Part shown: piece after piece, positions 1-64,000 of the stretch
Numbering within the stretch: the first letter of the stretch is position 1
How the letters are laid out: each line of letters starts with the position of its first letter
Assembly (NCBI GenBank): GCA_041178425.1
Contig: JBEGVH010000006.1
Span: forward strand, 1-64,000
Direction: 5' to 3'
From: Pseudomonadota bacterium
GTDB taxonomy: Bacteria; Bdellovibrionota; Bdellovibrionia; Bdellovibrionales; Bdellovibrionaceae
Length of the DNA stretch: 64,000 nucleotides
The notes under the pieces: model-generated
What the model was told of the DNA's origin: nothing
What the model saw: only the letters and a program-made list of their open reading frames with translations
Databases searched by the model: none
Translations under genes and position numbers: made by a program

Positions 1-12
1 TGGCCAAGGAAC

Positions 13-1023
13 TTATCCCTTTGGTTCAATCTGGCTTTGGGACACGTCGTTCCAAAAAGTCAAAAGGGCCTTACTCAGAGCCTCAGAGAGTTTTTCTGAG
101 AGGTTCTTTTTAACTTTAAAGCTTATGTGAATCAAATCCGTTGAGCGCCGCATACCGAGGAGATAGTCGTCACTTGTGCGAAGCTCATCGACTAACCCAA
201 GATCCTTAGCCTGTTGGCCGTACCAATACTCGCCAGTCGCAATTTTATGAAGATCGAGGCTTGGGCGAAATTGATGGATGTGGTCTTTGAAGAGAGTGTG
301 AGTTTCTTCGAGTTGAGTCATGAACTTGCTCTCGCCCTCAGGTGTGATTTCACCGAGAACACTCACTGTTCGTTTGAATTCGCCTGCGGTGTATTCTTTG
401 TAATCGATTTCATGTTTTTTGAGAATTCTGTGAAAATTGGGCACCTGAGCAATGACTCCGATGGAGCCGACAATGGCAAATGGGGCCGCTATAATTTTAT
501 TAGCTACGGCGGCCATCATATAGCCCCCAGAGGCTGCCACTTTATCGACGCAAACTGTTAGAGGGATATTAGCGCCGCGGATGCGTTGGAGTTGAGAAGC
601 ACAGAATCCATAACCATGGACAACGCCGCCCGGACTTTCAACGCGGCAAACCACTTCGTCTTGAGGGGTAGCCAAGGTGAGGAGTGCCGTCACTTCTTCG
701 CGGAGGTGTTCCCCGGCGTGAGCCTTGAGATCGCCTTTAAAATCGATAACAAAAACTTTTCGACGCGTTTCTTGGTCCCATTTTTTTTGGTCTTCTTCCC
801 ACGATTTCGATTCTTTTTTTAAATCTTTTTTGTTGAGAATTTGAGATTTAATGGTTTGCTCAAGTTGATTATAATGGTCGTTTAGATTTTCTATCTCAAC
901 GAGAGGTTTGAGTTGTTGGCCCTTTTGAACCAACATCAGGATGATCAAAGTAATAATGGCGATGGCCGCGATCACAACAAAAACTTTCAGTGCAAATAAA
1001 CTAATGGCTAAGAAAAAGTCCAC
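13..1023 (-). CDS. sohB: S49-family protease SohB
   Basis: N-terminal TM helix; ESPGG, DKVAASGGYMMA, GSIGV and TAGEFKRT motifs. Start moved to GTG 1023, which follows AGGAGG. Confidence 0.9.
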   Translation of the reverse strand: MDFFLAISLFALKVFVVIAAIAIITLIILMLVQKGQQLKPLVEIENLNDHYNQLEQTIKSQILNKKDLKKESKSWEEDQKKWDQETRRKVFVIDFKGDLKAHAGEHLREEVTALLTLATPQDEVVCRVESPGGVVHGYGFCASQLQRIRGANIPLTVCVDKVAASGGYMMAAVANKIIAAPFAIVGSIGVIAQVPNFHRILKKHEIDYKEYTAGEFKRTVSVLGEITPEGESKFMTQLEETHTLFKDHIHQFRPSLDLHKIATGEYWYGQQAKDLGLVDELRTSDDYLLGMRRSTDLIHISFKVKKNLSEKLSEALSKALLTFWNDVSQSQIEPKG

Positions 1024-1120
1024 AGGTCCTCCTGTTTTGAAAGACCTAGTGCTAATCGAAGTGTTTGCTGTGGGCAATGGTTAATTTGCGATGAGTCTGA
1101 AGAATGAAGTATTCTCAGCC

Positions 1121-1873
1121 CTAGTTCCGTGTTTCGGATGAATGAGCGGATTTATTTTCTGCCTCGGTTGTCTGGTGCAAAAAAGCTTCAATGCTTTCTC
1201 CGGTGATTTTTTCAACTTGTTTGAAATAGTAAATAAGTAAGCCGAGAAGCATAGCCATAGATGGGATGGCAATGCCTAAAAAGCCTCTTTTGTGCATGAG
1301 GGCTATTTGGGCATTGAGTAAGTTGGCTTTTTCCACCTCGGCGATGGAGTCACTGATGGGTGTGAAGGTTTGTTCAGCAATCAAAAAATTAAGAAGCGCC
1401 GAAATGAAAAAACTAAGAGCAAGGATGTGATTGCTCCTTAAGACAAGTTTATGAAACGCTTCAGTTTGATTTGATTCCTTGAGTCGAGACTCGAGCTTAT
1501 CGGTATTAAAAACGTCTGGAGACATAAGCATTTTGCCAAAAAAAGGATTATTTCGAAGCCCCGAAATTAAAACGAAAAGACCGATGAGAAATGGAAAGCT
1601 AGCCTCTTTGAAAGAGAACCATCCTCCACTCAATTGCAGTAGACCAAAGCCACCTGTGATGATCACGTTCACTAAGCCAAGAAGAGAAACAAAATTATGT
1701 TTTTTCGTTTTCCACCATTCGAAAGCGCCATAAAATAGCGGAAATGCGATGGCAATGAGAAGTCTTATTTCGGGAGTGAAAAAAGTGGTGGAGTTGAGGA
1801 TATAAATAGGAATCGCAATGCTAAAGGCGAGGTTGCTGAAAACACTGACTAATGATTTTGTTTCATGGTTCAA
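1121..1873 (-). CDS. Multi-pass membrane protein (VC0807/intracellular septation-like)
   Basis: About 6 hydrophobic helices, WFSFKEA motif, GAGGAG RBS before a TTG start. Confidence 0.6.
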   Translation of the reverse strand: MNHETKSLVSVFSNLAFSIAIPIYILNSTTFFTPEIRLLIAIAFPLFYGAFEWWKTKKHNFVSLLGLVNVIITGGFGLLQLSGGWFSFKEASFPFLIGLFVLISGLRNNPFFGKMLMSPDVFNTDKLESRLKESNQTEAFHKLVLRSNHILALSFFISALLNFLIAEQTFTPISDSIAEVEKANLLNAQIALMHKRGFLGIAIPSMAMLLGLLIYYFKQVEKITGESIEAFLHQTTEAENKSAHSSETRN

Positions 1874-2077
1874 CGTGCTCTCCTCTCATAGAGATCTCAA
1901 AATGGCCCTTAGGATAGGAGGAATGCAGGGGCGTTGCAATAGAAAAACCACAAATAAAAAAAGGAAATGGAGGTCCTCTTGGAATGGCATGAAAGAATAA
2001 ACTTTTCTCAAGAAGGACTTGCCCCTCGACGAGAGTGTTTTTAAGCTCAATAGACAAAGCGAACAAGGAGTTCTTTG

Positions 2078-4342
2078 ATGAAATTTTGTATGGGGCTTTT
2101 CATAGTCATGGTTTCTTGTTTGGCGATGGCGAAAAACAAGGACAAAGCTGTTCCGGAGTTTAGTCTTGAATGGAATTCGGAACAGCCCCATAAACATTGG
2201 TTATTTACCAAAGGGGCTCGTTACGACGGACCGGCTCGCTTGGCGCCCTTAGCACTAGTTAAAAAATTAGAACTCGAAGAAAAATATGAAGGTTGTACCG
2301 AGCAAGTACTAAAAATTTGGGCAACGTATCCGGAGTTCAGGGGATGGTTGGCTCTGCAGGGCACTCAGTGTCTTGTGTATCAGTTGAAGTTCGCACCACC
2401 CGGGGCCAGCTCCTTGCATAGGAGCTGGTGGAATCACCTAATGAAGCACGGAGATGGTATTCTCTTTGGGCCATGGAGTTCTGAGATAATGAAAAGTTGG
2501 GGTGAGTACTCTCAATTGGTTTTGAAAACCCCAAAGTTAGCGGTGTCTTTTAGGAGTGAAGTGGCTGACTCTTGGCGACGATACATGAGCAATCTCAACA
2601 AAAGTGAGAGGCAAGATCTGTATAAAATTCTGGTTGATGATCTAAAACTGGAGGGTCAGGAGTCGTTGGCCGAACGAATCAGCGAGCGTGAATGGCCTTC
2701 GAAAGATAAGTCTGCGACGGGTAAAAGTGCAGACGGTGGCACTGCAGCGACCAGTCAAGAAGAGTTATTGTTTCAGGCGATCATTGATTTGTTGACGTCA
2801 GGGCAATTGGTGGCGGCGACAGAAAATACGGTGACCTTTTTTAGTAAATTCCCCAACGGCAAAAAAGCTACCGCTCTCCTTGAGAGGCTTCAGCAGAGTT
2901 ATTTTACGCTGGTCGATTCCGGTGTAACCTCCGAGCAGAAGTTGCAGATAGAAAAATGCTTGAAAGAAGCAAAACATCTTCATTCTTCTCGGCTGATTGA
3001 TTGGGCGAAAGCTGCTCATCGACGAGGAGACTTTAAAGGGGCACTCTTTTTGGCGGAACACGCTCTCGATGAGGAAGAAGGTTCCGTCGAAGGGGCTCCG
3101 TTGTTATTTATTGCCGGCCGTTCAGCCTACTTTTTGGGTAATTATTCTTTGGCTGTTGAAAAGTTTGATCGCCTCATCCAACGCCACTCGGGCTTTGCCG
3201 ACCTCTGGGAAGTTAAATTTCGCAGGGGGTTTGCTTTTATGCGAATGCAAGACTATTCAAAGGCAGAAGAAGCCCTTGGTGCTATTTGGTCGGACCCTGA
3301 AAATAAGTCGTATGGGCTTTCCTCTCTCTACTGGCTGATTCGGCTCAAGCAAAAACGCCAAGTCCCCGTGGATGATTTAATGAAAGCCATGCAGGATCGA
3401 TTTAGCTTAACTTATTATGGTTTAAAGCTCGCGGCGGAGTCGAACCAGCAAACGGTGGTGCTGGAGAGTGAAGCCAAACCTGTGGTGATTAAACAGAATT
3501 GGGTGTTGACCCCCGGAGAAAAAAAACAGTGGGAACGAGTGCAGGATTTAGCGCGAGCTGGTTGGTATCTCGCGGCTCAGGGAGAACTTAATAATTTAAT
3601 CCTAAATGGAACCCCAGAACAGAAATTTCTGTGGTCTCAGCAGTTAGTGCAGGTTTTTGCTTACCCACAGGCTCTGCGAGCCTATAGCGAGTTGATCGAT
3701 CTTGATCCGCGCTGGCGAAAAACGAACTATTTGCGCACTATTTTTCCGAAGCCCCTCGTTGAGGTGGTGGAGGCTGAAGCTCAAAAAAATGAGTTGCACC
3801 CACTTTTGTTATTTAGCCTTATTCGCCAAGAGAGCGCATTTCATTTGGCTGCAACCAGTCGGTCCCAAGCGAAGGGACTCATGCAATTGATTCCACCTAC
3901 GTCTCAAGAGGTGGCACAAGATCTTCGTATTAAAAATTTTAATTCTGATCAAATGTACCATCCTGAGGTGAATATTCGTTTTGGTGCACACTATCTGGCC
4001 AAAGTTATTCGGCAATTTGGTGGCAACGTGAGTGTCGGACTCGCTGCATATAATGCTGGGCCGCAGCGATTGAGGAAGTTTTTCGAAGGCCGCGCTGTGG
4101 TGGAAAATCCCGCTCTGCTTTCGCAGGAGGATCCATGGACAGATCTTTGGATTGAAGAATTACCTTGGCTTGAGACAAATTTATATGTGAAATCAATATT
4201 AAGGAATAGGGTTGTTTACCAAACATTGGAACGGGGCAGCTTTGAATGGCCAGCACCGGTATGGAAAGATCTCTTTCTGGGTAAGCAAAAGGTCTCAAAG
4301 ACGATCAGGGATTCAGGGGCCACAAAAAATATGAAGCGATAG
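2078..4342 (+). CDS. Soluble lytic transglycosylase (Slt70-like) with TPR repeats
   Basis: Signal peptide, TPR-like helices, SLT motifs IRQES / AKGLMQL / AAYNAG / ETNLYV. Confidence 0.9.
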   Translation: MKFCMGLFIVMVSCLAMAKNKDKAVPEFSLEWNSEQPHKHWLFTKGARYDGPARLAPLALVKKLELEEKYEGCTEQVLKIWATYPEFRGWLALQGTQCLVYQLKFAPPGASSLHRSWWNHLMKHGDGILFGPWSSEIMKSWGEYSQLVLKTPKLAVSFRSEVADSWRRYMSNLNKSERQDLYKILVDDLKLEGQESLAERISEREWPSKDKSATGKSADGGTAATSQEELLFQAIIDLLTSGQLVAATENTVTFFSKFPNGKKATALLERLQQSYFTLVDSGVTSEQKLQIEKCLKEAKHLHSSRLIDWAKAAHRRGDFKGALFLAEHALDEEEGSVEGAPLLFIAGRSAYFLGNYSLAVEKFDRLIQRHSGFADLWEVKFRRGFAFMRMQDYSKAEEALGAIWSDPENKSYGLSSLYWLIRLKQKRQVPVDDLMKAMQDRFSLTYYGLKLAAESNQQTVVLESEAKPVVIKQNWVLTPGEKKQWERVQDLARAGWYLAAQGELNNLILNGTPEQKFLWSQQLVQVFAYPQALRAYSELIDLDPRWRKTNYLRTIFPKPLVEVVEAEAQKNELHPLLLFSLIRQESAFHLAATSRSQAKGLMQLIPPTSQEVAQDLRIKNFNSDQMYHPEVNIRFGAHYLAKVIRQFGGNVSVGLAAYNAGPQRLRKFFEGRAVVENPALLSQEDPWTDLWIEELPWLETNLYVKSILRNRVVYQTLERGSFEWPAPVWKDLFLGKQKVSKTIRDSGATKNMKR

Positions 4343-4435
4343 GGTGGGATCTCTGCCCCCTCTTCGCTAAAAAAATGCGGACGACTGCATTTCGGTGGCA
4401 AAACATTAAAAGTTTATGAAGGGATTTTAGTTTTA

Positions 4436-6328
4436 ATGAGATATTTAAAGAACAGTCCGCAGCATAAGATGTCCCAAACACTAGGTATGTTCATTGCGTT
4501 GGCGCTTGTTTCTGGGTGTAGCTCGCTTAAATCAAAAGATTCAAAAGAGGCTCGTGGAATTGGCATTTTTTCTGTGATCCCTGCTGAAATCGAATCATTC
4601 AGAGCGAGTGAGCCAGAACCTCCTGGAATGGCGGTTCCAGAGTTCGATAATATTCCCGAGGATGTTCAGCCTCACGTTCAAAAATGGCTCAATTATTTTC
4701 AGGGTCGTGGTCGCGAACACATGGAGCGCTACCTTTCACGATCAACTCGCTACGAGCGACTCATGAAGAGAATCTTGCGTGAGAATGGAATTCCTGAAGA
4801 TCTCATTTATATTGCATTGATTGAATCGGGGTTTAGTCCACGAGCTATTTCGCGGGCGCGCGCAGTAGGGTACTGGCAATTTATTCGAGGAACGGGCACT
4901 CGTTATGGGTTGCAAATTAACACTTTTGTGGATGAACGCCGGGATCCTGTATTAGCCACCCAAGCGGCTGCAGATTATTTTAAGGGTCTTTATGGTGAAT
5001 TCAATTCTTGGTTTCTGGCTATGGCTTCCTACAATGTTGGTGAAGGTCGTGTTCGTAGAGAAATCAATAAAAATAAAACGAGAGATTTTTGGACTCTCGC
5101 AAAGAAGAGACGTTTGCCAAAAGAAACGCTTAATTACGTTCCTAAATATTTAGCGGCACGGATTATTGGTAAAAACCCCGAAGCGTATGGATTTACTGAT
5201 ATCCCTTACGAGCCACCGATTGAGTTCGAAACAGTGGCATTTAATCAGGCTATTAACATGAAGGTTTTGGCAGAGAAGATGAATGTCGACTATGCTGAAA
5301 TTAAGCGTTTAAACCCGAAGTATCGCGGTGAAGTAGCTCCCATCGATGGTAGCAATGTCGAATTGCGCTTGCCATTGAACACAAAAGAGAGCGCTCTTGC
5401 TATGGCCTCTGAAGCTTCCGTTAAAGATCTGGTGTTTGTTCCTGATCGTGGGGAGACCGACGTTTACAAAGTAAGAAAAGGAGATACGCTTCTTAAAATT
5501 GCTAAACGTTTTAAAACCTCTGTGGCAAATTTGAGGGAGATCAATGACTTTAAGCGAAAATCCCGTTTAAAGCCCGGACGTACTATCTTTGTTCCGATCC
5601 CTGCGGTGGCCATGCCTAAGCCAGTCAATAAACCAGTCGTCGTAGCACAAAATAAGCCTGCAGCAACCGTAGACGATTCAAAAGCAGCAAAAAGCGCGGA
5701 TGAAGCTCTTTACATAATGCAAGAAGGAGAAAGTCTCGCTGAGGTTGCAAGTAAAAACAATATGACGATGGAAGAGTTGATGGAACTCAACTCGTTCAGC
5801 GAGGGTCAGGTTGTTGCTGTGGGAATGCAGATTCGTGTTAAGAAAATTGGTCCGGAGGCAGATGAGCCTTCGATAGACGAGCTTCCATCTTCCACTGAAG
5901 TCGTTGCTGGCGATTCGAAGGAGACAAAGGCAGCACCCGCACCAGAGCCAGTAGTTACTGCCGATTCGGCACAAACAGTCGCTGTGAGTGAACCAAAGTC
6001 GGAAGCCACTCAAGTAGAACCGAACAACTCAGAGTACAAGGAAACCGTAGAGGAACCGGTCGCTAAATTGTCTAAGCGTGGAGCGAAAAAAGAGACGATT
6101 TCGCGTCTTCGTTCAGCAGCGAGAAAAGAGCTCACCCATAAAGTAAAACCGGGTGAAACTCTCTATCGAATTGCTCTTCGTTATAAAACGACTGTCGATG
6201 CGATTAAGAAAATGAATAAAATGAAGAGTGAGAAAGGTCTTCGGGCCGGCTCAATCCTTAAAATTCCGAGTGCGTCTGAAAAACGAACCACTCGTTCCAT
6301 CAAAAGAGAGCACAGCTTCGTCGCATAA
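4436..6328 (+). CDS. mltD: MltD-like lytic transglycosylase lipoprotein with 3 LysM domains
   Basis: Lipobox VSGC; IESGF, GYWQF, ASYNVG and ETLNYVPK motifs; LysM repeats (YKVRKGDTL, YIMQEGESL, HKVKPGETL). Confidence 0.88.
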   Translation: MRYLKNSPQHKMSQTLGMFIALALVSGCSSLKSKDSKEARGIGIFSVIPAEIESFRASEPEPPGMAVPEFDNIPEDVQPHVQKWLNYFQGRGREHMERYLSRSTRYERLMKRILRENGIPEDLIYIALIESGFSPRAISRARAVGYWQFIRGTGTRYGLQINTFVDERRDPVLATQAAADYFKGLYGEFNSWFLAMASYNVGEGRVRREINKNKTRDFWTLAKKRRLPKETLNYVPKYLAARIIGKNPEAYGFTDIPYEPPIEFETVAFNQAINMKVLAEKMNVDYAEIKRLNPKYRGEVAPIDGSNVELRLPLNTKESALAMASEASVKDLVFVPDRGETDVYKVRKGDTLLKIAKRFKTSVANLREINDFKRKSRLKPGRTIFVPIPAVAMPKPVNKPVVVAQNKPAATVDDSKAAKSADEALYIMQEGESLAEVASKNNMTMEELMELNSFSEGQVVAVGMQIRVKKIGPEADEPSIDELPSSTEVVAGDSKETKAAPAPEPVVTADSAQTVAVSEPKSEATQVEPNNSEYKETVEEPVAKLSKRGAKKETISRLRSAARKELTHKVKPGETLYRIALRYKTTVDAIKKMNKMKSEKGLRAGSILKIPSASEKRTTRSIKREHSFVA

Positions 6329-6329
6329 A

Positions 6330-7391
6330 TTAAGCAGCATCATCGAGATGTTTAATGTGCTCTGAATCTAAAACGCACTGAAGGTGAAGGAGGCTGTGTG
6401 GCTCCTTGGCCTCCTCATTTTGCAATTCAGTCCAAAAAGTGTGTTGATAGCCCTCTCGTATTCCAATGAGTTCCTCTCTAATGCGATAAAGAAGCCCAGC
6501 GGGTGTTCCTAGTAACCAATCAACCTGAAACTGATAGAGTTCGTCTTCTAGTTGGGTTCGCTCTTTGTGTTCAAAAAAGCTTTCGGGTAGGCTATTTAGA
6601 AGAAAATACGAATGGGGAAGGTAGTTAAGGAAAGCCTCAGAGAGGCTTTCATCGCCTGGTCGTGAGAGCTTGCCTTTTCTTTGCAGGATCGCGATGTGGC
6701 GATAGAGCAGAGTATCGTTGGTTAGTAATTCTGGAGCGTGAAAATAGTCTTTGACGCTATCAATATGGAGTCCATCGTAAAGAGTTTCTGAACTTGTCTC
6801 GTTATACTGAATCGCCGAGAGCGCGCGAAGATTGTACAGGAGCGAGTACACCGTGTGCAGAATGCTCATGGTTCCAGAGGCAAAATTGAGTTTGGTGTCG
6901 AAGAGCAGGGGGTGAGATCTCTCAACTTCCAGCTGCTGGATGCTATCGAGAAGACGGATCAATTCTTGAAGATGAGTTCCCTTTGAGGTGCAGGCCTTTT
7001 TTAAAATTTCATGCAGGCTTTGTTCGAAAACCAGTTCCGCCGTGGGGGCTGTGGACTTAGTACTGAGGAATTGTTTAATTCTCGTGTTTGAACGATGATA
7101 AATTTCGTGCATGGGTTCGATACGTTGCCATAGCAATGCCGCCAAGGCCTCTTCGTTCGATGAAAGATTATCTTTTGAGTGGACCAGGAGTTTATAGGCA
7201 GACAGTCCCACGAGGGCATCTGTGTAATACGGCATGGGAGCGAGATTGTGGCTATCCTGTTCTTCAACTGGACTAAGTTCTGTTTCAATAAGGCTAGGGC
7301 GACCGAGAGCTTTGTGGGCCTCTTCATAATGAACATGCAATTGGATTCCCAATCCTAAATGATGAGTCCCATTGTTCGACCAAATTCCCAT
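6330..7391 (-). CDS. Hypothetical cytoplasmic protein
   Basis: 353-codon ORF with GGAGG RBS; fills the gap between mltD and tatD; no motif recognised. Confidence 0.7.
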   Translation of the reverse strand: MGIWSNNGTHHLGLGIQLHVHYEEAHKALGRPSLIETELSPVEEQDSHNLAPMPYYTDALVGLSAYKLLVHSKDNLSSNEEALAALLWQRIEPMHEIYHRSNTRIKQFLSTKSTAPTAELVFEQSLHEILKKACTSKGTHLQELIRLLDSIQQLEVERSHPLLFDTKLNFASGTMSILHTVYSLLYNLRALSAIQYNETSSETLYDGLHIDSVKDYFHAPELLTNDTLLYRHIAILQRKGKLSRPGDESLSEAFLNYLPHSYFLLNSLPESFFEHKERTQLEDELYQFQVDWLLGTPAGLLYRIREELIGIREGYQHTFWTELQNEEAKEPHSLLHLQCVLDSEHIKHLDDAA

Positions 7392-7529
7392 GGTGATAAC
7401 CTCCCTGACCGCGTCTCTTTATTATCAAAGGCCTTCATTGAATTTTTAAAGTCTTGATTTTTTTTCCCGCTGACCGTCGAGGAGCATTAATTGCTCGATT
7501 GGCTTAAAGCCTTGAGATAGACTGGATTC

Positions 7530-8309
7530 ATGTATTGGGATGTGCATTGTCATTTGACAGATAGTCGCTGGGGGGAAGATCTTCCGGCCGTGTTGCGAGA
7601 GGCTCAAGAAAAAGGGATCACCGGTTTTTTTTTCGGAGGCTACGAGCCCAAGGAATGGTTGGAGCAACTAGATCTGGTGAAGGCCTTTCCAGAGTTTTCG
7701 ATGGAGCCCTGTTTTGGTTTGCATCCCATGTGGGTGAGCCAGTGCAGCGAAGAAGCGCTTGAATTGGGATTGGATCAGCTGGCTCGATTTCTCCCAAAAA
7801 CCAGGGCTATCGGAGAAATCGGACTCGATGCTCGCAAAGATTTTGTAGGGGGGTGGGGTTTACAAATGGAGGCCTTTCGTTCCCAGTTAGAGCTGGCGGG
7901 TCTCACCAAAAAACCTGTGGTGCTCCATATTGTGCGTGCTCATGTCGAGGCCATCAGAGTTTTGAATCTTCACCGAGAGCTTATTCATGGGGGCTTTGTT
8001 CATGCCTTCAACGGGGATAAAGGTGTCGCAAAGCAGTATTTGGATTTCTCCCTTGCTCTTTCGGTGGGAGGATCGATTAGTCATGCTCATTCCCATGAGC
8101 TGAGAGAGGTCGTAAAGTGGTTGCCGCGGGAGTCCTTATTGCTCGAAACTGATAGCCCTGATCAAAAAATTAAAAATTGGCCGTCGTCCTTGCATCGACC
8201 GGTCGCTTTGTGGAATATTGCCGAAATTGTGGCTGATATCAGAGGTGAGAGCACTGATGCCGTTCTTCAGCAAAGTGCTCAAAATCTGCGCCGAATTTTG
8301 GGGATGTAA
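7530..8309 (+). CDS. tatD: TatD-family hydrolase
   Basis: DVHCHL, IGEIGLD, LHIV, VHAF and LLETDSP motifs. Confidence 0.9.
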   Translation: MYWDVHCHLTDSRWGEDLPAVLREAQEKGITGFFFGGYEPKEWLEQLDLVKAFPEFSMEPCFGLHPMWVSQCSEEALELGLDQLARFLPKTRAIGEIGLDARKDFVGGWGLQMEAFRSQLELAGLTKKPVVLHIVRAHVEAIRVLNLHRELIHGGFVHAFNGDKGVAKQYLDFSLALSVGGSISHAHSHELREVVKWLPRESLLLETDSPDQKIKNWPSSLHRPVALWNIAEIVADIRGESTDAVLQQSAQNLRRILGM

Positions 8310-9143
8310 GTGACAACAGAAAATAAATATCTTTTGCACCGACGATTTGACCGGATGGGTCGATTGGTAGGCGATCAAAACATGGAGAACCTTTTCCGAA
8401 GCCACGTGATGGTGATTGGTCTCGGTGGTGTTGGTGGTTGGGCGGCCGAGTCACTCGCGCGCAGTGGGGTTGGGCGCATGACCCTCGTGGATTTTGATGA
8501 TATTTGCGTAACCAACACGAATCGACAAATTCAGGCGATGCAAAACCAAGTGGGTGTTAAAAAAGCGACGGCGCTTGCTGATCGCCTCAGTAAAATAAAT
8601 CCCCAAATGATCGTGGAGCCTATTGTTGAGTTTTATCGTGAAGAGAACAGTGAGTTCATTTTAAATAAAAAGCCCGATTGGATTCTTGATTGCATTGATA
8701 ATATCACGGCCAAGTGTCATCTGCTTTCAGAGTGTCGTAGGCGCAATCAAAAAGTGATGACCAGCGGGGGTGCGGGAGGTCGCATAGACCCTATGAAAAT
8801 TCGCATCGCTGATTTGTCACAAACAAGCGAAGATCCCTTTTTGCAGCAGGTTCGAAAGACCTTGCGACAGCGTCACGATTTTCCAAGAGAAGGAACTCTC
8901 TTCGGTGTGCCCTGTGTGTACTCCGAGGAAACTATGCGCGAACCGATCGAGCTTCACTACGATCAGGGCAAAGGGTTTCGTTGTGTTTGCCCAAAGGGGC
9001 AAAACGACTTCCATAGTTGCGAGCGCCGCAACGTGATCTATGGCAGTGCCAGCTTTCTCACCGGGAGCTTCGGTTTTGCTATGGCTTCCCATGTTATTCG
9101 CCATTTAACTGAAGAATCATTAACAAGTTCCGTACACATTTAG
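8310..9143 (+). CDS. tcdA: tRNA threonylcarbamoyladenosine dehydratase (ThiF/CsdL family)
   Basis: GLGGVG, DFDDICVTNTNRQ, DCID and VYSEE motifs. Confidence 0.85.
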   Translation: MTTENKYLLHRRFDRMGRLVGDQNMENLFRSHVMVIGLGGVGGWAAESLARSGVGRMTLVDFDDICVTNTNRQIQAMQNQVGVKKATALADRLSKINPQMIVEPIVEFYREENSEFILNKKPDWILDCIDNITAKCHLLSECRRRNQKVMTSGGAGGRIDPMKIRIADLSQTSEDPFLQQVRKTLRQRHDFPREGTLFGVPCVYSEETMREPIELHYDQGKGFRCVCPKGQNDFHSCERRNVIYGSASFLTGSFGFAMASHVIRHLTEESLTSSVHI

Positions 9144-9156
9144 GCGAGGATTTTTT

Positions 9157-9300
9157 ATGTCGATTATTTTATTTTTTGGTTCGGCTCTTTTGGTTACTCT
9201 AGTGTCAACGGTTTATGTTGTTGTGGCCATTCGCCACTTGATCAAAAACAGAAAGGTCAGTTCGCTCGATGTGAGCAAATCTTCAGGGAGCGTTCGATGA
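9157..9300 (+). CDS. Small single-pass membrane protein (47 aa), absent from the ORF track
   Basis: GAGGA RBS; ATG at 9157; MSIILFFGSALLVTLVSTVYVVVAIRHLIKNRKVSSLDVSKSSGSVR; stop overlaps the next start (ATGA). Confidence 0.6.
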   Translation: MSIILFFGSALLVTLVSTVYVVVAIRHLIKNRKVSSLDVSKSSGSVR

Positions 9301-10049
9301 GTCGGGCGTTGATACTCCTTTTCTTTTTCGTGGCTTCGCTGTCAGTTCGTGCAGAAACCTATCAGCAACTCTTAGGTGCCTTCAGAACCTTTCCGAAGAG
9401 TGGAAGTATCGAAGCCCATAGTTACTACAATCAAAAATTTTGGGACGAATCGGCTACTGGGCAAGCCTGGAAATTTGGACTTTGGAGAGTCGGTGCCTTT
9501 GCCGCCGTTCATGGTCAAGTGGGAGCGCGAGTCGACCTTTATCCTATTTCTTTTGTTCAGATCAGTTATCAAGAGAGTCTTACTTCTCGCTTTTACGAAA
9601 CACTGACGCTCAATTGTGAAGAGATCCATTGTGGAGGATCGCTTCGTCGTGGCACTTTGAAAGCGAGTTTGGCCTTGGCCTATGGAGCTATTTTCTTTGT
9701 GCCCAGTTATGCACAAACTCAATTGACGATCGATTCCGATAAAAGAGACTTTAGCAGTGAAGAAGATAACCTGATTGCTAAACGCACGGGAGATGAGCTT
9801 GCCACAACTCAGTGGGCCCTTGGGTACAAACAAGAGAAAGATCGCTTTGTTTTTTTATCTAAACAATCGGTGATGAAGTTTTCAAAAGACAACAACTTCT
9901 CGCAGCTTTTGATCTGGAGTCATGATTATAATTCCGAGATTAATTACTTTGCCGGAGTGGGCTTTTTTGAGTCCAATCATGTAAAGAGAGGATCAACGAT
10001 GGTGGCAGGATTCAACTGGACCTCGGGTGATAATCTAGCACTCTTTTAG
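9297..10049 (+). CDS. Secreted protein, probable outer-membrane beta-barrel
   Basis: Signal peptide, alternating aromatic/polar strands, C-terminal Phe. Confidence 0.55.
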   Translation: MSRALILLFFFVASLSVRAETYQQLLGAFRTFPKSGSIEAHSYYNQKFWDESATGQAWKFGLWRVGAFAAVHGQVGARVDLYPISFVQISYQESLTSRFYETLTLNCEEIHCGGSLRRGTLKASLALAYGAIFFVPSYAQTQLTIDSDKRDFSSEEDNLIAKRTGDELATTQWALGYKQEKDRFVFLSKQSVMKFSKDNNFSQLLIWSHDYNSEINYFAGVGFFESNHVKRGSTMVAGFNWTSGDNLALF

Positions 10050-10062
10050 TGAGGGGTCTTCG

Positions 10063-11145
10063 ATGATGGCGTGGGAATCGTTAGAAAAGCAAATAGTCGA
10101 CGTAAAAAAACAGTCTTGGGTTTCTGCACTTCAGGTTTATGGGGCAATCCGATCAATACGTTATCTGGCTGAACTATTGCCCGTGGCTATTTTGAATCAG
10201 CTTCATCTAAAAAAAATCAAATCATTTAAAAACGCCGATCTTCGTCGCCTAAGGCAACTTCTCGACGAAGTATGGCTGATTATCCAACAGGATAGTGAAC
10301 GCGTAGCTGCCCGGATTTATCCGGCAGCTGTGTTAAAGCCCGATCTTACGATAAGTTACTGGTCTCAGATTCTTCGGATATGGTTAAAGGGTTATAGGGT
10401 GAACACCTTGGGTGAGGCCTCCGAGGAGACTCATGATCTCGATCTTGAGCATGTTGAGGCTCTGCGAGATGTGCCAGGATACTACCGTCAGCATTTCAAG
10501 TATGCAGGGACAGGCTTTCTGAATGCCGATTCCGTTTCCCTCTATGAACACCAGATGGAGCTCCTTTTTTTAGGGGCATTGGATTCTATGCGCCGATTGA
10601 TTTTGGCACCAATGAAAAAGGCCTTTCGTTTTTCTGAAGGTGAGGGCTTGCGTTTTCTCGAAATAGGTTGTGGTTCTGGACGCATGACCCACTTTGTGAA
10701 AATGGCTTTTCCCAAAGCTAAGATTGTAGTTCTTGATGCGAGTCCCGTTTATCTTAAAGAGGCTCAAAAGAACCTATCAGAATTTAGCCGAATTGATTTT
10801 ATCCAAGGTGATGCACTTGATTTGCCCTTTAAAGATGAGCGTTTTGATGCTGTCTATATGGGTTTTCTTTTGCACGAAGTTCCGATCGATATTCGTCGGC
10901 AAGTGCTTGTTGAGGCCTATCGAGTTTTGGAGAAAAAAGGTTTTCTTGGGGTGGTTGATTTACTTCAGCATGATGATTGTCGTGAGTTGAATTGGGTGCT
11001 TGAAGAAAATTGGTTTCTGGGGCAACAACCCTTTCTTGCTGACTACACAAAGAATAATTTATCGGGTTTGTTTCAACATCTTGGTCTCCAAAGCACCGGG
11101 ATGGAGAGGGGTTTTCTGGCTAAATCCGTGTTCGGGATAAAATGA
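10063..11145 (+). CDS. Class I SAM-dependent methyltransferase (UbiE-like domain) with N-terminal extension
   Basis: LEIGCGSG, LDAS, GDALDLPF, FDAV and FLLHEVP motifs. Confidence 0.8.
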   Translation: MMAWESLEKQIVDVKKQSWVSALQVYGAIRSIRYLAELLPVAILNQLHLKKIKSFKNADLRRLRQLLDEVWLIIQQDSERVAARIYPAAVLKPDLTISYWSQILRIWLKGYRVNTLGEASEETHDLDLEHVEALRDVPGYYRQHFKYAGTGFLNADSVSLYEHQMELLFLGALDSMRRLILAPMKKAFRFSEGEGLRFLEIGCGSGRMTHFVKMAFPKAKIVVLDASPVYLKEAQKNLSEFSRIDFIQGDALDLPFKDERFDAVYMGFLLHEVPIDIRRQVLVEAYRVLEKKGFLGVVDLLQHDDCRELNWVLEENWFLGQQPFLADYTKNNLSGLFQHLGLQSTGMERGFLAKSVFGIK

Positions 11146-11274
11146 CCCGAAAAAATCTTTTTCGAGACGCCTGTTTATGGCGTTCTGGCCTCTCTTCTCA
11201 CTCTGGTCTAGCCGGAGATTTTCTGTAGACTCAAACTCTTGAGATCCTTAGACTTAAGCAAGGGAGCTTGATGT

Positions 11275-12012
11275 ATGAGCTTACAAGGAAAAAAGATTTT
11301 AGTCGTCGATGATGAAGAAGGCATTCGCGATTTGGTCGTGAGTGAATTTGAATTTAATGGCGCAACCTGCCTACAAGCGTCTAGCGGCAAAGAGGCCTTC
11401 GAAGTCTATAAAGCCCAATCACCCGATGCCGTCGTTTCTGATATTCGAATGCCCAATGGTGACGGACTTTTTTTTCTCGATGAAATTCAAAAAGCCAATA
11501 TTACTCCCTGTCCGATGATCTTTATGACGGGGTATTCTGATGTGCCCGTCGAAGAATTTTATGATCGTGGTGTTGAAGCCGTCATTAGTAAGCCTTTTCG
11601 TTTAGAACAACTCGTAAATACCCTTGATATGGCCATGAGATCGCGTCGAATGGGGTGGCGAAGAGCGACTCGAATCGTTTCGTCTCTCCGTGTCGTTGTG
11701 AGTTGGCCCGAGCAGACGGAGGCGCTGGCGTCACAGACATTCACTGTCGGTCGAGGTGGAATGTTTATTCATTCGACAATATGCTTTCCAAAAATCAATT
11801 CTAAGGCCCATTTTAAAATCATTTATCAACATGAGGGAGTAGAGCAGTTTATTGAGGGAGACGTGACTGTTCGATGGGTTCGCAAGGAGTCTCTCGATGA
11901 TCTGCCTCTTGGTTTTGGTTGTCAGTTTCTCGATTTGAATGACGATCAGTTAGATCTCATTGGTTCACTGGCGGGTTTGGCAAAAAGGAATCCGTTCATT
12001 CCGAAAGCCTAA
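11275..12012 (+). CDS. Response regulator receiver fused to a C-terminal PilZ-like domain
   Basis: VVDDE, SDIRMP, MTG and KPF receiver motifs; then RRATR, GGMF, VRWVR and GFGCQF. Confidence 0.8.
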   Translation: MSLQGKKILVVDDEEGIRDLVVSEFEFNGATCLQASSGKEAFEVYKAQSPDAVVSDIRMPNGDGLFFLDEIQKANITPCPMIFMTGYSDVPVEEFYDRGVEAVISKPFRLEQLVNTLDMAMRSRRMGWRRATRIVSSLRVVVSWPEQTEALASQTFTVGRGGMFIHSTICFPKINSKAHFKIIYQHEGVEQFIEGDVTVRWVRKESLDDLPLGFGCQFLDLNDDQLDLIGSLAGLAKRNPFIPKA

Positions 12013-12107
12013 GAGTTTTAGGTGATTCTCTAAAATAATATCTAGACGACTTTCCCAACTTCAGGTTAGAACGAGGCCCTTCGAAACATTTTTTTTGGGA
12101 GGGATCT

Positions 12108-13073
12108 ATGATTTCAAAATTTATTGATCATCATTATCGTCATTTTAACGCGGCAGCATTAAAGGACGCAGCCATCGGCTATAAAGCCCATATCAATAAG
12201 GGTGGTAAAATGCTTGTAACTCTTGCGGGTGCAATGAGTACAGCAGAGTTGGGACTCTCTCTTGCGGAAATGATTCGCCAAGGCAAAGTTCACGCGATCA
12301 GCTGCACGGGTGCAAACTTGGAAGAAGACGTTTTTAATTTGGTGGCTCATAATCATTACGAGCGGATTCCAAATTATCGTGACCTCACACCCGAAGATGA
12401 AGCAAAGCTACTCGACAAGCATTTAAATCGCGTGACCGACACTTGCATTCCCGAAGAAGAGGCCATTCGTCGAATTGAAAAAGTCGTAATCGAAGAGTGG
12501 CAAAAAGCCGATCACGAAGGAAAAGCGTATTTTCCTCATGAATTCATGTACAAAATTCTTTTGTCTGGAAAGTTAAAGCCACACTACCAAATCGATCCAA
12601 AAGACTCTTGGTTATTGGCGGCTGCAGAAAAAAACCTTCCGATGGTTGTTCCTGGTTGGGAAGATTCAACGCTCGGAAATATTTTTGCTGGTCACTGTAT
12701 CAAGGGCGACATTAAGAATGTCCATACCGTCAAAGGCGGCATTCAGTATATGATCAACTTTTCCGAATGGTATATGTCTGCAAGTAAAGACAATACTGTT
12801 GGATTTTTTCAAATTGGTGGCGGTATCGCCGGTGATTTCCCAATTTGTGTGGTTCCAATGTTGAGCCAGGATTTGCATCACGATGATGTTAAGGTGTGGG
12901 ATTACTTCTGCCAAATCAGTGATTCGACAACGAGCTACGGTTCTTATTCTGGAGCGGTGCCAAATGAGAAGATCACTTGGGGTAAACTGGCGGTGGATTC
13001 GCCAAAATACATCATTGAGTCGGACGCTTCGATTGTTGCTCCATTGATGTTTGCGTACATCCTTGGTTGGTAA
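12108..13073 (+). CDS. Deoxyhypusine synthase-like protein (probably polyamine/homospermidine synthesis)
   Basis: TGANLEED, DSTLG, IGGG and SYSGAVPNEKITWGK motifs. Confidence 0.85.
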   Translation: MISKFIDHHYRHFNAAALKDAAIGYKAHINKGGKMLVTLAGAMSTAELGLSLAEMIRQGKVHAISCTGANLEEDVFNLVAHNHYERIPNYRDLTPEDEAKLLDKHLNRVTDTCIPEEEAIRRIEKVVIEEWQKADHEGKAYFPHEFMYKILLSGKLKPHYQIDPKDSWLLAAAEKNLPMVVPGWEDSTLGNIFAGHCIKGDIKNVHTVKGGIQYMINFSEWYMSASKDNTVGFFQIGGGIAGDFPICVVPMLSQDLHHDDVKVWDYFCQISDSTTSYGSYSGAVPNEKITWGKLAVDSPKYIIESDASIVAPLMFAYILGW

Positions 13074-13112
13074 TGAGAGACTGGTGATTTAACAGTCGCC
13101 AGCATCTAAATT

Positions 13113-14048
13113 CTAAAACAAGTCAAAAAGCTCTCTGAACGGTTCAGAGAGCTTTTTTTGTTCTAGTGCTTTCATAAATAGATGAAGGCCCCGAGGTTCA
13201 TTGCCATTTCCATGAACTAACACAATACTTCCGGGCTGCGGTTTGTCACCCTTGCTAAGCCAAGCATTGCTTCCTAAGGGAATGAGACCGAGTTCTTGGG
13301 TTGTAGCGAGAGCCTCTTCGTTGGCGACCAGTCCAGGAAATCGAAAAAAGATTGAGGGAGTGATTCCTTTTTGAATCAATAAAAGTTCATTGGTGAGAAT
13401 CTCTTTTCTCACGTCGCGTCCTTCAGAGAGAAGGTAGTTTTTTTCAATGGGAACGTCGGGGTAAACAGGGTGATTACGGCTGTGATTAACCCAGGTCACT
13501 GGAGAGTGAGCAAAGGTTTGTTGGAGCCAATGCCATTCTTCTTTATGTTTGATAATCCACAACCCGCTCACGGCGATGGCAACGGGCCATTCGCGCTCTT
13601 TAATCAGTTCAAAAAATGATTTGCTGAATTCGTGAGTTGAAGGGCAAAGGTCGACAGTGAGATAGGTGCCTGGCGAATGATCCTTGGCTCCGGTCAGTCC
13701 GTGATTTTGAAGTTTTCCATCGAAATTATTGTATCTTTGGAGAGCCAGTAGATAGGAGCTTGCTATTCGTTGATCGGAATAGCTGGGTGAGTTTTTGGTG
13801 AGAAGGATCGGGCGGCAATGCAGAAGCTTTTCCGTTGGCAGGATTTCAGTTTTGAATGAGTTTTCATCCACAACCCAGCGAAAGTTTTTACCCTCTCTCT
13901 TGAATTCTCTGAGGGTGATGACTTTTCGTTTTTGTTCTTCGCATCGAAGAGTCTTAACTCGATAAAATTGCACAGCTTCAGGAGACGAAGTTTTAACTTC
14001 TTGGGCCCAGATCCATTGCGAAATGAAGATAGAAATGAAAAACATCAT
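13113..14048 (-). CDS. Secreted polysaccharide deacetylase-like (NodB/CE4 fold) protein
   Basis: Signal peptide; LTVDLCP, NHSRNHP, FRFPG and VLVHGN motifs. Confidence 0.7.
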   Translation of the reverse strand: MMFFISIFISQWIWAQEVKTSSPEAVQFYRVKTLRCEEQKRKVITLREFKREGKNFRWVVDENSFKTEILPTEKLLHCRPILLTKNSPSYSDQRIASSYLLALQRYNNFDGKLQNHGLTGAKDHSPGTYLTVDLCPSTHEFSKSFFELIKEREWPVAIAVSGLWIIKHKEEWHWLQQTFAHSPVTWVNHSRNHPVYPDVPIEKNYLLSEGRDVRKEILTNELLLIQKGITPSIFFRFPGLVANEEALATTQELGLIPLGSNAWLSKGDKPQPGSIVLVHGNGNEPRGLHLFMKALEQKKLSEPFRELFDLF

Positions 14049-14058
14049 TGCCCTACTT

Positions 14059-14085
14059 TTATCGGAAGGTTTCGCCGATTATTGA
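14059..14085 (-). promoter_or_regulatory. Putative sigma28 (FliA) promoter
   Basis: Minus strand TCAA-N15-TCCGATAA, ending about 10 nt before the start of the deacetylase-like gene. Confidence 0.5.
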
Positions 14086-14330
14086 GCTAAACTCAAGTTG
14101 AGATAATTTATAACGCTTTGGTTGAATGATCCGTTTGGATCGGTCCGACCATCATTTCGAAAGGCTCGCTTCGGTTCAAACTTGTGCCGCTGCTTTAAGT
14201 CGAGTTTTAAATTGATTCCAACAGGCCTATCAATAAATCTAGTTTGCTTTTCTTCTTTTTCAAGGGATGATGAAACAGAGTCTTTCAGTGACTCGACGTT
14301 ATGAATTTTGCTGATAAGGAATTGTAAACA

Positions 14331-14756
14331 TTGGAACAAGTTCCCGCTTGGTCAGACAATCCAGAAGAACTCAAGATCCTGCAACAGGGTCTTCTCGAGG
14401 ATATTCAAGGTAAGTTTGGGCCTTCGAACAGGGAGACCTATGGTTGGGTGCTTCGAGGAGAGGGTGGAGGCGTGATCGCAGGGGTGGCGGGCTTTGTGCA
14501 TTGGAATTGGGTTTATGTAGCCCAAGTCTGGGTAGAACAAGATTGTCGAGGTCAAGGACTAGCTAAAAAATTGCTCCAGCATCTCGAAGCGTGGGCAGCG
14601 GGGCGACGCTATCAGGGTTTGTACATCGACACCTTTGAAGAGTCGGTCAAGTTGATGTATGAAAAAATTGGGTATGTGAGTTTTGGTTCGATTCCCCAAT
14701 TTCCTCCGGGCCATCAAAGATTTTTTCTCTATCGAAATTTAAAGGTCAAAGAATGA
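14331..14756 (+). CDS. GNAT acetyltransferase
   Basis: VWV...RGQGLA acetyl-CoA motif; YEKIGY. Confidence 0.85.
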   Translation: MEQVPAWSDNPEELKILQQGLLEDIQGKFGPSNRETYGWVLRGEGGGVIAGVAGFVHWNWVYVAQVWVEQDCRGQGLAKKLLQHLEAWAAGRRYQGLYIDTFEESVKLMYEKIGYVSFGSIPQFPPGHQRFFLYRNLKVKE

Positions 14757-15493
14757 AACGAATGAGCTTGGCGTTACGTCTTTGGTTTACATTGTTCGTT
14801 AGCGCAATTCCATCGGCCTGGGCAGCTACTGCAAGTTTGACGCCTCCAGCCTCCGAGCAGCTCTTGCGCCGATTGGCGGAACGAAACAGCGGTACTGAGC
14901 AGCTTCTTTGGGTTCCTCCTCCAAAAAAGGGGTTTCAAACTCAAGTGCACCTCTTCGAAAAAACTCAGGGTCATTGGAAAGAAGCTCGAGATCCAATCGT
15001 GGCAGTGGTTGGGCAAAGAGGACTGGCCGAATCGGGGCAAAAGCAAGAGGGAGACCGAAAAACTCCCCAAGGTTTGTTTGGCCTTGGAAAAGTCTTCGGT
15101 AAAAACGTCAGTTTCGACACGAAAATGCCCTACGAAAAACTACAAGACGACATGAAGTGGATCGATGACCCTCGATCTCGACAATACAATCGACTCGTGC
15201 GCGGGCCTACGAGCGCCGAGAGTTACGAAACAATGCTTCGGAATGATGATCTCTATGATTTAGTGATGGTGCTTGAATATAACACGGAGCCTGTCGTTCC
15301 CGGTAAAGGGAGCGCCATCTTTATGCATATTTGGGAGAGCCCGTCCGCGGGGACGGCCGGGTGTGTGGCAATGGCTCGTTCAGATCTCGAGAATGTTCTC
15401 AAGTGGTTAGCCCCCGAAAAAAAACCACAGATTCTCGTGGGGCCTCTCGATGTATTGCCTCCGACTGATGCTAGAGCGAATCAACACTTATAA
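14753..15493 (+). CDS. L,D-transpeptidase (YkuD family), secreted
   Basis: EGDRKTPQG, GSAIFMH and TAGCV catalytic motifs; signal peptide. Confidence 0.88.
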   Translation: MKRMSLALRLWFTLFVSAIPSAWAATASLTPPASEQLLRRLAERNSGTEQLLWVPPPKKGFQTQVHLFEKTQGHWKEARDPIVAVVGQRGLAESGQKQEGDRKTPQGLFGLGKVFGKNVSFDTKMPYEKLQDDMKWIDDPRSRQYNRLVRGPTSAESYETMLRNDDLYDLVMVLEYNTEPVVPGKGSAIFMHIWESPSAGTAGCVAMARSDLENVLKWLAPEKKPQILVGPLDVLPPTDARANQHL

Positions 15494-16028
15494 TTTCGGG
15501 GAACAAACCCTTTAAGTGTGTCTCGATGCCTTCTTTGAGAGTTACTTGGGAGCTCGGACAGCCGGAGCAAGCACCTTTCATGGCAATTTTCAAATAGCCC
15601 TGTTGATACGAAATGTATTGAACATCGCCTCCATCGACGGCAACGGCGGGGCGAATTTCATGCTCGAGAACCCATTTAATTTTTTCAACGAGTTCAGATG
15701 TTTCGCCTTCAGCGTTGGCAGCCTCTTTCGTTAGTACGATGGGCTCTCCGCGTTCGATATGCTCTTCGATAAGATTGGCGAGGGGCGTGGCTAAGACATT
15801 CCAGTTTACCCAGTCTTGTTTTTCGACGGTGACAAAGTCAGTTCCGATAAAAACGGATTGAGCCCAAGGGAAACCGAAAATCTTTGTGGCAAGAGGAGAA
15901 GTGTGCGCAGATTCGCTGTTCGGACACTCGATGCTTTCGTCCGTGATCTTGGCTCCCCAAAAAAACTTGTAGGCGTGAGGATTGGGTGTTTCAACAAATT
16001 GAACAGTGACTTTTTTTTCAGCGCTCAT
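15471..16028 (-). CDS. NfuA/NifU-like Fe-S carrier (Nfu_N + NifU_C)
   Basis: TPNP N-terminal domain; IRPAVAVDGGD and GACSGCPSS motifs. Confidence 0.88.
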   Translation of the reverse strand: MSAEKKVTVQFVETPNPHAYKFFWGAKITDESIECPNSESAHTSPLATKIFGFPWAQSVFIGTDFVTVEKQDWVNWNVLATPLANLIEEHIERGEPIVLTKEAANAEGETSELVEKIKWVLEHEIRPAVAVDGGDVQYISYQQGYLKIAMKGACSGCPSSQVTLKEGIETHLKGLFPEIISVDSL

Positions 16029-16349
16029 CAGCAAAGGCCTTCCTATGTGGGTATCTATGGGAACCATCTTTTGGTAAACAAAGGTGTCTTGCCTTAGGTG
16101 CCGAAAGAAGTAAATCGGTTTTTAGGGGCCCTTTCAAAAATACGACATCCTATGAATATTCCGACGGTTTTCTGCCTAAGTTCCTTTGCCTTTCCCATGG
16201 CCGCTTGTCGGGGTCTGTCCCTACCCACGGCGCTGGTTGGGAGCGAGTGGGGACAGACCCCGAAAAGCGCAGCTTGTTGTTCTTGATCTTACTCCTTGAT
16301 TTCATTAGCGAAACTCTTTAACGTGTTCGCCAATCCAGGAGTAATCAAG

Positions 16350-17276
16350 ATGACACCAAGGGTAAGAGAAATTCTGAGCTGGTATGGCGCCGAGAATATC
16401 GGTGTACTCACCAATCTTGCGCGAATTCTGAATCACGGTCGTCTCAAAGGGACCGGAAAAATGGTGATTCTTCCTGTTGACCAAGGCTTCGAACATGGTC
16501 CGGCACGCAGTTTCGCTAAAATCCCGGACGGATATGATCCCGCCTATCACTTTGAACTCGCGATCGAATCGGGATGTAATGCTCATGCAGCACCGCTCGG
16601 CGCTCTTGAGTTAGCGGCTCGTGATTACGCGGGCGAGATTCCTTTGATTCTTAAATTGAATAGCTCCGATCAGTTGTTTGCGAATGCATCGCCCATTTCA
16701 GCCGTCCATTCATCCGTTGAAGATGCACTTCGTTTAGGATGTGTGGGCGTCGGCTTCACAATATATCCTGGTAGTTCTCAGCGAAAACAAATGTACGAAG
16801 AAATCGCGATGGCTGCACGCGAGGCGCGCAAAGCCGGATTAGTCGTGGTCATTTGGTCTTATCCTCGCGGTGAGCAGATTTCGAAACAAGGAGAAACGGC
16901 GATTGATGTCGTTTCGTATGCCGCTCACATCGCCGCACAGTTGGGTGCTCACATCATCAAAGTAAAAGCGCCAACTGATCAAATCGAGCAAGAGTCGGCT
17001 CGCAAAGTTTATATTGAACGCGGAATTAAAATTAGAACACTGGCGGATAGAACCCGCCACGTTGTTCATTCAACCTTTAATGGCAAACGCATTCTTCTCT
17101 TTTCTGGAGGCGAAACAAGAGCAACAATAGATCTACTCAATGATGCAAGTGACATGGCCCGAGGCGGAGCCTTCGGTAGCATCATGGGAAGAAATGCTTT
17201 TCAACGTCCAAAAGCAGAAGCTATTCAGCTTCTAAAAGAAGTGCAAGACACGTTTGCAGGAAAGAACTTAGGGTAA
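16350..17276 (+). CDS. fbaB: Class I fructose-bisphosphate aldolase (DhnA/FbaB type)
   Basis: LPVDQGFEHGP, WSYPRG, IIKVK and GRNAFQ motifs; AGGAG RBS before ATG 16350. Confidence 0.9.
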   Translation: MTPRVREILSWYGAENIGVLTNLARILNHGRLKGTGKMVILPVDQGFEHGPARSFAKIPDGYDPAYHFELAIESGCNAHAAPLGALELAARDYAGEIPLILKLNSSDQLFANASPISAVHSSVEDALRLGCVGVGFTIYPGSSQRKQMYEEIAMAAREARKAGLVVVIWSYPRGEQISKQGETAIDVVSYAAHIAAQLGAHIIKVKAPTDQIEQESARKVYIERGIKIRTLADRTRHVVHSTFNGKRILLFSGGETRATIDLLNDASDMARGGAFGSIMGRNAFQRPKAEAIQLLKEVQDTFAGKNLG

Positions 17277-17278
17277 CT

Positions 17279-18757
17279 ATGAGTGAGCATGAGAATCCAC
17301 TAAAAGCAGAAAAACGACGTAAGCTCCATGAACTTCGTCAATTAGGAATTAATCCTTATCCTTACAACTTTGAGAAGAGCTGTTCGGTTTCACAATTGTT
17401 GGCCGATTTTGATGGGGCTCTCAAAGAAGGCGATACCCGCCCCGAAACGAATTTCAAATTGGCGGGTCGATTAATGACGAAGCGTCCAATGGGAAAAGCC
17501 GCTTTCTTTAATATTCAAGATCAAACGGGCTCATTGCAGGGCTATCTTCGCTTGGAAGAGCTGAGTAAAGAGGATCAAGAGGCCTTCAATCATCTCGATC
17601 TCGGTGATATTGTAGGGATCGAAGGCTTTGTTTTTAAAACAAAAAAAGGTGAGACGTCGCTTCATTGCAAAGGCTTTAAGATGCTTTGTAAGAGTTTGGA
17701 AGTTCTTCCTGAAAAATACCACGGTCTCGCCGATGTTGAGATCAAGTATCGCCATCGCCACTTGGATTTGATTGCTGATCCCAACTCTCGCAAAGTTTTC
17801 GAGACGCGTTCAAAAATTATTCGCGAAATTAGAAATTTTTTGGATTCGCGCGGATTTTTGGAAGTAGAAACTCCGGTTTTGCAACCGATTTACGGAGGAG
17901 CTTCGGCTCATCCATTCCAAACGCATCATCGGGCTCTCGATATGAAGTTGTTCTTAAAAATTTCACCCGAGCTTTACCTCAAACGTCTGATCGTTGGTGG
18001 ATTTGAAAAAGTTTATGAAATCGGAAAGAATTTTCGAAACGAAGGCATTGATCGTTCGCACAACCCCGAGTTCACGATGCTCGAATGGTATGAAGCTTAC
18101 ACTGACTACGACTACCAATTAAAACAATTCGAAGAACTCGTTTCTCAATTGGCGTTGAAAATCACCGGCAGCATGAAGGTCATGTATCAAGGGAAAGAAG
18201 TCGACTTTACACCGCCTTGGCGTCGTTTAACCGTTTATGATGGTCTTCGTGAGTATGCTCGTATTGAGCCTAATACGATTTCTGAAGAGGAGTTGTTTAA
18301 AATACTTAAACAAAAAGGGTCAGACGCGAAGACTCCCGACAGCAAGGGCGAAATGCTCATGGAGCTCTTTGAATTAACAGTCGAAGAACATCTCTGGCAG
18401 CCCACCTTTGTGATGGATCATCCAGTAGAGATTTCACCGCTCACAAAAGCTCATCGTCGTCAAAAGGGTTTGGTGGAACGTTTTGAGCCTTTTGCTGCTT
18501 GCATGGAAATCGGAAACGCCTATAGCGAGTTGAATGATCCTGAAGATCAGATGAATCGCTTGAGAGAGCAAGAAGCCAAACGATTGGTCGACGAAGAAGC
18601 TCAACCAATGGACGAAGATTTTATTCACGCCATTGAGGTGGGAATGCCACCAACCGGTGGAGTGGGGCTTGGGGTTGAGCGCATCGTGATGATCCTGACG
18701 GACTGCCACTCAATTCGTGATATCCTCTTCTTTCCGACAATGCGGTTTAATAAATAA
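17279..18757 (+). CDS. lysS: Lysyl-tRNA synthetase (class II)
   Basis: GKAAF, YRHRHLDL, FRNEGIDRSHNPEFT and GMPPTGG motifs. Confidence 0.97.
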   Translation: MSEHENPLKAEKRRKLHELRQLGINPYPYNFEKSCSVSQLLADFDGALKEGDTRPETNFKLAGRLMTKRPMGKAAFFNIQDQTGSLQGYLRLEELSKEDQEAFNHLDLGDIVGIEGFVFKTKKGETSLHCKGFKMLCKSLEVLPEKYHGLADVEIKYRHRHLDLIADPNSRKVFETRSKIIREIRNFLDSRGFLEVETPVLQPIYGGASAHPFQTHHRALDMKLFLKISPELYLKRLIVGGFEKVYEIGKNFRNEGIDRSHNPEFTMLEWYEAYTDYDYQLKQFEELVSQLALKITGSMKVMYQGKEVDFTPPWRRLTVYDGLREYARIEPNTISEEELFKILKQKGSDAKTPDSKGEMLMELFELTVEEHLWQPTFVMDHPVEISPLTKAHRRQKGLVERFEPFAACMEIGNAYSELNDPEDQMNRLREQEAKRLVDEEAQPMDEDFIHAIEVGMPPTGGVGLGVERIVMILTDCHSIRDILFFPTMRFNK

Positions 18758-18768
18758 AAAAAGTTTTC

Positions 18769-18807
18769 AAAGGGAGGAGTTTCAAGAATCAAACTCCTCC
18801 CTTTCTT
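18769..18807 (+). terminator. Intrinsic terminator after lysS
   Basis: Perfect 14-bp stem AAAGGGAGGAGTTT / AAACTCCTCCCTTT. Confidence 0.75.
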
Positions 18808-18909
18808 CCAATTCGCTCTCAATTCATGAGTCCACTTGTGAAAAGGTTTTCGACTGGCTCTCTCGCTGATAGACCTCGACGTAGATGGTGATGTGCTGTT
18901 TAAGCTCGC

Positions 18910-18970
18910 CTCAAAATGAGAACACTGACCGTGTCTAGGTTTAAATCAGTTGTCTTCATCTCATTTTGAT
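18910..18970. promoter_or_regulatory. Pair of inverted CTCA-N3-TGAG-type operator-like sites
   Basis: TCAAAATGAGA (18911-18921) and its exact reverse complement TCTCATTTTGA (18959-18969). Confidence 0.4.
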
Positions 18971-19041
18971 CCAAAAAAAGCGTGGCACTGTTTTTGTTGG
19001 TTAAGATTTTGATTTCTCTCCAGATTCGCTTTCTTTGACAT

Positions 19042-19068
19042 TAAGGACCACATTCGACACGCCGATAA
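19042..19068 (+). promoter_or_regulatory. sigma28 (FliA) promoter
   Basis: TAAG-N15-GCCGATAA: consensus -10 with correct spacing. Confidence 0.75.
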
Positions 19069-19073
19069 GTTAA

Positions 19074-19763
19074 GTGATGCTCGATGCGGCGTGGAAAAAA
19101 AGACATTTTATCCAATTCTTAAATCAATTCTTAAACCGAATTGGAGAAAAATCTTTTTTTAAAAGAGCTAGTGTTGCCTTCTTAGGTAGTTTTCTCATGG
19201 CGTGTTCCATGGACATGAGTGTTGCACCTTCGAACGGCATGAATATCAAGGTAAATGATGCCATTGATGGTATTTACATTAACAAAACGAATGAGAAGTC
19301 TTTTGTCGTGAGTGGCACCTGTACGGTCGATGATCAGCCCGTCAAAATTACGGGGGCCGTCAACGCAGAAGCCCTTTGTCTCAATGAAAACTGGACAGTA
19401 ACCATGGATCTCTCTTCGTTGCCGGATGGAGAGGTTAAGCTTCTCATTGATCACGTCGATGAGTACGGGAACAAAGCCATCACCGAATCAAAGACCTATA
19501 TTAAAGATACCGTCCTCCCCATCGTTGCGATCAGTGCACCCAATGCCGAAACTTACCTCAATAATCTTCAAGTGGGTTCCGTGTCCGTGTCGGGGGCCTG
19601 CAGCGAAGACTCACATCCCGTTGTTATAACTGGCGCTGTTTCGGGCCATGAATTTGCCTGTTCAAACGGTGAGTGGTCGGGTGTTCTTGATTTTTCGCAG
19701 GCACCTGAAGGGCCTATTAGTTTTGTGGCTTCGCAAAAAGATACGGCCGGAAACCCAGTCTGA
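19074..19763 (+). CDS. N-terminal part of giant lipoprotein adhesin-like gene (lipobox plus Ig-like repeats), frameshifted near 19755
   Basis: FLGSFLMAC lipobox; repeats SGTC...W...D.AGN continue seamlessly into the +1 frame. Confidence 0.75.
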   Translation: MMLDAAWKKRHFIQFLNQFLNRIGEKSFFKRASVAFLGSFLMACSMDMSVAPSNGMNIKVNDAIDGIYINKTNEKSFVVSGTCTVDDQPVKITGAVNAEALCLNENWTVTMDLSSLPDGEVKLLIDHVDEYGNKAITESKTYIKDTVLPIVAISAPNAETYLNNLQVGSVSVSGACSEDSHPVVITGAVSGHEFACSNGEWSGVLDFSQAPEGPISFVASQKDTAGNPV

Positions 19764-22700
19764 ACTGGCGTCCCGAGGACTCAATAAGAAAACAACCTTA
19801 CCCATCTTATCTTTTGTTCTGCCAGTTCAGGGCGCTTTTGTGAATACTTTGAATCAATCGCAGTTCAATCTCTCAGGAACTTGCAGCGAAAGTGGTCAGT
19901 CCGTCATCATCACCAGTCCCTTTGCAGGCGCTGCCGATTGTGAAAATGGGAGTTGGTCCACTGCACTCAATCTCCTCACTCAGAATAATGGACCTATTGC
20001 TATTACCATCAAACAGACCGACACGGTTGGGAACGAGTCTTTGCCTCTTACGGTAGAGGTCACTAAAGATGATGAGGTTCCTCAAGTGTCGGTGGTGGCC
20101 GCTGAAGCGGAAGTGAATATTTTGAATGTCGAAGCCTTTGAAATATCCGGCACGTGTTCCGAGGAGAATCGTCCCGTGATCATCAGTGGGCCACTGAATG
20201 CAGAAGCTTTGTGCCAATCTGGAAGTTGGTCAAAGATCTTGGATATGACATCCGTTGCTGATGGGCCTTTGGTACTTGAGGTCAATCATGCGGATACAGC
20301 AGGTAACCCCGCAATCACGGCCTTGCTCACACTCGCCAAAGACACCTCTTTTGCCAACCTCACGATGAATGCGCTTAATGTGACGGAAGGTAATGAAGCC
20401 ACCATTACCCTGACGCTCTCAAAACCTTCGTTGGTTCCAATCAGCTTTAAGGTGCAATCGGCCGATGATGTGGCTAAGGCCGGGAGTGATTTTGTCGCCA
20501 TTCCTCAGAAAACGATCAGTCTTCCGGTAGGGACGACTACGGCCACCATACCACTCACTACGAATGAGGACACAATTTTTGAAGGCCCTCAGACATTCAA
20601 ATTAGTGTATTCCGATCTGGTGAATGTGACGGCTAACCCAAGTGCGTCCATCATCACCATTCTTGATAACGAGGTGGCACCTAACTTAACTATTGGTGAT
20701 GCAACGGTCACTGAAGGCGGCGTCCTCGAGTTTACGGTTCAAGCCTCCTACGCCTCTGAATCCAACATTACTTTTGACTGGGGAACAGCGAATGGGACCG
20801 CTGTGGGCGGCAGCGATTTTGTGGTGGGCACAGGCACGGCGAGTATTCTCGGTGGGCAAAGTTCGGTTAAGATTACGGTGAACACAACGGATGATTTTAA
20901 GTATGAAGGAAACGAGACTCTTTATGTGAATCTCTCGAACTCACTGGTTTGTCCAATCCTCGATGGGCAAGGTGTAGGAACTATTTCTGATAATGATCCA
21001 AAGCCAACAATTGCGATCGCTGACGTTTCTGCTATCGAAGGGACTGTGGCTAATTTTGTCGTAAGCCTCAGTTCGGCCTCTGGTAAACCTATATCGTTTA
21101 CAGTCAACACAACGGCTGGTTCGGCTCAGCAAGGATTCGACTATGCGGGTGTGGTAGGTCAATCATTTACGATTCCAGCTGAAACTTTGAGTATCAATGT
21201 GCCCGTCTCGCTGTTGAATGATTCCTATTTTGAAGGTGATCAACAGTTTACTGCAAAAATTAGCGCCGTGAGTGATGGATTGGCGATCACCCGCGAGACA
21301 GCAACGGGCACAATCACCGATGATGAAGGGCCTCCGACGCTGAGTGTTTCTGACAGTTCCGCGAGCGAAGGCGGCGTATTGAAGTTTGCCGTGTCGTTGA
21401 ACGGACTCACTGATCATGATGTAACATTTAGTTGGGCATCGTCTGATGGTACAGCCTTGGCGGGTTCTGACTATGTCGCCAATAGTGGAACTAATATTAG
21501 CATTCCCCAGGGAACTTTATCGAAAAATATTCTTGTGAGCACCTCGACCGACGCCACCATGGAAAATGCTGAGACTATGAAAGTGACTTTATCTTCTGTC
21601 GTGGGCGCAACCGTTGCGGATGAAAGAGGCGATGGTAAAATCATTGATCCCTCCAGTTCCGCCGTTCTGAGTATCGCCGAAACCGAAGTGACAGAGGCAG
21701 GTGTGGCCATCTTCACGGTTTCTCTCACCCGCCCCCTTGATGACGATGTCACCTTTGATTGGACGACTTCTGAGGTGACGGCCAAAGCGGGGCTGGATTT
21801 TACTACGAGTTCGGGCACGACGGTTTTAATTGCGGCAGGAACCACGAGCACGACGTTGAGTGTTCCAACGTTGAATGATTCTAAAGATGAGGCAGATGAA
21901 ACCTTCAAGGTGACCATTAGCAATGTGGTGAATGCGTATCTTGGTGCCAGTGTCGGCATCGGCACGATACATGATGATACCGATGCTCCTCCAACAATTT
22001 CGCTGGGCGGTAATGTCACGGCCGTTGAAGGAGAGGCTCTTAGCTTTACAGTAAATCTTTCGGCGCCAAGTGGACAGGATATCTCGTTTGACTGGTCGAC
22101 TACATCAGGCACGGCCTTTAAAGATTTGGATTTTGAGGCTGTTGCCGGCGATAATATTGTTTTAACGGAGGGTACAACATCCTACACAATCCTTATTCCA
22201 ACTCTCCAAGACACCCTTAATGAAGACACCGAACAATTCACTCTCACTCTTTCAGACCTCAAAAATGCGACGGGTTCGGGGTTGATTCGCACGGGAACCA
22301 TCAATGACGACGGCGATTCTGCCCCTCAAGTTGCTGTGAATGATATTTCGGCCACAGAGGGGCAACCCCTTGTTTTTGTGATAAGTCTCGATAAAGCCAG
22401 CGGAAAAACAGTGAGTGTTAAAGCGGTGACAAGCAATGAGACGGCGATGGGTGGTAGTGACTTTGTGGCCTTGGCATCAACCACCTATGTTTTTGCTCCC
22501 GGTGATACGACTATTCAAGTTCCCATTTCGACGATGGCGGATGGTAAATACGAAGGATTGCAAACCTTTAAACTCCTTTTGGACTCACCAGTCGGCGCAA
22601 CCATCGAAGATCAACAGGGCGTGGGTACAATCATTGATAGCGAGGCCATACCGAGTCTGACGATAAGTTCAGTTTCAGTGAACGAGGGCAGTCATGCTCT

Positions 22701-25700
22701 TTTTACCGTTACGTCCTCTGGACTCACCGAAAGCAATATTACCTTTAATTGGGTAACGATGGATGGTACAGCCATCGCCCCCGACGACTATACATCGGTG
22801 GCGCAAACCCAAGGGGTGATCACCGCGGGATCCCTAAAAACAACACTGACGGTCAGCACCGCTGCCGATTCCCTCGATGAGAGCGATGAAAAATTAGCCG
22901 TAAAACTATCGAGCCCCTCAAATGCGGTGATTTCTGTTAATCAGGCCGAGGCGACCATTGTTGATCCGACGAAGCCTTTGCTCTCGGTGGTCGAATCCAC
23001 GAGTGCCACCGAAGGAAGTTCGTTGGTTTTCACGGTGTCTTTGTCAAAAACATCAGCAAGCAATATTACTTTCAACTGGGCGACAAGTCATCTCACGGCG
23101 GGCGCTGCTGATTACACGGTGGGTACGGGAACAAAAACAATTCCCGCGGGCAGTCTCTCTACAACAGTTTCGATTAATACCACTCAAGACACTATTTTTG
23201 AGACCGATGAAACATTGGCTTTTACCGTCACTTCGAGCGCGGTTGGTGTTTCTGCAGGGGAGAGTGTCGGAACCATTTTAAATGACGATTCGGCGCCATC
23301 GATCACGATCAATGATGTTACCCTAGAGACCGAAGGCGCCTCAGCGACCTTTACGGTCACGCTTTCTAAAACGAGTTCGGTGAATACGAGTGTGGAGTTT
23401 GAAACAACCAATGGCACAGCCTTGGCGGGTTCGGATTTTAACTATCAAAAAGGCCAACTCACGATTCCCCCTGGGCAGCTCACCGGTACGATCACGGTGC
23501 AAACGGTGAATGATACTTTGAGCGAACCGATAGAAGATTTTTTTATCACACTCACGAATCCGGGCAATGCGACGATCAACGATGGACTCGGAAAAGCCAC
23601 CATTCCTAAGAGCGACAATAAACCACCCGTGGCCTACGATCAAAATTTCACCCTGGCATCAACATCGACCAACGGGGTTAGTCTCACACTTAACAATATC
23701 GATCCCGAAAATGATCCGCTCTTAATGACTCTCGTTGCAAATCCTCAGCATGGATCGGTTGTGGGTGTTCCACCAACGATCACGTATTTGCCTTCGAACG
23801 GTTATACGGGGCCTGATAGTTTTCGTTATTATGTGTCGGATGGTGAGTTTAAATCGAATGAGGCGACGGTGACCTTAAACATCACCACGCAAATTAATTA
23901 TTTCAATTATGCCTCTCAGCCCGTGTACGATAAAACAGCTTGGTTAGATGTGGTGATCAATCCCCTAGACACAAACACATTCTATGCCATCGATATTCTT
24001 GGCTACGTCAAAAAAACCACTGATCAAGGCGCCACCTGGAAAGTTCTTTGCAAAACTATGGAGGGGCGGCCTTCAAGTCCTGATTATGTTTATTCGCAAC
24101 TCGAAGTGGCAGCCAACGATGGCCAGGCTTATGTTCAGTCTCAGGGGTATATACAGCTGGTGAGTGACAAAAACGGTGGTTTATGCACAAGGGTGAACCC
24201 CTTGAACAACGGAGTCTCATACCATTCAAGTGGCACCACAGGGCGAGCCGTCGTTATACATCCGACGAGTGGGAATCTTTATATTTTTGCCGGCAATAAA
24301 TTGTATAAGTCTCGCGACAAGGGCACCTCGTGGGATGTTGTCTTCACCTACTCCGTTGAAGGTAAAAGTTTTTATTATGGGTCAGTTTTTGTGGATCCCT
24401 TGGATGAACAAAAAATGTCTCTTTTCTTTATGGTCCTCACTAATAATAACACCACATGGGAGTACCCTGTCTATCGTTCTAACGACGGCGGTGGAACATT
24501 TTCGTCCTCGAATAGCCTTGGCAACTTTATTTTAAATGTCTTCAAAACGGCCGCGAAGCCGAGCGAAGTGTACGCGACACAACAAGGAGGTTATAAATCC
24601 ACAGACAACGGTCTCACCTGGACGTCTTCATCGGCTCACTACAATTACGAAAGAGATGTGGTGCTTCTGCCCAGCGGCGTGGCTTATCGAATTATGAAGG
24701 TTGATCGCACGGCCGTCATTCAGAAGGCCCCCGATTTTAGCAATCCCACGTGGACGGCGCTGAGCGGTGGAACCTTCAATCTTGAGCAAACCGACACTCG
24801 CGACAGCATCGATGTTGTTGGCAATACCATTATTGCTACCATTCAATACCAAATGTATCTGAGTAAAGACGGCGGCGCCACCTTTACGCGCATTGAAAAC
24901 GAAGGGCCTTCGAGTATTTTTTTAACGGCGGCGGTGGCCTTTGCCAGTGTCGACTCAAAAACCATCTACGCTTTAACCAAGTTCTGGGATGTGTTTAAAT
25001 CCACCGATGGTGGCAATACCTTTGCTCTTAAACACACCACCAACGACATTACTAATACCAAGGGGCGGCTGCAGGTTCATGCCATGGATCCCAATCGTTA
25101 TCTGGCGACGCAGCCCGGGTACCAGCAATCTCCGGGTGTGGCTTCTCAGAGAACAATCCGATCGATTGATGGCGGTGCTACGAATACGGCCTCTGATTCC
25201 TTGGGCTACAGTTATTATAATTATTGGAATCTTTCGCTGGCTTTGAGCCCGGTCGATCTCAATAAAACCTATTTTATTACCGGCGGGCCAATAGGTGTGA
25301 GTAATGATTTTATGGCAACGAAGGTTGACGATCCGGGTGGGTCCTTTACAGGGAGCCACAACAGGTCCTACCTCTCCGACGTGTCGGTGATCTCCGCCTT
25401 CAACACCAATATCGTGTGGATTGTCGAAAACAACGCTTTAATGAAATATGATCATTCGCTTCGATGGAAAATGGACTACAGTGCAAAGACGGGCCTCGGG
25501 ACGACCATTGCCACCATTGAGTACTATCGCATTTCAGAAACCGAATATAAACTTTTGGCGATTGGCACGAACGGGCAGATTGCCGCGAGCACCGATGAAG
25601 GAGAACATTTTACCCCGATTGATAACTCAACAAAATCGAGTTGTTCGCGCCGTCTGTTTGCCTCAAGCCCTCTTAATCGAGACATTATGATCACCGGTTG

Positions 25701-28700
25701 CGATGGCGGTTCAAGGGTGGATATCACCTCAAATGCGGGCAAAACGTGGACCACCTACAACGATCTCAATTGCCCCATTCAGGGTCTCACGTTTTCGCCC
25801 AAGTTCGTATTAATTGCCTGTCATAACCAAACGCCCATGCGCTTTCCTTATCAGAGCATCGAACCAACCCCGGTCAAGGTGCAATGGGCGCAGGCCTCTC
25901 AAAGTGTGAACGAAAACGTGAATGCGGTGGGCGCAACGTTAAATTTAGATACGGCCAGCAATCAGATCGTAGATGTGCATTACAAGATTGCGGGAACGTC
26001 TACTTTTAATCAGGATCATAACCTTGTCGATGGAGTTCTATCATTTGCTCCTGGAGAAACAACAAAAACTGTTTATTTTAACATCATCAACGATGCCTTT
26101 GTTGAAAGTTCCGAAACGGTCATTCTTAAAATAGACAAAGTGGTCAATGCTCAGTTGGGCGCCCATGTCACCCACACTGTCACTATCAATGCTGACTCTG
26201 CCGATAATCCAAAGATGACCTTATCGAGTCTGTCCACTTATTTTAGTGCAGTGGGTGGGGGTGGGAGCCTCACATTGACGGGAAGTAATTTTGCGAACGG
26301 AGTGACGGTGAAGATTGACGGCGCTGCGTGCGCGGTCACCGCCACACTTTCGACATCTATTACCTGTGGGCCGATTCCTGCTCATGCTTCGGGTACGGTA
26401 AAATTGGTTGTGCAGAATCCCGATGGGCAAACGGCCTCTGAAACCTTTACTTACTACCAAGAAAGCACAGCTTTAACGCTCACATCCTCGGCGACAACGA
26501 TCAAGAGCGGGGAGGCGTTCAGTGTGAGAGTGAAAGTGGTCGATGCTTTTGGCTCGGTGGTGGGGAGTGATTCCACCACGAGCATTACTCTCAGCTTGGG
26601 GACTAACCCCGGAGGGGCCTTAACGGGCACTCTCACCAAGACAGTCACTCACGGGGCGGCGCTGTTTTCAGATCTAAAACTCGATAAAGCCTTGAGTGGC
26701 TATGTTTTAGCCGCCACGGCTTCAACGGGAGCCACCGTCAATAGTTTGGAACTCACGGTGATCCCCGGCGCCCCGCACTCTCTGCTCGTCCAAACACAGC
26801 CTTCGTCGACGGTGGGGCAAAATACGGTTTTAGCCACGCAACCCATTTTTCACGTGCTCGATAGCGCCGGGAATCTAGTTGTTGCCGATAACACCACTCG
26901 TGTGACCCTGGTTGAGACGAGCAACACCGATCGGATTTTGGGAACGGCTACGAGAACGGCCGCTTCGGGAGTGGTGAGTTTTTCTGGTATAAGAATCGAT
27001 TTGACAGGATTGGTGGATCGCGCCGTCACGCTCACAGCCACAGGCTCCGAGGGCGTATTGCCAGTCACCACGAATCCCATAACGGTTTTGGCAAACAATC
27101 GCACCCCTGTGGCCTCCGATCAGACCATTGATTTTATTTATGACGATCGAAACCAAGTGGGGCATCAGTTGACGCTTTCAACTTATGATCCTGATGGCGA
27201 TCCATTGACTGCAACGATTATCAGGGCGCCACTCCATGGCACTCTGGAGGGCACTCCACCGGCCCTGCGCTATGTCGTATCGGGCGATTATTTAGGATCG
27301 GATTCGTTTCAGTACAAGGTCTCCGATGGTCAGTTGGAATCGTCGGTGGCGACGGTGAGTCTTAATTTTACCAAGAGAATTGCTATCCTCGACGTGGCGA
27401 AGTCTTCGAATGGCGGCCGTTATTGGGTGAAAGTAGCGGTCGATCCTAACACAGCCAATCGAATTATTGGGCTGGGTGATGACCTAATGATTTATGAAAC
27501 CACTAATGGTGGCACCACATGGACAGCTCGTTGTTCGACGCCGAGTAACAGCTATAATGATCTCTATAATCTGAATTTGTTTATTTCTAAGGGGCCCGAT
27601 GCCACCGCTTATTTCGGGAATCAGTACATTTTTTATAAAGTAATACCTGGCGGAGGAGCCTGTCCGGCGGCTCAGCCCTATTCGAATAACTATTATATGT
27701 ATTCCACGCGCTTTGCCAACGGTGCCGATACCACCAAGAGCAGTGGCGCTCTTTATGTTTGGAATCAACTTGCCATCGGTGGTGTTTATGGGGGGCGCGT
27801 GGTCACATCGACGGATCAGAGCGCTTCTTGGAATGTAGTGAGTATGCAGCCCGCAATGAAATCGCCGATGGGGTTACTCATCATCAACCCACACAATGAA
27901 AATGAAATGCTGGTGACCCAGCTGAGCAACGCACCGACCGATGGTATTTACAGGAGCACCGATGGAGGAGTGACATTCTCTTTGAAGGCAACAACAGGGT
28001 TTACCAGCCTCACGACCCATGTCAAATATGACCCGGGCCATAGTGGCTACGTCTATTCGAACACTGGTTATTATTCGTCGAATGGGGGGAGTACTTGGTC
28101 CAATGATGCCCGCTACTCAATGCCAGAGGACTGGGATATCGATAATAATGGGGCTGGCTACAAGGCCACCTATTCGGGCGCTAATCTATTGATTCAAAAA
28201 GCACCAGATATGAGAAATCCTGCGTGGGCCACATTATCGGGTGGCACCATTGCGAACACCGCCAGTGGGACCCCAGAGTGCTCGATTGCGGTGTCAGGAA
28301 ACGGCGCAACGATTGCGGTTCTTGTACAAGATCGCTTTTACCTTAGCACTGATAGTGGCGCGACCTTTAAACGAATCAATTTTAGTGCGGCCACTGTTCT
28401 GCCGGTTGCGAGTGTCGACACCGCGGATGGAAACACCCTCTTTGCCGTTGATAGTTACTGGAGAGTTTTTAAATCAACGAATACAGGATCAAGCTGGGTT
28501 TATGTTTTTTCAACGGGCAACGGGATCAGGCAGATGGGTTACGGGACGGCGCGCCTGCGTGTGGTCGATAGCACTCATGTTTATATCCGTAGCGGAAATG
28601 AGTATGGTGCTACAGGTTTTATTTCGACGTCCGATGGATTCGCATCGGTCGTGAAAGACAACATCAATGAGGTGCCAGCCCACTATTACTACCCCGACTT

Positions 28701-29343
28701 CATCAATATTGCTGATCCCAATTTTTATGCGACGGGTGTTAATACAAACTATCGAAAAACGGCGAATGCGGGCGCTACTTTTACGGATACCACGGTGTCT
28801 GCGTTTGGACATTACTATTGGGGATCTGCAAATTATACTCAGGTCAATCGCGAGGGTTGGGTTAACCCAGCGAATACCAATAAGGTCTGGATGGAGGTTA
28901 AATCACTTTTTGAGGTGGATATTAGTAATAATACCTCCAACGATCTCACCAGTCGCATTCCGAACTTCACCGATGTGGCCGGATTCACGGTAGTGAAAAA
29001 AACCAATGGAACCTACCGTTTGTGGGCGGTGAATGTGAACGGACAAATGGCCTATTCCGACGACGGGGCGGCAACTTTTACTAGCTTTGCCCCCACCACG
29101 GCGTCTCCGGGGGTGACGTGCGCCGATAAACGTTATCTTGAGGTGCTCTCGAATAATCAAAATGTGATGGCCATGGCATGCCAAAATTCGCAGATCGTCT
29201 CCTATTCGAAAGATGGCGGCCTGACGTGGGCGGATGCCACTGTTTCAAATTGTGGAATTATTGATATGGCGCTGACAAACCAAGGTAAAGTCTACCTGTC
29301 ATGTGGTTATTATAGTCCTGGTGTTTCTGTGGATTTTGAATAG
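19648..29343 (+). CDS. Main body of giant surface adhesin-like protein: Ig-like repeats, 10+1 Calx-beta, Big_9/cadherin-like, IPT/TIG, two Asp-box beta-propeller regions
   Basis: Repeats of EG...F.V.LS...T..GTA..G.DF...D...E..ETF; PVA.DQ...P.HG...G.DSF.Y.VSDG twice; about 20 S.D.G.TW/F boxes. The true reading frame starts at about 19757. Confidence 0.85.
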   Translation: MNLPVQTVSGRVFLIFRRHLKGLLVLWLRKKIRPETQSELASRGLNKKTTLPILSFVLPVQGAFVNTLNQSQFNLSGTCSESGQSVIITSPFAGAADCENGSWSTALNLLTQNNGPIAITIKQTDTVGNESLPLTVEVTKDDEVPQVSVVAAEAEVNILNVEAFEISGTCSEENRPVIISGPLNAEALCQSGSWSKILDMTSVADGPLVLEVNHADTAGNPAITALLTLAKDTSFANLTMNALNVTEGNEATITLTLSKPSLVPISFKVQSADDVAKAGSDFVAIPQKTISLPVGTTTATIPLTTNEDTIFEGPQTFKLVYSDLVNVTANPSASIITILDNEVAPNLTIGDATVTEGGVLEFTVQASYASESNITFDWGTANGTAVGGSDFVVGTGTASILGGQSSVKITVNTTDDFKYEGNETLYVNLSNSLVCPILDGQGVGTISDNDPKPTIAIADVSAIEGTVANFVVSLSSASGKPISFTVNTTAGSAQQGFDYAGVVGQSFTIPAETLSINVPVSLLNDSYFEGDQQFTAKISAVSDGLAITRETATGTITDDEGPPTLSVSDSSASEGGVLKFAVSLNGLTDHDVTFSWASSDGTALAGSDYVANSGTNISIPQGTLSKNILVSTSTDATMENAETMKVTLSSVVGATVADERGDGKIIDPSSSAVLSIAETEVTEAGVAIFTVSLTRPLDDDVTFDWTTSEVTAKAGLDFTTSSGTTVLIAAGTTSTTLSVPTLNDSKDEADETFKVTISNVVNAYLGASVGIGTIHDDTDAPPTISLGGNVTAVEGEALSFTVNLSAPSGQDISFDWSTTSGTAFKDLDFEAVAGDNIVLTEGTTSYTILIPTLQDTLNEDTEQFTLTLSDLKNATGSGLIRTGTINDDGDSAPQVAVNDISATEGQPLVFVISLDKASGKTVSVKAVTSNETAMGGSDFVALASTTYVFAPGDTTIQVPISTMADGKYEGLQTFKLLLDSPVGATIEDQQGVGTIIDSEAIPSLTISSVSVNEGSHALFTVTSSGLTESNITFNWVTMDGTAIAPDDYTSVAQTQGVITAGSLKTTLTVSTAADSLDESDEKLAVKLSSPSNAVISVNQAEATIVDPTKPLLSVVESTSATEGSSLVFTVSLSKTSASNITFNWATSHLTAGAADYTVGTGTKTIPAGSLSTTVSINTTQDTIFETDETLAFTVTSSAVGVSAGESVGTILNDDSAPSITINDVTLETEGASATFTVTLSKTSSVNTSVEFETTNGTALAGSDFNYQKGQLTIPPGQLTGTITVQTVNDTLSEPIEDFFITLTNPGNATINDGLGKATIPKSDNKPPVAYDQNFTLASTSTNGVSLTLNNIDPENDPLLMTLVANPQHGSVVGVPPTITYLPSNGYTGPDSFRYYVSDGEFKSNEATVTLNITTQINYFNYASQPVYDKTAWLDVVINPLDTNTFYAIDILGYVKKTTDQGATWKVLCKTMEGRPSSPDYVYSQLEVAANDGQAYVQSQGYIQLVSDKNGGLCTRVNPLNNGVSYHSSGTTGRAVVIHPTSGNLYIFAGNKLYKSRDKGTSWDVVFTYSVEGKSFYYGSVFVDPLDEQKMSLFFMVLTNNNTTWEYPVYRSNDGGGTFSSSNSLGNFILNVFKTAAKPSEVYATQQGGYKSTDNGLTWTSSSAHYNYERDVVLLPSGVAYRIMKVDRTAVIQKAPDFSNPTWTALSGGTFNLEQTDTRDSIDVVGNTIIATIQYQMYLSKDGGATFTRIENEGPSSIFLTAAVAFASVDSKTIYALTKFWDVFKSTDGGNTFALKHTTNDITNTKGRLQVHAMDPNRYLATQPGYQQSPGVASQRTIRSIDGGATNTASDSLGYSYYNYWNLSLALSPVDLNKTYFITGGPIGVSNDFMATKVDDPGGSFTGSHNRSYLSDVSVISAFNTNIVWIVENNALMKYDHSLRWKMDYSAKTGLGTTIATIEYYRISETEYKLLAIGTNGQIAASTDEGEHFTPIDNSTKSSCSRRLFASSPLNRDIMITGCDGGSRVDITSNAGKTWTTYNDLNCPIQGLTFSPKFVLIACHNQTPMRFPYQSIEPTPVKVQWAQASQSVNENVNAVGATLNLDTASNQIVDVHYKIAGTSTFNQDHNLVDGVLSFAPGETTKTVYFNIINDAFVESSETVILKIDKVVNAQLGAHVTHTVTINADSADNPKMTLSSLSTYFSAVGGGGSLTLTGSNFANGVTVKIDGAACAVTATLSTSITCGPIPAHASGTVKLVVQNPDGQTASETFTYYQESTALTLTSSATTIKSGEAFSVRVKVVDAFGSVVGSDSTTSITLSLGTNPGGALTGTLTKTVTHGAALFSDLKLDKALSGYVLAATASTGATVNSLELTVIPGAPHSLLVQTQPSSTVGQNTVLATQPIFHVLDSAGNLVVADNTTRVTLVETSNTDRILGTATRTAASGVVSFSGIRIDLTGLVDRAVTLTATGSEGVLPVTTNPITVLANNRTPVASDQTIDFIYDDRNQVGHQLTLSTYDPDGDPLTATIIRAPLHGTLEGTPPALRYVVSGDYLGSDSFQYKVSDGQLESSVATVSLNFTKRIAILDVAKSSNGGRYWVKVAVDPNTANRIIGLGDDLMIYETTNGGTTWTARCSTPSNSYNDLYNLNLFISKGPDATAYFGNQYIFYKVIPGGGACPAAQPYSNNYYMYSTRFANGADTTKSSGALYVWNQLAIGGVYGGRVVTSTDQSASWNVVSMQPAMKSPMGLLIINPHNENEMLVTQLSNAPTDGIYRSTDGGVTFSLKATTGFTSLTTHVKYDPGHSGYVYSNTGYYSSNGGSTWSNDARYSMPEDWDIDNNGAGYKATYSGANLLIQKAPDMRNPAWATLSGGTIANTASGTPECSIAVSGNGATIAVLVQDRFYLSTDSGATFKRINFSAATVLPVASVDTADGNTLFAVDSYWRVFKSTNTGSSWVYVFSTGNGIRQMGYGTARLRVVDSTHVYIRSGNEYGATGFISTSDGFASVVKDNINEVPAHYYYPDFINIADPNFYATGVNTNYRKTANAGATFTDTTVSAFGHYYWGSANYTQVNREGWVNPANTNKVWMEVKSLFEVDISNNTSNDLTSRIPNFTDVAGFTVVKKTNGTYRLWAVNVNGQMAYSDDGAATFTSFAPTTASPGVTCADKRYLEVLSNNQNVMAMACQNSQIVSYSKDGGLTWADATVSNCGIIDMALTNQGKVYLSCGYYSPGVSVDFE

Positions 29344-29399
29344 CAAAACGATGGGAGCTTAAAAAAGTACCTTAACAAAAGAAACTTAAGTGCAGCTCG

Positions 29400-30236
29400 C
29401 TATTTGTTGTTGAGCGACTCCCTCAAACAAGAATGAATGCGGTGACATTGTTGATCGAACGCTCGCCGATCATCTTCGGAGAGGGCCGTGCGGCTCCGAA
29501 GAGGCACAAATATTCGAGGAAAGTCCGTATTATCTAAATCAATCGTTTCTTCAGAAAACCCATTCCCATTTTCAGACGGGAGTTTGACTCTCACCCACAT
29601 ATGATCCCAACTGGAGGCGATAGTCGCGGTGAACGTCTCGTTAATGACGTCAGAGTCTTGGTGGTTTACTTGATTGAGGCTCCATTTTAAGAGTTCTGCG
29701 AATTGGCGGCAAACACCTCCGTAAGAGGTCTCAGCGCTTCTTTCGAGGGTGTCTTTGGGGTTAGTACTGAGAATCGGCATTTTCGAGGTGCGATCGTATT
29801 TGCCCTGATATTGATTCACGAGCCTGTAGGTTTGATGAATTCTCTCGTATCGATTCTTGATGGATCTGATGGCTTTTAATTGGTCAGAAAAATCTCTACG
29901 AACGTCTTCAAGACGGAGACTTTCTGCACCTGAGAGATACTCAGCGATTTTTACGCTGACCGGTCCCAAGACGGGAATATCCCAATTCTTTTGTGCAAAG
30001 CGGGCATGGTTTTGAAGTGGGCCAGGGTCAGCAGAATGAATGTCGAGGAGTTCCACGCAAGAAAAGGAGGTGGCATCAAGAAGTTCTTGGCCAGTCATTG
30101 ATGATTCGGCGATGGTGCGCAGAAATTCTGGTAACTGAGCTTCATTTTCAAAACAGGTTTGTTCTGAAGTCACAGCGCTCCAGCCCGTTTTGGGGAACCA
30201 CAGCAAAAAAACTAGAGTGAAAAAGATCAATTTCAT
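29400..30236 (-). CDS. Secreted transglutaminase-like (papain-fold Cys-His-Asp) protein
   Basis: Signal peptide from ATG 30236; GGVCRQFAELL, DHMWVRV and DLDNT motifs. Confidence 0.6.
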   Translation of the reverse strand: MKLIFFTLVFLLWFPKTGWSAVTSEQTCFENEAQLPEFLRTIAESSMTGQELLDATSFSCVELLDIHSADPGPLQNHARFAQKNWDIPVLGPVSVKIAEYLSGAESLRLEDVRRDFSDQLKAIRSIKNRYERIHQTYRLVNQYQGKYDRTSKMPILSTNPKDTLERSAETSYGGVCRQFAELLKWSLNQVNHQDSDVINETFTATIASSWDHMWVRVKLPSENGNGFSEETIDLDNTDFPRIFVPLRSRTALSEDDRRAFDQQCHRIHSCLRESLNNK

Positions 30237-30353
30237 TGGTCCCGTATAGCAGAGATTGAATCTATTTGGAGACAAACAGTTTTATCGTGGGTATAAACAC
30301 AATTTATAGTAATAAATTCAGGACAATGGCGTTAAGAGTGACGTTCCTTGGCC

Positions 30354-30905
30354 TTATTCCTTTTGTTTAGTCATAATGAATTTAATAAAAAAACCATCAG
30401 CGTCTTTTCGCATAAGTTGTAGAAAAGTGGCTTGTTTTTTTTGCGAGAGCCTTTGAAGACGGTAGAGAAACAGATGGGAGGTCCAATAAAAATCCCACGA
30501 GGACGCCTTGATATGGGTGTCGAGGCTAAACACCTCTTGCGAAGAAATTTCAGAGTATTCCAGAGACGGTGCGTTCGGGCGGGTCGTGAAGAGGCAGCCG
30601 GCCCTCAAGGGTAAGCTCGTATTAAAAAAACCAAATTGGTGATGGGGTTTGCTTTCTATGTAAATGGCGGAGCATCCGGGGAGTGCTTTTGCTTTTAATT
30701 CTGCAGCCGCATAAATGTCTTTGGGTGTGGAAAGGTCTTTCTGATCCAAAAGCGGTACTAAATACAGCACCGGGTAGAGCATGGAGTTGATGGCGAGAGC
30801 CTTAGCTTGTTTTTTCTCCTGATAAACAAGGAAGCTCATGCTTCCAAAACCAAAAAGGAATAGAAGCGTTGTCAGCCAGGGAATCGTTATGGACTTTTTC
30901 ATCAA
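30354..30905 (-). CDS. Hypothetical membrane-anchored protein
   Basis: N-terminal TM helix; start overlaps the stop of the HD-GYP gene. Confidence 0.55.
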   Translation of the reverse strand: MMKKSITIPWLTTLLFLFGFGSMSFLVYQEKKQAKALAINSMLYPVLYLVPLLDQKDLSTPKDIYAAAELKAKALPGCSAIYIESKPHHQFGFFNTSLPLRAGCLFTTRPNAPSLEYSEISSQEVFSLDTHIKASSWDFYWTSHLFLYRLQRLSQKKQATFLQLMRKDADGFFIKFIMTKQKE

Positions 30906-31855
30906 CCCGTTTTCTTCACATTAAAGAGAACAGAGTGCATGGCCTTCATCATTTCAGGATCAAAGCGACCTTTAATTTGCTCGATCATGAATTCAATCGC
31001 CTCGAGTGGTTTCTTGGGTTGATTGTAACTGCGTTGGGTGGTGAGCGCATCGTAAGTATCGGTGATGGCAACAATACGCGCAAAGGGATGAATTTCTTCT
31101 CCCACGAGTTGTTGCGGGTAACCATTTCCAGTGAAACTTTCGTGGTGCTCAAAGGCTGTTGCTTTGGCAGCGTCGGTCACATTGGGGTTTTGATCTAGAA
31201 TCACAAATCCAAATTGTGGATGCTGTTGCATGGCTGCCCACTCGTCTTTATCGAGAGGGCCTTTTTTGCAGAGAATATCTAAACTCACATTCCGTTTACC
31301 AATGTCGTGAAAGAGGGCGCCTAAGCCCAGCTCCTCCAGTTCTTTGGGCGTCATTCCAAGAACTTTTCCGAGTCCGAGGGCATAGATACTCACATCGAGA
31401 GAATGATTATAGGTATAAAAATCGTGGCCCGAGAGGCTAATGAGATGACCCATCGCCTCGGGTTCGGTCTCCATAAATGAGACAAAGTTATCAATAATCG
31501 GACGTGAGGAATCGAGCGCCACGTTAACATCGGGGTGTTCAAAAAGTTCTTCGACAAGAGCCACTGAGCTCTCGCGCAAGATTTGTGCTTTGACGCTCGC
31601 CGGGATATCTTCGGCGGTGATTTGTTGATGGATAAAGCTTTTATACGCTCCCCATTGGTCGGCCGAAACAAAGAAAAAGTCAGAATGAGACTTGGCGGCC
31701 AAACTGGCTAATTTTTGCGGAGTGATAATTTCTCCCTCGCGGAGATAAAGCGTGTAATGATTGTGGATAAAAACATAGATGTTAAAAGTCAAAGGCTTCG
31801 ACGGATGAATGCTCGTCAGTCGAATTTTGAGAAAACTGGCTTTTTCTTGACTCAT
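30902..31855 (-). CDS. HD-GYP cyclic dinucleotide phosphodiesterase (RxxN variant)
   Basis: YTYNHS, FHDIGK, HP..G, HHESFTGNGYP and DTYDALTTQRSYN motifs. Confidence 0.9.
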   Translation of the reverse strand: MSQEKASFLKIRLTSIHPSKPLTFNIYVFIHNHYTLYLREGEIITPQKLASLAAKSHSDFFFVSADQWGAYKSFIHQQITAEDIPASVKAQILRESSVALVEELFEHPDVNVALDSSRPIIDNFVSFMETEPEAMGHLISLSGHDFYTYNHSLDVSIYALGLGKVLGMTPKELEELGLGALFHDIGKRNVSLDILCKKGPLDKDEWAAMQQHPQFGFVILDQNPNVTDAAKATAFEHHESFTGNGYPQQLVGEEIHPFARIVAITDTYDALTTQRSYNQPKKPLEAIEFMIEQIKGRFDPEMMKAMHSVLFNVKKTG

Positions 31856-31911
31856 AAAATCAGTGTGCCATGGTCGATTTATCAGTGGAACAAAAAAGGG
31901 GAGTTTTGAGA

Positions 31912-33996
31912 GTGGAATACCAATTTGAAACTTCGGTCCAGTACCTAAAAGGGGTGGGGCCTCAACTTGGGACTAGACTACAGACTTGGGGTATTAAAAC
32001 CCTTGAAGATCTTATTGAATTTGTACCGCGGTCTTATCAGAATTGGAGAAAAGTCCAAAGGGTTAACGACATCCGCGAGGGCGATACCGTTGTTTTGCCT
32101 GCCACTCTCATGCGTATCAACAGCTATCGTCGCGGACCACAAAGAATTCACGAAATGCTATTTGAAGATTCCTTCGGGCACCGCTTTCGTGCTCGCTTTT
32201 TTCGACAACCCTTTTATGGGTATTTTGAACGGTTTCGGTGTCCGCAAAAGTTGTGGGTGATTGGCAAGCCATCGATTGCTCGAGGGGGATTTGAGTTTGC
32301 ACACCCCGAGTTGCGGGAGGCCGAAGAAGATCTTCTTGATGTTGATAAACTCGTTCCAGTGTACACAGAGACCACGGGGCTGAGTTCTCGCAAAATTCAC
32401 CAACTCATTGAACAGTCTTTTCAATTACTCAAAAATGCCGAGGCTTGGAGCGAGAAAGAGTATCTCCCTGCTTGGTTGCGAAAGAAATACGATCTCGTTT
32501 CGCGTGAGGACTCTTTGCGAACGCTCCATTTTCCGAAGATTGAATGGGCTCAAGAGTTTTTAGAGCGTCGCACCCCCGGCCATCGTCGATTGATTTTTGA
32601 GGATTTTTTTTGGATGGAATTAACCATAGCTATGAAAAAGTTATCCTACACGCGTGAGCACTGTCTTCCGCTGAAGGGCTCTGGTGTGTTGCAAACAAAA
32701 CTTAAGGAAAAGCTTCCCTTTGAGTTAACGAAGTCTCAGGTTGAAGCCATTCAAGAAATTGCAAACGAACTCGAACGCGACACTCCAATGAATCGACTCT
32801 TACAAGGGGATGTGGGGAGCGGAAAAACTCTGGTGTTTTTTTTCTCCATTCTGCAAACGATCGAAGCGGGAGCTCAAGCCGCTCTGATGGCACCCACCGA
32901 AATTTTGGCCGAGCAACATTACCGCAATGCACAGAACTTTTTTGCTGGTTTACCGATAAAGTTGGCTCTCCTGACTTCAAAAACAAAAACAGAAGACCGC
33001 AAGCAGATACTTGCGGATTTAAAAAACGGCACTCTCTCTATAATTATTGGGACTCACGCCCTCATTGAAGACGACGTTCAGTTTTCTCGTTTGGGCTTTA
33101 TTGTTGTTGATGAACAGCATCGTTTTGGCGTGGATCAGCGGCGTCGATTGCAAGAGAAGGGTTTGTCGCCTCATCGGTTATTAGTCACGGCCACGCCCAT
33201 TCCGCGTACTTTAGCAATGACGGCTTATGGGGACCTCGAGGTGAGTGTCTTAAGAGAAAAACCTCCAGGGCGATCCCCGATCACCAGTAAACAAATGGAA
33301 GAGCGGCAACGCCCTCTGATGATGGAGTTTTTGTTAAAGCAGTTAGAGCAGGGTCGCCAAGCTTATTTTGTTTATCCACTTGTTGCGGAGAGCGAAAAAC
33401 TCGATTTAAAAAGTGCCACCGAGGCCTTTGACAATTTAAAAGCGGAATATCCGCAGATTCGTTGGGGACTTCTTCATGGCAAAATGAAGTCTCAAGATAA
33501 AGACGCCATCATGCAAGACTTTCGCGCGGGCAAAATTCAAGTTCTCGTTAGCACGACTGTGATTGAAGTGGGTGTTGATGTTCCAAATGCCGTCATTATG
33601 GTGATTGAGCACGCTGAGAGATTTGGTTTGTCTCAGCTTCATCAGCTGCGAGGCCGAGTGGGGCGAGGGGCGGCAAAGAGCTACTGCTTATTTGCTGTTG
33701 GTTACAAAGTGTCGCACGAGGCGAGACAGCGACTTCAACTCATGTGTGAAACCGAGGATGGGTTTAGAATTGCCGAAGCCGATCTTGAATGGCGGGGGCC
33801 GGGTGAATTTTTAGGAGCTAAGCAGTCTGGTCTCTCCGGATTTCGTTGGGCCGATCTTCTCAAAGACCAAGAAATGCTCATGCTGGCGCGTCAAGCGGTG
33901 CAGGAGCTTTTTATTCAGGATCCCGACTTCAAGCAGCCGGAGCATCGGGCTCTGAAGGCCTACTGGCAGCGACTTCCCTGGATTCATGTATCATAA
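31912..33996 (+). CDS. recG: ATP-dependent DNA helicase RecG
   Basis: QGDVGSGKT, DEQHRFG, TATPIPRTL, QLRGRVGRG and RGPGE motifs. Confidence 0.96.
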   Translation: MEYQFETSVQYLKGVGPQLGTRLQTWGIKTLEDLIEFVPRSYQNWRKVQRVNDIREGDTVVLPATLMRINSYRRGPQRIHEMLFEDSFGHRFRARFFRQPFYGYFERFRCPQKLWVIGKPSIARGGFEFAHPELREAEEDLLDVDKLVPVYTETTGLSSRKIHQLIEQSFQLLKNAEAWSEKEYLPAWLRKKYDLVSREDSLRTLHFPKIEWAQEFLERRTPGHRRLIFEDFFWMELTIAMKKLSYTREHCLPLKGSGVLQTKLKEKLPFELTKSQVEAIQEIANELERDTPMNRLLQGDVGSGKTLVFFFSILQTIEAGAQAALMAPTEILAEQHYRNAQNFFAGLPIKLALLTSKTKTEDRKQILADLKNGTLSIIIGTHALIEDDVQFSRLGFIVVDEQHRFGVDQRRRLQEKGLSPHRLLVTATPIPRTLAMTAYGDLEVSVLREKPPGRSPITSKQMEERQRPLMMEFLLKQLEQGRQAYFVYPLVAESEKLDLKSATEAFDNLKAEYPQIRWGLLHGKMKSQDKDAIMQDFRAGKIQVLVSTTVIEVGVDVPNAVIMVIEHAERFGLSQLHQLRGRVGRGAAKSYCLFAVGYKVSHEARQRLQLMCETEDGFRIAEADLEWRGPGEFLGAKQSGLSGFRWADLLKDQEMLMLARQAVQELFIQDPDFKQPEHRALKAYWQRLPWIHVS

Positions 33997-34382
33997 AAAA
34001 AAGTTTCATCGGGCAAGTGAAGCCAGCAGGTGTGCAACTTTTTAGGGAACAAAACATAACGCGTTTAATTATAAAAAAAATTTATAGATCAGATCAATCT
34101 GGCGCCGAGAATTTAAGATTCTGACAGATAATTCACTTTTTGGGCAGAAGACCAAAAAAATCCGTATCATCGATAAGTTATTGAAATAACGTAGAAACAC
34201 CAGAGCACTGGTGCCAAAATGGGTTTTTGCCTAGCATTTAAGCTTAGGGACTGAAGATAAATCAAGCACTGCTAGTGAAGAAGTGTTTGAAAACACTATG
34301 ATTTTTTTCTTGGCTTGAGAATGTAGAAGATGTTTCTTTGTTTCAGAGGACTATAAGGTCCACGATTTAAAGGGGGGGCTAA

Positions 34383-36512
34383 ATGAAAAAAGCTCATGTT
34401 CTAGTAGGGCTATCTTTGGGGTTGGCATTGGGAACTGCTAACTCTGTATGGGCTGGCGATAAATTATTTCTTCGCTCTGGCGTTGTTAATCCTAAAACTT
34501 TCAATCCTGGTTATGCCGCTACTTTGGGCGTCAATGGGCTCAGTGAATCCATTGTGCAGTTCAAATCGATTCCAGGTGAATCAGATAAAGCGGCTCTTAT
34601 CTCTCGCGGACTTCAAGTTTTTAAATACCTTCCAGACGACGCCTACATTGTACGCGGCAGCCAAGAAAGCCTCGCGGCGGCAAAACGCCTCTCTCAAGTG
34701 AATGCAGTTATTCCATACACTGCAGCGATGAAGATGAGTCCTGATTTTGGAGCCTTCAGCGTATTCACTGCCAAAAAGAACGAAAATGTTTTGATTAAAA
34801 CTTTCAAAGCAACGGATACCAATGCCGTTGTCGAAGGAATGAATAAGATATCATCTGATATTCGCATTCTTAATGCTCAAGGCAACTCTATTTTAGCCAA
34901 CGTCCCTCAAGACACTGTGCTAGTTGTCGCTGGATTGGCTGGTATCGAACACGTTCAACCATATGTAAAAGTAAAGCTCTGGGGCGATTTCGATCTTATG
35001 GAAGGATCTGGTTCTAATCCTCCAGCGACTCCCGGTGATTACTCAGATCTTTCAGGAACAGAAGACGGAACGCGCGTGATGAATTTTACTGCGGGTTGGT
35101 CTCAAGGATTGACGGGTCGCGGACAAATCGTTGCGATGGCAGACACTGGGGTTGATACTGGTGACGTAAATACAATTCATGACGACTTAAAAGGTTCTAT
35201 CAAGAGTGGTTACGCTTACGGAATGTTTGCTCGTACCTGGGAAGATCCAATGGGTCATGGAACTCACGTTGCGGGATCAATTGTAGGTCGCGGTACTGCT
35301 TCAGGCGGTCGTATTCGTGGGGGCGCTTACGAGGCTGGCTTCGTTGCTCAAGGGATGTGGAGCCCAACTCTCGAAAACCTCACAGTTCCACCACAGTTGA
35401 AGACACTATTTGAAGCGGCCTATAATGATGGCGCTCGCATTCATTCAAACTCTTGGGGTGCGGCTCGTAACTTTGGAGCGTATGATAACTTCGCGGTTCA
35501 GGTTGATGAATATGTTTGGGAACACCCTGATATGCTTCCTATCTTTGCTGCTGGTAATAGCGGAACAGACAAAGATAAAGATGGTCGTATCGATGCAAAC
35601 TCTATTAGCTCTCCAGGAACAGCGAAGAACTGTTTAACTGTTGGTGCTTCTGAAAACGTAAACTCTCACGGTGGAATTCAGGCGCAGATTAAGAAATTGC
35701 GTGCAGCGGCGGAAGCGTGGCCTGCAGAGCCAATTTCAAGCGACTATTTGTCAAACAACATGAACGGTTTGGCGATGTTCTCTTCGCGTGGTCCTACTCT
35801 TGATGGCCGTACAAAGCCAGATGTTGTTGCTCCAGGCACAAACATTTTGAGTCTTCGTTCATCGGTTGAAGGCGCTAGTGATATGTGGGGAGCTTACAAC
35901 AAGCTTTACACCTATGCTGGTGGTACTTCGATGGCAACGCCCCTCACAGCAGGCGCGGCAGCTCTCGCTCGTCAAAAATTAGTGGGAATGGGTGAAAGTA
36001 ATCCATCAGCAGCTCTCGTGAAAGGGATGTTAATGCATACAGCTGTTGATATGTTCCCCGGTCAATTCGGTGAGGTGGGTGCAGCTCGTGGACAAGAACT
36101 TCTTACACACAGACCAAATTCTGACGAAGGATATGGCCGTGTTGACGTGGCTCGAGTTTCTCAACTTCCTTTGCGCGTGATCGACGAAAAAGCGGGAGTA
36201 GCTCAAGGGCAGGAGTTGGCTTATCAAATCACTCTTAATCAGCGTCCAGGAAAATTCTGGGTCACGCTTGTTTACTCAGACGCTCCGGCGGCGGCGAGCG
36301 CGGCGAAGACTCTTGTGAATGATTTGACATTGGTGGTGACAAATCCTCAAGGTCAGAAGCTTGCGGTTAATGATGCTGTTAACAATGGCGAAATGATTGA
36401 AATCGAAAACGCTACCGAAGGAACTTACACAATCACTGTTAAAGGTGATCGCGTTCCTCAAGGCAAAGACGGCAAACAGCCATTCGCTCTTTTGATTTCT
36501 TCATCGAACTAA
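34383..36512 (+). CDS. Secreted S8 subtilisin-like protease (KP-43-like) with C-terminal beta domain
   Basis: Signal peptide; DTG, HGTHVAG and GTSMATP triad; AAGN oxyanion motif. Confidence 0.92.
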   Translation: MKKAHVLVGLSLGLALGTANSVWAGDKLFLRSGVVNPKTFNPGYAATLGVNGLSESIVQFKSIPGESDKAALISRGLQVFKYLPDDAYIVRGSQESLAAAKRLSQVNAVIPYTAAMKMSPDFGAFSVFTAKKNENVLIKTFKATDTNAVVEGMNKISSDIRILNAQGNSILANVPQDTVLVVAGLAGIEHVQPYVKVKLWGDFDLMEGSGSNPPATPGDYSDLSGTEDGTRVMNFTAGWSQGLTGRGQIVAMADTGVDTGDVNTIHDDLKGSIKSGYAYGMFARTWEDPMGHGTHVAGSIVGRGTASGGRIRGGAYEAGFVAQGMWSPTLENLTVPPQLKTLFEAAYNDGARIHSNSWGAARNFGAYDNFAVQVDEYVWEHPDMLPIFAAGNSGTDKDKDGRIDANSISSPGTAKNCLTVGASENVNSHGGIQAQIKKLRAAAEAWPAEPISSDYLSNNMNGLAMFSSRGPTLDGRTKPDVVAPGTNILSLRSSVEGASDMWGAYNKLYTYAGGTSMATPLTAGAAALARQKLVGMGESNPSAALVKGMLMHTAVDMFPGQFGEVGAARGQELLTHRPNSDEGYGRVDVARVSQLPLRVIDEKAGVAQGQELAYQITLNQRPGKFWVTLVYSDAPAAASAAKTLVNDLTLVVTNPQGQKLAVNDAVNNGEMIEIENATEGTYTITVKGDRVPQGKDGKQPFALLISSSN

Positions 36513-36549
36513 GCGTTGAAATAGGCGCGTTTTATTACGAATTCCTATC

Positions 36550-36582
36550 AAAGCCCCTTCTTAGCAGAAGGGGCTTTTTTTT
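36550..36582 (+). terminator. Intrinsic terminator
   Basis: AAAGCCCCTTC / GAAGGGGCTTT stem followed by a T run. Confidence 0.85.
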
Positions 36583-36799
36583 GCTTCGGATATGGGAGTG
36601 GGCAGTCCATTTACTAGCCCTCGTTGAGTTTCCTCTTAATCGAGAAACACCTCCCGGTAGCTAGGAAACGCTTTATTTCTGTTAATTTGGGCCTCTGAAT
36701 CGATTTTCTAACGCGTGTGTCGCGCGTTTTTGGGGACGGAGCTGCTTTTTGGCTTTTAACTGCAGTGTTGAGTGAGCAAATAAAAATTAAGTAAAATCA

Positions 36800-36919
36800 T
36801 TGAGTTAAACAGGAGTTGTGGTATAAGGTTAAACCCTTCTAGGGGGCAATTTTCGGAATTACAGCTTTCTAAAAAATCTTTCCGGAAAAATTGATAAAAC
36901 GTGTCAATTGTGCTATAAG
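36800..36919 (+). promoter_or_regulatory. Two tandem sigma70-type extended -10 promoters upstream of carD
   Basis: TTGAGT-N16-TATAAG (36800-36827) and TTGATA-N17-TATAAG (36891-36919); both have TGn directly before the -10. Confidence 0.5.
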
Positions 36920-36961
36920 TGAGCGCTCTCTTCTTTAAGAAGGGTGTTCGGAGGACCGTCT

Positions 36962-37447
36962 ATGGAAGCTTTTAAAGTTGGTGATAACGCTGTTTATCCT
37001 GGGCATGGAGTAGGGAAGGTGGTCTCAATCGATACCAAGGAGATCCTTGGACAGAAGAAGACCTTTTACTCAATCCAGATTCTTGATAGCGGTATGAAGA
37101 TCATGGTTCCACTTGATAACGTTAAGTCAGTAGGCTTGCGCCCTATCATCTCTTCAACAGAAGCAGCAGAAGTTCTTACTATTCTTAAAATGACTGAAGT
37201 TAAAATTGATAATCAAACATGGAATCGTCGTTACCGCGAGTATATGGAAAAGATTAAAACAGGTTCTGTTTTTGAAATCGCTGCTGTTTTGCGAGACCTT
37301 TTCCTACTTAAAGTTGATAAAGAATTAAGCTTTGGTGAGCGAAAAATGTTGGATACCGCTCGCGGACTTCTGATGAAGGAGTTGACTCTGGCAACCACTC
37401 AAGAAGAATTAGCAAAAGAAGAAGTTAAAGCAATATTCGGTCTTTGA
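36962..37447 (+). CDS. carD: CarD/CdnL-family RNA polymerase-binding factor
   Basis: FKVGD.AVYPGHGVG, WNRRYRE and LSFGERKML motifs; GGAGG RBS. Confidence 0.93.
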   Translation: MEAFKVGDNAVYPGHGVGKVVSIDTKEILGQKKTFYSIQILDSGMKIMVPLDNVKSVGLRPIISSTEAAEVLTILKMTEVKIDNQTWNRRYREYMEKIKTGSVFEIAAVLRDLFLLKVDKELSFGERKMLDTARGLLMKELTLATTQEELAKEEVKAIFGL

Positions 37448-37472
37448 TTTTTAAGAGGCTTAGAGGCAAAGT

Positions 37473-37511
37473 AAAGCCATAACACTATCCGTGTTATGGC
37501 TTTTGTTTTTT
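37473..37511 (+). terminator. Terminator-like hairpin between carD and gltX
   Basis: 13-bp stem AAAGCCATAACAC / GTGTTATGGCTTT followed by TGTTTTTT. Confidence 0.7.
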
Positions 37512-37520
37512 GGGGGTATC

Positions 37521-39002
37521 ATGTCGGAAAAGTCGGAAGTAAGAGTTCGTTTTGCACCTAGCCCAACTGGTTATTTGCACGTGGGTGGCGCTAGAACAGC
37601 GCTTTTCAATTATTTGTATGCGCGCAACCAAGGTGGAAAATTTATTCTCCGAATCGAGGACACCGATCAAGCCCGCTCCACTGAAGAATCCTTAAAAATT
37701 ATCGTTCAAGACTTGAAATGGCTTGGTTTGCAATGGGATGAAGGTCCCGATGCAGAAACTCTCAAAGACCACGGCGATTACGGTCCTTATTATCAAAGTC
37801 GTCGTCTCGATATCTATGCTAAATATGCCAACCAATTACTGAAGGAAGGCAAAGCCTATTACTGTTTTTTGACCGACGAAGAAATCGAAGTTCAACGTGA
37901 ACAGGCCCTTAAAGCCGGTCGCCCACCGCAAGTTCAGAGCCCTTATGAAGACTGGTCTCTCGAAAAAGCACAAGCTCATATGCAAGAAAAGGGTGTAAAA
38001 GGCGTCGTTCGTTTTAAAACTCGTCATCTCAAGAAAGATTATATTTTTAATGATCTCATTCGTGGAGAAGTCAAATTCCCATCCGATATGGTGGGAGATT
38101 TTGTGCTCCTTCGTTCGGATGGAATGCCAGTTTACAACTTCTGTTGCGTCGTTGATGATGCATTAATGAAAATCTCCCACGTACTTCGTGCAGAGGAGCA
38201 TCTTCCGAACACACTTCGTCAGCTGATGATCTATGAAGCTTGTGGATGGAAAACTCCACAATTTGGGCATATGTCTTTAATTCTCAATGAAGAACGCCAA
38301 AAACTCAGTAAGCGTCATGGCGCGGTTTCTTGCGCTGAATTCAAAGAGCTCGGCTTTCTTCCTGAAGCGCTCAATAATTTTTTAGCGCTCTTGGGTTGGA
38401 GTTCACCAGAAGGTAAGGAAGTTCTTTCGATGGATGAAATGAAAAATCAGTTCTCGCTTGATCGTTTGAATCCGGCCGGAGCAGTTTTTGATATTAAAAA
38501 GTTGCGTTGGATGAACTCTGTTTATCTTCGGGCGTTGCCTGAAGCTGATCTATGGAGGCGCGTAGAGCCGTTTCTTCAAACGGCGGGCCTTGAGCTTCCG
38601 CAAGATAAAGTATGGCAAGAAAATGCTCTGAAGGTTTTCAAAACGTCAATGGAAGTTTTAAAGGACGCTGAAGAGCTCTTTAAACCCATTTGCGATAAGC
38701 ATTTTGCTATCACCGAAGAAGCGAATGAAGCTCTTTCATGGGAATCGAGCCGTGCGGTTTTACAGGTTTGGTTGAAAAATCTTGAGGCCCGTACCGCAGA
38801 TTATATGACGGAAGCGGAATTCTTGGCTCTTCAGGAAGTGGTCAAAAATGAGACGGGTGCCAAGGGCAAAAATCTTTTTATGCCCCTACGCGTGGCTGTC
38901 ATCGGAAAGCCTCACGGAGCTGAATTAAAAATTCTCGTTCCTTTGTTGGGGCGTCGTTCTCTCATTCATCGTGCACAACAAGTTTTGAAGAAGTGGGTTT
39001 AA
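37521..39002 (+). CDS. gltX: Glutamyl-tRNA synthetase
   Basis: RFAPSPTGYLHVGG, LRIEDTD and KLSKR motifs. Confidence 0.96.
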   Translation: MSEKSEVRVRFAPSPTGYLHVGGARTALFNYLYARNQGGKFILRIEDTDQARSTEESLKIIVQDLKWLGLQWDEGPDAETLKDHGDYGPYYQSRRLDIYAKYANQLLKEGKAYYCFLTDEEIEVQREQALKAGRPPQVQSPYEDWSLEKAQAHMQEKGVKGVVRFKTRHLKKDYIFNDLIRGEVKFPSDMVGDFVLLRSDGMPVYNFCCVVDDALMKISHVLRAEEHLPNTLRQLMIYEACGWKTPQFGHMSLILNEERQKLSKRHGAVSCAEFKELGFLPEALNNFLALLGWSSPEGKEVLSMDEMKNQFSLDRLNPAGAVFDIKKLRWMNSVYLRALPEADLWRRVEPFLQTAGLELPQDKVWQENALKVFKTSMEVLKDAEELFKPICDKHFAITEEANEALSWESSRAVLQVWLKNLEARTADYMTEAEFLALQEVVKNETGAKGKNLFMPLRVAVIGKPHGAELKILVPLLGRRSLIHRAQQVLKKWV

Positions 39003-39005
39003 TCG

Positions 39006-40460
39006 ATGTCACTCGTTGTTTATAATAGTCTCTCGCGAAAGAAAGAAGCCTTTCAAAGCTTGGTTCCTGGCCACGTAAAGATGTATTGTTGTGGACCAAC
39101 GGTTTATGACCTTCTGCATGTTGGAAATTTTCGCGGCGCTATTTTTTACAACTTCGTTCGTCATTGGCTCGAGTATCTCGGATACCAAACAACCTTTGTT
39201 TACAATTACACCGATGTGGATGATAAGATCATTCGCCGGGCTCAAGAGGAAAAGGTTACCAGCGAGTCGGTGGCCGAGCGTTTTATTGCTGAGTTTGAAA
39301 AAGACTTTGCGACTCTTGGCTTGAGAAAGCATGACTTTAATCCGCGGGTTACTCAGCACATTGACTCAATCATTGAAATCATAAAAGTTCTTGTCGAAAA
39401 AGAAAAAGCCTACGTTGTTAACGGTGAGGTACTTTATAGTATTGCGGCCTTTCCTGAGTACGGCAAGCTCAGTGGTCGTAATCCTGAAGAACTCATAGCC
39501 GGCGCTCGAGTCGAGGTTGATCAGCGAAAACGCAATCCTTTGGACTTTGCGCTTTGGAAACCCTCAAAGCCTGGGGAGCCCAGTTGGGAGAGTCCGTGGG
39601 GACCGGGACGTCCTGGTTGGCATATTGAATGCTCAGCGATGGTTCGAAGTATTCTTGGTGACCAAATCGATATTCATGGTGGCGGTTCTGATCTGATATT
39701 TCCTCATCACGAAAACGAAATTGCTCAGAGCGAAGGCTGTACGGGGCATGCACTTGCTCGCTATTGGATTCATAACAATATGTTTACGTTTAGTGGCCAA
39801 AAAATGTCGAAGTCGCTGGGTAACATTTGGCGGGCGCGGGAATTTCTCCAAGAGTACAACGCTGAGATTTATAAATACATGGTATTGAGTGTTCACTATC
39901 GAAGCTTGGCGGAGTTCTCCGAAGGAACGGCAGAGCTTGCGATTAAGGCTCTTGCGCGGATTTACTCTTCGCTGAGTTTGGCTGAGAGCTTGTTGAAAGA
40001 GACGGGCGAAGAGGCTCCTCACCCTGAGTGGGAATTAAAACTCAAGACTGCTTGGTCTAAGATTGAAGAGACCCTCAACGACGATTTTGGAACGCCCGAA
40101 GCTTTTGCACAGATTTTTGATTTGGTTCGCGATTTTAACAACCAAGTTCGTCGCGGCATGAAGCTGACGCCAAAAATGCGCACAGTCATTCGTCAATACG
40201 TTGAGTTCATCCGTAAGTTTGGAGCTCTCTTGGCGCTGTTTCAACAAGATGCCTCGCAATTTTTAATCGACCTCGATGATCGTCTCTTGCTTAAGAAAAA
40301 TCTGAAACGAGAGGATATTGACCGTTTGGTGATGGAACGCCAAAAAATCAGGGAAGCGAAAGATTTTAAACGGGCTGATGAATTAAGAGTGGAGTTAACC
40401 GCGCTGGGAATCCAGGTGGCAGACACTCCCCAGGGGTCATTTTGGGAAGTGCAAAAGTAA
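39006..40460 (+). CDS. cysS: Cysteinyl-tRNA synthetase
   Basis: [27 protein letters not shown] and KMSKS motifs. Confidence 0.97.
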
Positions 40461-42526
40461 AGTCCTCAAAGAAAAAGAGTCTGTTTCGGCTTCACTCGGA
40501 ATTTCAGCCGTCGGGTGATCAGCCTCAAGCGATTCAAAAACTGGTTGAGAATTTTTCCACCGGTGCCAAACATCAAGTGCTCTTGGGAGTCACCGGCAGC
40601 GGTAAAACCTTTACAATGGCGCATGTGATTTCACAGCTTCAGCAGCCGGCTCTCGTCTTAGCTCCAAATAAAACCCTGGCAGCCCAACTCTATAGCGAAT
40701 TTAAAGAACTGTTTCCAGAAAATGCCGTTGAGTATTTCGTGAGCTATTACGATTACTATCAGCCCGAGGCCTATGTGCCGTCGACCGATACATTTATTGA
40801 GAAGGATTCGGCGATTAACGAGCATATCGATCGCATGCGCCACTCGGCTACGCGCTCTCTCTTTGAGCGCAAAGATGTGATTATAGTGGCCAGTGTTTCT
40901 TGTATTTATGGGCTTGGGAGTCCTGAATCCTATCTTGGGATGATGGTTTCTGTGGAGGTGGGGCAGAAGCTCAAACGCGATGCCTTCTTGAAGGAGCTTA
41001 TTCGCATTCAGTATCAGCGCAATAATATCGATTTCCATCGTGGAACCATCAAAGTTCGTGGTGATGTGGTCGATGTGTTCCCGAGTTATGAAGAGACTCG
41101 CGCTTTGCGCTTTGAATTTTTTGGTGATTATATTGATAAGATTTGCTGGTTTGATGTTTTAACAGGTGAAGTGTTTGATGAATTAGAGAAAGCTTCTGTG
41201 TTTCCGGCGAGCCACTACGTGAACGGAGACGACGTTCTTAAAAAAGCGATTGGAACGATTCAAGAAGAGCTTCGTGCACGAATCAAAGATTTCGAAAATC
41301 AGTTAAAGTTCCTCGAAGCCAAGCGAATCGAACAGCGCACCTACTACGACATCGAAATGATGGAGTCGATCGGGTTCTGTCAGGGCATTGAAAACTACTC
41401 GCGGCATATGACAGGCCGTGGCCCTGGTGAAGCACCTCCCACCTTGCTCGAATATTTTCCGGCGGAGTTTTTGACCATTGTGGATGAAAGCCATGTGACT
41501 ATTCCGCAAATCGGGGGAATGTATCGTGGCGATCGGGCGCGCAAGATGACTCTAGTGGAATATGGATTTCGTCTTCCCTCGGCCCTAGATAACCGGCCAT
41601 TGAATTTTCAAGAATACGAAAAACTCATGGACAAGGTCGTCTATGTGTCGGCGACCCCTGGGCCCTACGATATGCAAAAAAGTGAAGGCTTAGTCGTTGA
41701 GCAAATCATTCGTCCGACTGGGCTCTTAGACCCCCTTGTTGAGGTCCGTCCGGTGCGAACGCAGGTGGATGATTTGCTTAAGGAGATTCGCATTCGCATC
41801 AAAGCGAAAGAACGCGTGCTGATTACGACTCTCACGAAAAAAAGTGCTGAAGATCTTACGGAGTACTATGAGTCATTGAATATAAAAGTTAAATATCTCC
41901 ACAGCGATATAGATACTGTGCAGAGAACAGAGATTCTCAGAGATCTTCGTTTGGGTGTTTTTGATGTGTTGGTAGGAATCAACCTTTTACGAGAAGGTCT
42001 CGACTTGCCGGAGGTGAGTTTGGTTGGTATCACCGACGCTGACAAAGAAGGTTTTCTTCGTTCTGAGCGTTCATTGATTCAAACCATAGGGCGGGCAGCG
42101 AGAAATGCCAATGGCCGAGTGATTCTTTATGCGGATAAAGTGACTGACTCGATGTTCAAGGCCATGTCGGAGACGGAACGTCGGCGCCAGCTTCAGCAAG
42201 AATACAATGAAAAGCATGGGATCACCCCTGCCACGGTCAAACGAAAAATAAAAGATGGCCTGGGGGAGATGTTTGATGGATCTTTGTCTAAAACTATTCT
42301 TCGCTCGCAAGCACAAAGTAAAATAGCCGAAACAAAAGCTATTTATGCCCTCAAACCAACAGAATTGCGGGCGAAAATTGATGAACTGCGTGCCAAAATG
42401 AAAGCCTTGGCTCAAAAGTTAGAATTCGAGGAGGCCGCTAAACTTCGAGATGAAGTTCGTCGTCTCGAACTCCTTGAACTCGAAAATCTTGAGGGCGTCA
42501 TTGGGCGCGAGAGTGACAATGAGTAG
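40442..42526 (+). CDS. uvrB: Excinuclease ABC subunit B
   Basis: [18 protein letters not shown] and DESH motifs; C-terminal UVR domain. Start codon uncertain. Confidence 0.97.
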
Positions 42527-44432
42527 GTCTATTGGGCAGTCACTGGTGAACTCAAAAATTGACGATCTCAAGGACCGTGTGAGGGATTTTCCGGATCAGT
42601 CGGGTGTCTATCTCATGAAAAATAGCACCGATAAAATCATCTACGTTGGTAAAGCGAAAAATCTCAAACAGCGGGTGCGAAGTTATTTGGGTGAAAGCAA
42701 AGACCTAACGCCGAAGACTCGACTTCTCGTCGCCAATATTCACGTGATCGATTATATTCTTACGAAAACCGAAGTAGAGGCGTTCCTTCTCGAAGCTTCG
42801 TTGATCAAAAAACACCGTCCAAAATTTAATATCCGTCTCAAAGATGATAAAAACTACCCTTATATTCGCGTTTCGATGAAAGACGAGTACCCACGCCTTT
42901 ATTTGAGCCGCACGGTCAAACCCGATGGGTCTCTGTATTTTGGCCCTTATACGAGGGGCGGTAGTGTTTTTGAGACCATGCGCTTTCTCAATCAATCCTT
43001 TCAATTGCGTGATTGCACCGACCACAATCTTAAAACGAGAGAACGCCCGTGTATTAACTTTCAACTGGCACGCTGTTCGGCCCCTTGTGTGAAATTGGTG
43101 AATACCACAAATTACGGTGAGGATATCGCGAAAGCTCTTCAGTTTTTGCGGGGTCAAAGTCAGGAATTGATCGACGAGCTCAAGCAAAGAATGTTGCATC
43201 TCTCGGATGAAGAAAAATACGAACAGGCCGCTCGCTGGCGCGATACCTTACGTTCATTAACAGCGATTCTTGAAAAACAATCGGTGGTTGATCCCAACGC
43301 AAAAAAAGATGTCGATATCGTTTGTTTTGTGGGAGATCAGCGTGGAACGATGATTCAGTTTTTGCACGTTCGTCAGGGGCGTGTGCTCGGTACTCGCTCG
43401 CAATTTTTATCGGGCCTTGATCCACAAGATCCCAATGAGGATCCGCGCGAGTGGTTTGTGTCGGTGATCAATCAATATTTTTGGGAGAACATTGTGCCTG
43501 AGGAGGTCGTTCTCTCCTTTGATATCGGCGTAGAGATGATGCGCCTCATGCAAAAAGTATTGACGGAACGGCGAGGGAGTGAGGTCTTAATTAAGATCGG
43601 AACCCACGATGAAAAAGAAAAAGAACTCTTAGAATTGACTCTGAACAATGCGCGGGTGGCGCTCGAGAAACAATCAGAAAAAGTGGAATCCAAAAAGAAG
43701 GGTCTCGAAGAGATTAAAGAGAAATTCAACCTTCCACAGATTCCTTTTCGAATTGAGTGCTATGATATTTCCAATTTTCAAGGGCGTGAGATCGTTGCGA
43801 GTCAGGTGGTTTTTGAAAAAGGGATTCCGGCCAAAGATCAGTATCGACTTTATAAGATCAAGTCTCTGAAAGACGCCAACGATTTTGCCTCCATGAAAGA
43901 AGTCCTCAGTCGGCGTTTTAAGCATCAGGAGTGGGAGGATCCTCAATTGGTGGTTGTTGATGGCGGTAAGGGCCAGTTGAATTTCGCTCTACAAGCTCTC
44001 AAAGAAGTGGGTAAGGACCACCTTCCTTTGGTATCACTCGCGAAAGCCAAAACTGAAAGTGATTTTGAAAAAACGGAAGTGCAAGGATCTGAGGAGCGAT
44101 TTTTTCTGCCGGGGCGACAGAATCCTGTGCTCTTTCGTAAAAATAGTGAAGGCTTAAGAATACTCACTCATCTTCGTGATGAGGCCCATCGTTTTGCGAT
44201 CACGTTTCACCGAAAGCTGCGTGATAAAAAGAGTCTGGGATCTATTCTCGATGAGATCGAAGGCGTGGGTGAGAAACGTAAGAAGCTTCTTTTGGAGCGC
44301 TTCAGCGGCCTTGAGGCCATAATGGCCGCCACGGCCGAAGAAATTGCAGCTCTTCCGAGTTTTAATTTAGATTTAGCCGAAGAGATTAAGGCGTTTCTCA
44401 TGAACGAACTGGGTGATGATTCCCAGCCCTAA
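42519..44432 (+). CDS. uvrC: Excinuclease ABC subunit C
   Basis: [17 protein letters not shown] domain; ECYDIS, DGGKGQ and RDEAHRFA motifs; HhH. Confidence 0.96.
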
Positions 44433-44482
44433 AAAATAGAAAAGTCCGCTCAGCTATCTTCCTGATAACAAAAGCGGACTTT
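44430..44482 (-). terminator. Intrinsic terminator of the riboswitch transcript (possibly bidirectional with uvrC)
   Basis: Stem AAAGTCCGCT (44441-50) / AGCGGACTTT (44473-82) with an inner TATC/GATA hairpin; the U-rich tail TCTATTTTTT is on the minus strand. Confidence 0.7.
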
Positions 44483-44504
44483 AAGGGGAATAAAACCGTT
44501 CCAT
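44481..44504 (-). CDS. Micro-ORF MERFYSP* downstream of the riboswitch
   Basis: AAGGAAGGAG SD, 6-nt spacer, then ATG GAA CGG TTT TAT TCC CCT TAA. Confidence 0.4.
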   Translation of the reverse strand: MERFYSP

Positions 44505-44553
44505 GGGGATCTCCTTCCTTCTCTAAATAAACCTACCTTAGGCTTTTTATCGA

Positions 44554-44651
44554 CCTTTGGCACACTGGCTGGCATTTCTCATCCGGAGAATTAGCCCCTT
44601 TAGTTTTGCGTCCCATCGTTTCCAATGGTTTGCCCTGAGACAAAGGAAGGA
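44554..44651 (-). ncRNA. c-di-GMP-I (GEMM) riboswitch aptamer
   Basis: CAGGGCAAACCAUUG-GAAA-CGAUGGGACGCAAAACU...GGCUAA-UUCUC/GAGAA-AUGCCAGCCAGU; P1 CCUUUG/CAAAGG; GNRA loop and tetraloop receptor present. Confidence 0.92.
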
Positions 44652-45104
44652 TATGACATATATTTAATTTTTCTATATCATTCCTAGACTAGAAAAAAAC
44701 CTCGATAGAGCCTCCTTAATTATTTAGTTGAAAAAACGTACCGCAACCAAATTTTAAAAACCTAGTTGGGCTTCGCTACTTTGGTGCACGGGATTCGCAA
44801 GCTCTGTGCTTCCTGGCTTTGCTCATGTCCCACCCTCCTTTTGAGCGTCGTTTGGAACCAACGCGCTAACAAAATCAGGTTACTAAACAATGTTAGTTTT
44901 TACAAATTTTTGAGGGGACTGCGTATCAGGTTGACGACTGTTAAGAATATCAACGGCTTAACCGATGAAAATCGTTTTATTAGGAGACAAATCTCAAAAG
45001 TGTTCAAAATAAAAATCAAAAAAAAGTGGATCGAAAAAACTAGAGAATAACTTTGAGCGCTCTAGAATCCCTCTCTGGAGCGTTTTCTAAGTCGATAGTA
45101 AAAA

Positions 45105-46160
45105 TTATTTGGCGTCGAGGTTTGATTTTATAGAGGCTTTATTGGCGAAAGACGCAACCGCATCAGAGCCATAAAAAAGAAGTTCTAAGTCCTCCCACTC
45201 AACACCAATATAAACCTGTTGCTCTTCAATTAATCGCTTCAGCTCATTCATCTTAATGCTGGCTTCCATCACATAAGGATCGGCATAGGCTGTTGCTTTT
45301 GCGAGGGAGGGAGTAGTGAAGAGGCTTTCTTGCCAATTGGGGCTCGACAGAAAAAAAGTGAGATAGTTTTTGTGAAGGTTGAGTCGTTCATGAGGAGTTT
45401 TGGTGGAAGTGTTTAATTCTATCTTGGAGAGGCTTTGATTCCAATCTTTATACTTCGAATTGGAATTCAATTCGACAGTTAGTTGCGCACGGAGAGAATC
45501 AAATTCTGTTTGTGCAAAATGAGGATCGTTCAACTTTTGGATGAGGAGAAGGAATAGAGCTTGAGCTTTGCCGAGTCCTCGATAAAGGGTGACTTTATCG
45601 TCCTTAGAAAATTGGTTCTTTAAAAACAAGAATAGCTCCCTATGAGCGTTTTTGCGTGAGTAATTGTATGATTGAGTTTCGCTATCAAAAGCGAAATAGG
45701 GTTGTGCAGGTAAAACCGACTGAATCGGATCTAATTCTTTGTGTCCGAATTCAAAAAATCGCTGATTGCGATAGTAGCCCTCTAAAAAAAGGGATCCATT
45801 GATGAGGACCCAACGATTGTCGAAGCGACGGCCGGTTTCGAACGCCGTTACAATCTCCTTGTTAGAACGCTCAAACATTCTTCTGCCCATCGTTGGATGC
45901 GTAGTAATGAAGGGTGTTCGTTTGAGGAAGTTCTCGTCAAACCAATCAAGTTCGCTGTTAATCCATAGGTTCCGCTCTGAAGGGGGTAGGTTAAGAACGA
46001 CGTCGTTGAGATTATTGAGACGAACTTGAAACGCTTTTTGGTTGAGTGTTGTTGCGCATTTGTGGATGCTACCCAATGATTTGGCTGTAGCCGCCGCTAG
46101 TGAAGGGCCCATGTTTCCAACTAAAAAAGAAAAAGCCAAAAAAAGTTTTAGAATTGTCAC
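45105..46160 (-). CDS. Secreted hypothetical protein with ADP-ribosyltransferase-like motifs
   Basis: Signal peptide; VTLYRGL, SLFTTPSLAKATAYA and EWEDLELLF motifs. Confidence 0.55.
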   Translation of the reverse strand: MTILKLFLAFSFLVGNMGPSLAAATAKSLGSIHKCATTLNQKAFQVRLNNLNDVVLNLPPSERNLWINSELDWFDENFLKRTPFITTHPTMGRRMFERSNKEIVTAFETGRRFDNRWVLINGSLFLEGYYRNQRFFEFGHKELDPIQSVLPAQPYFAFDSETQSYNYSRKNAHRELFLFLKNQFSKDDKVTLYRGLGKAQALFLLLIQKLNDPHFAQTEFDSLRAQLTVELNSNSKYKDWNQSLSKIELNTSTKTPHERLNLHKNYLTFFLSSPNWQESLFTTPSLAKATAYADPYVMEASIKMNELKRLIEEQQVYIGVEWEDLELLFYGSDAVASFANKASIKSNLDAK

Positions 46161-46356
46161 AAAGAACTCCCCAAATTGTCACTCTTGTGTGTTCAATTCG
46201 TAATATGAACGATCTGTTTCGGTTTAATAGCCTTTGAACCTTTTTAGGGAAGGGTGAAAGCAATATAAAAGCCATTTTTAAATATTACTTTGCAGCCTTA
46301 GTTGCGCTTGGTAGTAAGGGGTTATCGAACATTGGAATTGACGATAGAGATCGGGG

Positions 46357-47658
46357 ATGGTGGCTATGGTGTTTGTTGGCTTACACAGTTTTAAACAAGG
46401 CTTCGCCATGGCCGTCTTGAGTCTTTTTGTTTTATCTTGGTCTCTAGATGGGTTGGCAACAGGGGCCCTCTCCTCTCAGCGTTTGCCCATTCTTCAGGGG
46501 GCCACCAGCTCTACGACGGTTCAATTGGCGGTTTTACGTTCCAGCGATCGGAACCTCCGCTATCAGCTGGCCGACTCACTGGGGGCTCTCTTTGAGCCGA
46601 TCTCCATAAAGGTAAAAACGCGAGTAACGTCGGCATGGGTGGTAGATCAACTGGCTTATCAAGGTCTTCCCGAGGGGCGGGAGTTGGTTTTTAGAGTTCT
46701 CAGTGCAGAGGGAAAGCCTTTGGATGCCCGCTTGTTACGAACGTTAAACCCTCGCGCGCCTCACCTTAAAATAGCTCTAGCGTCTTGTATGGCCGACGAT
46801 CCACAGTTTTATTCGGCTCCCATTTGGCGGTCCTTAGAGGGTCAAAAACCAGATCTGATATTTTTCTTAGGTGACAATGTGTACGCCTCTATCAAAACAC
46901 CGGTCAATCCTGCCGAGTTGTGGGAGCGCTACCGCCAGACACGAATGGCCCTTGATTTTTTTTACTTCGAGAGATTGATTCCTGTTTTTGCCACTTGGGA
47001 TGATCATGACTTTGGGCTCAATAATGGTGATCGACGTTACCCCTTTGTGCGAGAGGCACAAGACGTCTTTAGGGATTTTTTTCCACAAGAAGAAATCTTC
47101 GGAATTCTCCAAAAAGGGCCCGGCATCAGTCAGTCCCTCCTTCTCTATGGAAAACAATTTGTATTTATGGACGACCGTAGTTTTCGAGATGCCCCGATGG
47201 GGGAGTCCATGTGGGGAAGTGAGCAAGAAGCGTGGCTCTCGACGATTCTCAAAACTGCGAAGCAGCCGGTGTGGGTGATTAATGGTTCGCAAATGTTCGG
47301 ACAGTATGGTCCGAGTGAGTCGTTAGAGCGAGATTTTCCCTCTCATTTTTCTCGTTTTGTAGGCGATTTGAGTCGTTCTAGCCAATCCTTCACATTGGTG
47401 TCTGGTGACATTCATTCCTCTGAAGTTTTGCAGTTGCCGGTGAAGTTAGTAGGGCGACGAGCCCTCGAGATCACCTCTAGTTCCATGCATGCTAAACATT
47501 CTAGTCTTAGAGAACTTCCGCCGAGTCCGCGACGGTTGGCGGGGTATCATGGTGATAACTTTGTGATCGTGCATTTTGAACCAGATCCCACCCAAAATAG
47601 CTTTTATTTAGAAGCCTTTGGTCGCCGGAACCAAAAAGTCTTTGAGTATTTGTATTGA
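46357..47658 (+). CDS. PhoD-family alkaline phosphatase/phosphodiesterase
   Basis: ASC, FLGDNVY, WDDHD, DDRSFR and SGDIH motifs. Start codon uncertain. Confidence 0.85.
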   Translation: MVAMVFVGLHSFKQGFAMAVLSLFVLSWSLDGLATGALSSQRLPILQGATSSTTVQLAVLRSSDRNLRYQLADSLGALFEPISIKVKTRVTSAWVVDQLAYQGLPEGRELVFRVLSAEGKPLDARLLRTLNPRAPHLKIALASCMADDPQFYSAPIWRSLEGQKPDLIFFLGDNVYASIKTPVNPAELWERYRQTRMALDFFYFERLIPVFATWDDHDFGLNNGDRRYPFVREAQDVFRDFFPQEEIFGILQKGPGISQSLLLYGKQFVFMDDRSFRDAPMGESMWGSEQEAWLSTILKTAKQPVWVINGSQMFGQYGPSESLERDFPSHFSRFVGDLSRSSQSFTLVSGDIHSSEVLQLPVKLVGRRALEITSSSMHAKHSSLRELPPSPRRLAGYHGDNFVIVHFEPDPTQNSFYLEAFGRRNQKVFEYLY

Positions 47659-47738
47659 TGTTTGCAGGGGCGAACTCTCAAAATCAATCCTGAATGCCCG
47701 TTTTTATGTCGATGGTGGTAACAAGATTCTCTTCAAAT

Positions 47739-47769
47739 AAAAAAAAGAGCCAAGGGTCCTTGGCTCTTT
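47739..47769 (-). terminator. Intrinsic terminator
   Basis: AAAGAGCCAAG / CTTGGCTCTTT stem with a T run on the minus strand. Confidence 0.8.
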
Positions 47770-47778
47770 GGGTGTCAT

Positions 47779-49383
47779 TTAAAGTGCTCCGCCACCGGGG
47801 GGTCGAGGAGTTGTTGTCTCCTCAGGGGTTGTGGTTTCACCGCCTGGACCCGTGGGTCCAGTAGGACCAGTTGGTCCGGTTGGGCCTGTCGGACCGGTGG
47901 GTCCAGTAGGACCCGTAGGACCAGTAGTGCCAGGGGTTCCGCCTGGACCTGTTGGGCCCGTTGGGCCAGCAGGACCTGTGGCTCCTGTGTCACCTTTCGC
48001 GCCCTTGGCACCTGTTTTTCCTTGTTTTCCACTGTTGAGGAGTGCTGCGATCGCTAAACCAAGAGCGGCAAGAACGCCACCGCAAACGAGCCCTTCGGTG
48101 ATCCCTTTGGTACAAAACCAGCCACTTTCTTCTTTTTTCTCTGTGGCAGCCGCGGCTGCCACAGGAGCTATTTTATCGCTAGACTTTGTCGCTGCGGCGG
48201 GTGCCTTTGCGGCTTCAGTTAAGTTGCCCATAGGTTTCAACACTTCCACGCACGCGGAAATGTTGTGGTGGTTATCCTCAGAAGCCGTAAATCCAGTGAT
48301 GTCTTTCGCGGAAATTCCTTTGAGTTTAGTGCGATCGTCTTTATATTGTTTGCGATCTTTATCAGCCATACAAGTGTCGATGAGCCAATCCATCTTTCCG
48401 ATGAGGTGATCGCGCACTGATTTATTGATTGTCACTTTGTCTTTGTAGCGTGGATCACTTTCTAGTTTTTTAATATGCTCATTCATTTTCTCTGGGCTAT
48501 TGATAGAGCTGTAGCCAGAGGCGTCGGCACACTGCTTTGAAACGTCTTCCTTTGGATTTTTTGTTACGCAGTATTCCTTTGAACCGTTGTAGCCAAATAA
48601 AAGGGGATTACAAACAAGCTTGCTTCCGCCACAACTATAAATGGCTGTGGGTTGTGTGCAGCCTCTCTCGTAGCCGCAACAGCCTGTTTCTTCATCGTAC
48701 ATTGCAGTCACCCAGCCTGCGATGACGCAGCTTCGGTCTTTCTCGCCAGCGGTTGCACTGGGAAGGAGAAGGTCGAAGAGGCTCGATGTTTTTCGAGCCT
48801 TAGGGAGAAAGTTAGACTGGTTTTTTTCAACCGCCATAATGAATTCGCGGAGGGCCTTAAAGTAAGCCATACCCCACTTCGGATCGGCTTTAGAATAGGC
48901 CTTGATTTGCTCCCATGTTGGCAGGGGATTAGTATCGAGTTCTGATTCGATCACGCCATTTTCGAGAGCTTTTTTGAGTGGAAGATTTGTTTTATTAACA
49001 ACTAAAGTTTCACCGTCAGCTGTTTGTTTTAATAGCCACTCCTGCTTTCCGGCGTCTTTCGTTTGAAATCGAAGTTTCAAAAAAGCACCATCAGCCTTGT
49101 TTTTTTGAACCGTGGCTGAAATAGCAGGAAACATTTCGTTTTTGTGCTGAGCCACCCATGGAGCAAAGCGAGCTGCTGTGTCTGCATCCATTTGGCCTTT
49201 TGCTTTTTCAAACCAGGCTCCGACCGTTTGGGCTTTGCCCATGCCGGCTGCATTCAATCTTTCTTTTGAGTGTTTGATAAAATTCTGGTTATTGGGAGCT
49301 GCCCAAACAGCCGCTTCAACAAACAGACTCGAACTGAGAAAGAGGCAGAGGCCTCGGTGAATGACCTGCATTCTTTTCTTCAT
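47779..49383 (-). CDS. Exported Cys-rich protein with late TM helix and collagen-like C-terminal tail
   Basis: Signal peptide; CVIAGW / CNPLLFG Cys-rich domain; hydrophobic [18 protein letters not shown]; 22 Gly-X-Y triplets. Confidence 0.8.
47833..48030 (-). repeat. Collagen-like (Gly-X-Y)22 coding repeat, mostly GPT
   Basis: 198 bp with 9-bp periodicity and synonymous variation between units. Confidence 0.9.
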
Positions 49384-49549
49384 CCCAAACTCCTTTTAGG
49401 GAAAGCGTGGAGAACGCCATTCAATAGAATGCGGATCCCCATCAATGCCTTTAGTTTATGGGATAAATTCCCCTGATTGCTAGCTTTTTATTAAAAACTA
49501 GTCGCTCAGTGCGAGCTCAGGGGCTTAGGCTTAAGCAAACTGTTTTTCT

Positions 49550-51397
49550 TTAAAGGGTGGCTTCGGGTGGGTGAGTCGTTGTCACTGGAGTGAAGCTCAT
49601 TTTCAGATGAGCGCGAATCTCTCTGAAAACACCTGGACTTTTGTGAGAAAGAGACTCGAAGAATTCCTCTTGTAACACAAGCTCTTCCATCCAATGGTTG
49701 GCGTTCAGGTGTGTGACGCTTTGGTAAGCGGTTGGAGAAAAGTCGAGCCCGTCCCAGTGAAGATCGTGGTAACGAGGAATCAATCCGATGGGGGTTTGCA
49801 TTCCAGTTCCTTTGCCCTCTACTCGTTGGAACATCCAGTGAAGAACACGCATGTTTTCGCCGAAGCCAGGCCAGATAAAACGATCGTTTTCCTTACGGAA
49901 CCAGTTCACTCCGAACACCTTAGGAGCCTTTTCAAGCTGCGATCCAAATTTCAGCCAATGAGTAAAGTAGTCACCCATATGATAGCCACAGAAAGGAAGC
50001 ATCGCCATTGGATCGCGACGAACAACCCCCACAGCCCCTGTCGCAGCCGCCGTGGTTTCAGAAGCTGTGCTCGCTCCGATATAAACGCCTCGCTCCCATG
50101 AAGGGGCTTCGTAAACGAGAGGTATCGTGTTGGCTCGACGTCCACCGAAAATAAAGGCCGAAATCGGAACACCGGCCGGGTTGTTCCAGTTGGCATCAAG
50201 GGAAGGGCACTGATTAGTAGAAACCGTAAAACGGGCATTCGGGTGGGCTGCCTTGCGACCACAGTCAGGTGTCCAGTCCTTGCCTTGCCAATCGATCAAA
50301 TGAGTAGGAGGCGTGTCGGTCATCCCTTCCCACCAAACATCCCCGTCATCGGTCAATGCACAGTTGGTAAAAATAGTATTAGAGGCAATGGTTTTCATTG
50401 CATTGGGGTTGGTTTTCATGGAGGTGCCTGGAGCTACGCCAAAATAACCAGCTTCAGGATTGACGGCACGAATACTGCCATCTTCCTTTGGGTGAATCCA
50501 AGCGATATCGTCCCCAAGAGTGGTGACTTTCCAACCATCGAAGGTTTTTGGTGGAATTAACATCGAAAAATTGGTCTTTCCGCAGGCACTCGGAAAGGCA
50601 GCGGCGAAGTAATGCTTTTGCCCTTCTGGATTCTCAACACCCATAATGAGCATATGCTCTGCCAGCCAATTCTGCTGACGCCCCATGTGAGAGGCGATTC
50701 TCAGTGAAAAACATTTTTTACCAAGAAGCGCATTGCCACCGTAGCCAGAGCCAAACGACCAAATCGTTTGTTCTTCCGGAAAATGCACGATGTATTTTTG
50801 ATCTTTGTTGCAAGGCCAGCTCACATCGGTTTGATTTGGCATCAAGGGAGCGCCGACAGAGTGCAAGCATTTGACGTAGGAGCTGCCTTCCATTTTATGG
50901 AGGGCCGGTAAACCCATACGGGTCATTGTTTTCATGCTCACAACAACATAAGGAGAATCAGTGATTTCAATTCCGTATTGCGAAAGTGGCGAACCGAGCG
51001 GACCCATGCAAAATGGGATCACGTACATCGTGCGACCTCGCATTGATCCACGATAAAGATCGATCATGATTTTTTTCATGTCGGATGGTTCCATCCAGTT
51101 ATTCGTAGGACCAGCGTCAGATTTATCGGTACTGCAGATATAAGTGCGGTCTTCAACGCGCGCAACATCCGAAGGGTCGGAGAGAGCGAGAAAGCTATTG
51201 GGACGTTTTTCTGGATTGAGCTTCTTAAAGGTTCCTGTCTGAACTAAAAGTTCGCAGAAGTTTTCATATTCTTCTTCTGAACCGTCACACCAATAAATAT
51301 TTTGCGGCTCACAGAGTGAAGCGATATCCTTGATCCAAGCGTTAATGGTGGAGTCATTAGACCCATTATAAGGGGTTTTTAAGGTGATTGTAGCCAT
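49550..51397 (-). CDS. pckG: GTP-dependent phosphoenolpyruvate carboxykinase
   Basis: [28 protein letters not shown] and AHPNARF motifs. Confidence 0.95.
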
Positions 51398-51667
51398 AAC
51401 TTTGCCCTCCCAATTGAACTCAAAGTTTAGAATCATAAATCATCGAAGAGTTAATTATTGGAACGAAACTATAGGTTAGATACTTTGGCTAGTGAAATCA
51501 GCGCACGATGGCGCCCAAAGTCAATTAGTGTTCAACTCACTAGTTTTACATTGGTTTTATGAAGAAAGCTTCAACTCGTAAAGGCATCAAAGGGGGCCGT
51601 TTTGGTGCCTGCGAAACGCAAAAGAATGTTACATAATTTTTGGATTAAAATTGCTCGTTGAGAGCAA

Positions 51668-52288
51668 TTAATCGAACCACTCATAGTTAAAACTGACGCT
51701 GATTCGGTCTTTTTTTGATGGGTTGGGTGGCACTTCGTGGCTCATCCAGCTTTCGAACAAAACAATGTCACCTTCGTTCGGTTTTACGGCGACGAAGTTC
51801 TCAAATTCCAGGGGAAGTTTTGTTTTTTTTGGCAAGCAAGACATCATCAAATTCATTCGGGGGTCTTGAAACTTAATGCCAACGCTATCTTTAGGAAGTT
51901 GTACATAATAGGTTCCGCTCACTACTGAGCGCGGATGAATGTGCCAGGAATGGGTGGTTTGATGGCCCATAATGTTGACCCAGAAGGTCGACATACAAAT
52001 GGATTTTTCTTTGGTGTCATAGCCTTGGTGCTCCAGAAATTTATAAACGTGGGGAGTAATTTTTTTTTCGAGAAGAGCAAAGGTCGACGACCAAGTATGC
52101 ATATTGGAGTAGGAGCTGTAGGACGTATACCCACCGAGGTAGTTTTTTTGAGACCAAGCATTTCCTTTATCGTCAATTCTTCGGAGATTATAACACTCCT
52201 CCGCAAGCTCCGTGTTGAAGCGCCCTTTGTTGGGGACACTCAAGGCTTTTCGGTAAATGGAGCTAGAAAAAAGTTTTACGAGAGACAT
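51668..52288 (-). CDS. TIGR02466-like 2OG-Fe(II) oxygenase
   Basis: WVN...HSWHIHP, SGTYY, DPR, FESWMSHEV and RISVSFN motifs. Confidence 0.8.
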   Translation of the reverse strand: MSLVKLFSSSIYRKALSVPNKGRFNTELAEECYNLRRIDDKGNAWSQKNYLGGYTSYSSYSNMHTWSSTFALLEKKITPHVYKFLEHQGYDTKEKSICMSTFWVNIMGHQTTHSWHIHPRSVVSGTYYVQLPKDSVGIKFQDPRMNLMMSCLPKKTKLPLEFENFVAVKPNEGDIVLFESWMSHEVPPNPSKKDRISVSFNYEWFD

Positions 52289-53598
52289 TTTTGAATCTCC
52301 TTAAAGGTTGAACGAGTCGCCTCGCACCGACTTAAAAATTCTTGGCGAATGCGAAGTCTCAAGTCTTTGCTCTCTTCCTCTGGTAAACTCCAGTACTTTG
52401 TGAAATTTTGAGCCAAAGATTCACTTTCATTCACGGAAATAAGAAAATATTGGTCACCGTGCCGAAGTTTGGCAAATGCCAGCGCCTCTCGATTGTTTTT
52501 GTAATTGGGGCCAACCAAAACGGGGAGCCCACAGCCCAAGGCTTCCATAACACTATGAACCTGTTTTTTAAAACTTCCACCGATAAAGGCTAAGCGGCCT
52601 AATTGATAAAGCTCTGCGAGCCAACCCTTTTCATCAAAAATAAGGATCTCACTATTAATAAGGGAGGATTGGTTTTTGGCTTGGCTCCAAAGACAGTAAT
52701 CAATGTTATCGCTCTCGCACAGCTTAATCAAATCGGAGAGGTGCGAGAAATGAGTTTCGTGTGGAACAATTAAAAGGCGAGGTAATTCACTTTCTGAGCA
52801 TAAAGAACGAAATTTTTTCCATGCTGGAAGAAGTACCTGTTCATCTTCTGTCCATGTCGATCCGGCCACGAGAACCGATTTGTTTTGGCTCCAAACAGTG
52901 AGAGGGGAGGGGAGGGCTCTTTTTTGTTGAAGGCGAAACTCCACTTGGTCGAATCGAGGATCTCCTGTGACCGCGACGGAGGTGTGGGGCCTAAAACGGT
53001 GTATCCATTCGGCATCATCTTCCGAAACCACTCCAACTTTGTTGATGTATTCAAGACACCAACGGGTCATCCAGCGACCCAATCCTTGCGTTTTTTTACT
53101 TCCTTCGGCCCAGGTTGAGGCCACTAAAATTTTTGGAGCGTTCATCTTATTGAGAATTGTGGGCCAAAGATCAGTGCGAGAAATCACGAGAATGCTGGGT
53201 TGTAGGCAATCAAGAAAACGTTGGCAGGGATCGGGAAGATCATACGGGAGGGGAGCCCAACCATCGACTTCCGCCAATGCCTGCAGCATTGGTCTTGCCG
53301 ACGTTGAAAAATAAGTCACAAAAAGTAGATCATCTGGATGTTCTTGTTTCCAGAGTCGAAGAAGGGGTTTGATGTATTCAATTTCGCCCGAAGCGGCATG
53401 AAACCAAATGCGACGTTGCTGAGGAAGTGGGGATTGTCGCCAAACGATTTGCTCAACTTCACGCTCCTCTAGATAGGATCTAACCTTTGGTGGCAACAAC
53501 GCCTTCTGGGGCTTCAAGCAAAAGAGGAGGAGTTTCCAAAGGCAATGGTAAAAGAGAAAACGCAAAGAATGAGGCGAGAATTTTGTGTTATTTAACAT
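52276..53598 (-). CDS. waaA: Kdo transferase
   Basis: WFHAASGE, AGSTW, LIVPHE, FIGGSF and HSVMEA motifs. Confidence 0.88.
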   Translation of the reverse strand: MLNNTKFSPHSLRFLFYHCLWKLLLFCLKPQKALLPPKVRSYLEEREVEQIVWRQSPLPQQRRIWFHAASGEIEYIKPLLRLWKQEHPDDLLFVTYFSTSARPMLQALAEVDGWAPLPYDLPDPCQRFLDCLQPSILVISRTDLWPTILNKMNAPKILVASTWAEGSKKTQGLGRWMTRWCLEYINKVGVVSEDDAEWIHRFRPHTSVAVTGDPRFDQVEFRLQQKRALPSPLTVWSQNKSVLVAGSTWTEDEQVLLPAWKKFRSLCSESELPRLLIVPHETHFSHLSDLIKLCESDNIDYCLWSQAKNQSSLINSEILIFDEKGWLAELYQLGRLAFIGGSFKKQVHSVMEALGCGLPVLVGPNYKNNREALAFAKLRHGDQYFLISVNESESLAQNFTKYWSLPEEESKDLRLRIRQEFLSRCEATRSTFKEIQKCLS

Positions 53599-54659
53599 GA
53601 GCCTGTCACTTCGCTCGAGGTGATTTTTTGTAGAGCCTCTTTTAGAACTCTGTCAGGAGTTATTCCGACCAGGCACCATTGATAGTTGGTATTTATGCAA
53701 GGGCCTTGACCGTGTTTGCTGCAGGGTCGACATGGTAGATCGAGTTCTAAAATTTGAGTGCTATCGAGTCGACATGGGAATCCAAAAGGAGCTGGTCCCA
53801 TGAGCGCAATTGTGGGATGTCCTAATTGTTCACCCACATGGAGGAGTCCCGTGTCGTTGGCTATCAAGAGTTGGGAGTTTTTGACAACGGCAGCACTTTC
53901 CTCGAGAGATAACTTTCCAGCTAAGTTAAAAATTCGTTCCGGGGCAATAAAAACTAACTCCTGAAGGAACTGATCTTCGGGACCCCCTAGGAGCACAAAC
54001 TTTGTGGTTGATGATGTCGTCGTCCAGCGTTGCAAAAGTGTTTTCCAGTGATCGAGAGGCCAACGCTTGAGGGCGTAGGCAGCGGAGGGTGCAAGAGCTA
54101 CGTAGGCTCCTAGAGATAAAGTGACATCGTGAGCTTTGGTTGTGGCTTGCGGGCTTAAAAAAAGCTGGGGTGGGAGAGGTGGATTTCTTGAAATTCCCCA
54201 TTTTTCGAGAGGTTCAAGCAGATCTCGTTGGCCTGAAAAAGGTCTTTCAAATTGATCAATTCGCCAGTGAAAGAGCAGATAGCGCTTCCATCGACGGATC
54301 GAGCGCCTTAAAAGGGTCGGCGTCTTTTCGAATGCTAATAGGTGGTTAATAAAGAGATAGCAACCGATAAACCAAGATCTCAAATTGTTATGGGCGTCGT
54401 ATATTTGATTGAATTTCTCGGCTTTAAGTTGCTTGCAAAGACCAAAAAGAAATCCAAGGCCTCCACTTTTTTGGAGGCTCCAAACCTGATGCACAGCGGG
54501 GTGTTCTTTAATTAGAGGTAAGAATTCGGAGCGTGTAACCCAGTGAATTTCAGCGTCAGGCCAACGATTTTTTAATGCCGATGCAACACTCAATGTTTGA
54601 ATAACATCACCAAAGCTAGAAAATCGAATGATGAGTATTTTTTTTGGCTGTTCTTGCAT
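53592..54659 (-). CDS. GT9 LPS heptosyltransferase (WaaF/WaaC-like)
   Basis: IIRFSSFGDV, KRWP and NDTGLLH motifs; CRPC. Confidence 0.85.
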   Translation of the reverse strand: MQEQPKKILIIRFSSFGDVIQTLSVASALKNRWPDAEIHWVTRSEFLPLIKEHPAVHQVWSLQKSGGLGFLFGLCKQLKAEKFNQIYDAHNNLRSWFIGCYLFINHLLAFEKTPTLLRRSIRRWKRYLLFHWRIDQFERPFSGQRDLLEPLEKWGISRNPPLPPQLFLSPQATTKAHDVTLSLGAYVALAPSAAYALKRWPLDHWKTLLQRWTTTSSTTKFVLLGGPEDQFLQELVFIAPERIFNLAGKLSLEESAAVVKNSQLLIANDTGLLHVGEQLGHPTIALMGPAPFGFPCRLDSTQILELDLPCRPCSKHGQGPCINTNYQWCLVGITPDRVLKEALQKITSSEVTGSC

Positions 54660-54925
54660 AAACAATCCCTATCATAAAACTCTAATAAGATTGAATTTTT
54701 TTGAGCTTTCAGGGCGATGCGTGATGGCGCCGCGAGGAGAACAGACAAGTTCCGGGCGCAACCCTGGAAAATTTAGTCATTTTTGAGGTCTTTCGAGGGT
54801 AAGAAAGTCTTTCGAAGGGGCTTTTTGTTGGGTTTTTAGGGGGAGTGAGGTAGTCTCCTTCAGCTTTATGTGTGTCCTTTTTTGCACAGGCGGTCGGTAT
54901 TGACCTTATCGAGACCTTCCACTAA

Positions 54926-56431
54926 ATGGGACGACCTTACGGAGAAGTGAAAGTAATGATCAAAGAGCCACAGCCTAAAAACTCAAGAGGAAACTTCAGG
55001 TTCCCTCGTGGACACCGCTTTCCGAACTTGCAAGGGCGTTGTGTGTTTATTCTTGTTTCTTGGTTGGTATTACTTTTTGTTTCTGCTGGTTGGTCCGCCA
55101 CTTTTTCAAATAGCTACGATCCGTTTCATGATCGTTTGGGGCATGATAAATTAGGACAAGTCGGTAGTAAGTCTATTTTCTATTTAAACGATCAATATCA
55201 GAACCCAGATGTTCGCTCTGTTCAATTGTTCGAAGGGCGAATCACTCGTGAAGCGGATGAGAGTGATTTTAGTTTGGGTATCGATCTTGAAGGTCAGTTC
55301 TCTCACGCCCAACAAGGCTTCAATAGTTTTACGGCTAATGAGTTTTATTTTAGAATGGATCCTCTCTGGAGTGGGACCACCCTCTTTCTTGGACGAAAGC
55401 GGTCTCATTGGAGCTCTCTCGATGATCGATGGAAGCTCGGTCTCTGGCAACCAAACTATCGCATCGATGCATTAAATCCTCATAGCCAGGGACTCACTGG
55501 TTTGTTTGTTGATTTTAAAAAAGACAACTGGACACTGGAATTTTTTGGAACGCCTTTCTTTTTGCCCGATCACGGTCCACAAATGGAAACTCGAAATGGA
55601 ATGTTTATTAAAGGCCATCCATGGGTTCAGTATCCACCGTCTGAAGTCGTTATCAAGGGCATCGCAACACCGGCCTATTACCGGGTCGACAAACCATCTA
55701 TTCCAGATGTGATCGTTAATACGGGCTATGGATTTAACTTTCAGGTGGGTGATCCCGAAAGTGAAGGATGGATGGGGAGAGCCTCATGGGGCTATAAGCC
55801 CATGAACCAACTTTTGCTTGGCTTTGACGGCAATCTAAATCTTGGTTCTTTAGAGGGCCTCGATGTTACGATTCATCCCGAAGTTGGTTTCCATAAGGTT
55901 GCTTCGCTCGATGGGGTCTATCGCTCCGAAAAATGGGCCATGTACTTTGGAATTCTAGAGGAGACTCCTGATCGTACAGAATTCGATCTTCCTTGGACTT
56001 TTCAAAATTTTGATCCAGCCCATTTCGCCGGCGGAGGCATAGAGTTCTTTACCGGTGCCTTTCGGATCGGTCTAGGAGCGGTCCATCGTGAAGGAGGGCG
56101 AGGCATCGTGTCGGGTCCTCGTTCGGAGGCGGCGGGGACTGTGCTTCCCGAAAGATTCCAATTTCGCGATTTAGTTAAAACAGAAATTAGTTATGGCAAA
56201 AACCTTGGTTCACGCTGGTCTTATGAAATTTCGGGTGAGTGGAAGCAAGAACTTGGCGAGGGAAGCGAAATAATTTCGGGTCAGGGAGCTCTTTGGATGG
56301 GGCCGTTTTGGAAGGCTTACTTGGGAATGGACATGCTCAGAACTGACAATAAAATCGTAAGTACCATGGATTTTATAGAAATGTACCAAGCGAACGATCG
56401 AGTCTATGGAGGGCTACAGTATGTTTTCTAG
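54926..56431 (+). CDS. Probable outer-membrane beta-barrel protein
   Basis: Signal-like hydrophobic stretch, amphipathic strands, C-terminal GGLQYVF. Start may be 54947 or 54956. Confidence 0.65.
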   Translation: MGRPYGEVKVMIKEPQPKNSRGNFRFPRGHRFPNLQGRCVFILVSWLVLLFVSAGWSATFSNSYDPFHDRLGHDKLGQVGSKSIFYLNDQYQNPDVRSVQLFEGRITREADESDFSLGIDLEGQFSHAQQGFNSFTANEFYFRMDPLWSGTTLFLGRKRSHWSSLDDRWKLGLWQPNYRIDALNPHSQGLTGLFVDFKKDNWTLEFFGTPFFLPDHGPQMETRNGMFIKGHPWVQYPPSEVVIKGIATPAYYRVDKPSIPDVIVNTGYGFNFQVGDPESEGWMGRASWGYKPMNQLLLGFDGNLNLGSLEGLDVTIHPEVGFHKVASLDGVYRSEKWAMYFGILEETPDRTEFDLPWTFQNFDPAHFAGGGIEFFTGAFRIGLGAVHREGGRGIVSGPRSEAAGTVLPERFQFRDLVKTEISYGKNLGSRWSYEISGEWKQELGEGSEIISGQGALWMGPFWKAYLGMDMLRTDNKIVSTMDFIEMYQANDRVYGGLQYVF

Positions 56432-58784
56432 GCGCCCGCGGTCTCTCCTTATGATGGTGATGATCTTCGCTCTTGCGAATCTTGGATGTGAGAGATTCTT
56501 AAAAGACTCTGTTCATAGCAAGAAAACCTTCGAACTCGATCTTCAGGGCGTCAAGTGCCTGAGTGGCGTGCCAGATGTTCTCACTAACTACTTTCAGCAA
56601 AAACTTCTTCCTCACCAGCTCCATGATTCCACTCTTTGTGTTGATAAAGCATTGGGTGAATTTTTGAATTCGACTCGTGGATCAGAGGCGGCGTCGTATA
56701 AAACGGATGAAGTAAAAAAGTTCTTTCAAAAATATATTTTTAAACGAGAGATCTCGCCGGAGCTAGCCCGCGAAATTATGAAGCTTAAAGCGGCAATGAT
56801 CGGCGGCACTGAGGATGTCATCACCCGGTCTGAATTTGAAAAATTAAGAGGGTTGCTGTTTGTTTTAGAGAAAGAGCTACTGCGACTTTATCCGCATCTT
56901 AATATTTATTTACTTCGTGAAACGCTGAATATCTCGCATTCGGACCAAAAGGCGAAGTTAAATCAAGCCATCGTTGATTTAAAATTAGCTGTTCAAAATC
57001 TTCTTTCGGGGCTTCATCTTGCCGATGCGGAATACTCACTGCCAGAGGTTGAGCTGCTGCTGGCGGAGATTGCTCGGTTCGCTGGAATTGACGACCATCA
57101 GCACCCCTTTTCTCAGTGGCGTGCTCACTTGCCAACTCTTGAAAAATTAAAGACCCTATTAGTGGGTGAGGTTGTTGAAGTTCGCGGTCAAAAAGAAATC
57201 AATGAAATCTGGGACATTTTAATCGAAGTCTATCGATTGGGGTTACAGTATTATGGCGGCCTCAAACAAATGGATTGGATAACTCCTCAAAATTATCCGG
57301 AGTTTGATCTTTGGGTGGAAGATCTTTTTTCGATTCTCAATCGTGGCTTTGCCCTGAGAAACGAAGGTCAGATACCTTTTGCTCGTATCGATGATATCAT
57401 CGAGGAATTTTATGGTCGTGGTTTGTGGATTAAACCATTAACGCCGGAAACTGTTAAAATTAGTTATCGGCGTTTTATCACCCGTTTTTTAGATACTCCA
57501 TCCGCTGATTTGGTGGCTGTAGATGCAAGGCATTTAGTAAAACTTCACCGAGAGTACAAAGCTTTTAAATTAATTCAAATCGCTTTAGATCGTCTTTTTG
57601 CTGAAAAGGTGAGGCTCACCACATCCGAGGTCATTTCTTTTCTGGAGCAATATAAAGTTCAAACAGAGATCAAAAAGCTTTCGCCTTTATCGATTCGCGA
57701 CCAGGAGTACTTTTCAAGTGCATGGAAAGAGTTTCTCACTTTGGTGAAAGACGCGCAGGTTCGGCATTGGGATGAAAGAGGCCGAGTCTCTGTTGGAACC
57801 TCAAAGCAGGAGTCATGGATTTATCAAGATCTGGCGAGAATGAACCTTTTACGAGTGCCGACATCCATGTTTTTGAAGGCTTATGGAACCTCTGGAAAAA
57901 ACACTACAGAAATTTCTCTCGCCGTTGGTCAAATTCAGCCTGTGTTTTTTGAGTTTCAAGAGTTTGGCGACGAAATGGGGCTCTTTGATTTGCGAAACAC
58001 GAATAGTGCCAGTCGAAGTGCTCGTGAGGCCGACATGTTCACTCCCTCTGCGAATGGAGACGGGGCTGTGCAGTTTACGGAGATGTTTGATTTGTTCTCG
58101 GTGATGCTGAGCGGTGGTCTTGTTGGTGTTTCGGACTTTAAGCGTGTCGCCGAGTTGGAAGGATGTCTCCTGCCTGAGTTGGACTATTTTCATTTCCCTT
58201 ATTTTGAAATGGCCTGTGCCTCACGGACCTTTAAAAAATACTTCGGTCAGATATTTTCTCAATTGTCTCAGTTTAACACTTTTGTGGCACGCATGGACGG
58301 AGATCGTTGGGCCTCATTTTATAAAGATTTATTGCTTGTGGGCCAAGTTTGTCCGAGCAATCCGATTGGTTTGGAAACGGGAGATCAGAGAACGATCCTT
58401 GGTGTTCTCCATTATATCGAGAATTTGTTTTCGGTTTATGACAGAGATCAGGATGGAAGATTCAGTGATAAAGAAGTCGATCTTGCCTTTCCTCGCTTTC
58501 GCCGATTTATGATTGATGTAACGAAAAAGAGAGTCAAAGCTTCAAGTCCAGTATTGTACGATATGGCAGAAAATCTCGATTGGTCTGTCATGGCTAAGAA
58601 TGTTTTTAAGTTTTTAGTTTTCAATGGAAGAGCTCCGTCCAGTGACGAACTGGGAGTGATTGATTTCTTTTCGGTTCGAAGGTTCAACACCACAGCTGAT
58701 CGCCAAAATATCGTAAGGGTTTTTGCGGCCCTTAAATCAGAGATTGCGACCGCCTCTGCGGAGGCCTGTAATGCCACTCGGTAA
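56421..58784 (+). CDS. Large helical lipoprotein with EF-hand-like motifs
   Basis: GGAGG RBS; lipobox NLGC; DRDQDGRFSDKE and ANGDGAVQFTE loops. Confidence 0.7.
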   Translation: MFSRRPRSLLMMVMIFALANLGCERFLKDSVHSKKTFELDLQGVKCLSGVPDVLTNYFQQKLLPHQLHDSTLCVDKALGEFLNSTRGSEAASYKTDEVKKFFQKYIFKREISPELAREIMKLKAAMIGGTEDVITRSEFEKLRGLLFVLEKELLRLYPHLNIYLLRETLNISHSDQKAKLNQAIVDLKLAVQNLLSGLHLADAEYSLPEVELLLAEIARFAGIDDHQHPFSQWRAHLPTLEKLKTLLVGEVVEVRGQKEINEIWDILIEVYRLGLQYYGGLKQMDWITPQNYPEFDLWVEDLFSILNRGFALRNEGQIPFARIDDIIEEFYGRGLWIKPLTPETVKISYRRFITRFLDTPSADLVAVDARHLVKLHREYKAFKLIQIALDRLFAEKVRLTTSEVISFLEQYKVQTEIKKLSPLSIRDQEYFSSAWKEFLTLVKDAQVRHWDERGRVSVGTSKQESWIYQDLARMNLLRVPTSMFLKAYGTSGKNTTEISLAVGQIQPVFFEFQEFGDEMGLFDLRNTNSASRSAREADMFTPSANGDGAVQFTEMFDLFSVMLSGGLVGVSDFKRVAELEGCLLPELDYFHFPYFEMACASRTFKKYFGQIFSQLSQFNTFVARMDGDRWASFYKDLLLVGQVCPSNPIGLETGDQRTILGVLHYIENLFSVYDRDQDGRFSDKEVDLAFPRFRRFMIDVTKKRVKASSPVLYDMAENLDWSVMAKNVFKFLVFNGRAPSSDELGVIDFFSVRRFNTTADRQNIVRVFAALKSEIATASAEACNATR

Positions 58785-59958
58785 GGTTCAAAAACAAGGG
58801 TTGGGTTCGTTTTTTTTGATTGCTCCCATTGGATTGGAAGAAGCTGCGGCTAAAGAACTACAGCAGTGGTGTTCTGTCTTGGCTTTAGAGTTTGGCGATA
58901 AAGCCCTTCTTCGCCGCTGTGACATCGTAAAAGGCGGAGTCGAATTTGAGGTGGGCGAAAGCGTTGGTTTGCTTCTAAATCGATGCCTCAAAATAGGCTC
59001 ACGGATTCTTCAAAGAGTTCACAGCTTTCAAACTCGCGACTGGGGAGTGGTTGAAAAAGAATTCCGAACTATTGCGTGGAAGCATTATTTTCCGAAGGGT
59101 CTCCGAGAGTGGGAGATCGCGGCCAGTGATTCGCGTATGAACAACGAGAAGCACCTGCAAAAATTTATTGATGAAAAATTCAAAGGAAAGTTTTTTGAGG
59201 TGGGTGGAGCGGACGCCCCGGTGGCTTACCTCCGAGTGCACGATAATATTTTTACCGTCAGTCGAGATACCAGTGGCGAACACCTTCATTTTCGAGGATA
59301 TCGTCAACAACAAGGGGAAGCGCCTTTACGCGAAAACCTTGCGGCCTTTCTTTGGGCCTTTTTGCTCGAACATCGAAGCCGCCTTGTTTTAGAACAATCT
59401 CAGATTGTTGATCCTTTTTGTGGATCAGGAACACTGCTGTTTGAAGCCGCCTTGTGGAACGCGATCGTTGCGAGCAGACATTTCATCTCAGATCCTTGGG
59501 TTGAGGCCGAGAGCCAGCGTTTATTTGCTAATGTAGGAAAGCGTCTGAAGCCTTGGAGCCTTCAACTGGTAGGTATCGATAGTGAAAGTGAAGTGTTAGC
59601 GAAGGCTAAGAGTAATGCAGAACGCCTGCGATTCACTTCGACATTGAGATTTTTGTGTGAGGATTCGACCAGTGGAAGCTTTCCCGCGTGGCTTGATCAA
59701 AACAAGCCAGTGATTCTTATCAGCAATCCTCCTTACGGCGGTAAAGGGCGACTTCAAAGTAAAGACTCCTGGCGGCAACTGTGGGGTAAGGCCCTCGATC
59801 ACTATCAGCCAGAGTTAGCCATTGGTTTGGGTCCAGAACGAGAGGCTAAAAAAGGCGATCGGCTCGGGGATTGGCAATGCCTTGAGGTGAAAAAGTTTCT
59901 CAATGGTGGAATAAGAGTCGCTGCTTCTCTGTGGATGAAAAACAAGCCTAAAGGATGA
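58771..59958 (+). CDS. THUMP-domain RNA methyltransferase (RlmL N-terminal-like)
   Basis: DTSGEHLHFRGYR, APLRENLAA, DPFCGSGT and SNPPYG motifs. Confidence 0.85.
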   Translation: MPLGKVQKQGLGSFFLIAPIGLEEAAAKELQQWCSVLALEFGDKALLRRCDIVKGGVEFEVGESVGLLLNRCLKIGSRILQRVHSFQTRDWGVVEKEFRTIAWKHYFPKGLREWEIAASDSRMNNEKHLQKFIDEKFKGKFFEVGGADAPVAYLRVHDNIFTVSRDTSGEHLHFRGYRQQQGEAPLRENLAAFLWAFLLEHRSRLVLEQSQIVDPFCGSGTLLFEAALWNAIVASRHFISDPWVEAESQRLFANVGKRLKPWSLQLVGIDSESEVLAKAKSNAERLRFTSTLRFLCEDSTSGSFPAWLDQNKPVILISNPPYGGKGRLQSKDSWRQLWGKALDHYQPELAIGLGPEREAKKGDRLGDWQCLEVKKFLNGGIRVAASLWMKNKPKG

Positions 59959-60084
59959 GAGCCGAACCTCTGTGTCGAGCTCTGTTTCGCTGACCATTCG
60001 TTTTAAAAAAAACACTCGAAGGAAGAACTCAAAAAGGGTAAGCTCTACTTATTCTCATTTGCGATTGCTACGGAGGTCCTAGTT

Positions 60085-60852
60085 ATGTTCCAGAGAGTTC
60101 ATAAATTTTGTGTAGTTATTCTTACTGCGATTTTTGTTCTTGGTGGTTGTAGCTCATGGATGACGCGGCAAAGCTGTGCCGATATTGATTGGTTTCACTA
60201 CGGTGAATCGGTCGCGTTGCAAGGCAAGCGACTCACAGGGGATGAACAGGTGAAACGTTGCAAAGAGGCAGATTTTGCCGTCCCTTATAGCCAGCTCGAT
60301 GCGGGATTTAAAACAGGAATGAACAAGTATTGTTTGCCCAAAACGGTTTTTGCAACAGGCAAGGCTGGTGATTTGTTTAATCCGGAAATGTGTGATCCTG
60401 GTCAAGCGAGAAGTCTTCAACAGGAATATTTGCGCGGCATCGAAGGTTACTGTTCGGTGGAAAATGGTTATACAGCTGGGTCCAGTGGCAAAAAATATCA
60501 CAATGTTTGTCCGCAGAAAACGGAAGCCGCTTTTTTAAAGGAATACCGTCGTGGTCGGAAGGCCTTCTTGACTGGAAAAATTAACGAGGCCGATCTTAAT
60601 ATGATCGGCGTCGAACGGCAAACTCTCGAATTGGAGCGTCAGCGAAACAATGTGAGTTGGCGTTTATCAGCGATACCGGCTCCTTATAGAAACCAAAAAC
60701 CAGAGGATGATCCTTATCGTAGTGAGAGAGATCGATTGGCAAGTGAGTTAAGAGGGGTTGAAGCACAAATCAACCAAAAACAAAATGAGAAAGACCGCTG
60801 GCTCAAATCAAAAGGTGAATTTCAAGCCGAACTAGCTACTTTAGCTGAGTAA
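60085..60852 (+). CDS. DUF2799-like lipoprotein
   Basis: Lipobox LGGC; C..DW..G..A..G motif; two G...YC....G..G repeats; coiled-coil tail. Confidence 0.7.
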   Translation: MFQRVHKFCVVILTAIFVLGGCSSWMTRQSCADIDWFHYGESVALQGKRLTGDEQVKRCKEADFAVPYSQLDAGFKTGMNKYCLPKTVFATGKAGDLFNPEMCDPGQARSLQQEYLRGIEGYCSVENGYTAGSSGKKYHNVCPQKTEAAFLKEYRRGRKAFLTGKINEADLNMIGVERQTLELERQRNNVSWRLSAIPAPYRNQKPEDDPYRSERDRLASELRGVEAQINQKQNEKDRWLKSKGEFQAELATLAE

Positions 60853-60866
60853 GCGGTTAAGAGTTT

Positions 60867-61961
60867 ATGACCTTCGTTGAAGAGAAAAGTGAACAGTCAG
60901 GACGACCGAGCACCAAAGGGGTCTTGCTTGTTGATATTGGTACGCCCAGCGAATTAAGCCGAGAGGCTGTTCGAAGTTACCTCGAAGACTTTTTTGGAGA
61001 CCCTTTCGTGGTGAGAGCACCCCGTTGGCTCCGAGAACTTGCTCTTCGTCGCCTCATCATTCCCTTCAGATTAAATAAGTATTTTGATAGATATCAGAGA
61101 GTTTGGAGCGAAGAGGGTGCACCTTTACGAGTAGAAGCTGGTCGCGCGGTGGAAGCTTTGACTCGAGAACTCTTTAGGGTACAGCCGGAGTCTTCTTGGG
61201 TGGTGCGATTTGCATTTCATTTCGGTGGCCCCAGTATTGAGTCACAACTTGAGGATATGAAAGCCTCTGGTGTGACCGAGGTTGTGGTGGTTCCTCTATT
61301 TCCGCAGTGGTCCCTCAGTACGCGAGGAAGTCTCGAGGATCGATTAAAAAAGCTCAAGATTTTCAGCTCGCCAGAAGACAAGGGGTTTGGATTTGATCAT
61401 GTTTCGGTAACACCTGTTTTTTATGATCATGATGGATTCATTGAGGCTCAGAGCCAGTTGTTGGAACAGTTTTTGCCAAAAGACATCACAGATGAAATTG
61501 CTGTTGTGTTTAGTTTTCATGGATTGCCCGAGGGCCATTTAAAAGCGGTCGTGCCAGACTGCAAAAAGTGTCTTAAGAGGGGAAGTGATTGTCGTCCCAA
61601 TGCCCATGTTAAGCCCTTTTGTTATCGCTATCAATGTTTAGAAACGGCGCGAAGAATTGCTATTCGCTCGGGTCTTTTTCATTGGGATGTCGCTTTTCAG
61701 TCGAAAGTGGCTCCCTCTCGCTGGATCGAACCCTCGTTGCAAGAAGTCGTGGATGATCTTCTCGAGCAAGGTGTAAAAACAATGGTGGTTCTGTGTCCGT
61801 CTTTCGTCTTTGATAATGTGGAGTCATTAGATGAAGTTGGGCAGGAAATGAGAGAGTATTTTCTGCGACAGGGTGGGCGCTCCTTTTTTTTGGTGCCGGC
61901 ATTAAATAATACTGAACTATGGATCAAAACATTGTGCTTAATGGTTCTTGAGCAAAATTAA
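60867..61961 (+). CDS. hemH: Ferrochelatase with Cys-rich insertion
   Basis: GTP, PLFPQWS, FSFHGLP, FQS and W..P motifs; FVFDNVESLDE. Confidence 0.88.
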   Translation: MTFVEEKSEQSGRPSTKGVLLVDIGTPSELSREAVRSYLEDFFGDPFVVRAPRWLRELALRRLIIPFRLNKYFDRYQRVWSEEGAPLRVEAGRAVEALTRELFRVQPESSWVVRFAFHFGGPSIESQLEDMKASGVTEVVVVPLFPQWSLSTRGSLEDRLKKLKIFSSPEDKGFGFDHVSVTPVFYDHDGFIEAQSQLLEQFLPKDITDEIAVVFSFHGLPEGHLKAVVPDCKKCLKRGSDCRPNAHVKPFCYRYQCLETARRIAIRSGLFHWDVAFQSKVAPSRWIEPSLQEVVDDLLEQGVKTMVVLCPSFVFDNVESLDEVGQEMREYFLRQGGRSFFLVPALNNTELWIKTLCLMVLEQN

Positions 61962-61991
61962 AAAAAAAGGGAGAGCTTTTCAGCTCTCCCT
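61961..61991 (-). terminator. Intrinsic terminator between convergent hemH and trypsin genes
   Basis: AGGGAGAGCT / AGCTCTCCCT stem preceded by an A run (T run on the minus strand). Confidence 0.75.
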
Positions 61992-62015
61992 GCATTCCCC
62001 CCGGAAGCGTTCCCC

Positions 62016-62837
62016 TTATTGGACAATTGCCTGTAGTTCAATTCTGGCCTGATTAATCCACTCTTTGTAAGCAATCGCGTTCGTGTAAACAGCAAATTGA
62101 CCGCAGTCATCATTGGGATCATTGAGTCCACGACTCGTCACGCCCCAAAGAGCATGTCCAGCGGTGGTTAGAACGTAGGCTGGTCCTCCGGAGTCACCGT
62201 GACAGGCGCCTGAGCCATTTCTCTGGTCTAGGCTCACCTCAGTTTTTCCATGTTTAGGATCAGCGATTGAGACACTGGTTTTACGTAGCAGCCCAGAACC
62301 CTCTTTTTTGATGGCATCTGCTAAACCGTAACCAGCCAAAATGGTAACCTGACCCGTCTGAAGATTATCCTCAGTCAAAAGTGAGGTTGGGCGGTAGCCT
62401 TGAGGGAGTTGTCCGGAAATTTTCAAGACCGCAATATCACCCCAGTCGCTGGGTTCGAGAAATTTTTGTCCCCATGTTGTTGGGATAACAGCTCCAATCA
62501 CTTTATTGACTGCCGTGATAGTATCGAGGCTGTTACCAAAAAACACCCGAAGGTTTTTGGGCTCTTTGGCCACACAGTGAGCGGCCGTGAGTACGTAGGA
62601 TTCTGCGATCAGAGAGCCTGTGCAAAGGGAGTTATTCTCTAGGTTGTAGATACCTACGATGGTGGCTGCAAATTCATCCGTAGGTTTTACCTCATGTCCA
62701 TTGATAATATTAAATGGAGAATTTTGAGCGAGGTTGAGGATCTCTCCATCAATCGTTTTAAGTGTCTTTCCTGAAGGTGCGCACGCGGCCAAGACGCTAA
62801 GAACGACAAGGATCAAGAGACCGTTTATTTTGTTCAT
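62016..62837 (-). CDS. Trypsin-like S1 serine protease lipoprotein
   Basis: Lipobox LAAC; IING mature N-terminus; TAAHC, DIA and GDSGGP motifs. Confidence 0.92.
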   Translation of the reverse strand: MNKINGLLILVVLSVLAACAPSGKTLKTIDGEILNLAQNSPFNIINGHEVKPTDEFAATIVGIYNLENNSLCTGSLIAESYVLTAAHCVAKEPKNLRVFFGNSLDTITAVNKVIGAVIPTTWGQKFLEPSDWGDIAVLKISGQLPQGYRPTSLLTEDNLQTGQVTILAGYGLADAIKKEGSGLLRKTSVSIADPKHGKTEVSLDQRNGSGACHGDSGGPAYVLTTAGHALWGVTSRGLNDPNDDCGQFAVYTNAIAYKEWINQARIELQAIVQ

Positions 62838-62993
62838 AAGCCCCCCCGGCTTCTGAGATCGAACCTACCATCATTAGTGACAGAACACTGGCCGATTTAG
62901 GGCCACTTCTAGATAAAAAATTCTCAAAAATCCAACACTTTGTTTTGATTGGAACCATAAGTAAAAGTTATACAAAAGTCAGGAGGAGCGTTT

Positions 62994-63818
62994 ATGCCCG
63001 AGTTGCCAGAGGTTGAAAATGTTTGTCGTTCCCTCTCAAAAGCGCTTCCGAGTGCATTGAGATTGGTTGGTTTGGAGTTCTTTAGAAAAGACCTCCGTTT
63101 TCCAATTCCCCAAGCGACCATGAAAAAATTACTGGATTCTGATCTGATAAAGATTGAGCGAAGGGGAAAGTACATACTTTTTGAGCTCACCCGCGGGATT
63201 CTTGTTTCCCATCTTGGCATGACAGGGCAATGGCGAGTGACAAAGGGTGTTCCCAAGGAGCAGAAACATGACCATGTTCAACTTCGCTTCGCTTCGGATT
63301 TGACCCTGACCTACAATGATCCTCGTCGATTTGGTTATCTGTTGTTCGCCGAAGATCAGGCCGCTTTTTTAACCCTTCCGGAAATTTCAAGGTTGGGGGT
63401 GGAGCCACTGTCTGATCAGTTTTCGGCTCTTCGGCTGTTTAATTCTGCCAAAGGGTCACGGCGAGCAGTGAAGGTGTTTTTAATGGATCAAGCCAATGTG
63501 GTGGGTATTGGTAATATCTATGCGTCAGAGGTTTTGTACTTAGCCCACATCAAACCAAATAAAGGTGCGGGCCGATTAAAACTTGATCAATGGGAGAGCC
63601 TCGTGGCAGCCACCAAGGAGATTTTGACGGAGGCTATTCGCACTGGAGGGTCCACCATCCGCGATTACCGAAACCCTGAGGGTTATGTTGGAGGGTATCA
63701 ACAAAAACATCAGGTCTACAATAGAGCGGGTAAACCCTGCTATGCTTGTGGCACGAAAGTAAAATCGCAAGTCCTTGGAGGACGGGCCACTTATTGGTGC
63801 CCGAAGTGTCAAACCTAG
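62994..63818 (+). CDS. mutM: Formamidopyrimidine-DNA glycosylase
   Basis: MPELPEVE, HLGMTG and GIGNIYA motifs; C-terminal zinc finger. Confidence 0.97.
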   Translation: MPELPEVENVCRSLSKALPSALRLVGLEFFRKDLRFPIPQATMKKLLDSDLIKIERRGKYILFELTRGILVSHLGMTGQWRVTKGVPKEQKHDHVQLRFASDLTLTYNDPRRFGYLLFAEDQAAFLTLPEISRLGVEPLSDQFSALRLFNSAKGSRRAVKVFLMDQANVVGIGNIYASEVLYLAHIKPNKGAGRLKLDQWESLVAATKEILTEAIRTGGSTIRDYRNPEGYVGGYQQKHQVYNRAGKPCYACGTKVKSQVLGGRATYWCPKCQT

Positions 63819-63887
63819 TGGTCTTTCGGTCGTTTTTGGGGGCGTCAGAGCCTAATCGTGGCATCTTTTTTGAATACAAAGAGTTCG

Positions 63888-64000
63888 ATGAGTAAATACC
63901 TCGTGTTTATCAAAAAACTGTCATTGGTTTTATCGATTTTTTTGTCGATGTCCCTTTTTGCAGGGAATCAACGTTGTCTCGATAGTCTTCAGGAGAAAAA
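63888..64000 (+). CDS. 5' end of a probable secreted protein, truncated by the window edge
   Basis: MSKYLVFIKKLSLVLSIFLSMSLFAGNQRC...: signal-peptide-like; frame open to the end of the window. Confidence 0.45.
   Translation, partial: MSKYLVFIKKLSLVLSIFLSMSLFAGNQRCLDSLQEK

Follow-up and report, generated by a model that had tools for sequence, protein, structure and literature searches.

Most descriptions of large bacterial adhesins concern T1SS/RTX proteins or autotransporters. In predatory bacteria the recognition and holding of prey are only partly known; the chimeric fibres of Bdellovibrio bacteriovorus are trimeric. PorZ of Porphyromonas gingivalis binds anionic LPS. In the account given in PMC10769870, the B. 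bacteriovorus fibres are chimeric fibres of the predator surface with variable tips, for which a role in prey recognition is proposed. According to PMC12153261, the adhesin BapP combines Calx-beta and Big_9 domains with a propeller, and its loss lowers biofilm formation. Quistgaard and Thirup (PMC2716378) class a double propeller whose blades follow one another in a single continuous run as 'type 3' organisation; in their account Vps10 domains are non-enzymatic binders.

The locus described here lies in a freshwater Pseudobdellovibrionaceae MAG, within a stretch of 64,000 nucleotides that we call the window. An earlier, sequence-only reading had taken 19074-29343 to be one ORF of ~3,420 aa. 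That claim failed: the span is 10,270 bases long, which is not divisible by 3, and it cannot be a single ORF. Frame 0 from 19074 gives 229 aa and then meets a TGA at 19761-19763, while the remainder lies in the +1 frame, which is open from 19630 and holds 3,237 codons. When one C was dropped at the frameshift site, the translation read through the break (...DTAGNQSELASRGL...) and the gene became a single 3,422-aa ORF, in which the spacing from GN to P-I/Q-V/L is 15 residues, the same as in Ig-like repeats 1 and 3. The public gene calls (JGI and NCBI sets) consist of a 228-aa or 188-aa fragment followed by a 3,206-aa gene. With the CCC of the window translation would end after 229 aa, leaving the 3,193-aa body without a signal peptide. 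Since a 1-base frameshift lies between signal peptide and body, this genome probably does not produce the fibre, and the proper annotation is a frameshifted pseudogene rather than a 3,206-aa protein. On balance we favour, with moderate confidence, the view that a gene for a giant lipoprotein adhesin with non-cutting, glycan-binding heads was inactivated here recently and is being lost in this lineage.

The FLMAC lipobox is read in the 19074 frame (...KRASVAFLGSFLMAC), with Cys44 following a hydrophobic segment and Ser at position +2; the LMAC motif of the earlier reading is thus present, although in this genome it is joined only to the 229-aa fragment. The motif would fit the PROSITE-type lipobox rule, and Cys44 is predicted to be the lipidated first residue. 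A lipobox also stands at the start of all three Bacteriovoracaceae-type giant relatives, as read from their genomes. Across the family the pattern was found in 13 of 28 proteins, and many of the others look N-terminally truncated.

Pfam and self-built profiles recovered every domain that the sequence-only reading had listed, in the same order (Table 1). The stalk consists of ~20 beta-sandwich modules: four disulfide-type Ig-like repeats (about four in the earlier reading), ten tandem Calx-beta units with an eleventh between the heads, two Big_9 units, one TIG and two further Ig-like units. The self-built Calx-beta profile placed the ten units at residues 196-1266 of P0002 and found 11 units in total. 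P0001 also matched the NCBIfam model Ca_tandemer (8.8e-11, under the model's cut-off). Every one of the four Ig-like repeats holds a Cys pair, and six Cys columns are conserved in 39 to 46 of 46 heads, a combination that points to an oxidising compartment.

Table 1. Features of the giant gene and its surroundings, in window coordinates.
Feature	Coordinates	Strand	Basis or content
Accessory insert, 12.1 kb	18758..30901		from lysS (end 18757) to HD-domain gene (stop 30902)
5' fragment, P0001, 229 aa	19074..19763	+	signal peptide, first Ig-like repeat and most of the second
Lipobox L-M-A-C, residues 41-44	19194..19205	+	read from translation
Four Cys-paired Ig-like repeats	19275..20346	+	self-profile search, E 1e-35 to 1e-43; Cys pairs; repeats at 19275-19511, 19551-19757 (continuing beyond break), 19834-20073 and 20107-20346
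Frameshift site	19754..19756	+	window CCC vs CC in intact allele
Gene body, P0002, 3,193 aa plus stop	19762..29343	+	+1 frame
Ten tandem Calx-beta	20347..23559	+	Pfam PF03160, E 2e-91, 10 stretches
Big_9 / Cadherin_5 unit 1	23617..23886	+	Pfam; self-profile search
Head 1, 653 aa	23893..25851	+	tandem 7-bladed Asp-box propellers, residues ~12-334 and 341-653
Eleventh Calx-beta, between heads	25921..26136	+	self-profile, E 1.1e-21; contains TAC 25981-25983
IPT/TIG	26218..26454	+	Pfam PF01833, E 4.7e-10
Two Ig-like units	26461..27042	+	self-profile search
Big_9 / Cadherin_4 unit 2	27097..27372	+	Pfam; self-profile search
Head 2, 655 aa	27376..29340	+	second tandem 7+7 Asp-box propeller pair
P0159, 291 aa	29400..30275	-	N-terminus signal-peptide-like; no family found
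P0160, 183 aa	30354..30905	-	N-terminal hydrophobic segment; no family found

The two heads are 29% identical to each other. Two regions with ~10 Asp-boxes each had been listed; we found two regions of ~655 aa with 8 strict boxes in each. AF2 models (pLDDT 82.2 and pTM 0.78 for head 1; 80.8 and 0.76 for head 2), compared with known structures by Foldseek, gave Asp-box propellers for both, as had been proposed, but each head modelled as two 7-bladed propellers in tandem and not as a single one. For head 1 the best 19 matches listed were GH74 structures, and likewise for head 2. Over its whole length head 1 matched GH74 with Z ~20 and 560-568 residues aligned (VIA); the individual figures were Z 19.8, rmsd 6.3 and 562 aligned residues for GH74 6p2m_A, and Z 19.6, rmsd 5.5 A and 539 aligned residues for PorZ 5m11_A. 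Taken separately, residues 8-320 of head 1 matched DAIP with Z 20.0 (VIA) and residues 341-653 matched 7-bladed propellers with Z 21 (VIA). On these models each head is a GH74/PorZ-type double propeller of the tandem 7+7 kind. Both heads score above the Pfam gathering score of 33 for Sortilin-Vps10 (PF15902), with 74.8 and 44.2 bits, and the ESM Atlas clusters for the protein are generic Sortilin-Vps10 or BNR only. A single Vps10-like 10-bladed propeller was considered and rejected: the models split 7+7, and sortilin chains superpose poorly on that of head 2 (TM 0.15-0.23).

The likeness of fold to GH74 raises the question of whether the heads cut their ligand. They might be active GH74-like glycoside hydrolases on a cell-anchored enzyme, cutting prey, biofilm or plant beta-glucan gripped in the cleft between the propellers, and GH74 is indeed the best whole-length fold match for both. 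A profile of the family reached GH74 chains with E-values up to 2.7e-24, and the nearest NCBIfam model, F510_1955 'glycosylhydrolase', gave weak matches (65 and 56 bits vs a cut-off of 175). The profile matches, however, came as 4-6 blade-level stretches that were out of order, the identity in the fold matches was 12-17%, and phmmer with head 1 returned zero matches at E <= 0.01 among PDB sequences. In GH74 the catalytic residues are two conserved Asp in the inter-propeller cleft. Residue conservation was judged on 46 full-length heads, taken from 28 proteins, and not one acidic column is invariant among them. The best acidic columns outside clear Asp-boxes, D76 (37/46) and E543 (35/46), fall one in each propeller and could act as a catalytic pair in some of the heads. 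The column opposite the 'RTDVGG' Asp of NkGH74 is variable (N8 S8 H6 Q5 D5, from one local HMMER alignment), and head 1 carries Q there. In eight relatives the partner domains of the heads were adhesin-type Ig modules throughout, with no catalytic, CBM or other CAZyme domain beside them. A search for the 'TDVGG'-type motif of the NkGH74 alignment found no canonical GH74 among the 167 proteins searched. PorZ, a double propeller not known to be an enzyme, matches the heads about equally well. Given the lack of any invariant acid across the 46 heads, an indirect test of catalysis, we consider binding more likely than hydrolysis; the option of degradation that the earlier reading had kept finds no support in these columns, and hydrolytic heads seem to us unlikely.

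In its intact form the protein would be exported by Sec, processed by signal peptidase II and anchored through lipid at Cys44; the Calx-beta array would bind calcium, which would stiffen the stalk, and each double propeller may hold a polymer ligand, uncut, in the cleft between its propellers. The most likely ligand would be a glycan on the surface of prey or of a biofilm. We assume that such a lipoprotein is exposed at the surface in this phylum. It is also conceivable, though rather improbable in our judgement, that the intact protein faces the periplasm, where its propellers would bind polymers of the cell's own envelope or material from prey that has been taken up into that compartment. 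Most proteobacterial-type lipoproteins do face the periplasm, and the neighbourhood of the gene showed neither a surface-lipoprotein translocon nor any other export partner. Among the 17 neighbouring ORFs scanned there was no recognised secretion-system Pfam family, and T1SS components (ABC/MFP genes) were not recognised among the scanned neighbours. The neighbours of this gene and the flanks of the giant genes in two relatives (genomes G309 and G390) revealed no export or flipping partner. As the earlier reading had stated, there is no RTX/T1SS tail: the RTX nonapeptide (GGxGxD) has 0 matches in the protein, whose C-terminus is a propeller. Against a periplasmic location, a stalk of ~20 beta-sandwiches would, from domain sizes, be several times longer than the periplasm is wide. 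Moreover, Calx-beta, Big_9, TIG and Ca_tandemer-like modules typify adhesins outside the cell, LapA and BapP among them, going by the description in PMC12153261. The lipid-anchored, two-headed stalk of the sequence-only reading is supported by its domain order, the lipobox of its relatives and the adhesin-type partner domains, and has to be amended in that the frame is broken and the heads model as double propellers.

The giant gene occupies an accessory insert together with two small ORFs, P0159 and P0160. In a MAG of the same genus the corresponding locus (L005) reads DeoC-LysRS-HD-RecG-S8, with a LysRS 91% identical to that of the window; there, LysRS and HD are separated by 38 bases, and the giant gene, P0159 and P0160 are all without a match. 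P0159 has a match in 2 of 25 relatives and P0160 in none of the 25, and homologues of either were not found adjoining the giant genes of relatives. In G309 and G390 a gene of 431/438 aa, which belongs to no Pfam family, adjoins the giant gene and is divergent from it; this genome has no match to it. The neighbours in the window are lysS, HD, recG, a subtilase and two ORFs without a family. Scans for promoters and terminators around the giant gene stayed at chance level, the window holds no tRNA, and no sign of a mobile element was seen at the edges of the insert.

We examined the break itself in other data. The CCC allele is present in Logan contigs from runs X1, X2 and X4 (studies P1 and P2), with depths of 13.6, 21.5 and 4.4; X1 is possibly the source of the window, and the X2 and X4 contigs differ from the window at 19848, which makes them separate data. 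The CC allele ('left out 1' at 19754) was found in one contig of 448 nt and depth 8.9, from run X3 of study P3. Given these contigs, an error of assembly or sequencing, with the full 3,422-aa protein being made by the organism, is a very unlikely account of the frameshift. In its favour are the short homopolymer at the site, the CC of the X3 contig and the intact state of the rest of the 9.7-kb frame; against it, CCC recurs in three runs of two studies besides the window, it is common to the JGI and NCBI gene sets, and a three-base run is not known to be error-prone for short reads. The notion that the break is functional, by programmed +1 ribosomal frameshifting or by phase variation of the C run switching the fibre on and off, could appeal to the coexistence of CC and CCC in nature and to the homopolymer indels that switch large surface adhesins in other bacteria, yet it is scarcely credible with a tract of 2 or 3 C, far below the known length of contingency tracts, with neither a stimulator of Shine-Dalgarno type nor a known slippery +1 motif seen before GTC TGA, and with a second interruption in the gene calls of the X2 strain that fits decay over switching.

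That second interruption separates two gene calls of the X2 strain, P0009, which ends at residue 2073, and P0010, which restarts at residue 2127; they are identical to the window at 2072/2073 and 1066/1067 residues. The codon that follows the end of P0009 is TAC in the window, one change short of a stop, and from the gene calls we infer a second stop at this codon in the X2 strain. An intact allele in one population and a further interruption in another strain suggest that the gene is dispensable and in the process of loss in this lineage. Proteins of 402-2000 aa searched with the N-terminal fragment P0001 gave no match. Since both an intact and a broken allele occur naturally, the two can readily be compared.

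Of 400 other genomes in the phylum, 3 proved to have relatives of the heads, in each case in giant lipoproteins; with this one included the family occurs in 4 of 401 genomes; the members that are named by organism all belong to predatory lineages. A pattern search with head 1 over genome contigs gave 22 pattern matches and no relative, and among proteins of a length near that of head 1 there were 6 matches, to generic BNR proteins only. A description of the family was not found in the open-access literature searched. It is an uncharacterised and rare family of multi-headed lipoprotein adhesins, in which repeated double-propeller heads are joined to a calcium-type stalk and a lipoprotein anchor. 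Should the heads bind glycans of prey, the family would be a prey-recognition fibre of a new class, and the GH74 fold would have a use that is not enzymatic. A more specific and rather doubtful proposal is that the two- and three-headed fibres are a prey-grappling device peculiar to predatory Bdellovibrionota, the heads clamping glycan chains of the prey surface, and that whether a population has kept the gene or lost it by a simple frameshift tracks the prey on which it feeds.

Compared with known systems, the heads are closest in architecture to the GH74 xyloglucanases (5fkr, 2cn2, 6p2m, 7kn8), which likewise have two 7-bladed Asp-box propellers in an unbroken run of blades. They are shorter than the listed GH74 chains (653-655 aa vs roughly 685-776 aa) and differ in that no collinear sequence match was seen in the phmmer and profile comparisons and no invariant acid pair in the 46 heads. 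Moreover, they have three conserved Cys pairs and are set in a lipoprotein stalk, whereas GH74 domains occur beside CBMs. PorZ (5m11), of the type IX secretion system and a cell-surface protein by its entry title, is also a double propeller but has a T9SS domain at its C-terminus and does not belong to a fibre. Sortilin/Vps10 (PF15902) shares the Asp-box blade type with both heads, in one 10-bladed propeller as against the modelled 7+7. To the fibres of B. bacteriovorus, going by their description, the likeness is that of a predator surface fibre only. LapA, SiiE and BapP of Pseudoalteromonas tunicata are extended by long arrays of Calx-beta or Big_9-type beta-sandwiches, as is this protein, whose Ca2+-type extender comprises 11 Calx-beta, 2 Big_9 and Ca_tandemer-like repeats. 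From the Bap/RTX adhesins it is set apart by its N-terminal lipobox anchor and by 7+7 Asp-box propeller pairs that occur twice, one of them internal.

The giant gene is spread over two overlapping frames in the ORF listing of the window. Its span, 19074-29343, is 10,270 bases long, which is not divisible by three, and a stop codon separates frame 0, encoding the 5' fragment P0001, from the +1 frame, encoding the body P0002, so that the single ORF described in the sequence-only reading is not present. The break lies near the end of the second Ig-like repeat, where frame 0 reads ...DTAGNPV followed by TGA (19761-19763) and the repeat resumes in the +1 frame as ...ELASRGLNKKTTLPIL. In Ig-like repeats 1 and 3, 15 residues separate GN from the P-I/Q-V/L at the start of the following unit, and removal of one base restores exactly this spacing in the second repeat. 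Read by eye with one C of CCC 19754-19756 left out, the sequence becomes ...DTAGNQSELASRGL... within one ORF that starts at GTG 19074 and has 3,422 codons.

Features of the giant gene and its surroundings, in window coordinates
Feature	Coordinates	Strand	Description
Deoxyhypusine synthase-like gene	12108-13073	+	PF01916, E 4e-41
Polysaccharide deacetylase gene	13113-14048	-	
Accessory insert	18758-30901		12.1 kb
Inverted repeat	18768-18812		
P0001, 5' fragment of giant gene	19074-19763	+	frame 0; 229 aa
P0002, body of giant gene	19762-29340	+	+1 frame; 3,193 aa; frame open 19630-29343 (3,237 codons)
Head 1	23893-25851	+	
Head 2	27376-29340	+	
P0159, small ORF	29400-30275	-	291 aa; signal-peptide-like start; relatives in 2/25 related genomes
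P0160, small ORF	30354-30905	-	183 aa; N-terminal hydrophobic segment; relatives in 0/25
Subtilase gene	34383-36512	+	709 aa; Peptidase_S8, E 3e-45

A hydrophobic segment ends in the lipobox noted earlier as LMAC, read in translation as FLMAC with the cysteine at position 44. The expected Cys-paired Ig-like repeats were found as four units of ~80 aa that all contain a Cys pair (self-profile search, E 1e-35 to 1e-43; Cys positions read), and the ten tandem Calx-beta repeats were recovered by Pfam (E 2e-91) and by locating the units individually. Beyond this array all of the proposed domains are present in the proposed order, namely Big_9, a 653-aa Asp-box region, an eleventh Calx-beta, TIG, two Ig-like units, a second Big_9 and a 655-aa Asp-box region extending to the stop codon. 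The two regions thus have the predicted size of ~650 aa, with strict S/T-x-D/N-x-G-x-x-W/F motifs numbering eight in each rather than ~10. A motif scan found no RTX nonapeptide in the giant protein, in agreement with the earlier view that an RTX/T1SS tail is lacking. Between 20000 and 28000 the gene has a GC content of 0.48-0.51 and a GC skew near zero (-0.02 to +0.06); its flanks are mostly 0.42-0.48 GC with a skew of about +0.1. The shift may reflect a Thr/Ser/Gly/Ala-rich composition or foreign origin.

Fold modelling and Foldseek searches of the two Asp-box regions (heads 1 and 2), which the sequence-only reading had called for, returned propellers in both. AlphaFold2 models built with a 24-sequence alignment reached pLDDT 82.2 and pTM 0.78 for head 1 and pLDDT 80.8 and pTM 0.76 for head 2. 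The best 19 PDB matches listed for each head were all GH74 xyloglucanases or a GH74 cellobiohydrolase, with best E values of 7.7e-20 for head 1 (TM-score up to 0.61, query-length normalised) and 5.1e-19 for head 2. In VIA-align, head 1 splits into two 7-bladed propellers: residues 341-653 matched many 7-bladed propellers (Z 20-21, rmsd 3.5-3.9 A) and residues 8-320 matched the 7-bladed Asp-box protein DAIP (5fzp, Z 20.0). Over its whole length head 1 matched GH74 chains 7kn8_A (Z 20.1, 560 aligned), 6p2m_A (Z 19.8, 562 aligned) and 5fkt_A (Z 19.7, 568 aligned), and also the P. gingivalis type IX secretion-system protein PorZ (5m11_A, Z 19.6, rmsd 5.5 A, 539 aligned). Sortilin chains superposed poorly on head 2 (TM 0.15-0.23). 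On the strength of the split, the whole-length matches and the poor sortilin superposition, each head is predicted to be a tandem 7+7 Asp-box double propeller; the propeller fold proposed earlier is borne out, whereas the single propeller per head gives way to a pair. Neither head is modelled as a 10-bladed Vps10 propeller, despite a Sortilin-Vps10 Pfam score above the gathering score of 33 for both heads (74.8 bits for head 1, 44.2 for head 2), and the Pfam label misleads on blade number. Quistgaard and Thirup class tandem 7+7 Asp-box propellers as 'type 3', an organisation so far known from GH74 (PMC2716378), and the modelled heads would share it with GH74.

From the domain order, lipobox, paired cysteines, double-propeller heads and break, and drawing on known families for the remaining steps, we propose how the intact protein would act. 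It would cross the inner membrane by Sec and be lipidated at Cys44, and if the E. coli rule applied, its Ser at +2 would sort it to the outer membrane. A stalk of ~20 beta-sandwich domains, probably stiffened by Ca2+, would extend from the cell, bearing head 2 at its tip and head 1 roughly two thirds of the way out; Calx-beta and Big_9 repeats act as extender in LapA and BapP, as outlined in PMC12153261. Each head may hold a polymer in its cleft, much as GH74 holds xyloglucan in the description given in PMC9103125. For a predator, the obvious candidate ligands would be prey LPS, capsule or biofilm glycans. The heads might instead bind a protein, as do the Asp-box propellers of sortilin and of DAIP. 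Because the body lacks a signal peptide in the window's genome, there it should not be exported.

The earlier proposal allowed for binding or degradation of prey or biofilm glycans. Head 1, searched against 1.84 billion representative proteins, gave 1,658 matches at E <= 0.001 and only 13 at E <= 1e-30. We aligned 46 full-length heads from 28 proteins, excised with the head 1 profile; P0003, P0008, P0009 and P0010 were excluded since they represent the window's own gene. Good conservation is seen for Ser, Gly and Trp/Phe of the Asp-boxes, for some Gly and Tyr, and for six Cys (C53, C98, C584, C603, C627 and C643, in 39 to 46 of the 46 heads). No acidic column is invariant among these heads; the best outside clear Asp-boxes are D76 (37/46) and E543 (35/46), and D426 (38/46) sits in a degenerate Asp-box (S-I-D-G-G-A-T). 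In the 'RTDVGG' turn of GH74 the Asp is taken to be catalytic; PDB titles go no further than recording complexes trapped with D60 of PoGH74 and D465 of OXG-RCBH mutated. A single HMMER alignment keeping blade order (NkGH74 6p2l_A, residues 29-169) places the 'RTDVGG' Asp opposite head-1 Q84, whose column varies across the family (N8 S8 H6 Q5 D5). The head profile matches GH74 at E 2.7e-24, with the blade-by-blade matches out of order, and head 1 alone has no match among PDB sequences at E <= 0.01. The other domains in the eight relatives scanned are He_PIG, CshA_repeat, Cadherin_5, Big_9, RibLong, DUF4215 and Lcl_C, none of them a CBM or catalytic module. The lack of an invariant acid, the variable Q84 column, the disordered GH74 matches and the missing catalytic or CBM partners in the relatives scanned suggest, by an indirect test, that the inter-propeller cleft binds its ligand rather than hydrolysing it; we consider the enzyme reading improbable.

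The break was compared among contigs from four public sequencing runs (X1-X4) aligned to window 19400-20100. Those of X1, X2 and X4 (depths 13.6, 21.5 and 4.4) have the window sequence at the break. X1 is possibly the source of the window; X2 and X4 come from another study than X1, and their difference from the window at 19848 shows that they represent separate data. In X3, which stems from a third study, a 448-nt contig (depth 8.9) lacks a base at 19754, within the CCC. The break is therefore a real allele shared by several populations, while this single short contig carries an intact one. In both public gene sets the gene is likewise divided, with a fragment of 228 or 188 aa ahead of one of 3,206 aa. 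On the 66,976-base contig of the X2 strain, gene calling yields two proteins for the body, P0009 ending at P0002 residue 2073 (2072/2073 identical) and P0010 starting at residue 2127 (1066/1067 identical). Window codon 2074 is TAC (25981-25983), a single change away from a stop, and from the gene calls, not the DNA, we infer a nonsense mutation near codon 2074 in the X2 strain. The 9.7-kb frame is open apart from one disabling change in the window and a probable further one in a sister strain, a pattern that points to recent inactivation with decay continuing; the copy in the window is a recent pseudogene. These two changes do not point to a programmed event, classical phase variation needing a longer tract than the C-run at 19754-19756 and no known +1 frameshift signal being seen in the sequence at the break.

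Locus L005, from a same-genus MAG, runs DeoC-LysRS-HD-RecG-subtilase, and its LysRS and HD genes are 38 bases apart; the 12.1 kb at 18758-30901 in the window are thus an accessory insert. Besides the giant gene, this segment contains the small ORFs P0159 and P0160, neither with a Pfam family. Three other same-genus loci have different genes downstream of LysRS, and this position appears to be a hot spot of accessory gene content. At the 18757/30902 junction the four same-genus MAGs differ, only L005 having HD-RecG directly after LysRS; L004 has 1,035-aa and 556-aa ORFs, and L003 and L015 have other genes. The genes flanking the insert are housekeeping, with no recognised secretion-system family among those scanned. 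Right after the lysS stop, a long perfect inverted repeat was read by eye (AAGGGAGGAGTTT ... AAACTCCTCCCTT); it is probably the lysS terminator, and a simple terminator scan did not list it. The subtilase two genes past the insert shows 78% conservation in L005. Farther upstream, the deoxyhypusine synthase-like gene, of a kind uncommon in bacteria, adjoins the polysaccharide deacetylase gene.

The neighbouring LysRS is 88-92% identical to that of MAGs titled Pseudobdellovibrionaceae or Bdellovibrionota, and window DNA was found in freshwater and lagoon metagenomes. The window's genome has no third head, and none of 40 relatives (4 genus, 20 family, 16 order) has a head at E <= 1e-10. At E <= 1e-15, heads occur in 4 of 401 genomes of an even phylum sample, the window's included; the other three carriers belong to one family (3/100 sampled there). 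Their open frames have 3,799, 3,629 and 3,660 codons, each beginning with a lipobox (...LFFAAC, ...IVTSC, ...SLLAAC). The lipobox pattern occurs in 13 of 28 family proteins, and many of those lacking it start inside a domain and appear truncated. Ten family clusters were looked up, and two have an organism name, in both cases Bacteriovoracaceae; among named members the family is confined to predatory lineages. In two of three Bacteriovoracaceae-type genomes, a conserved 431/438-aa gene (L089 11869-13164 and L093 9165-10481, both on the minus strand; 32-33% identical) lies divergently, directly upstream of the giant lipoprotein gene. Its product begins with a signal-peptide-like segment and ends in Phe, a final residue typical of outer-membrane barrels; the gene belongs to no Pfam family and is unmatched in the window's genome. 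It is possibly an export or anchoring partner of the giant lipoprotein.

The family is unusual and rare, with a function that we infer and a broken copy in the window, and no description of a double-propeller giant lipoprotein family was found in the open-access literature searched. We rate it as a variant of the giant modular adhesins. Its stalk would work like that of giant Ca2+-dependent adhesins, from which it differs in lacking T1SS/RTX features, and its modelled heads have a fold in common with GH74 and PorZ.

Follow-up and report, generated by a model that had tools for sequence, protein, structure and literature searches.

A single-copy merRNA-family RNA with a c-di-GMP-I aptamer, a predicted P1/anti-P1 switch and two micro-ORFs in a Bdellovibrio-like bacterium

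The window analysed here, a stretch of 64,000 nucleotides, carries on its minus strand a c-di-GMP-I aptamer flanked by two micro-ORFs and followed by an intrinsic terminator (Table 1). The micro-ORF behind the aptamer (micro-ORF2) runs from an ATG at 44504 to a TAA at 44481, translates to MERFYSP and is preceded by the Shine-Dalgarno (SD) sequence AAGGAAGGAG at 44520–44511, as an earlier note on this DNA had described. That note had also pointed out that uvrC is convergent and that no normal gene follows the riboswitch, which proved correct: the ORF on the plus strand carries UvrC domains, and its stop codon shares bases with the end of the terminator U-run.

Table 1. Features of the locus and its surroundings, in window coordinates
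Feature	Position	Strand	Basis
Promoter-proximal block TAACCTGATTTTGTT	44868..44882	-	conserved in same-genus loci
Predicted free-standing merRNA-type transcript, ~430 nt	44431..44860	-	RNA-library contigs; similarity limit; merRNA homology
SD AAGGAGG of micro-ORF1	44834..44840	-	sequence; strong SD before ORF1 in relatives too
Micro-ORF1, MSKARKHRACESRAPK then stop	44776..44826	-	16 residues; translation
Box B AAGGAGG, no start codon behind	44711..44717	-	GGAGG invariant in 75/75 aligned sequences
Local hairpin AGGAAUGAUAUA / UAUGUCAUAUCCU, just 5′ of P1	44648..44685	-	MFE folds
Y1 UCCUUCCUUUGUCU, includes P1 5′ strand 44646-44641	44638..44651	-	predicted partner-switching strand
c-di-GMP-I aptamer	44556..44644	-	RF01051, 67.2 bits, E 5.5e-11, full model
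P1 3′ strand CAAAGG	44554..44559	-	RNAalifold columns 224-229 pair with 84-89
Linker hairpin AAGCCU-AAGGU-AGGUUU	44529..44545	-	MFE fold
S box AGAGAAGGAAGGAG, ORF2 SD and anti-P1 strand	44511..44524	-	duplex with Y1
Micro-ORF2, MERFYSP then stop	44481..44504	-	translation; frame conserved, peptide body not
Y2 UUUUAUUCCCCUU, 3′ pyrimidine motif	44483..44495	-	invariant at nucleotide level
Intrinsic terminator: hairpin 44482-44441, U-run to 44431	44431..44482	-	-22.9 kcal/mol, z -5.06
uvrC, convergent (context)	42450..44432	+	Pfam UvrC domains; ORF list

Scanning the whole window against Rfam with cmscan returned a single match at the gathering score, RF01051 (c-di-GMP-I) on the minus strand, which scored 67.2 bits against a gathering score of 35 and covered model positions 1–87 of 87; an E-value-mode scan left this result unchanged. 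The covariance scan confirmed the full GEMM aptamer recognised by the earlier note, with the GAAA loop of P2 and the CUAA...AUG elements of P3 aligning to the RF01051 consensus and P1 formed by CCUUUG (44646–44641) and CAAAGG (44559–44554). The same P1 was obtained with RNAalifold on 75 related sequences, as was P2, the pairs of which display 12, 36, 20, 43 and 12 double changes. This agrees with the three-helix fold of the class, in which P1 closes the junction and the GNRA loop of P2 docks into P3, and on these sequence grounds the RNA contains a genuine c-di-GMP-I aptamer. The earlier note had taken a G at the equivalent of Vc2 G20 as a sign of preference for c-di-GMP over cGAMP. This equivalent is presumably one of the three G's before CAAAC in AGGGCAAAC and, all three candidates being G, the reading is safe whichever of them it is. 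An A instead of G at this position is associated with cGAMP or dual specificity in the available part of PMC6140456. The aptamer was the only RF01051 match in the organism's 3.06-Mb assembly. The source organism is known from metagenomes only. A second candidate, RF01098 at 44831–44912, was dismissed as a chance match, since it reached only 22.3 bits (E 0.14) where the gathering score is 70.

Folding of 44482–44441 likewise confirmed the terminator that had been noted behind the ORF: the hairpin is followed by UCUAUUUUUU, and none of 200 shuffled sequences was as good as its -22.9 kcal/mol (z -5.06). A simple terminator scan of 44380–45120 found none because the stem contains an internal loop. 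A strong terminator is kept in all 80 folded loci, and in 78 of 80 distinct loci no more than 4 nt (0–4 nt) separate its stem from the preceding CCT codon; in the window the stem starts inside the ORF2 stop codon. CsrA-type GGA sites were dropped as a candidate, as just 41 of 80 loci have a GGA in the apical part of their terminator.

The unit had been put at about 220 nt, and this estimate did not hold: the predicted RNA is about 430 nt long, with some 215 nt preceding the aptamer and a second micro-ORF in this upstream part, the flagged unit being its 3′ half only. The ends of this RNA are set by homology to a published merRNA interval (see below), and its strand by the aptamer and the terminator rather than by contigs. 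Four RNA-library contigs (200–394 nt, from four studies) lie wholly within 44462–44849; such contigs are strandless and do not give true ends, their depths cannot rank expression, and DNA can occur in RNA libraries. Three of the four end at 44839–44849 and three of the four at 44496–44503, which is a weak hint of RNA ends; one extends to 44462. In an RNA-library contig a fragment end near 44858 is followed by adapter-like letters. In the same four runs no contig lay on uvrC or on the upstream 351-aa gene, an absence that carries no evidential weight. The 5′ end is predicted about 17 nt past TAACCT, at roughly 44860, and in genome G176 (locus L122) the equivalent TATCCT is likewise followed, 17 nt on, by the 5′ end published for merRNA. 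A sigma-70 consensus scan of 44380–45120 yielded no minus-strand promoter. At the other end, DNA similarity among same-genus genomes stops at 44431–44433 in four of four cases. Of 18 loci, 14 have a convergent ORF as the first large one downstream, one has a co-directional ORF there and three are unclear; in the window the place that a same-strand gene would take behind a classical cis-acting riboswitch holds only the 7-codon frame, the terminator and convergent uvrC. The best explanation is that the merRNA-type RNA regulates no gene in cis.

A massively expressed riboswitch RNA (merRNA) has been described in B. bacteriovorus HD100 (Karunker et al. 2013, PMC3627812), and the accessible part of that paper prints its interval as 1,073,741–1,074,185 on the minus strand. 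Assuming a shared coordinate system, the only c-di-GMP-I match of G176, at 1,073,868–1,073,951 (minus strand), falls inside this interval, which ends 5 nt past the terminator U-run, encloses MRTHEHHDDELK and MEGTNTYKDWFHSP, each followed by a stop, and holds the same boxes, ORF1, ORF2 and terminator as the window locus. The order of parts (SD-ORF1, box B, Y1 with the P1 5′ strand, aptamer, linker hairpin, S, micro-ORF2, Y2, terminator) recurs once per genome across Bdellovibrio-like bacteria. This architecture pattern matches 94 stretches, and among the matches listed (80) nearly all are titled Bdellovibrio, Pseudobdellovibrio(naceae), Bdellovibrionales or Bdellovibrionota. Exactly one c-di-GMP-I match, at such a locus, was found in five of five named Bdellovibrio genomes and in all 35 genomes with a match among 151 sampled from the phylum. 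With one genomic aptamer, its own terminator, convergent uvrC, RNA-library contigs inside it and a length of about 430 nt by homology, the window locus is, as far as homology can tell, the organism's single-copy member of the merRNA family; the stand-alone merRNA-like RNA envisaged earlier was borne out by the shared architecture and the G176 interval.

Some limits apply to the comparisons that follow. Pattern-derived loci (L022 onward) were selected for GGAAGG and TTTNATTCCCCT, and these motifs therefore cannot be counted as conserved there. We left out 13 of 108 pattern-bearing loci in which no aptamer landmark was found, as well as L118, L120 and L121 (no landmark match), and ignored the mislocated S box of L009 in the duplex comparison; L014 and L018 are interrupted by contig ends.

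Micro-ORF2 is widely retained as a reading frame. In 55 of 65 distinct loci there is an in-frame start and a stop directly after CCT, giving frames of 7–19 codons, with TAG used 33 times, TAA 19 times and TGA three times; in the other 10 loci either the in-frame start or the stop after Pro is missing, and in one cultured lineage the ORF, having no stop after Pro, runs 10 codons further into the terminator. Loci of the ATGGAAGG type are in frame in 41 of 47 cases across spacer lengths of 22, 25, 28, 31, 34 and 37, while in the other loci an ATG stands 4–11 nt past GGAAGG in 17 of 18, 14 of them in frame. Named records with a MERF[YN]SP frame are titled Pseudobdellovibrionaceae or Bdellovibrionota among the matches listed. 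The C-terminal F-[HYN]-S-P-stop is widespread among relatives, and the residue before Phe varies between W, R, K and S. The synonymous fraction of ORF2 in frame is 0.13, and comparative sequence evidence indicates that ORF2 is kept as a frame and not as a peptide, its body evolving like non-coding sequence. Among the 19 evaluable loci that were collected solely on the similarity of their aptamers, 17 have the Y2 motif TTCCCCT, which overlaps the end of the frame; its invariance at synonymous sites, together with the W/R/K/S variation before it, appears to fit a constraint on the RNA better than one on the peptide. A 41-aa ORF at 44575..44450 starts inside the aptamer in a different frame.

These observations bear on two suggestions of the earlier note. 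A ligand-gated micropeptide gene was right insofar as relatives keep the frame and the anti-P1 strand serves as its SD, and wrong insofar as the peptide body drifts; conservation of SD, peptide and terminator in relatives similarly held for the frame (55/65) and the terminator (78/80), and not for the peptide. The other suggestion, that a classical riboswitch lost its gene and only the first codons were left, is in keeping with convergent uvrC and the mere seven codons behind the SD. However, the layout of micro-ORF and terminator recurs in 55 of 65 distinct loci with differing genomic neighbourhoods, locus L005 carries a 3-nt in-frame insertion (MERFFYSP-stop), and in the relatives' loci we found no long CDS at the homologous ATG. 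We reject the remnant of a deleted gene as scarcely credible.

Micro-ORF1 belongs to a conserved family of 12–17 codons ending in [P/L]K-stop, often as Pro-Pro-Lys or Pro-Pro-Pro-Lys, and an ORF1 with SD and ATG or GTG was found in 55 of 69 distinct upstream regions. Its synonymous fraction is 0.63 in frame versus 0.14 and 0.15 in the shifted frames, a clear coding signature that points to purifying selection; by sequence comparison the RNA thus carries the small coding ORF expected of a dual-function RNA. This selection could also mean that the RNA is in essence a small ORF1 mRNA with a stability-controlling 3′ riboswitch, the compact ligand-bound fold blocking 3′-to-5′ decay. There is precedent for such an arrangement in the accessible part of Pursley and Waters (bioRxiv 10.1101/617340), and the three RNA-library contigs that end at 44496–44503, 8–15 nt past the S box, give a weak hint in its favour. 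We consider it rather unlikely: a strong terminator, conserved in 80 of 80 folded loci, lies 60 nt further on, one contig reaches 44462, assembled-contig ends are poor evidence, and ORF1 is not seen in a second ‘dialect’ of 11 loci. By the criteria used, these loci have neither ORF1 nor an SD-preceded micro-ORF ending at the terminator, and therefore what the wider family has as its core function cannot be the ORFs. Other-family loci in the phylum keep the aptamer, the anti-P1 helix and the terminator.

The anti-P1 helix is the pairing of Y1, which includes the P1 5′ strand, with the S box. In the window, Y1 and 44524–44512 form 13 bp with one bulge at -15.9 kcal/mol (RNAduplex). Among 79 distinct loci GGAAGG is fully paired with CCUUCC in the MFE of 36, and the MFE shows neither helix in 31. 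Variants carry compensatory changes (ACUUCC/GGAAGU in L017, CUUUCUUCC/GGAAAGAAAG in L117), and in each the cognate partner is the most stable. In other families the same places are filled by different letters (CCCCCUUUGAAAA/UUUCAAAGGGGGG), and an anti-P1 complement is present in 12 of 18 other-family loci, bettered by at most 3 of 200 shuffles. The local hairpin just 5′ of P1 occupies the 5′ part of the pyrimidine box, and relatives show an AGGAU/AUCCU counterpart; they also have a hairpin of variable sequence at the position of the linker hairpin.

Y2 is predicted to close the domain by pairing with the GGAA of S (RNAalifold columns 303–306 with 362–365) and, through its CCUU, with the AAGG of box B (columns 5–8 with 366–369). 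Both closing helices comprise invariant columns only and gain no covariation from the f1 alignment; other families have a matching box pair with different letters, UGAAGAGG/CCUCUUCA. Three alternative roles were rejected. Box B could not be the SD of a third ORF, as no start codon comes after it and the Bdellovibrio sequences have a TAG no more than 5 nt behind it; pairing of Y2 with the aptamer's CUAAAGGGG and a pseudoknot of Y2 with the terminator loop were both inconsistent, by eye, on variants L016, L017, L021 and L020. The nucleotide invariance of Y1 and Y2, typical of seeds, and the fact that Y2 is free in one of the two predicted folds and not in the other would also suit a trans-acting sRNA whose anti-SD-like seeds (CCUUCC, UUCCCCUU), exposed or hidden by c-di-GMP, pair with the SD regions of targets. 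Yet the conservation of both motifs is accounted for by pairing partners within the RNA, and Y2 lies inside a frame-conserved ORF; we therefore regard a role in trans as very unlikely.

Equilibrium folding, free versus P1-forced, showed no clear on/off behaviour at the ORF2 start. The unpaired probability of S was 0.20 unconstrained versus 0.25 with P1 forced, and the median opening cost of the ORF2 start region was 9.75 versus 9.35 kcal/mol (8.5 versus 8.4 in the window). A model in which the ligand turns translation on was rejected on this account and, because forcing P1 barely changes the accessibility or opening energy of S, we claim no direction of coupling.

Translation termination is slow after Pro, and an ORF2 ribosome held at the Pro-stop could in principle act as an attenuator, sitting on the terminator stem and causing read-through antisense to uvrC. 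The stop lies in or adjoins the terminator stem in 78 of 80 loci, the C-terminal motif is widespread, and in L116 the ORF spans the 5′ arm of the terminator. Against this, 14 of 18 loci have a convergent gene downstream, sequence similarity does not extend past the terminator, the C-terminus is conserved as nucleotides, and one lineage has no stop after Pro. Furthermore, the folds examined contained no antiterminator pairing that competes with the terminator stem, and there is no co-directional gene to be controlled. An arrest-based attenuator is thus highly improbable.

Taken together, we consider it probable that the locus encodes a merRNA-family RNA of about 430 nt that is bistable, serves as a tunable c-di-GMP buffer and also as a tiny mRNA for ORF1, and controls no gene in cis. 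The two states would be P1 and anti-P1. With c-di-GMP bound, P1 would close, the 5′ part of Y1 would be held in the local hairpin, and the domain would be closed by two helices, S and box B each taking one half of Y2. In the ligand-free state, Y1 with the P1 5′ strand would pair with S, the 13-bp anti-P1 helix of the window undoing the aptamer. S would double as the ribosome-binding site (or start codon) of micro-ORF2, the last codons of which would lie in the closing helices and its stop in the terminator stem. Since S, ORF2 and the terminator overlap, ligand occupancy, ribosome loading on ORF2 and integrity of the 3′ hairpin would be physically coupled. The likeliest output is the RNA's own state, that is, the amount of c-di-GMP held and the lifetime of the RNA, so that it would act as a tunable buffer and not switch a gene behind it. 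As ORF1 appears to encode a selected 16-residue peptide, the RNA would in addition be a tiny mRNA, its translation being predicted.

Several of these features would also be expected of a pure non-coding c-di-GMP sponge, in which the micro-ORFs and SD-like boxes are structural by-products with no ribosome role. Massive attack-phase expression and a proposed sponge role are reported in the available part of Karunker et al. (PMC3627812), as is a merRNA read count in attack-phase Bdellovibrio that matches that of all mRNAs together. Other-family loci dispense, by the criteria used, with ORF1 and an SD-preceded micro-ORF while keeping aptamer, anti-P1 and terminator; Y2 is kept at the nucleotide level while the ORF2 peptide body drifts; and the anti-P1 helix alone would tune affinity and release. 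By-products would nevertheless not be expected to show the coding signature of ORF1 (0.63 versus 0.14–0.15) behind a strong SD, ORF2 length changes in threes over six length classes (41/47 in frame), or all three stop codons at one ORF2 position, and we judge a sponge without ribosomes unlikely.

A stronger version of the buffer reading, which we regard as doubtful, is that merRNA-family RNAs are ribosome-coupled bistable c-di-GMP buffers rather than passive sponges, with translation-triggered release and an ORF1 peptide in addition. Since the competitor strand is the ORF2 ribosome-binding site and the end of ORF2 lies in the closing helices and terminator, a ribosome reading ORF2 would unzip the RNA, set the bound second messenger free and leave the 3′ end open to decay. 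If so, the predator would release a translation-triggered burst of c-di-GMP as it shifts from attack to growth. Apart from this stronger version, the locus and its relatives show that merRNA is no Bdellovibrio oddity: many families of the phylum have it as a single copy, with a conserved, predicted two-state P1/anti-P1 design. In the Bdellovibrio family the switch strand is a ribosome-binding site, and of the two micro-ORFs around it one is kept as a frame only while the other is truly coding. The RNA would be a further example of a riboswitch with its own RNA, and not a neighbouring gene, as its output, and the comparisons narrow the question of merRNA function to a few mutants and assays in genetically tractable strains.

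The closest known system is the merRNA of HD100 itself, likewise a free-standing RNA of about 430–445 nt that contains the sole c-di-GMP-I aptamer of the genome, ends in a terminator of its own, has no co-directional gene and shows the box order and both micro-ORFs inside the published interval (G176). Unlike HD100, the window organism is in another genus, its ORF2 is of the short SD type with seven codons as opposed to the 14-codon MEG..DWFHSP type, and its 16-residue ORF1 differs in sequence. The literature on merRNA that we found does not mention it together with small ORFs, and its function is still only guessed at there. In the accessible part of PMC3627812 no conserved ORF is reported after the riboswitch and no conservation outside Bdellovibrio, whereas the present comparisons find both; what appears to be new here is the frame conservation of ORF2, the identity of its SD or start with the anti-P1 strand, with compensatory changes, and the apparent purifying selection on ORF1.

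In Vibrio cholerae, the small RNAs that lie upstream of tfoY and end in Vc2, as presented in the available part of Pursley and Waters (bioRxiv 10.1101/617340), similarly have a c-di-GMP-I aptamer in the 3′ part of a small transcript, and the ligand is proposed to affect how stable this RNA is. In addition, Vc2 controls tfoY in cis; the window RNA, by contrast, is followed by no gene and has a conserved terminator, an anti-P1 helix and micro-ORFs; its ligand-dependent stability is hypothetical. Compared with classical GEMM-I riboswitches (RF01051), the aptamer is a full member and competition between P1 and anti-P1 in which an SD takes part is the usual translational logic, but the window RNA is a separate transcript, one copy per genome, with a 7-codon frame ending in the terminator. 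The leader of the tna operon encodes a leader/arrest peptide that ends at a stop after proline; it shares with ORF2 the very short ORF, the conserved C-terminal residues and a Pro-stop directly before a transcription-termination signal. Here, in contrast, no gene downstream is regulated, it is the nucleotides that are conserved, the residue before Phe is W, R, K or S, and stalling is hypothetical. Finally, while the regulatory part of the present RNA is a ligand-binding aptamer rather than a base-pairing seed, and translation of ORF1 is a prediction, the locus resembles dual-function RNAs in being a short structured RNA with a small ORF that appears to be under purifying selection.

We scanned the window with the Rfam covariance models and obtained a single match, a c-di-GMP-I riboswitch (RF01051) on the minus strand that covers the whole model and scores 67.2 bits (gathering score 35; E 5.5e-11). 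A more permissive search of 44380-44960 yielded just one further match, at chance level, and the organism's assembly (3.06 Mb, 43 contigs) holds this one c-di-GMP-I match only. The earlier note had proposed such a scan, having read from the sequence an aptamer followed by a Shine-Dalgarno sequence (SD), the seven-codon frame MERFYSP* (here ORF2), a terminator and the convergent uvrC; every detail that could be checked by Rfam, translation and folding proved correct. A simple terminator scan did not flag the terminator hairpin, which it overlooked because the stem has an internal loop.

To place this locus, we compared it with merRNA of B. bacteriovorus HD100. According to excerpts of Karunker et al. 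(PMC3627812), merRNA is a 445-nt RNA (1,073,741-1,074,185, reverse strand) that contains a c-di-GMP riboswitch and whose attack-phase expression is massive; in the same excerpts, a conserved ORF behind the riboswitch was not found and conservation outside Bdellovibrio was not seen. In genome G176 the c-di-GMP-I match, at 1,073,868-1,073,951 (-), falls within the published merRNA interval. Exactly one match, at the merRNA-type locus, is present in all five named Bdellovibrio genomes, and 35 of the 151 sampled genomes of the phylum, G176 among them, have a match, again exactly one each. An architecture pattern of three conserved blocks, taken from the window and its relatives, matched 94 stretches in a species-representative genome collection; among the matches listed (80 of 94), nearly all are labelled Bdellovibrio, Pseudobdellovibrio(naceae), Bdellovibrionales or Bdellovibrionota, and five are B. 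bacteriovorus strains. Named carriers of the window-type frame MERF[YN]SP are labelled Pseudobdellovibrionaceae or Bdellovibrionota. We conclude, with high confidence for both identity and architecture, that the window locus is merRNA, of a genus other than Bdellovibrio. The pattern also occurs in records labelled as Bacillota, Proteobacteria, Agriterribacter, Verrucomicrobiota or Prolixibacteraceae MAGs (L072, L027, L034, L067, L076, L080); at least the L072 contig looks mis-binned, since it carries typical Bdellovibrio peptides in both micro-ORFs.

The size of about 220 nt first assigned to the unit did not hold, as homology gives about 430 nt. Similarity to four same-genus genomes starts at 44826-44961 and ends at 44431-44433. 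Contigs of 394, 341, 335 and 200 nt from four metatranscriptome-labelled runs (four studies) lie wholly within 44462-44849, and one short contig ends near 44858 with adapter-like letters beyond, bearing in mind that assembled contigs reveal neither strand nor true ends and that RNA libraries may contain DNA. We take the contigs only as evidence for the presence, in RNA libraries, of a short molecule matching just this stretch, its ends being weakly hinted at. In G176 a TATCCTGATTTTGTT block stands 17 nt before the published merRNA 5′ end, and the published 3′ end lies 5 nt past the terminator U-run; the window counterpart of the block is TAACCTGATTTTGTT at 44882-44868 (-). By homology, the window RNA would span about 44860 to about 44431. 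Right behind the upstream micro-ORF (ORF1), a long hairpin followed by UUUUUU (44731-44772, -) resembles an internal terminator; it is crossed by three RNA-library contigs, and its U-run is absent from same-genus relatives. The 351-aa ORF that adjoins the RNA on its upstream side (45105-46160, -) had no Pfam match, and a 534-aa ORF at 47779-49383 (-) matches the collagen triple-helix repeat (PF01391, E 1.3e-6).

Features of the predicted RNA and its 3′ neighbour, listed 5′ to 3′ along the transcript in window coordinates
Feature	Position	Strand	Basis
Strong SD and micro-ORF1	44840-44776	-	comparison of relatives
ORF1 frame, AAGGAGG in front	44826-44776	-	translation, MSKARKHRACESRAPK*
Box B (AAGGAGG), no start codon after	44717-44711	-	comparison of relatives
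Local hairpin	44685-44648	-	comparison of relatives
Y1, pyrimidine box fused to P1 5′ strand	44651-44638	-	comparison of relatives
Aptamer	44644-44556	-	Rfam RF01051
Linker hairpin	44545-44529	-	comparison of relatives
S, purine box	44524-44511	-	comparison of relatives
AAGGAAGGAG, 3′ of aptamer	44520-44511	-	sequence
Micro-ORF2	44504-44481 (ATG 44504 to TAA 44481)	-	comparison of relatives; translation, MERFYSP*
Y2, pyrimidine motif within last ORF2 codons	44495-44483	-	comparison of relatives
Terminator	44482-44431 (hairpin 44482-44441, U-run to 44431)	-	comparison of relatives; -22.9 kcal/mol, z -5.06
UvrC gene stop codon, convergent	overlapping end of U-run	+	sequence

The pyrimidine box Y1, together with the 5′ strand of the aptamer closing helix P1, is predicted to pair with the purine box S in a duplex of 13 bp with one bulge (-15.9 kcal/mol in the window). 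Because this Y1:S helix (the anti-P1 helix) takes in every one of the six P1 bases plus the three aptamer bases that follow, it and P1 would be mutually exclusive. Minimum-energy folds of 79 distinct loci contained the fully paired GGAAGG:CCUUCC in 36 cases, P1 in 12 and neither in 31. Both strands of the helix are altered together in L017 (ACUUCC with GGAAGU) and in L117 (CUUUCUUCC with GGAAAGAAAG), and in a cross table the cognate pair was the most stable each time.

We extended the comparison to 18 loci that represent eleven further families of the phylum, and in 12 of them the stretch complementary to the 5′ region of P1 was bettered by at most 3 of 200 shuffles. Eleven of the 18 (L123, L124, L126, L127, L129, L130, L133, L134, L138, L139, L140) use a second 'dialect', with other letters in the same places: UGAAGAGG, CCCCCUUUGAAAA running into the aptamer, UUUCAAAGGGGGG, CCUCUUCA and a terminator. 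Within the Bdellovibrio family, RNAalifold pairs box B with CCUU of the 3′ pyrimidine motif Y2 and GGAA of S with UUCC of Y2. The UGAAGAGG/CCUCUUCA box pair mirrors this predicted closing helix, and the cross-family comparison is its only covariation-like support, because the closing-helix columns are all invariant within the Bdellovibrio family. Seven loci (L123, L139, L129, L130, L138, L133, L131) have a short inverted repeat of the AACGC-N3-GCGTT type about 100-130 nt before the aptamer, a candidate regulator site or promoter element.

We assessed ORF2 in an unbiased set of 20 loci, the window and 19 others, obtained from aptamer-region similarity alone. TTCCCCT is present in 17, of which 14 combine an ATG in frame with a stop directly after CCT, two (L016, L013) have the ATG with a frame that reads on through the terminator, and one (L021) has no ORF2 start. 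The motif is missing in L010, which has a different micro-ORF likewise ending at the terminator, and in L011, where no such micro-ORF was seen on inspection; L014 is interrupted by a contig end. L010, from another family, scores at 1503-1586 (-) as the variant c-di-GMP-I-GGC (RF03167, 61.4 bits vs 59) rather than as RF01051, and downstream of its aptamer come an SD, the 8-codon ORF MKNSNLSS* and a terminator.

A larger set of 65 distinct ORF2 regions is biased, having been chosen for GGAAGG and TTTNATTCCCCT. In 47 of these, S overlaps the start codon (ATGGAAGG), with 41 in frame at spacers of 22, 25, 28, 31, 34 and 37 nt; in 17 of the remaining 18 an ATG lies 4-11 nt past GGAAGG, with S in the role of the SD, just as in the window; 14 of these keep the frame. 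The stop directly follows CCT in 55 of the 65 (TAG 33, TAA 19, TGA 3), and 78 of 80 distinct loci have a terminator stem that starts 0-4 nt past this CCT. The peptides vary from 7 to 19 residues and have only a C-terminal [WRKS]-F-[HYN]-S-P in common. Single-base codon differences in the variable body have a synonymous fraction of 0.13, versus 0.24 and 0.18 in shifted frames, and therefore point to no amino-acid selection; in the unbiased set the last 14 bases are invariant, synonymous sites included. On our reading, the frame and its end point are maintained and the peptide is not. The alternative that the seven-residue ORF is a deletion scar was ruled out: no relative has a long CDS at this ATG, and L005 has a 3-nt in-frame insertion. 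At the terminator apex (44456-44466, -), a conserved AUCA-nn-GA-n-GAU (AUCAGGAAGAU in the window) recurs at the same place in related loci, above a stem that covaries freely, which is unusual for a plain terminator; GGA occurs in the apex of only 41 of 80 loci.

ORF1 is an addition to the original finding. Of 69 distinct upstream regions, 55 carry an SD-preceded ATG/GTG frame of 10-17 codons that ends in [P/L/F]K-stop and lies 136-184 nt ahead of Y1 (for example MKNRIHDHHDE[AP]PK* in Bdellovibrio); in G176 it falls within the published merRNA interval. Its single-base codon differences have a synonymous fraction of 0.63, compared to 0.14 and 0.15 in shifted frames, which reads as the mark of a peptide that is translated and under selection. 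Bdellovibrio ORF1 often ends in ..EPPK-stop, and ORF1-like frames with a polyproline end (..LDPPPK-stop) stand about 100-130 nt upstream of the aptamer in L128 (MHLTPRDWCLDPPPK*), L125 and L132 of family f6, the latter two read by eye. Since proline runs are stalling sites, the ORF1 product could act in regulation while still nascent and not as a free peptide.

What the switch would control was approached by equilibrium folding. Release of the ORF2 start by the ligand was not borne out: S was mostly paired in either state, to Y1 when unconstrained and to Y2 with P1 forced, and the cost of opening the ORF2 start region was nearly equal (medians 9.75 versus 9.35 kcal/mol; window 8.5 versus 8.4). 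No pairing that competes with the terminator was found in the folds, and read-through control of the neighbouring gene is unlikely, as 14 of 18 loci have a convergent gene downstream. By the criteria used here, the second dialect has neither ORF1 nor an SD-preceded micro-ORF ending at the terminator, and, judging from these comparisons, the wider family thus probably has at its core a two-state device made of RNA only. We propose that the free-standing RNA binds c-di-GMP and that the anti-P1 helix tunes ligand capture and release, the output being the state of the RNA itself. In the Bdellovibrio family the anti-P1 helix would also be the ORF2 ribosome-binding site, and this double role would couple the loading of ribosomes with ligand occupancy and with the 3′ hairpin; our confidence in the direction of this coupling and in the role of translation is low.

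In the library searched, queries on merRNA or on Bdellovibrio with small-ORF terms returned nothing beyond the 2013 paper of Karunker et al., an mBio paper that terms merRNA a predicted riboswitch, a preprint that puts the merRNA promoter to use, and a review. The closest known system is merRNA itself, of which the window RNA is a further member, and the nearest mechanistic precedent for a riboswitch acting on its own transcript comes from V. cholerae, with its Vc2-ended small RNAs.

Follow-up and report, generated by a model that had tools for sequence, protein, structure and literature searches.

Results

The interval 44431..44651 of the window (the whole 64,000-nt stretch analyzed) corresponds to the 3′ half of a merRNA orthologue; merRNA is the orphan c-di-GMP-riboswitch RNA of Bdellovibrio-like predators. 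The RNA lies on the minus strand, as do all features described below unless stated otherwise, and would run from ~44868 to ~44431, with its start placed by a promoter-like box (44877..44905) composed of TTGTAA at 44905-44900, a 17-nt spacer and TAACCT at 44882-44877. By eye, a box of the form TTGAAA-N17/18-TAnCCT followed by GAUUUUG stands at equal distance in B. bacteriovorus and in other genera. At the center of the RNA, a c-di-GMP-I aptamer (44556..44644) matches the RF01051 (c-di-GMP-I/GEMM-I) covariance model over its full length, positions 1-87 of 87 (44644-44556; 67.2 bits, with the gathering score at 35; E=7.7e-12), and is the only RF01051 copy in the whole genome; its P1 helix pairs CCUUUG at 44646-44641 with CAAAGG at 44559-44554. 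Folding and a repeat search place an intrinsic terminator at 44431..44482, with a 5′ arm AAAGUCCGCUU (44482-44472), a 3′ arm GAGCGGACUUU (44451-44441), an inner stem-loop and a U-run to 44431. A simple terminator consensus scan missed this hairpin because its loop exceeds 8 nt. The terminator abuts the stop codon (44430-44432, plus strand) of the convergent gene, which Pfam identifies as uvrC.

From the promoter-like box to the U-run, the predicted length is ~436-441 nt, which fits a discrete, stand-alone merRNA. In B. bacteriovorus HD100, merRNA was reported as a 445-nt, stand-alone and massively expressed RNA (Karunker et al. 2013, PMC3627812). The available portion of that report terms merRNA non-coding, describes a riboswitch without a conserved ORF downstream that is not conserved beyond the Bdellovibrio lineage, and proposes that it acts as a passive c-di-GMP reservoir (PMC3627812). 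The RNA of the window resembles that of HD100 in being a stand-alone transcript of ~440 nt, from the same lineage, that has a single c-di-GMP-I aptamer and runs from its own promoter to its own terminator without a downstream gene. Moreover, the conserved blocks recur in the same order in the B. bacteriovorus record and in at least 50 other elements. Of 36 genomes in this family, 29 contain homologous DNA, and records of Bdellovibrio, Pseudobdellovibrio and Bdellovibrionota are among the matches listed. The sequence-only reading had missed the merRNA identity together with ~220 nt more of 5′ sequence, which hold a competing AAGGAGG box and a second small ORF.

RNA contigs from four metatranscriptome studies are all confined to 44462-44849, with an adapter junction ~11 nt past 44847. 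Of the 20 runs listed, 17 are recorded as RNA, and the contigs of 4 runs were mapped; such contigs show presence, not level. No RNA contig of the four mapped runs covers 44150-44461 or the sequence beyond 44849, and as contigs cannot prove absence, they carry no evidence on read-through. Contigs of three studies end at 44496-44503, which may reflect library bias or a processed end. The reach of the contigs to 44849, the predicted start at ~44868 and the 445-nt length of the HD100 RNA (PMC3627812) all place transcription initiation far upstream of 44648, so that the segment complementary to the Shine–Dalgarno (SD) sequence lies within the transcript, as the sequence-only reading needed.

This segment is a pyrimidine tract, UCCUUCCUU (44643..44651; columns 15-25 of alignment A1, from which L023 and L047 were omitted as too short), whose 3′ part doubles as the 5′ strand of P1. 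The tract at 44651-44643 is the exact complement of AAGGAAGGA at 44520-44512, within the SD region AAGGAAGGAG (44511..44520), which contains a GGAAGG box (A1 columns 237-242). The previously noted 9-bp match between the 5′ end of the aptamer and the SD is thus exact, and a repeat search extends it to 12 nt at 92% (44654-44643 with 44520-44509). A small hairpin, AAGCCUA-AGG-UAGGUUU (44529..44545), is predicted by folding between P1 and the SD; by eye, other genera have a hairpin at the same site whose 3′ arm holds an SD of the form GAGGUG. The GGAAGG box plays two roles across the family. In the window's genus it is the SD, and most other genera read it as AUG-GAA-GG, the start codon with codons 2 and 3.

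In a chance test, 17 of 2,000 mononucleotide shuffles of 44660-44428 gave a perfect 9-nt match of this kind, with one strand in the first 25 nt and its complement 100 nt or more further downstream; we conclude that the match is not fortuitous because it is conserved and covaries in relatives. Over 53 sequences, 92.6% of 367 alignment cells of the anti-SD helix are paired, versus 47-71% when the partner is slid. The covariation score of 0.206 compares with 0.144±0.011 for shuffles, and none of 500 shuffles reached it. Eight cells are altered on both sides, but a single clade, the MEV... group, contributes most of the covarying cells, so that the independent events are few. At pair 16:242, the combinations are CG in 39 sequences, UG in 7, AU in 5 and GU in 1, and as the change here turns Gly3 into Val, it is the pairing that is kept and not the residue.

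The anti-SD helix and P1 use the same CC of the tract, and the GG dinucleotides of both partners vary little or not at all. The proposed overlap between the anti-SD and the 5′ strand of P1 is real, but it is limited to 4 nt in the window (44646-44643), with P1 formed by CCUUUG/CAAAGG as above; the nucleotides common to both helices number 2-4 among the elements and 2 in most genera. P1 itself is 95.3% paired over the 53 sequences, versus 27-71% when slid, and its variation over these sequences consists of G·U changes, with no compensatory change. When the 441-nt RNA of the window was folded, ensemble energies were −134.0 kcal/mol with P1 forced, −134.3 kcal/mol with the anti-SD helix forced and −135.5 kcal/mol without constraint. 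The two forced states exclude each other and are near-isoenergetic, and the unpaired fraction of the SD rises from 0.00 in the anti-SD state to just 0.25 with P1 forced. In the window, then, the masking helix and the ligand-bound form of the aptamer are mutually exclusive, as in riboswitches that sequester an SD, whereas folding is ambiguous across other genera. Among 35 species, the mean probability of pairing between the tract and the start region is only 0.16, and only L047, L058, L135 and the window's genus, for the most part, have high values; upstream pairing of the tract is predicted more often (0.47), and forcing P1 scarcely shifts the accessibility of the start region (0.38 to 0.40). 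Because the overlap spans only 2 nt in most genera, both helices might coexist there in a stacked junction, and the switch could then run in the opposite direction or be absent.

The upstream half of the RNA offers another potential partner for the tract, an invariant AAGGAGG box (44711..44717) that is followed by no start codon. RNAalifold pairs AGGAGG of this box with CUUCCU of the tract. We rejected this box as the principal partner, for compensatory change is seen in 0 of 6 pairs and enforced pairing is ~5-6 kcal/mol worse than the other states in the window, and we retain it as a possible competitor. Further upstream, a first small ORF, sORF1 (44776..44842), has a strong SD, AAAAGGAGG, at 44842-44834, an ATG at 44826 and a TAG at 44778-44776, and encodes MSKARKHRACESRAPK. 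An SD-preceded ORF of 8-25 codons occupies this position in 25 of the 39 elements whose upstream flank spans 250 nt or more, and the C-terminus ...P-x-P-K/E-stop recurs among these ORFs.

The second small ORF, sORF2 (44481..44504), begins with ATG at 44504-44502, ends with TAA at 44483-44481 and has seven sense codons plus the stop; its product, MERFYSP, is the minimal form of a family pattern, M-E-G-x(n)-D-W/R-F-H-S-P-stop. We collected 49 distinct elements, of which 27 (rows L032 and above) were fetched by an exact match to the conserved 3′ box described below and thus bias the set towards that motif and its stop. Eight elements were kept out of the frame counts, namely L003, L004, L013, L014, L028 and L031, whose 3′ box differs from the regular expression, and L017 and L030, whose contigs are truncated. 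Among the matches listed in the 3′ box scan of the genome collection, many were chance ones from unrelated phyla, and only those with an aptamer upstream were kept. A metagenome scan by aptamer core returned 124 matches, of which 121 are ordinary c-di-GMP-I riboswitches from other taxa that have no 3′ box; the tract is present in 4 of the 124, and only 3 merRNA-type elements were added. By eye, elements outside the counts show MERFNSP-stop (L003, L004), an SD and a short ORF that stops at the terminator or within it (L013, L028), ...IYSPPAC-stop ending in the stem (L031) and an element without a canonical start (L014).

Across Bdellovibrionota, 38 of 46 elements have an AUG that shares its frame with ...F-H-S-P-stop, as do 14 of 18 at the genus level (P=1.45e-4), and the ORFs span 7-18 codons in 10 distinct lengths. 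In the 8 of 46 elements that are out of frame, the stop lies 7-49 nt beyond, still within the hairpin. A stop directly follows ..UCC CCU in 22 of 25 elements collected independently of the box, as UAG in 14, UAA in 7 and UGA in 1. Of the 46 candidate AUGs, 40 have an SD-like motif in front of them, compared with 32 of 227 other AUGs. From these patterns we infer that sORF2 is translated; among the papers listed in a literature search, none was a Bdellovibrio ribosome-profiling study.

These counts bear on the possibility that merRNA is purely a non-coding c-di-GMP reservoir, in which the helix between the tract and GGAAGG would act as a clamp closing the aptamer domain and the ORF would be a by-product of RNA motifs. 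Both the AUG-GAA-GG box and the 3′ box are constrained as RNA, as seen in the compensatory G-to-U change and in variation at first codon positions, and this reading accommodates the out-of-frame elements and agrees with the absence of a conserved ORF in the available portion of the 2013 report (PMC3627812). By contrast, it leaves unexplained why a spacer of variable length should keep to multiples of three, a regularity for which we see no RNA-structural explanation, why three different stop codons should occupy one position, why SD-like motifs should be enriched before the AUG and why the box in the window's genus should be a well-spaced SD for a 7-codon ORF. We therefore consider a purely non-coding RNA unlikely.

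The 3′ box, GGUUUUAUUCCCCUUAA (44481..44497; family consensus GGUUUCAUUCCCCUUAR), is conserved at the nucleotide level. Its variation falls at first codon positions only (W/R and H/Y/N), with no synonymous change. Searches for an intramolecular partner gave no consistent site, with RNAduplex energies of −13.3 kcal/mol for the box and −13.3 kcal/mol for shuffled boxes, and a pairing with aptamer P3 suspected by eye was likewise unsupported by RNAduplex against shuffles. Could the encoded peptide (...D-W-F-H-S-P) itself be functional, as a c-di-GMP-controlled micropeptide or a nascent-chain arrest peptide? Its C-terminus is conserved, with recurring W, F, H and P residues, and ends in Pro-stop, a slow-termination context. 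The substitutions, none of them synonymous, are nevertheless the opposite of what purifying selection on a peptide would leave, and the middle of the peptide is unconserved over lengths of 7-18 residues. Because the 3′ box is conserved as RNA, the peptide is probably not the functional product and part of the apparent ORF conservation is RNA-motif conservation; a function of the peptide is the least credible of the readings we weighed.

Alternatively, an invariant box whose intramolecular partner is no better than shuffles would make a partner in trans natural. merRNA could thus be a sponge for a CsrA-type protein that binds GGA, or a small RNA whose C-rich 3′ box or pyrimidine tract base-pairs with purine-rich stretches in other mRNAs, with the micro-ORF or riboswitch merely gating access. 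The genome encodes csrA (PF02599, 90 bits), and the massive abundance reported for HD100 merRNA fits titration (PMC3627812). Activity in trans would not by itself explain the conserved reading frame, however, and we regard it as quite improbable. The specific candidate of a CsrB/RsmZ-type CsrA sponge was rejected, as GGA occurs 11.4 times per RNA versus 9.7 in dinucleotide shuffles (mean z 0.77, n=39) and is not enriched.

The micro-ORF runs directly into the terminator. In the window, the last two bases of the sORF2 stop codon fall in the extended terminator stem, bearing out the claim that the stop overlaps the 5′ arm, and in 43 of 44 elements the start of the stem and the first stop-codon base are 0-5 nt apart. 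A short ORF on which a translating ribosome would overlap the terminator is the geometry of a leader-peptide attenuator. In such a mechanism, a ribosome on the micro-ORF would block the terminator co-transcriptionally, and read-through antisense RNA would regulate the convergent gene, here uvrC. The stem positions fit this idea, as do the ORFs in other frames, which also end inside the hairpin. The neighborhood does not. In 30 of 39 elements, the longest ORF on the downstream side is convergent; in the other 9 it is co-oriented, and these ORFs are unrelated to one another, so that no protein-coding gene appears to be under conserved downstream control and there is no conserved co-oriented gene for read-through to serve. 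The window's genus, with 3 of the 39 elements, is alone in having uvrC downstream. Searches for queE/radical-SAM genes gave no match in the 8 co-oriented ORFs scanned, and the ninth is a 79-aa ORF without matches. The earlier proposal that read-through antisense to uvrC links c-di-GMP to excision repair is not supported, and the proximity of uvrC is coincidental. An SLT/LysM lytic transglycosylase gene is the convergent neighbor in 20 of 39 elements, which makes a conserved antisense target conceivable, though not uvrC, but such synteny can be purely historical. Moreover, the HD100 RNA was reported as a discrete 445-nt species (PMC3627812), and we saw no alternative antiterminator pairing. With an ORF of only 21-54 nt lying so near the terminator, a ribosome would also have to initiate and catch the polymerase within ~90 nt, judging from known rates. 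Attenuation of this kind is, on balance, very unlikely.

Discussion

We favor a model, to which we assign a probability of roughly 60%, in which merRNA carries a translational riboswitch that acts on its own micro-ORF and whose likely output is the fate of merRNA itself. The pyrimidine tract 5′ of the aptamer would pair either with the 3′ strand of P1, closing the aptamer, or with a purine box ~130 nt downstream, which would serve as the SD in the window's genus and as the start codon plus codons 2-3 of a 7-18-codon ORF in most other genera. Because the two pairings share 2-4 nt, c-di-GMP, by stabilizing P1, should weaken the masking helix and allow a ribosome to start. The sequence-only reading had likewise proposed that ligand binding forms P1 and frees the SD; competition with P1 and masking of the start site find support in our results, and the direction of the switch, with ligand turning sORF2 translation on, we infer from this competition. 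Because the ORF ends at the foot of the terminator or inside it, a terminating ribosome must then cover and melt the 5′ arm of the hairpin. The RNA normally ends at this terminator and nearly always faces a convergent gene, and the likely consequence is thus control of merRNA itself, which could operate through the 3′ hairpin, through decay or through exposure of the invariant 3′ box. We consider it unlikely that read-through into a target gene is what is regulated.

Several known systems share parts of this design. In SD-sequestering riboswitches, including the c-di-GMP-I riboswitch Vc2 upstream of tfoY, P1 competes for common nucleotides with a helix that masks the ribosome-binding site, according to the available portion of the source (10.1101/617340). 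There are two differences. First, the anti-SD in merRNA is the 5′ strand of P1 instead of the usual 3′ strand, and the masking helix encloses the aptamer over ~130 nt. Second, the regulated frame is a 7-18-codon ORF on an orphan RNA and not a protein-coding gene. A parallel in output is provided by the Vc2-terminated small RNAs of Vibrio cholerae, for which the accessible text reports that c-di-GMP binding protects the RNA from degradation (Pursley and Waters, 10.1101/617340). These too combine a c-di-GMP-I riboswitch with a small RNA, and the output is RNA abundance rather than a downstream gene. In contrast, the aptamer there forms the 3′ end and, as far as the source describes, no ORF is present (10.1101/617340), whereas in merRNA the aptamer is internal and is followed by the micro-ORF and terminator, and the effect on stability is putative.

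Short ORFs on which a ribosome overlaps a hairpin that decides the fate of the transcript are also found in the trp, pyrBI and tna/TnaC attenuators and in the Salmonella mgtA Mg2+ riboswitch with its mgtL ORF. Among these, mgtA combines a riboswitch with a leader ORF, and TnaC ends in Pro-stop. Leader-peptide attenuators control a co-oriented downstream gene, whereas merRNA has no conserved gene of this kind (30 of 39 neighbors are convergent) and no antiterminator was found. Finally, SgrS/SgrT and RNAIII/hld are abundant dual-function small RNAs with a translated small ORF, and to our knowledge none of them is riboswitch-gated. merRNA resembles them in abundance and in its small ORF, with an activity in trans that would be hypothetical.

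A more specific version of the translational-riboswitch model can be put forward tentatively, and we hold it to be possible rather than probable. merRNA, reported to be the most abundant RNA in attack-phase Bdellovibrio, would be a ligand-gated translated RNA in which transit of the ribosome through the 3′ box into the hairpin sets the fate of the RNA, either by decay or exposure of the 3′ end, with consequent release of bound c-di-GMP, or by read-through antisense to the lytic transglycosylase gene. In this version, the c-di-GMP reservoir of the cell would regulate itself as attack gives way to growth.

Compared with the 2013 description, our analysis adds two conserved small ORFs, a covarying helix that masks the start site, and a distribution that is family-wide and wider. 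merRNA has been without a mechanism since 2013, and the later papers surveyed use only its promoter. With conserved small frames, a covarying mask that competes with P1 and a frame that ends in the terminator, the proposed 'sponge' becomes testable by point mutants. For the window, a false lead is also removed, as a tie between c-di-GMP and uvrC or excision repair is unsupported. If the model is correct, the design would be unusual among riboswitches, in that the 5′ strand of P1 would serve as the anti-SD, a micro-ORF would take the place of the regulated 'gene' and the RNA would probably govern its own fate.

Results

The c-di-GMP-I aptamer in the window is full length (44644-44556, minus strand; RF01051, 67.2 bits against a gathering score of 35, E=7.7e-12) and, by whole-genome search, single-copy in the 3.06-Mb genome. 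The same DNA, including its flanks, occurs in relatives, namely 29 of 36 genomes from this family and some from sister families. A scan with a conserved 3′ box found, among the matches listed, many in records titled Bdellovibrio, Pseudobdellovibrio, Bdellovibrionaceae or Bdellovibrionota, one of them from B. bacteriovorus, as well as chance matches in unrelated phyla. Based on the shared DNA and these box matches, we assign the element to the c-di-GMP-I class as the orthologue of merRNA, described by Karunker et al. 2013 (PMC3627812) as a 445-nt stand-alone RNA with a c-di-GMP riboswitch, equal in attack-phase abundance to all mRNAs together. In the papers found from after 2013, merRNA figures through its promoter or in passing mention only. 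A promoter-like box in the window (TTGTAA-17-TAACCT, 44905-44877, minus strand), placed as in B. bacteriovorus, puts the probable transcript start at ~44868 and the RNA length at about 436-441 nt. RNA contigs of four independent metatranscriptome studies lie wholly inside 44462-44849, and together with the predicted start they argue against transcription beginning downstream of 44648, which would have undermined the sequence-only reading of this locus.

The features on which that reading was built are all present on the minus strand. The anti-SD UCCUUCCUU (44651-44643), in a pyrimidine tract 5′ of the aptamer, is the exact complement of the purine box AAGGAAGGA (44520-44512), and a repeat search extends the pairing to 12 nt at 92%. 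Six nucleotides past this SD region begins a micro-ORF, MERFYSP-stop (ATG 44504, TAA 44483-44481), whose last two stop-codon bases are included in the terminator stem (5′ arm 44482-44472, 3′ arm 44451-44441, U-run to 44431). The overlap of the anti-SD with P1 is real, with P1 itself now placed at CCUUUG (44646-44641) and CAAAGG (44559-44554) and 4 nt shared here. Shuffling gave a comparable perfect 9-nt match in 17 of 2000 cases, so the match is by itself unusual, not decisive. RNA contigs of three metatranscriptome studies end at 44496-44503, the micro-ORF start codon, ~70 nt before the terminator end, which could reflect library 3′-end bias or a processed 3′ end. Among neighboring frames, the one that immediately precedes the merRNA promoter (351 aa; 45105-46160, minus strand) has no Pfam match at E<=0.001, a 433-aa ORF (46357-47658, plus strand) has a partial PhoD-like phosphatase match, and a 534-aa ORF (47779-49383, minus strand) matches the collagen triple-helix repeat (PF01391) barely over threshold.

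Comparative analysis indicates selection on the helix that masks the micro-ORF start. Aligning 53 merRNA-type elements shows pairing between the tract (columns 15-21) and the downstream GGAAGG box (columns 243-237) for 92.6% of 367 cells, compared with 47-71% when the partner is slid. Both sides change in eight cells, mostly from one clade and thus few independent events, and the covariation score is 0.206 (vs 0.144±0.011); neither the count nor the score was matched in any of 500 shuffles. Pair 16:242, for example, is C:G 39 times, U:G 7, A:U 5 and G.U once. GGAAGU is present in every element with UACUUCC or UGCUUCC, and because this change turns Gly3 into Val, it is the pairing, rather than residue 3, that is kept. 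Inspection by eye of an element from a sister family revealed a second compensatory event, CCCUCC with GGAGG. For P1, pairing reaches 95.3% and the only changes are G.U. The same CC of the tract serves the helix as well as P1, and the GG dinucleotide that it pairs with in each shows little or no variation; one strand with two conserved partners, the P1 3′ strand and the GGAAGG box, bears the signature of a switch.

Constrained folding of the 441-nt window RNA points to the same competition. Without constraint (ensemble -135.5 kcal/mol, SD unpaired 0.14), the anti-SD helix has a probability of 0.51 and P1 of 0.08. Forcing P1 (-134.0 kcal/mol, SD unpaired 0.25) or the anti-SD helix (-134.3 kcal/mol, SD unpaired 0.00) drives the other to probability 0. 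The two states are thus predicted to be mutually exclusive and lie 0.3 kcal/mol apart, such that ligand binding could easily tip the balance; the most economical direction would be one in which c-di-GMP means ON. Folding over 35 species, however, speaks against a simple switch reading: tract:start-region pairing has an average probability of just 0.16, upstream pairing of the tract is predicted more often (0.47), and forcing P1 barely alters how accessible the start region is (0.38 to 0.40). RNAalifold pairs the tract with an invariant upstream AAGGAGG box (44717-44711, minus strand), and 0 of 6 pairs covary in the merRNA alignment; forcing this pairing in the window RNA gives -129.2 kcal/mol, with the SD unpaired at 0.26. 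The AAGGAGG box precedes the aptamer by 60-75 nt and does not lead into a start codon; a small CCUAG...CUAGG hairpin follows it in most genera.

The micro-ORF (sORF2) is conserved as a reading frame. We gathered 49 distinct elements with an aptamer and a 3′ box, in 46 of which an ATG could be chosen blind to frame (the ATG of ATGGAAG, or else the first ATG <=22 nt after GGAAG). This ATG is in frame with the ...F-H-S-P-stop ending in 38 of 46 (3 and 5 in the other two frames), and in 14 of 18 when one element per genus is taken from a set defined by aptamer homology only (binomial P=1.45e-4). The in-frame versions take ten different lengths, from 7 to 18 codons. A stop codon follows ..UCC CCU in 22 of 25 elements not chosen by the 3′ box (UAG 14, UAA 7, UGA 1). 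SD-like motifs precede 40 of 46 candidate AUGs versus 32 of 227 other AUGs of the same RNAs, an enrichment that is partly circular in genera where GGAAGGA itself is the SD. The B. bacteriovorus peptide is MEGTNTYKDWFHSP-stop, and MERFYSP-stop is the minimal form of the family: the window's genus has lost the spacer and uses the GGAAGG box as the SD, whereas elsewhere this box supplies codons 2-3.

The 3′ box at the ORF end (family consensus GGUUUCAUUCCCCUUAR; 44497-44481 in the window) changes at first codon positions only (W/R and H/Y/N) and never synonymously, which argues for constraint as RNA; no intramolecular partner for it beat shuffled controls. A CsrA-sponge role gains no support, as GGA motifs are not enriched in merRNA elements (11.4 per RNA vs 9.7 in dinucleotide shuffles) despite the presence of csrA in the genome. 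A second small ORF, MSKARKHRACESRAPK-stop (44826-44776, minus strand; 44842-44776 with its strong SD, AAAAGGAGG), lies ~200 nt upstream of the aptamer and has counterparts that end in ...P-x-P-K/E-stop (for example, MKNRIHDHHDEPPK-stop) in 25 of 39 elements; its stop lies in a small hairpin in several genera. Seven metagenome contigs of other taxa carry tandem c-di-GMP-I aptamers, two to three copies within a few hundred bases, that have no relation to merRNA.

Discussion

Our results support the first stage of the proposed two-stage switch, ligand-gated masking of the micro-ORF start, as both the covarying helix and the mutually exclusive states suggest, and we infer that the micro-ORF is translated and gated by c-di-GMP. 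The second stage, read-through antisense to uvrC linking c-di-GMP to excision repair, is not supported by the comparison. In the window, uvrC (identified by Pfam) ends at 44432 on the opposite strand, convergent with merRNA. Among 39 elements with sufficient flank, the longest downstream ORF is a convergent uvrC in only 3, all from the window's genus, making this adjacency an accident of one genus. Far more often it is a convergent SLT/LysM lytic transglycosylase (20 of 39, in many genera), an arrangement that may be simple synteny or may reflect a shared terminator/antisense relationship. Seven others are convergent and nine co-oriented (one GAF histidine kinase, one MFS transporter and seven with no Pfam match). 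None of the co-oriented ORFs is queE, and a queE-linked riboswitch class does not match these elements; across these 39 elements there is no conserved downstream gene to switch on.

What is conserved is the junction of stop codon and hairpin. In 43 of 44 elements, 0-5 nt separate the start of the terminator stem from the stop codon's first base, the single outlier being an artefact of the U-run rule, and the eight out-of-frame ORFs end 7-49 nt further on, still within the hairpin. Given this spacing and the known footprint of ribosomes, a terminating ribosome would have to sit over the hairpin's 5′ arm. On ORFs so near the terminator, a ribosome would have little time to catch the polymerase, and because there is also no conserved downstream target, we favor an effect on merRNA itself. 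For example, translation of the micro-ORF could melt the protective 3′ hairpin. Alternatively, it could protect the A/U-rich spacer or alter access to the 3′ box. A report from Vibrio offers a precedent for sRNA stability under c-di-GMP control (10.1101/617340).

Like an SD-sequestering riboswitch, merRNA would work by setting a start-masking helix against P1, but here the 5′ strand of P1 itself provides the anti-SD, and the frame under control is a micro-ORF. Its geometry, with a micro-ORF stop at a terminator, also resembles that of leader-peptide attenuators, whereas the dependent downstream gene that defines such attenuators is missing. We found no paper on merRNA small ORFs or the masking helix in the literature searched. 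With both translation and switch direction inferred, the model nevertheless proposes a mechanism, concrete and open to testing, for an RNA that is hugely abundant yet enigmatic.
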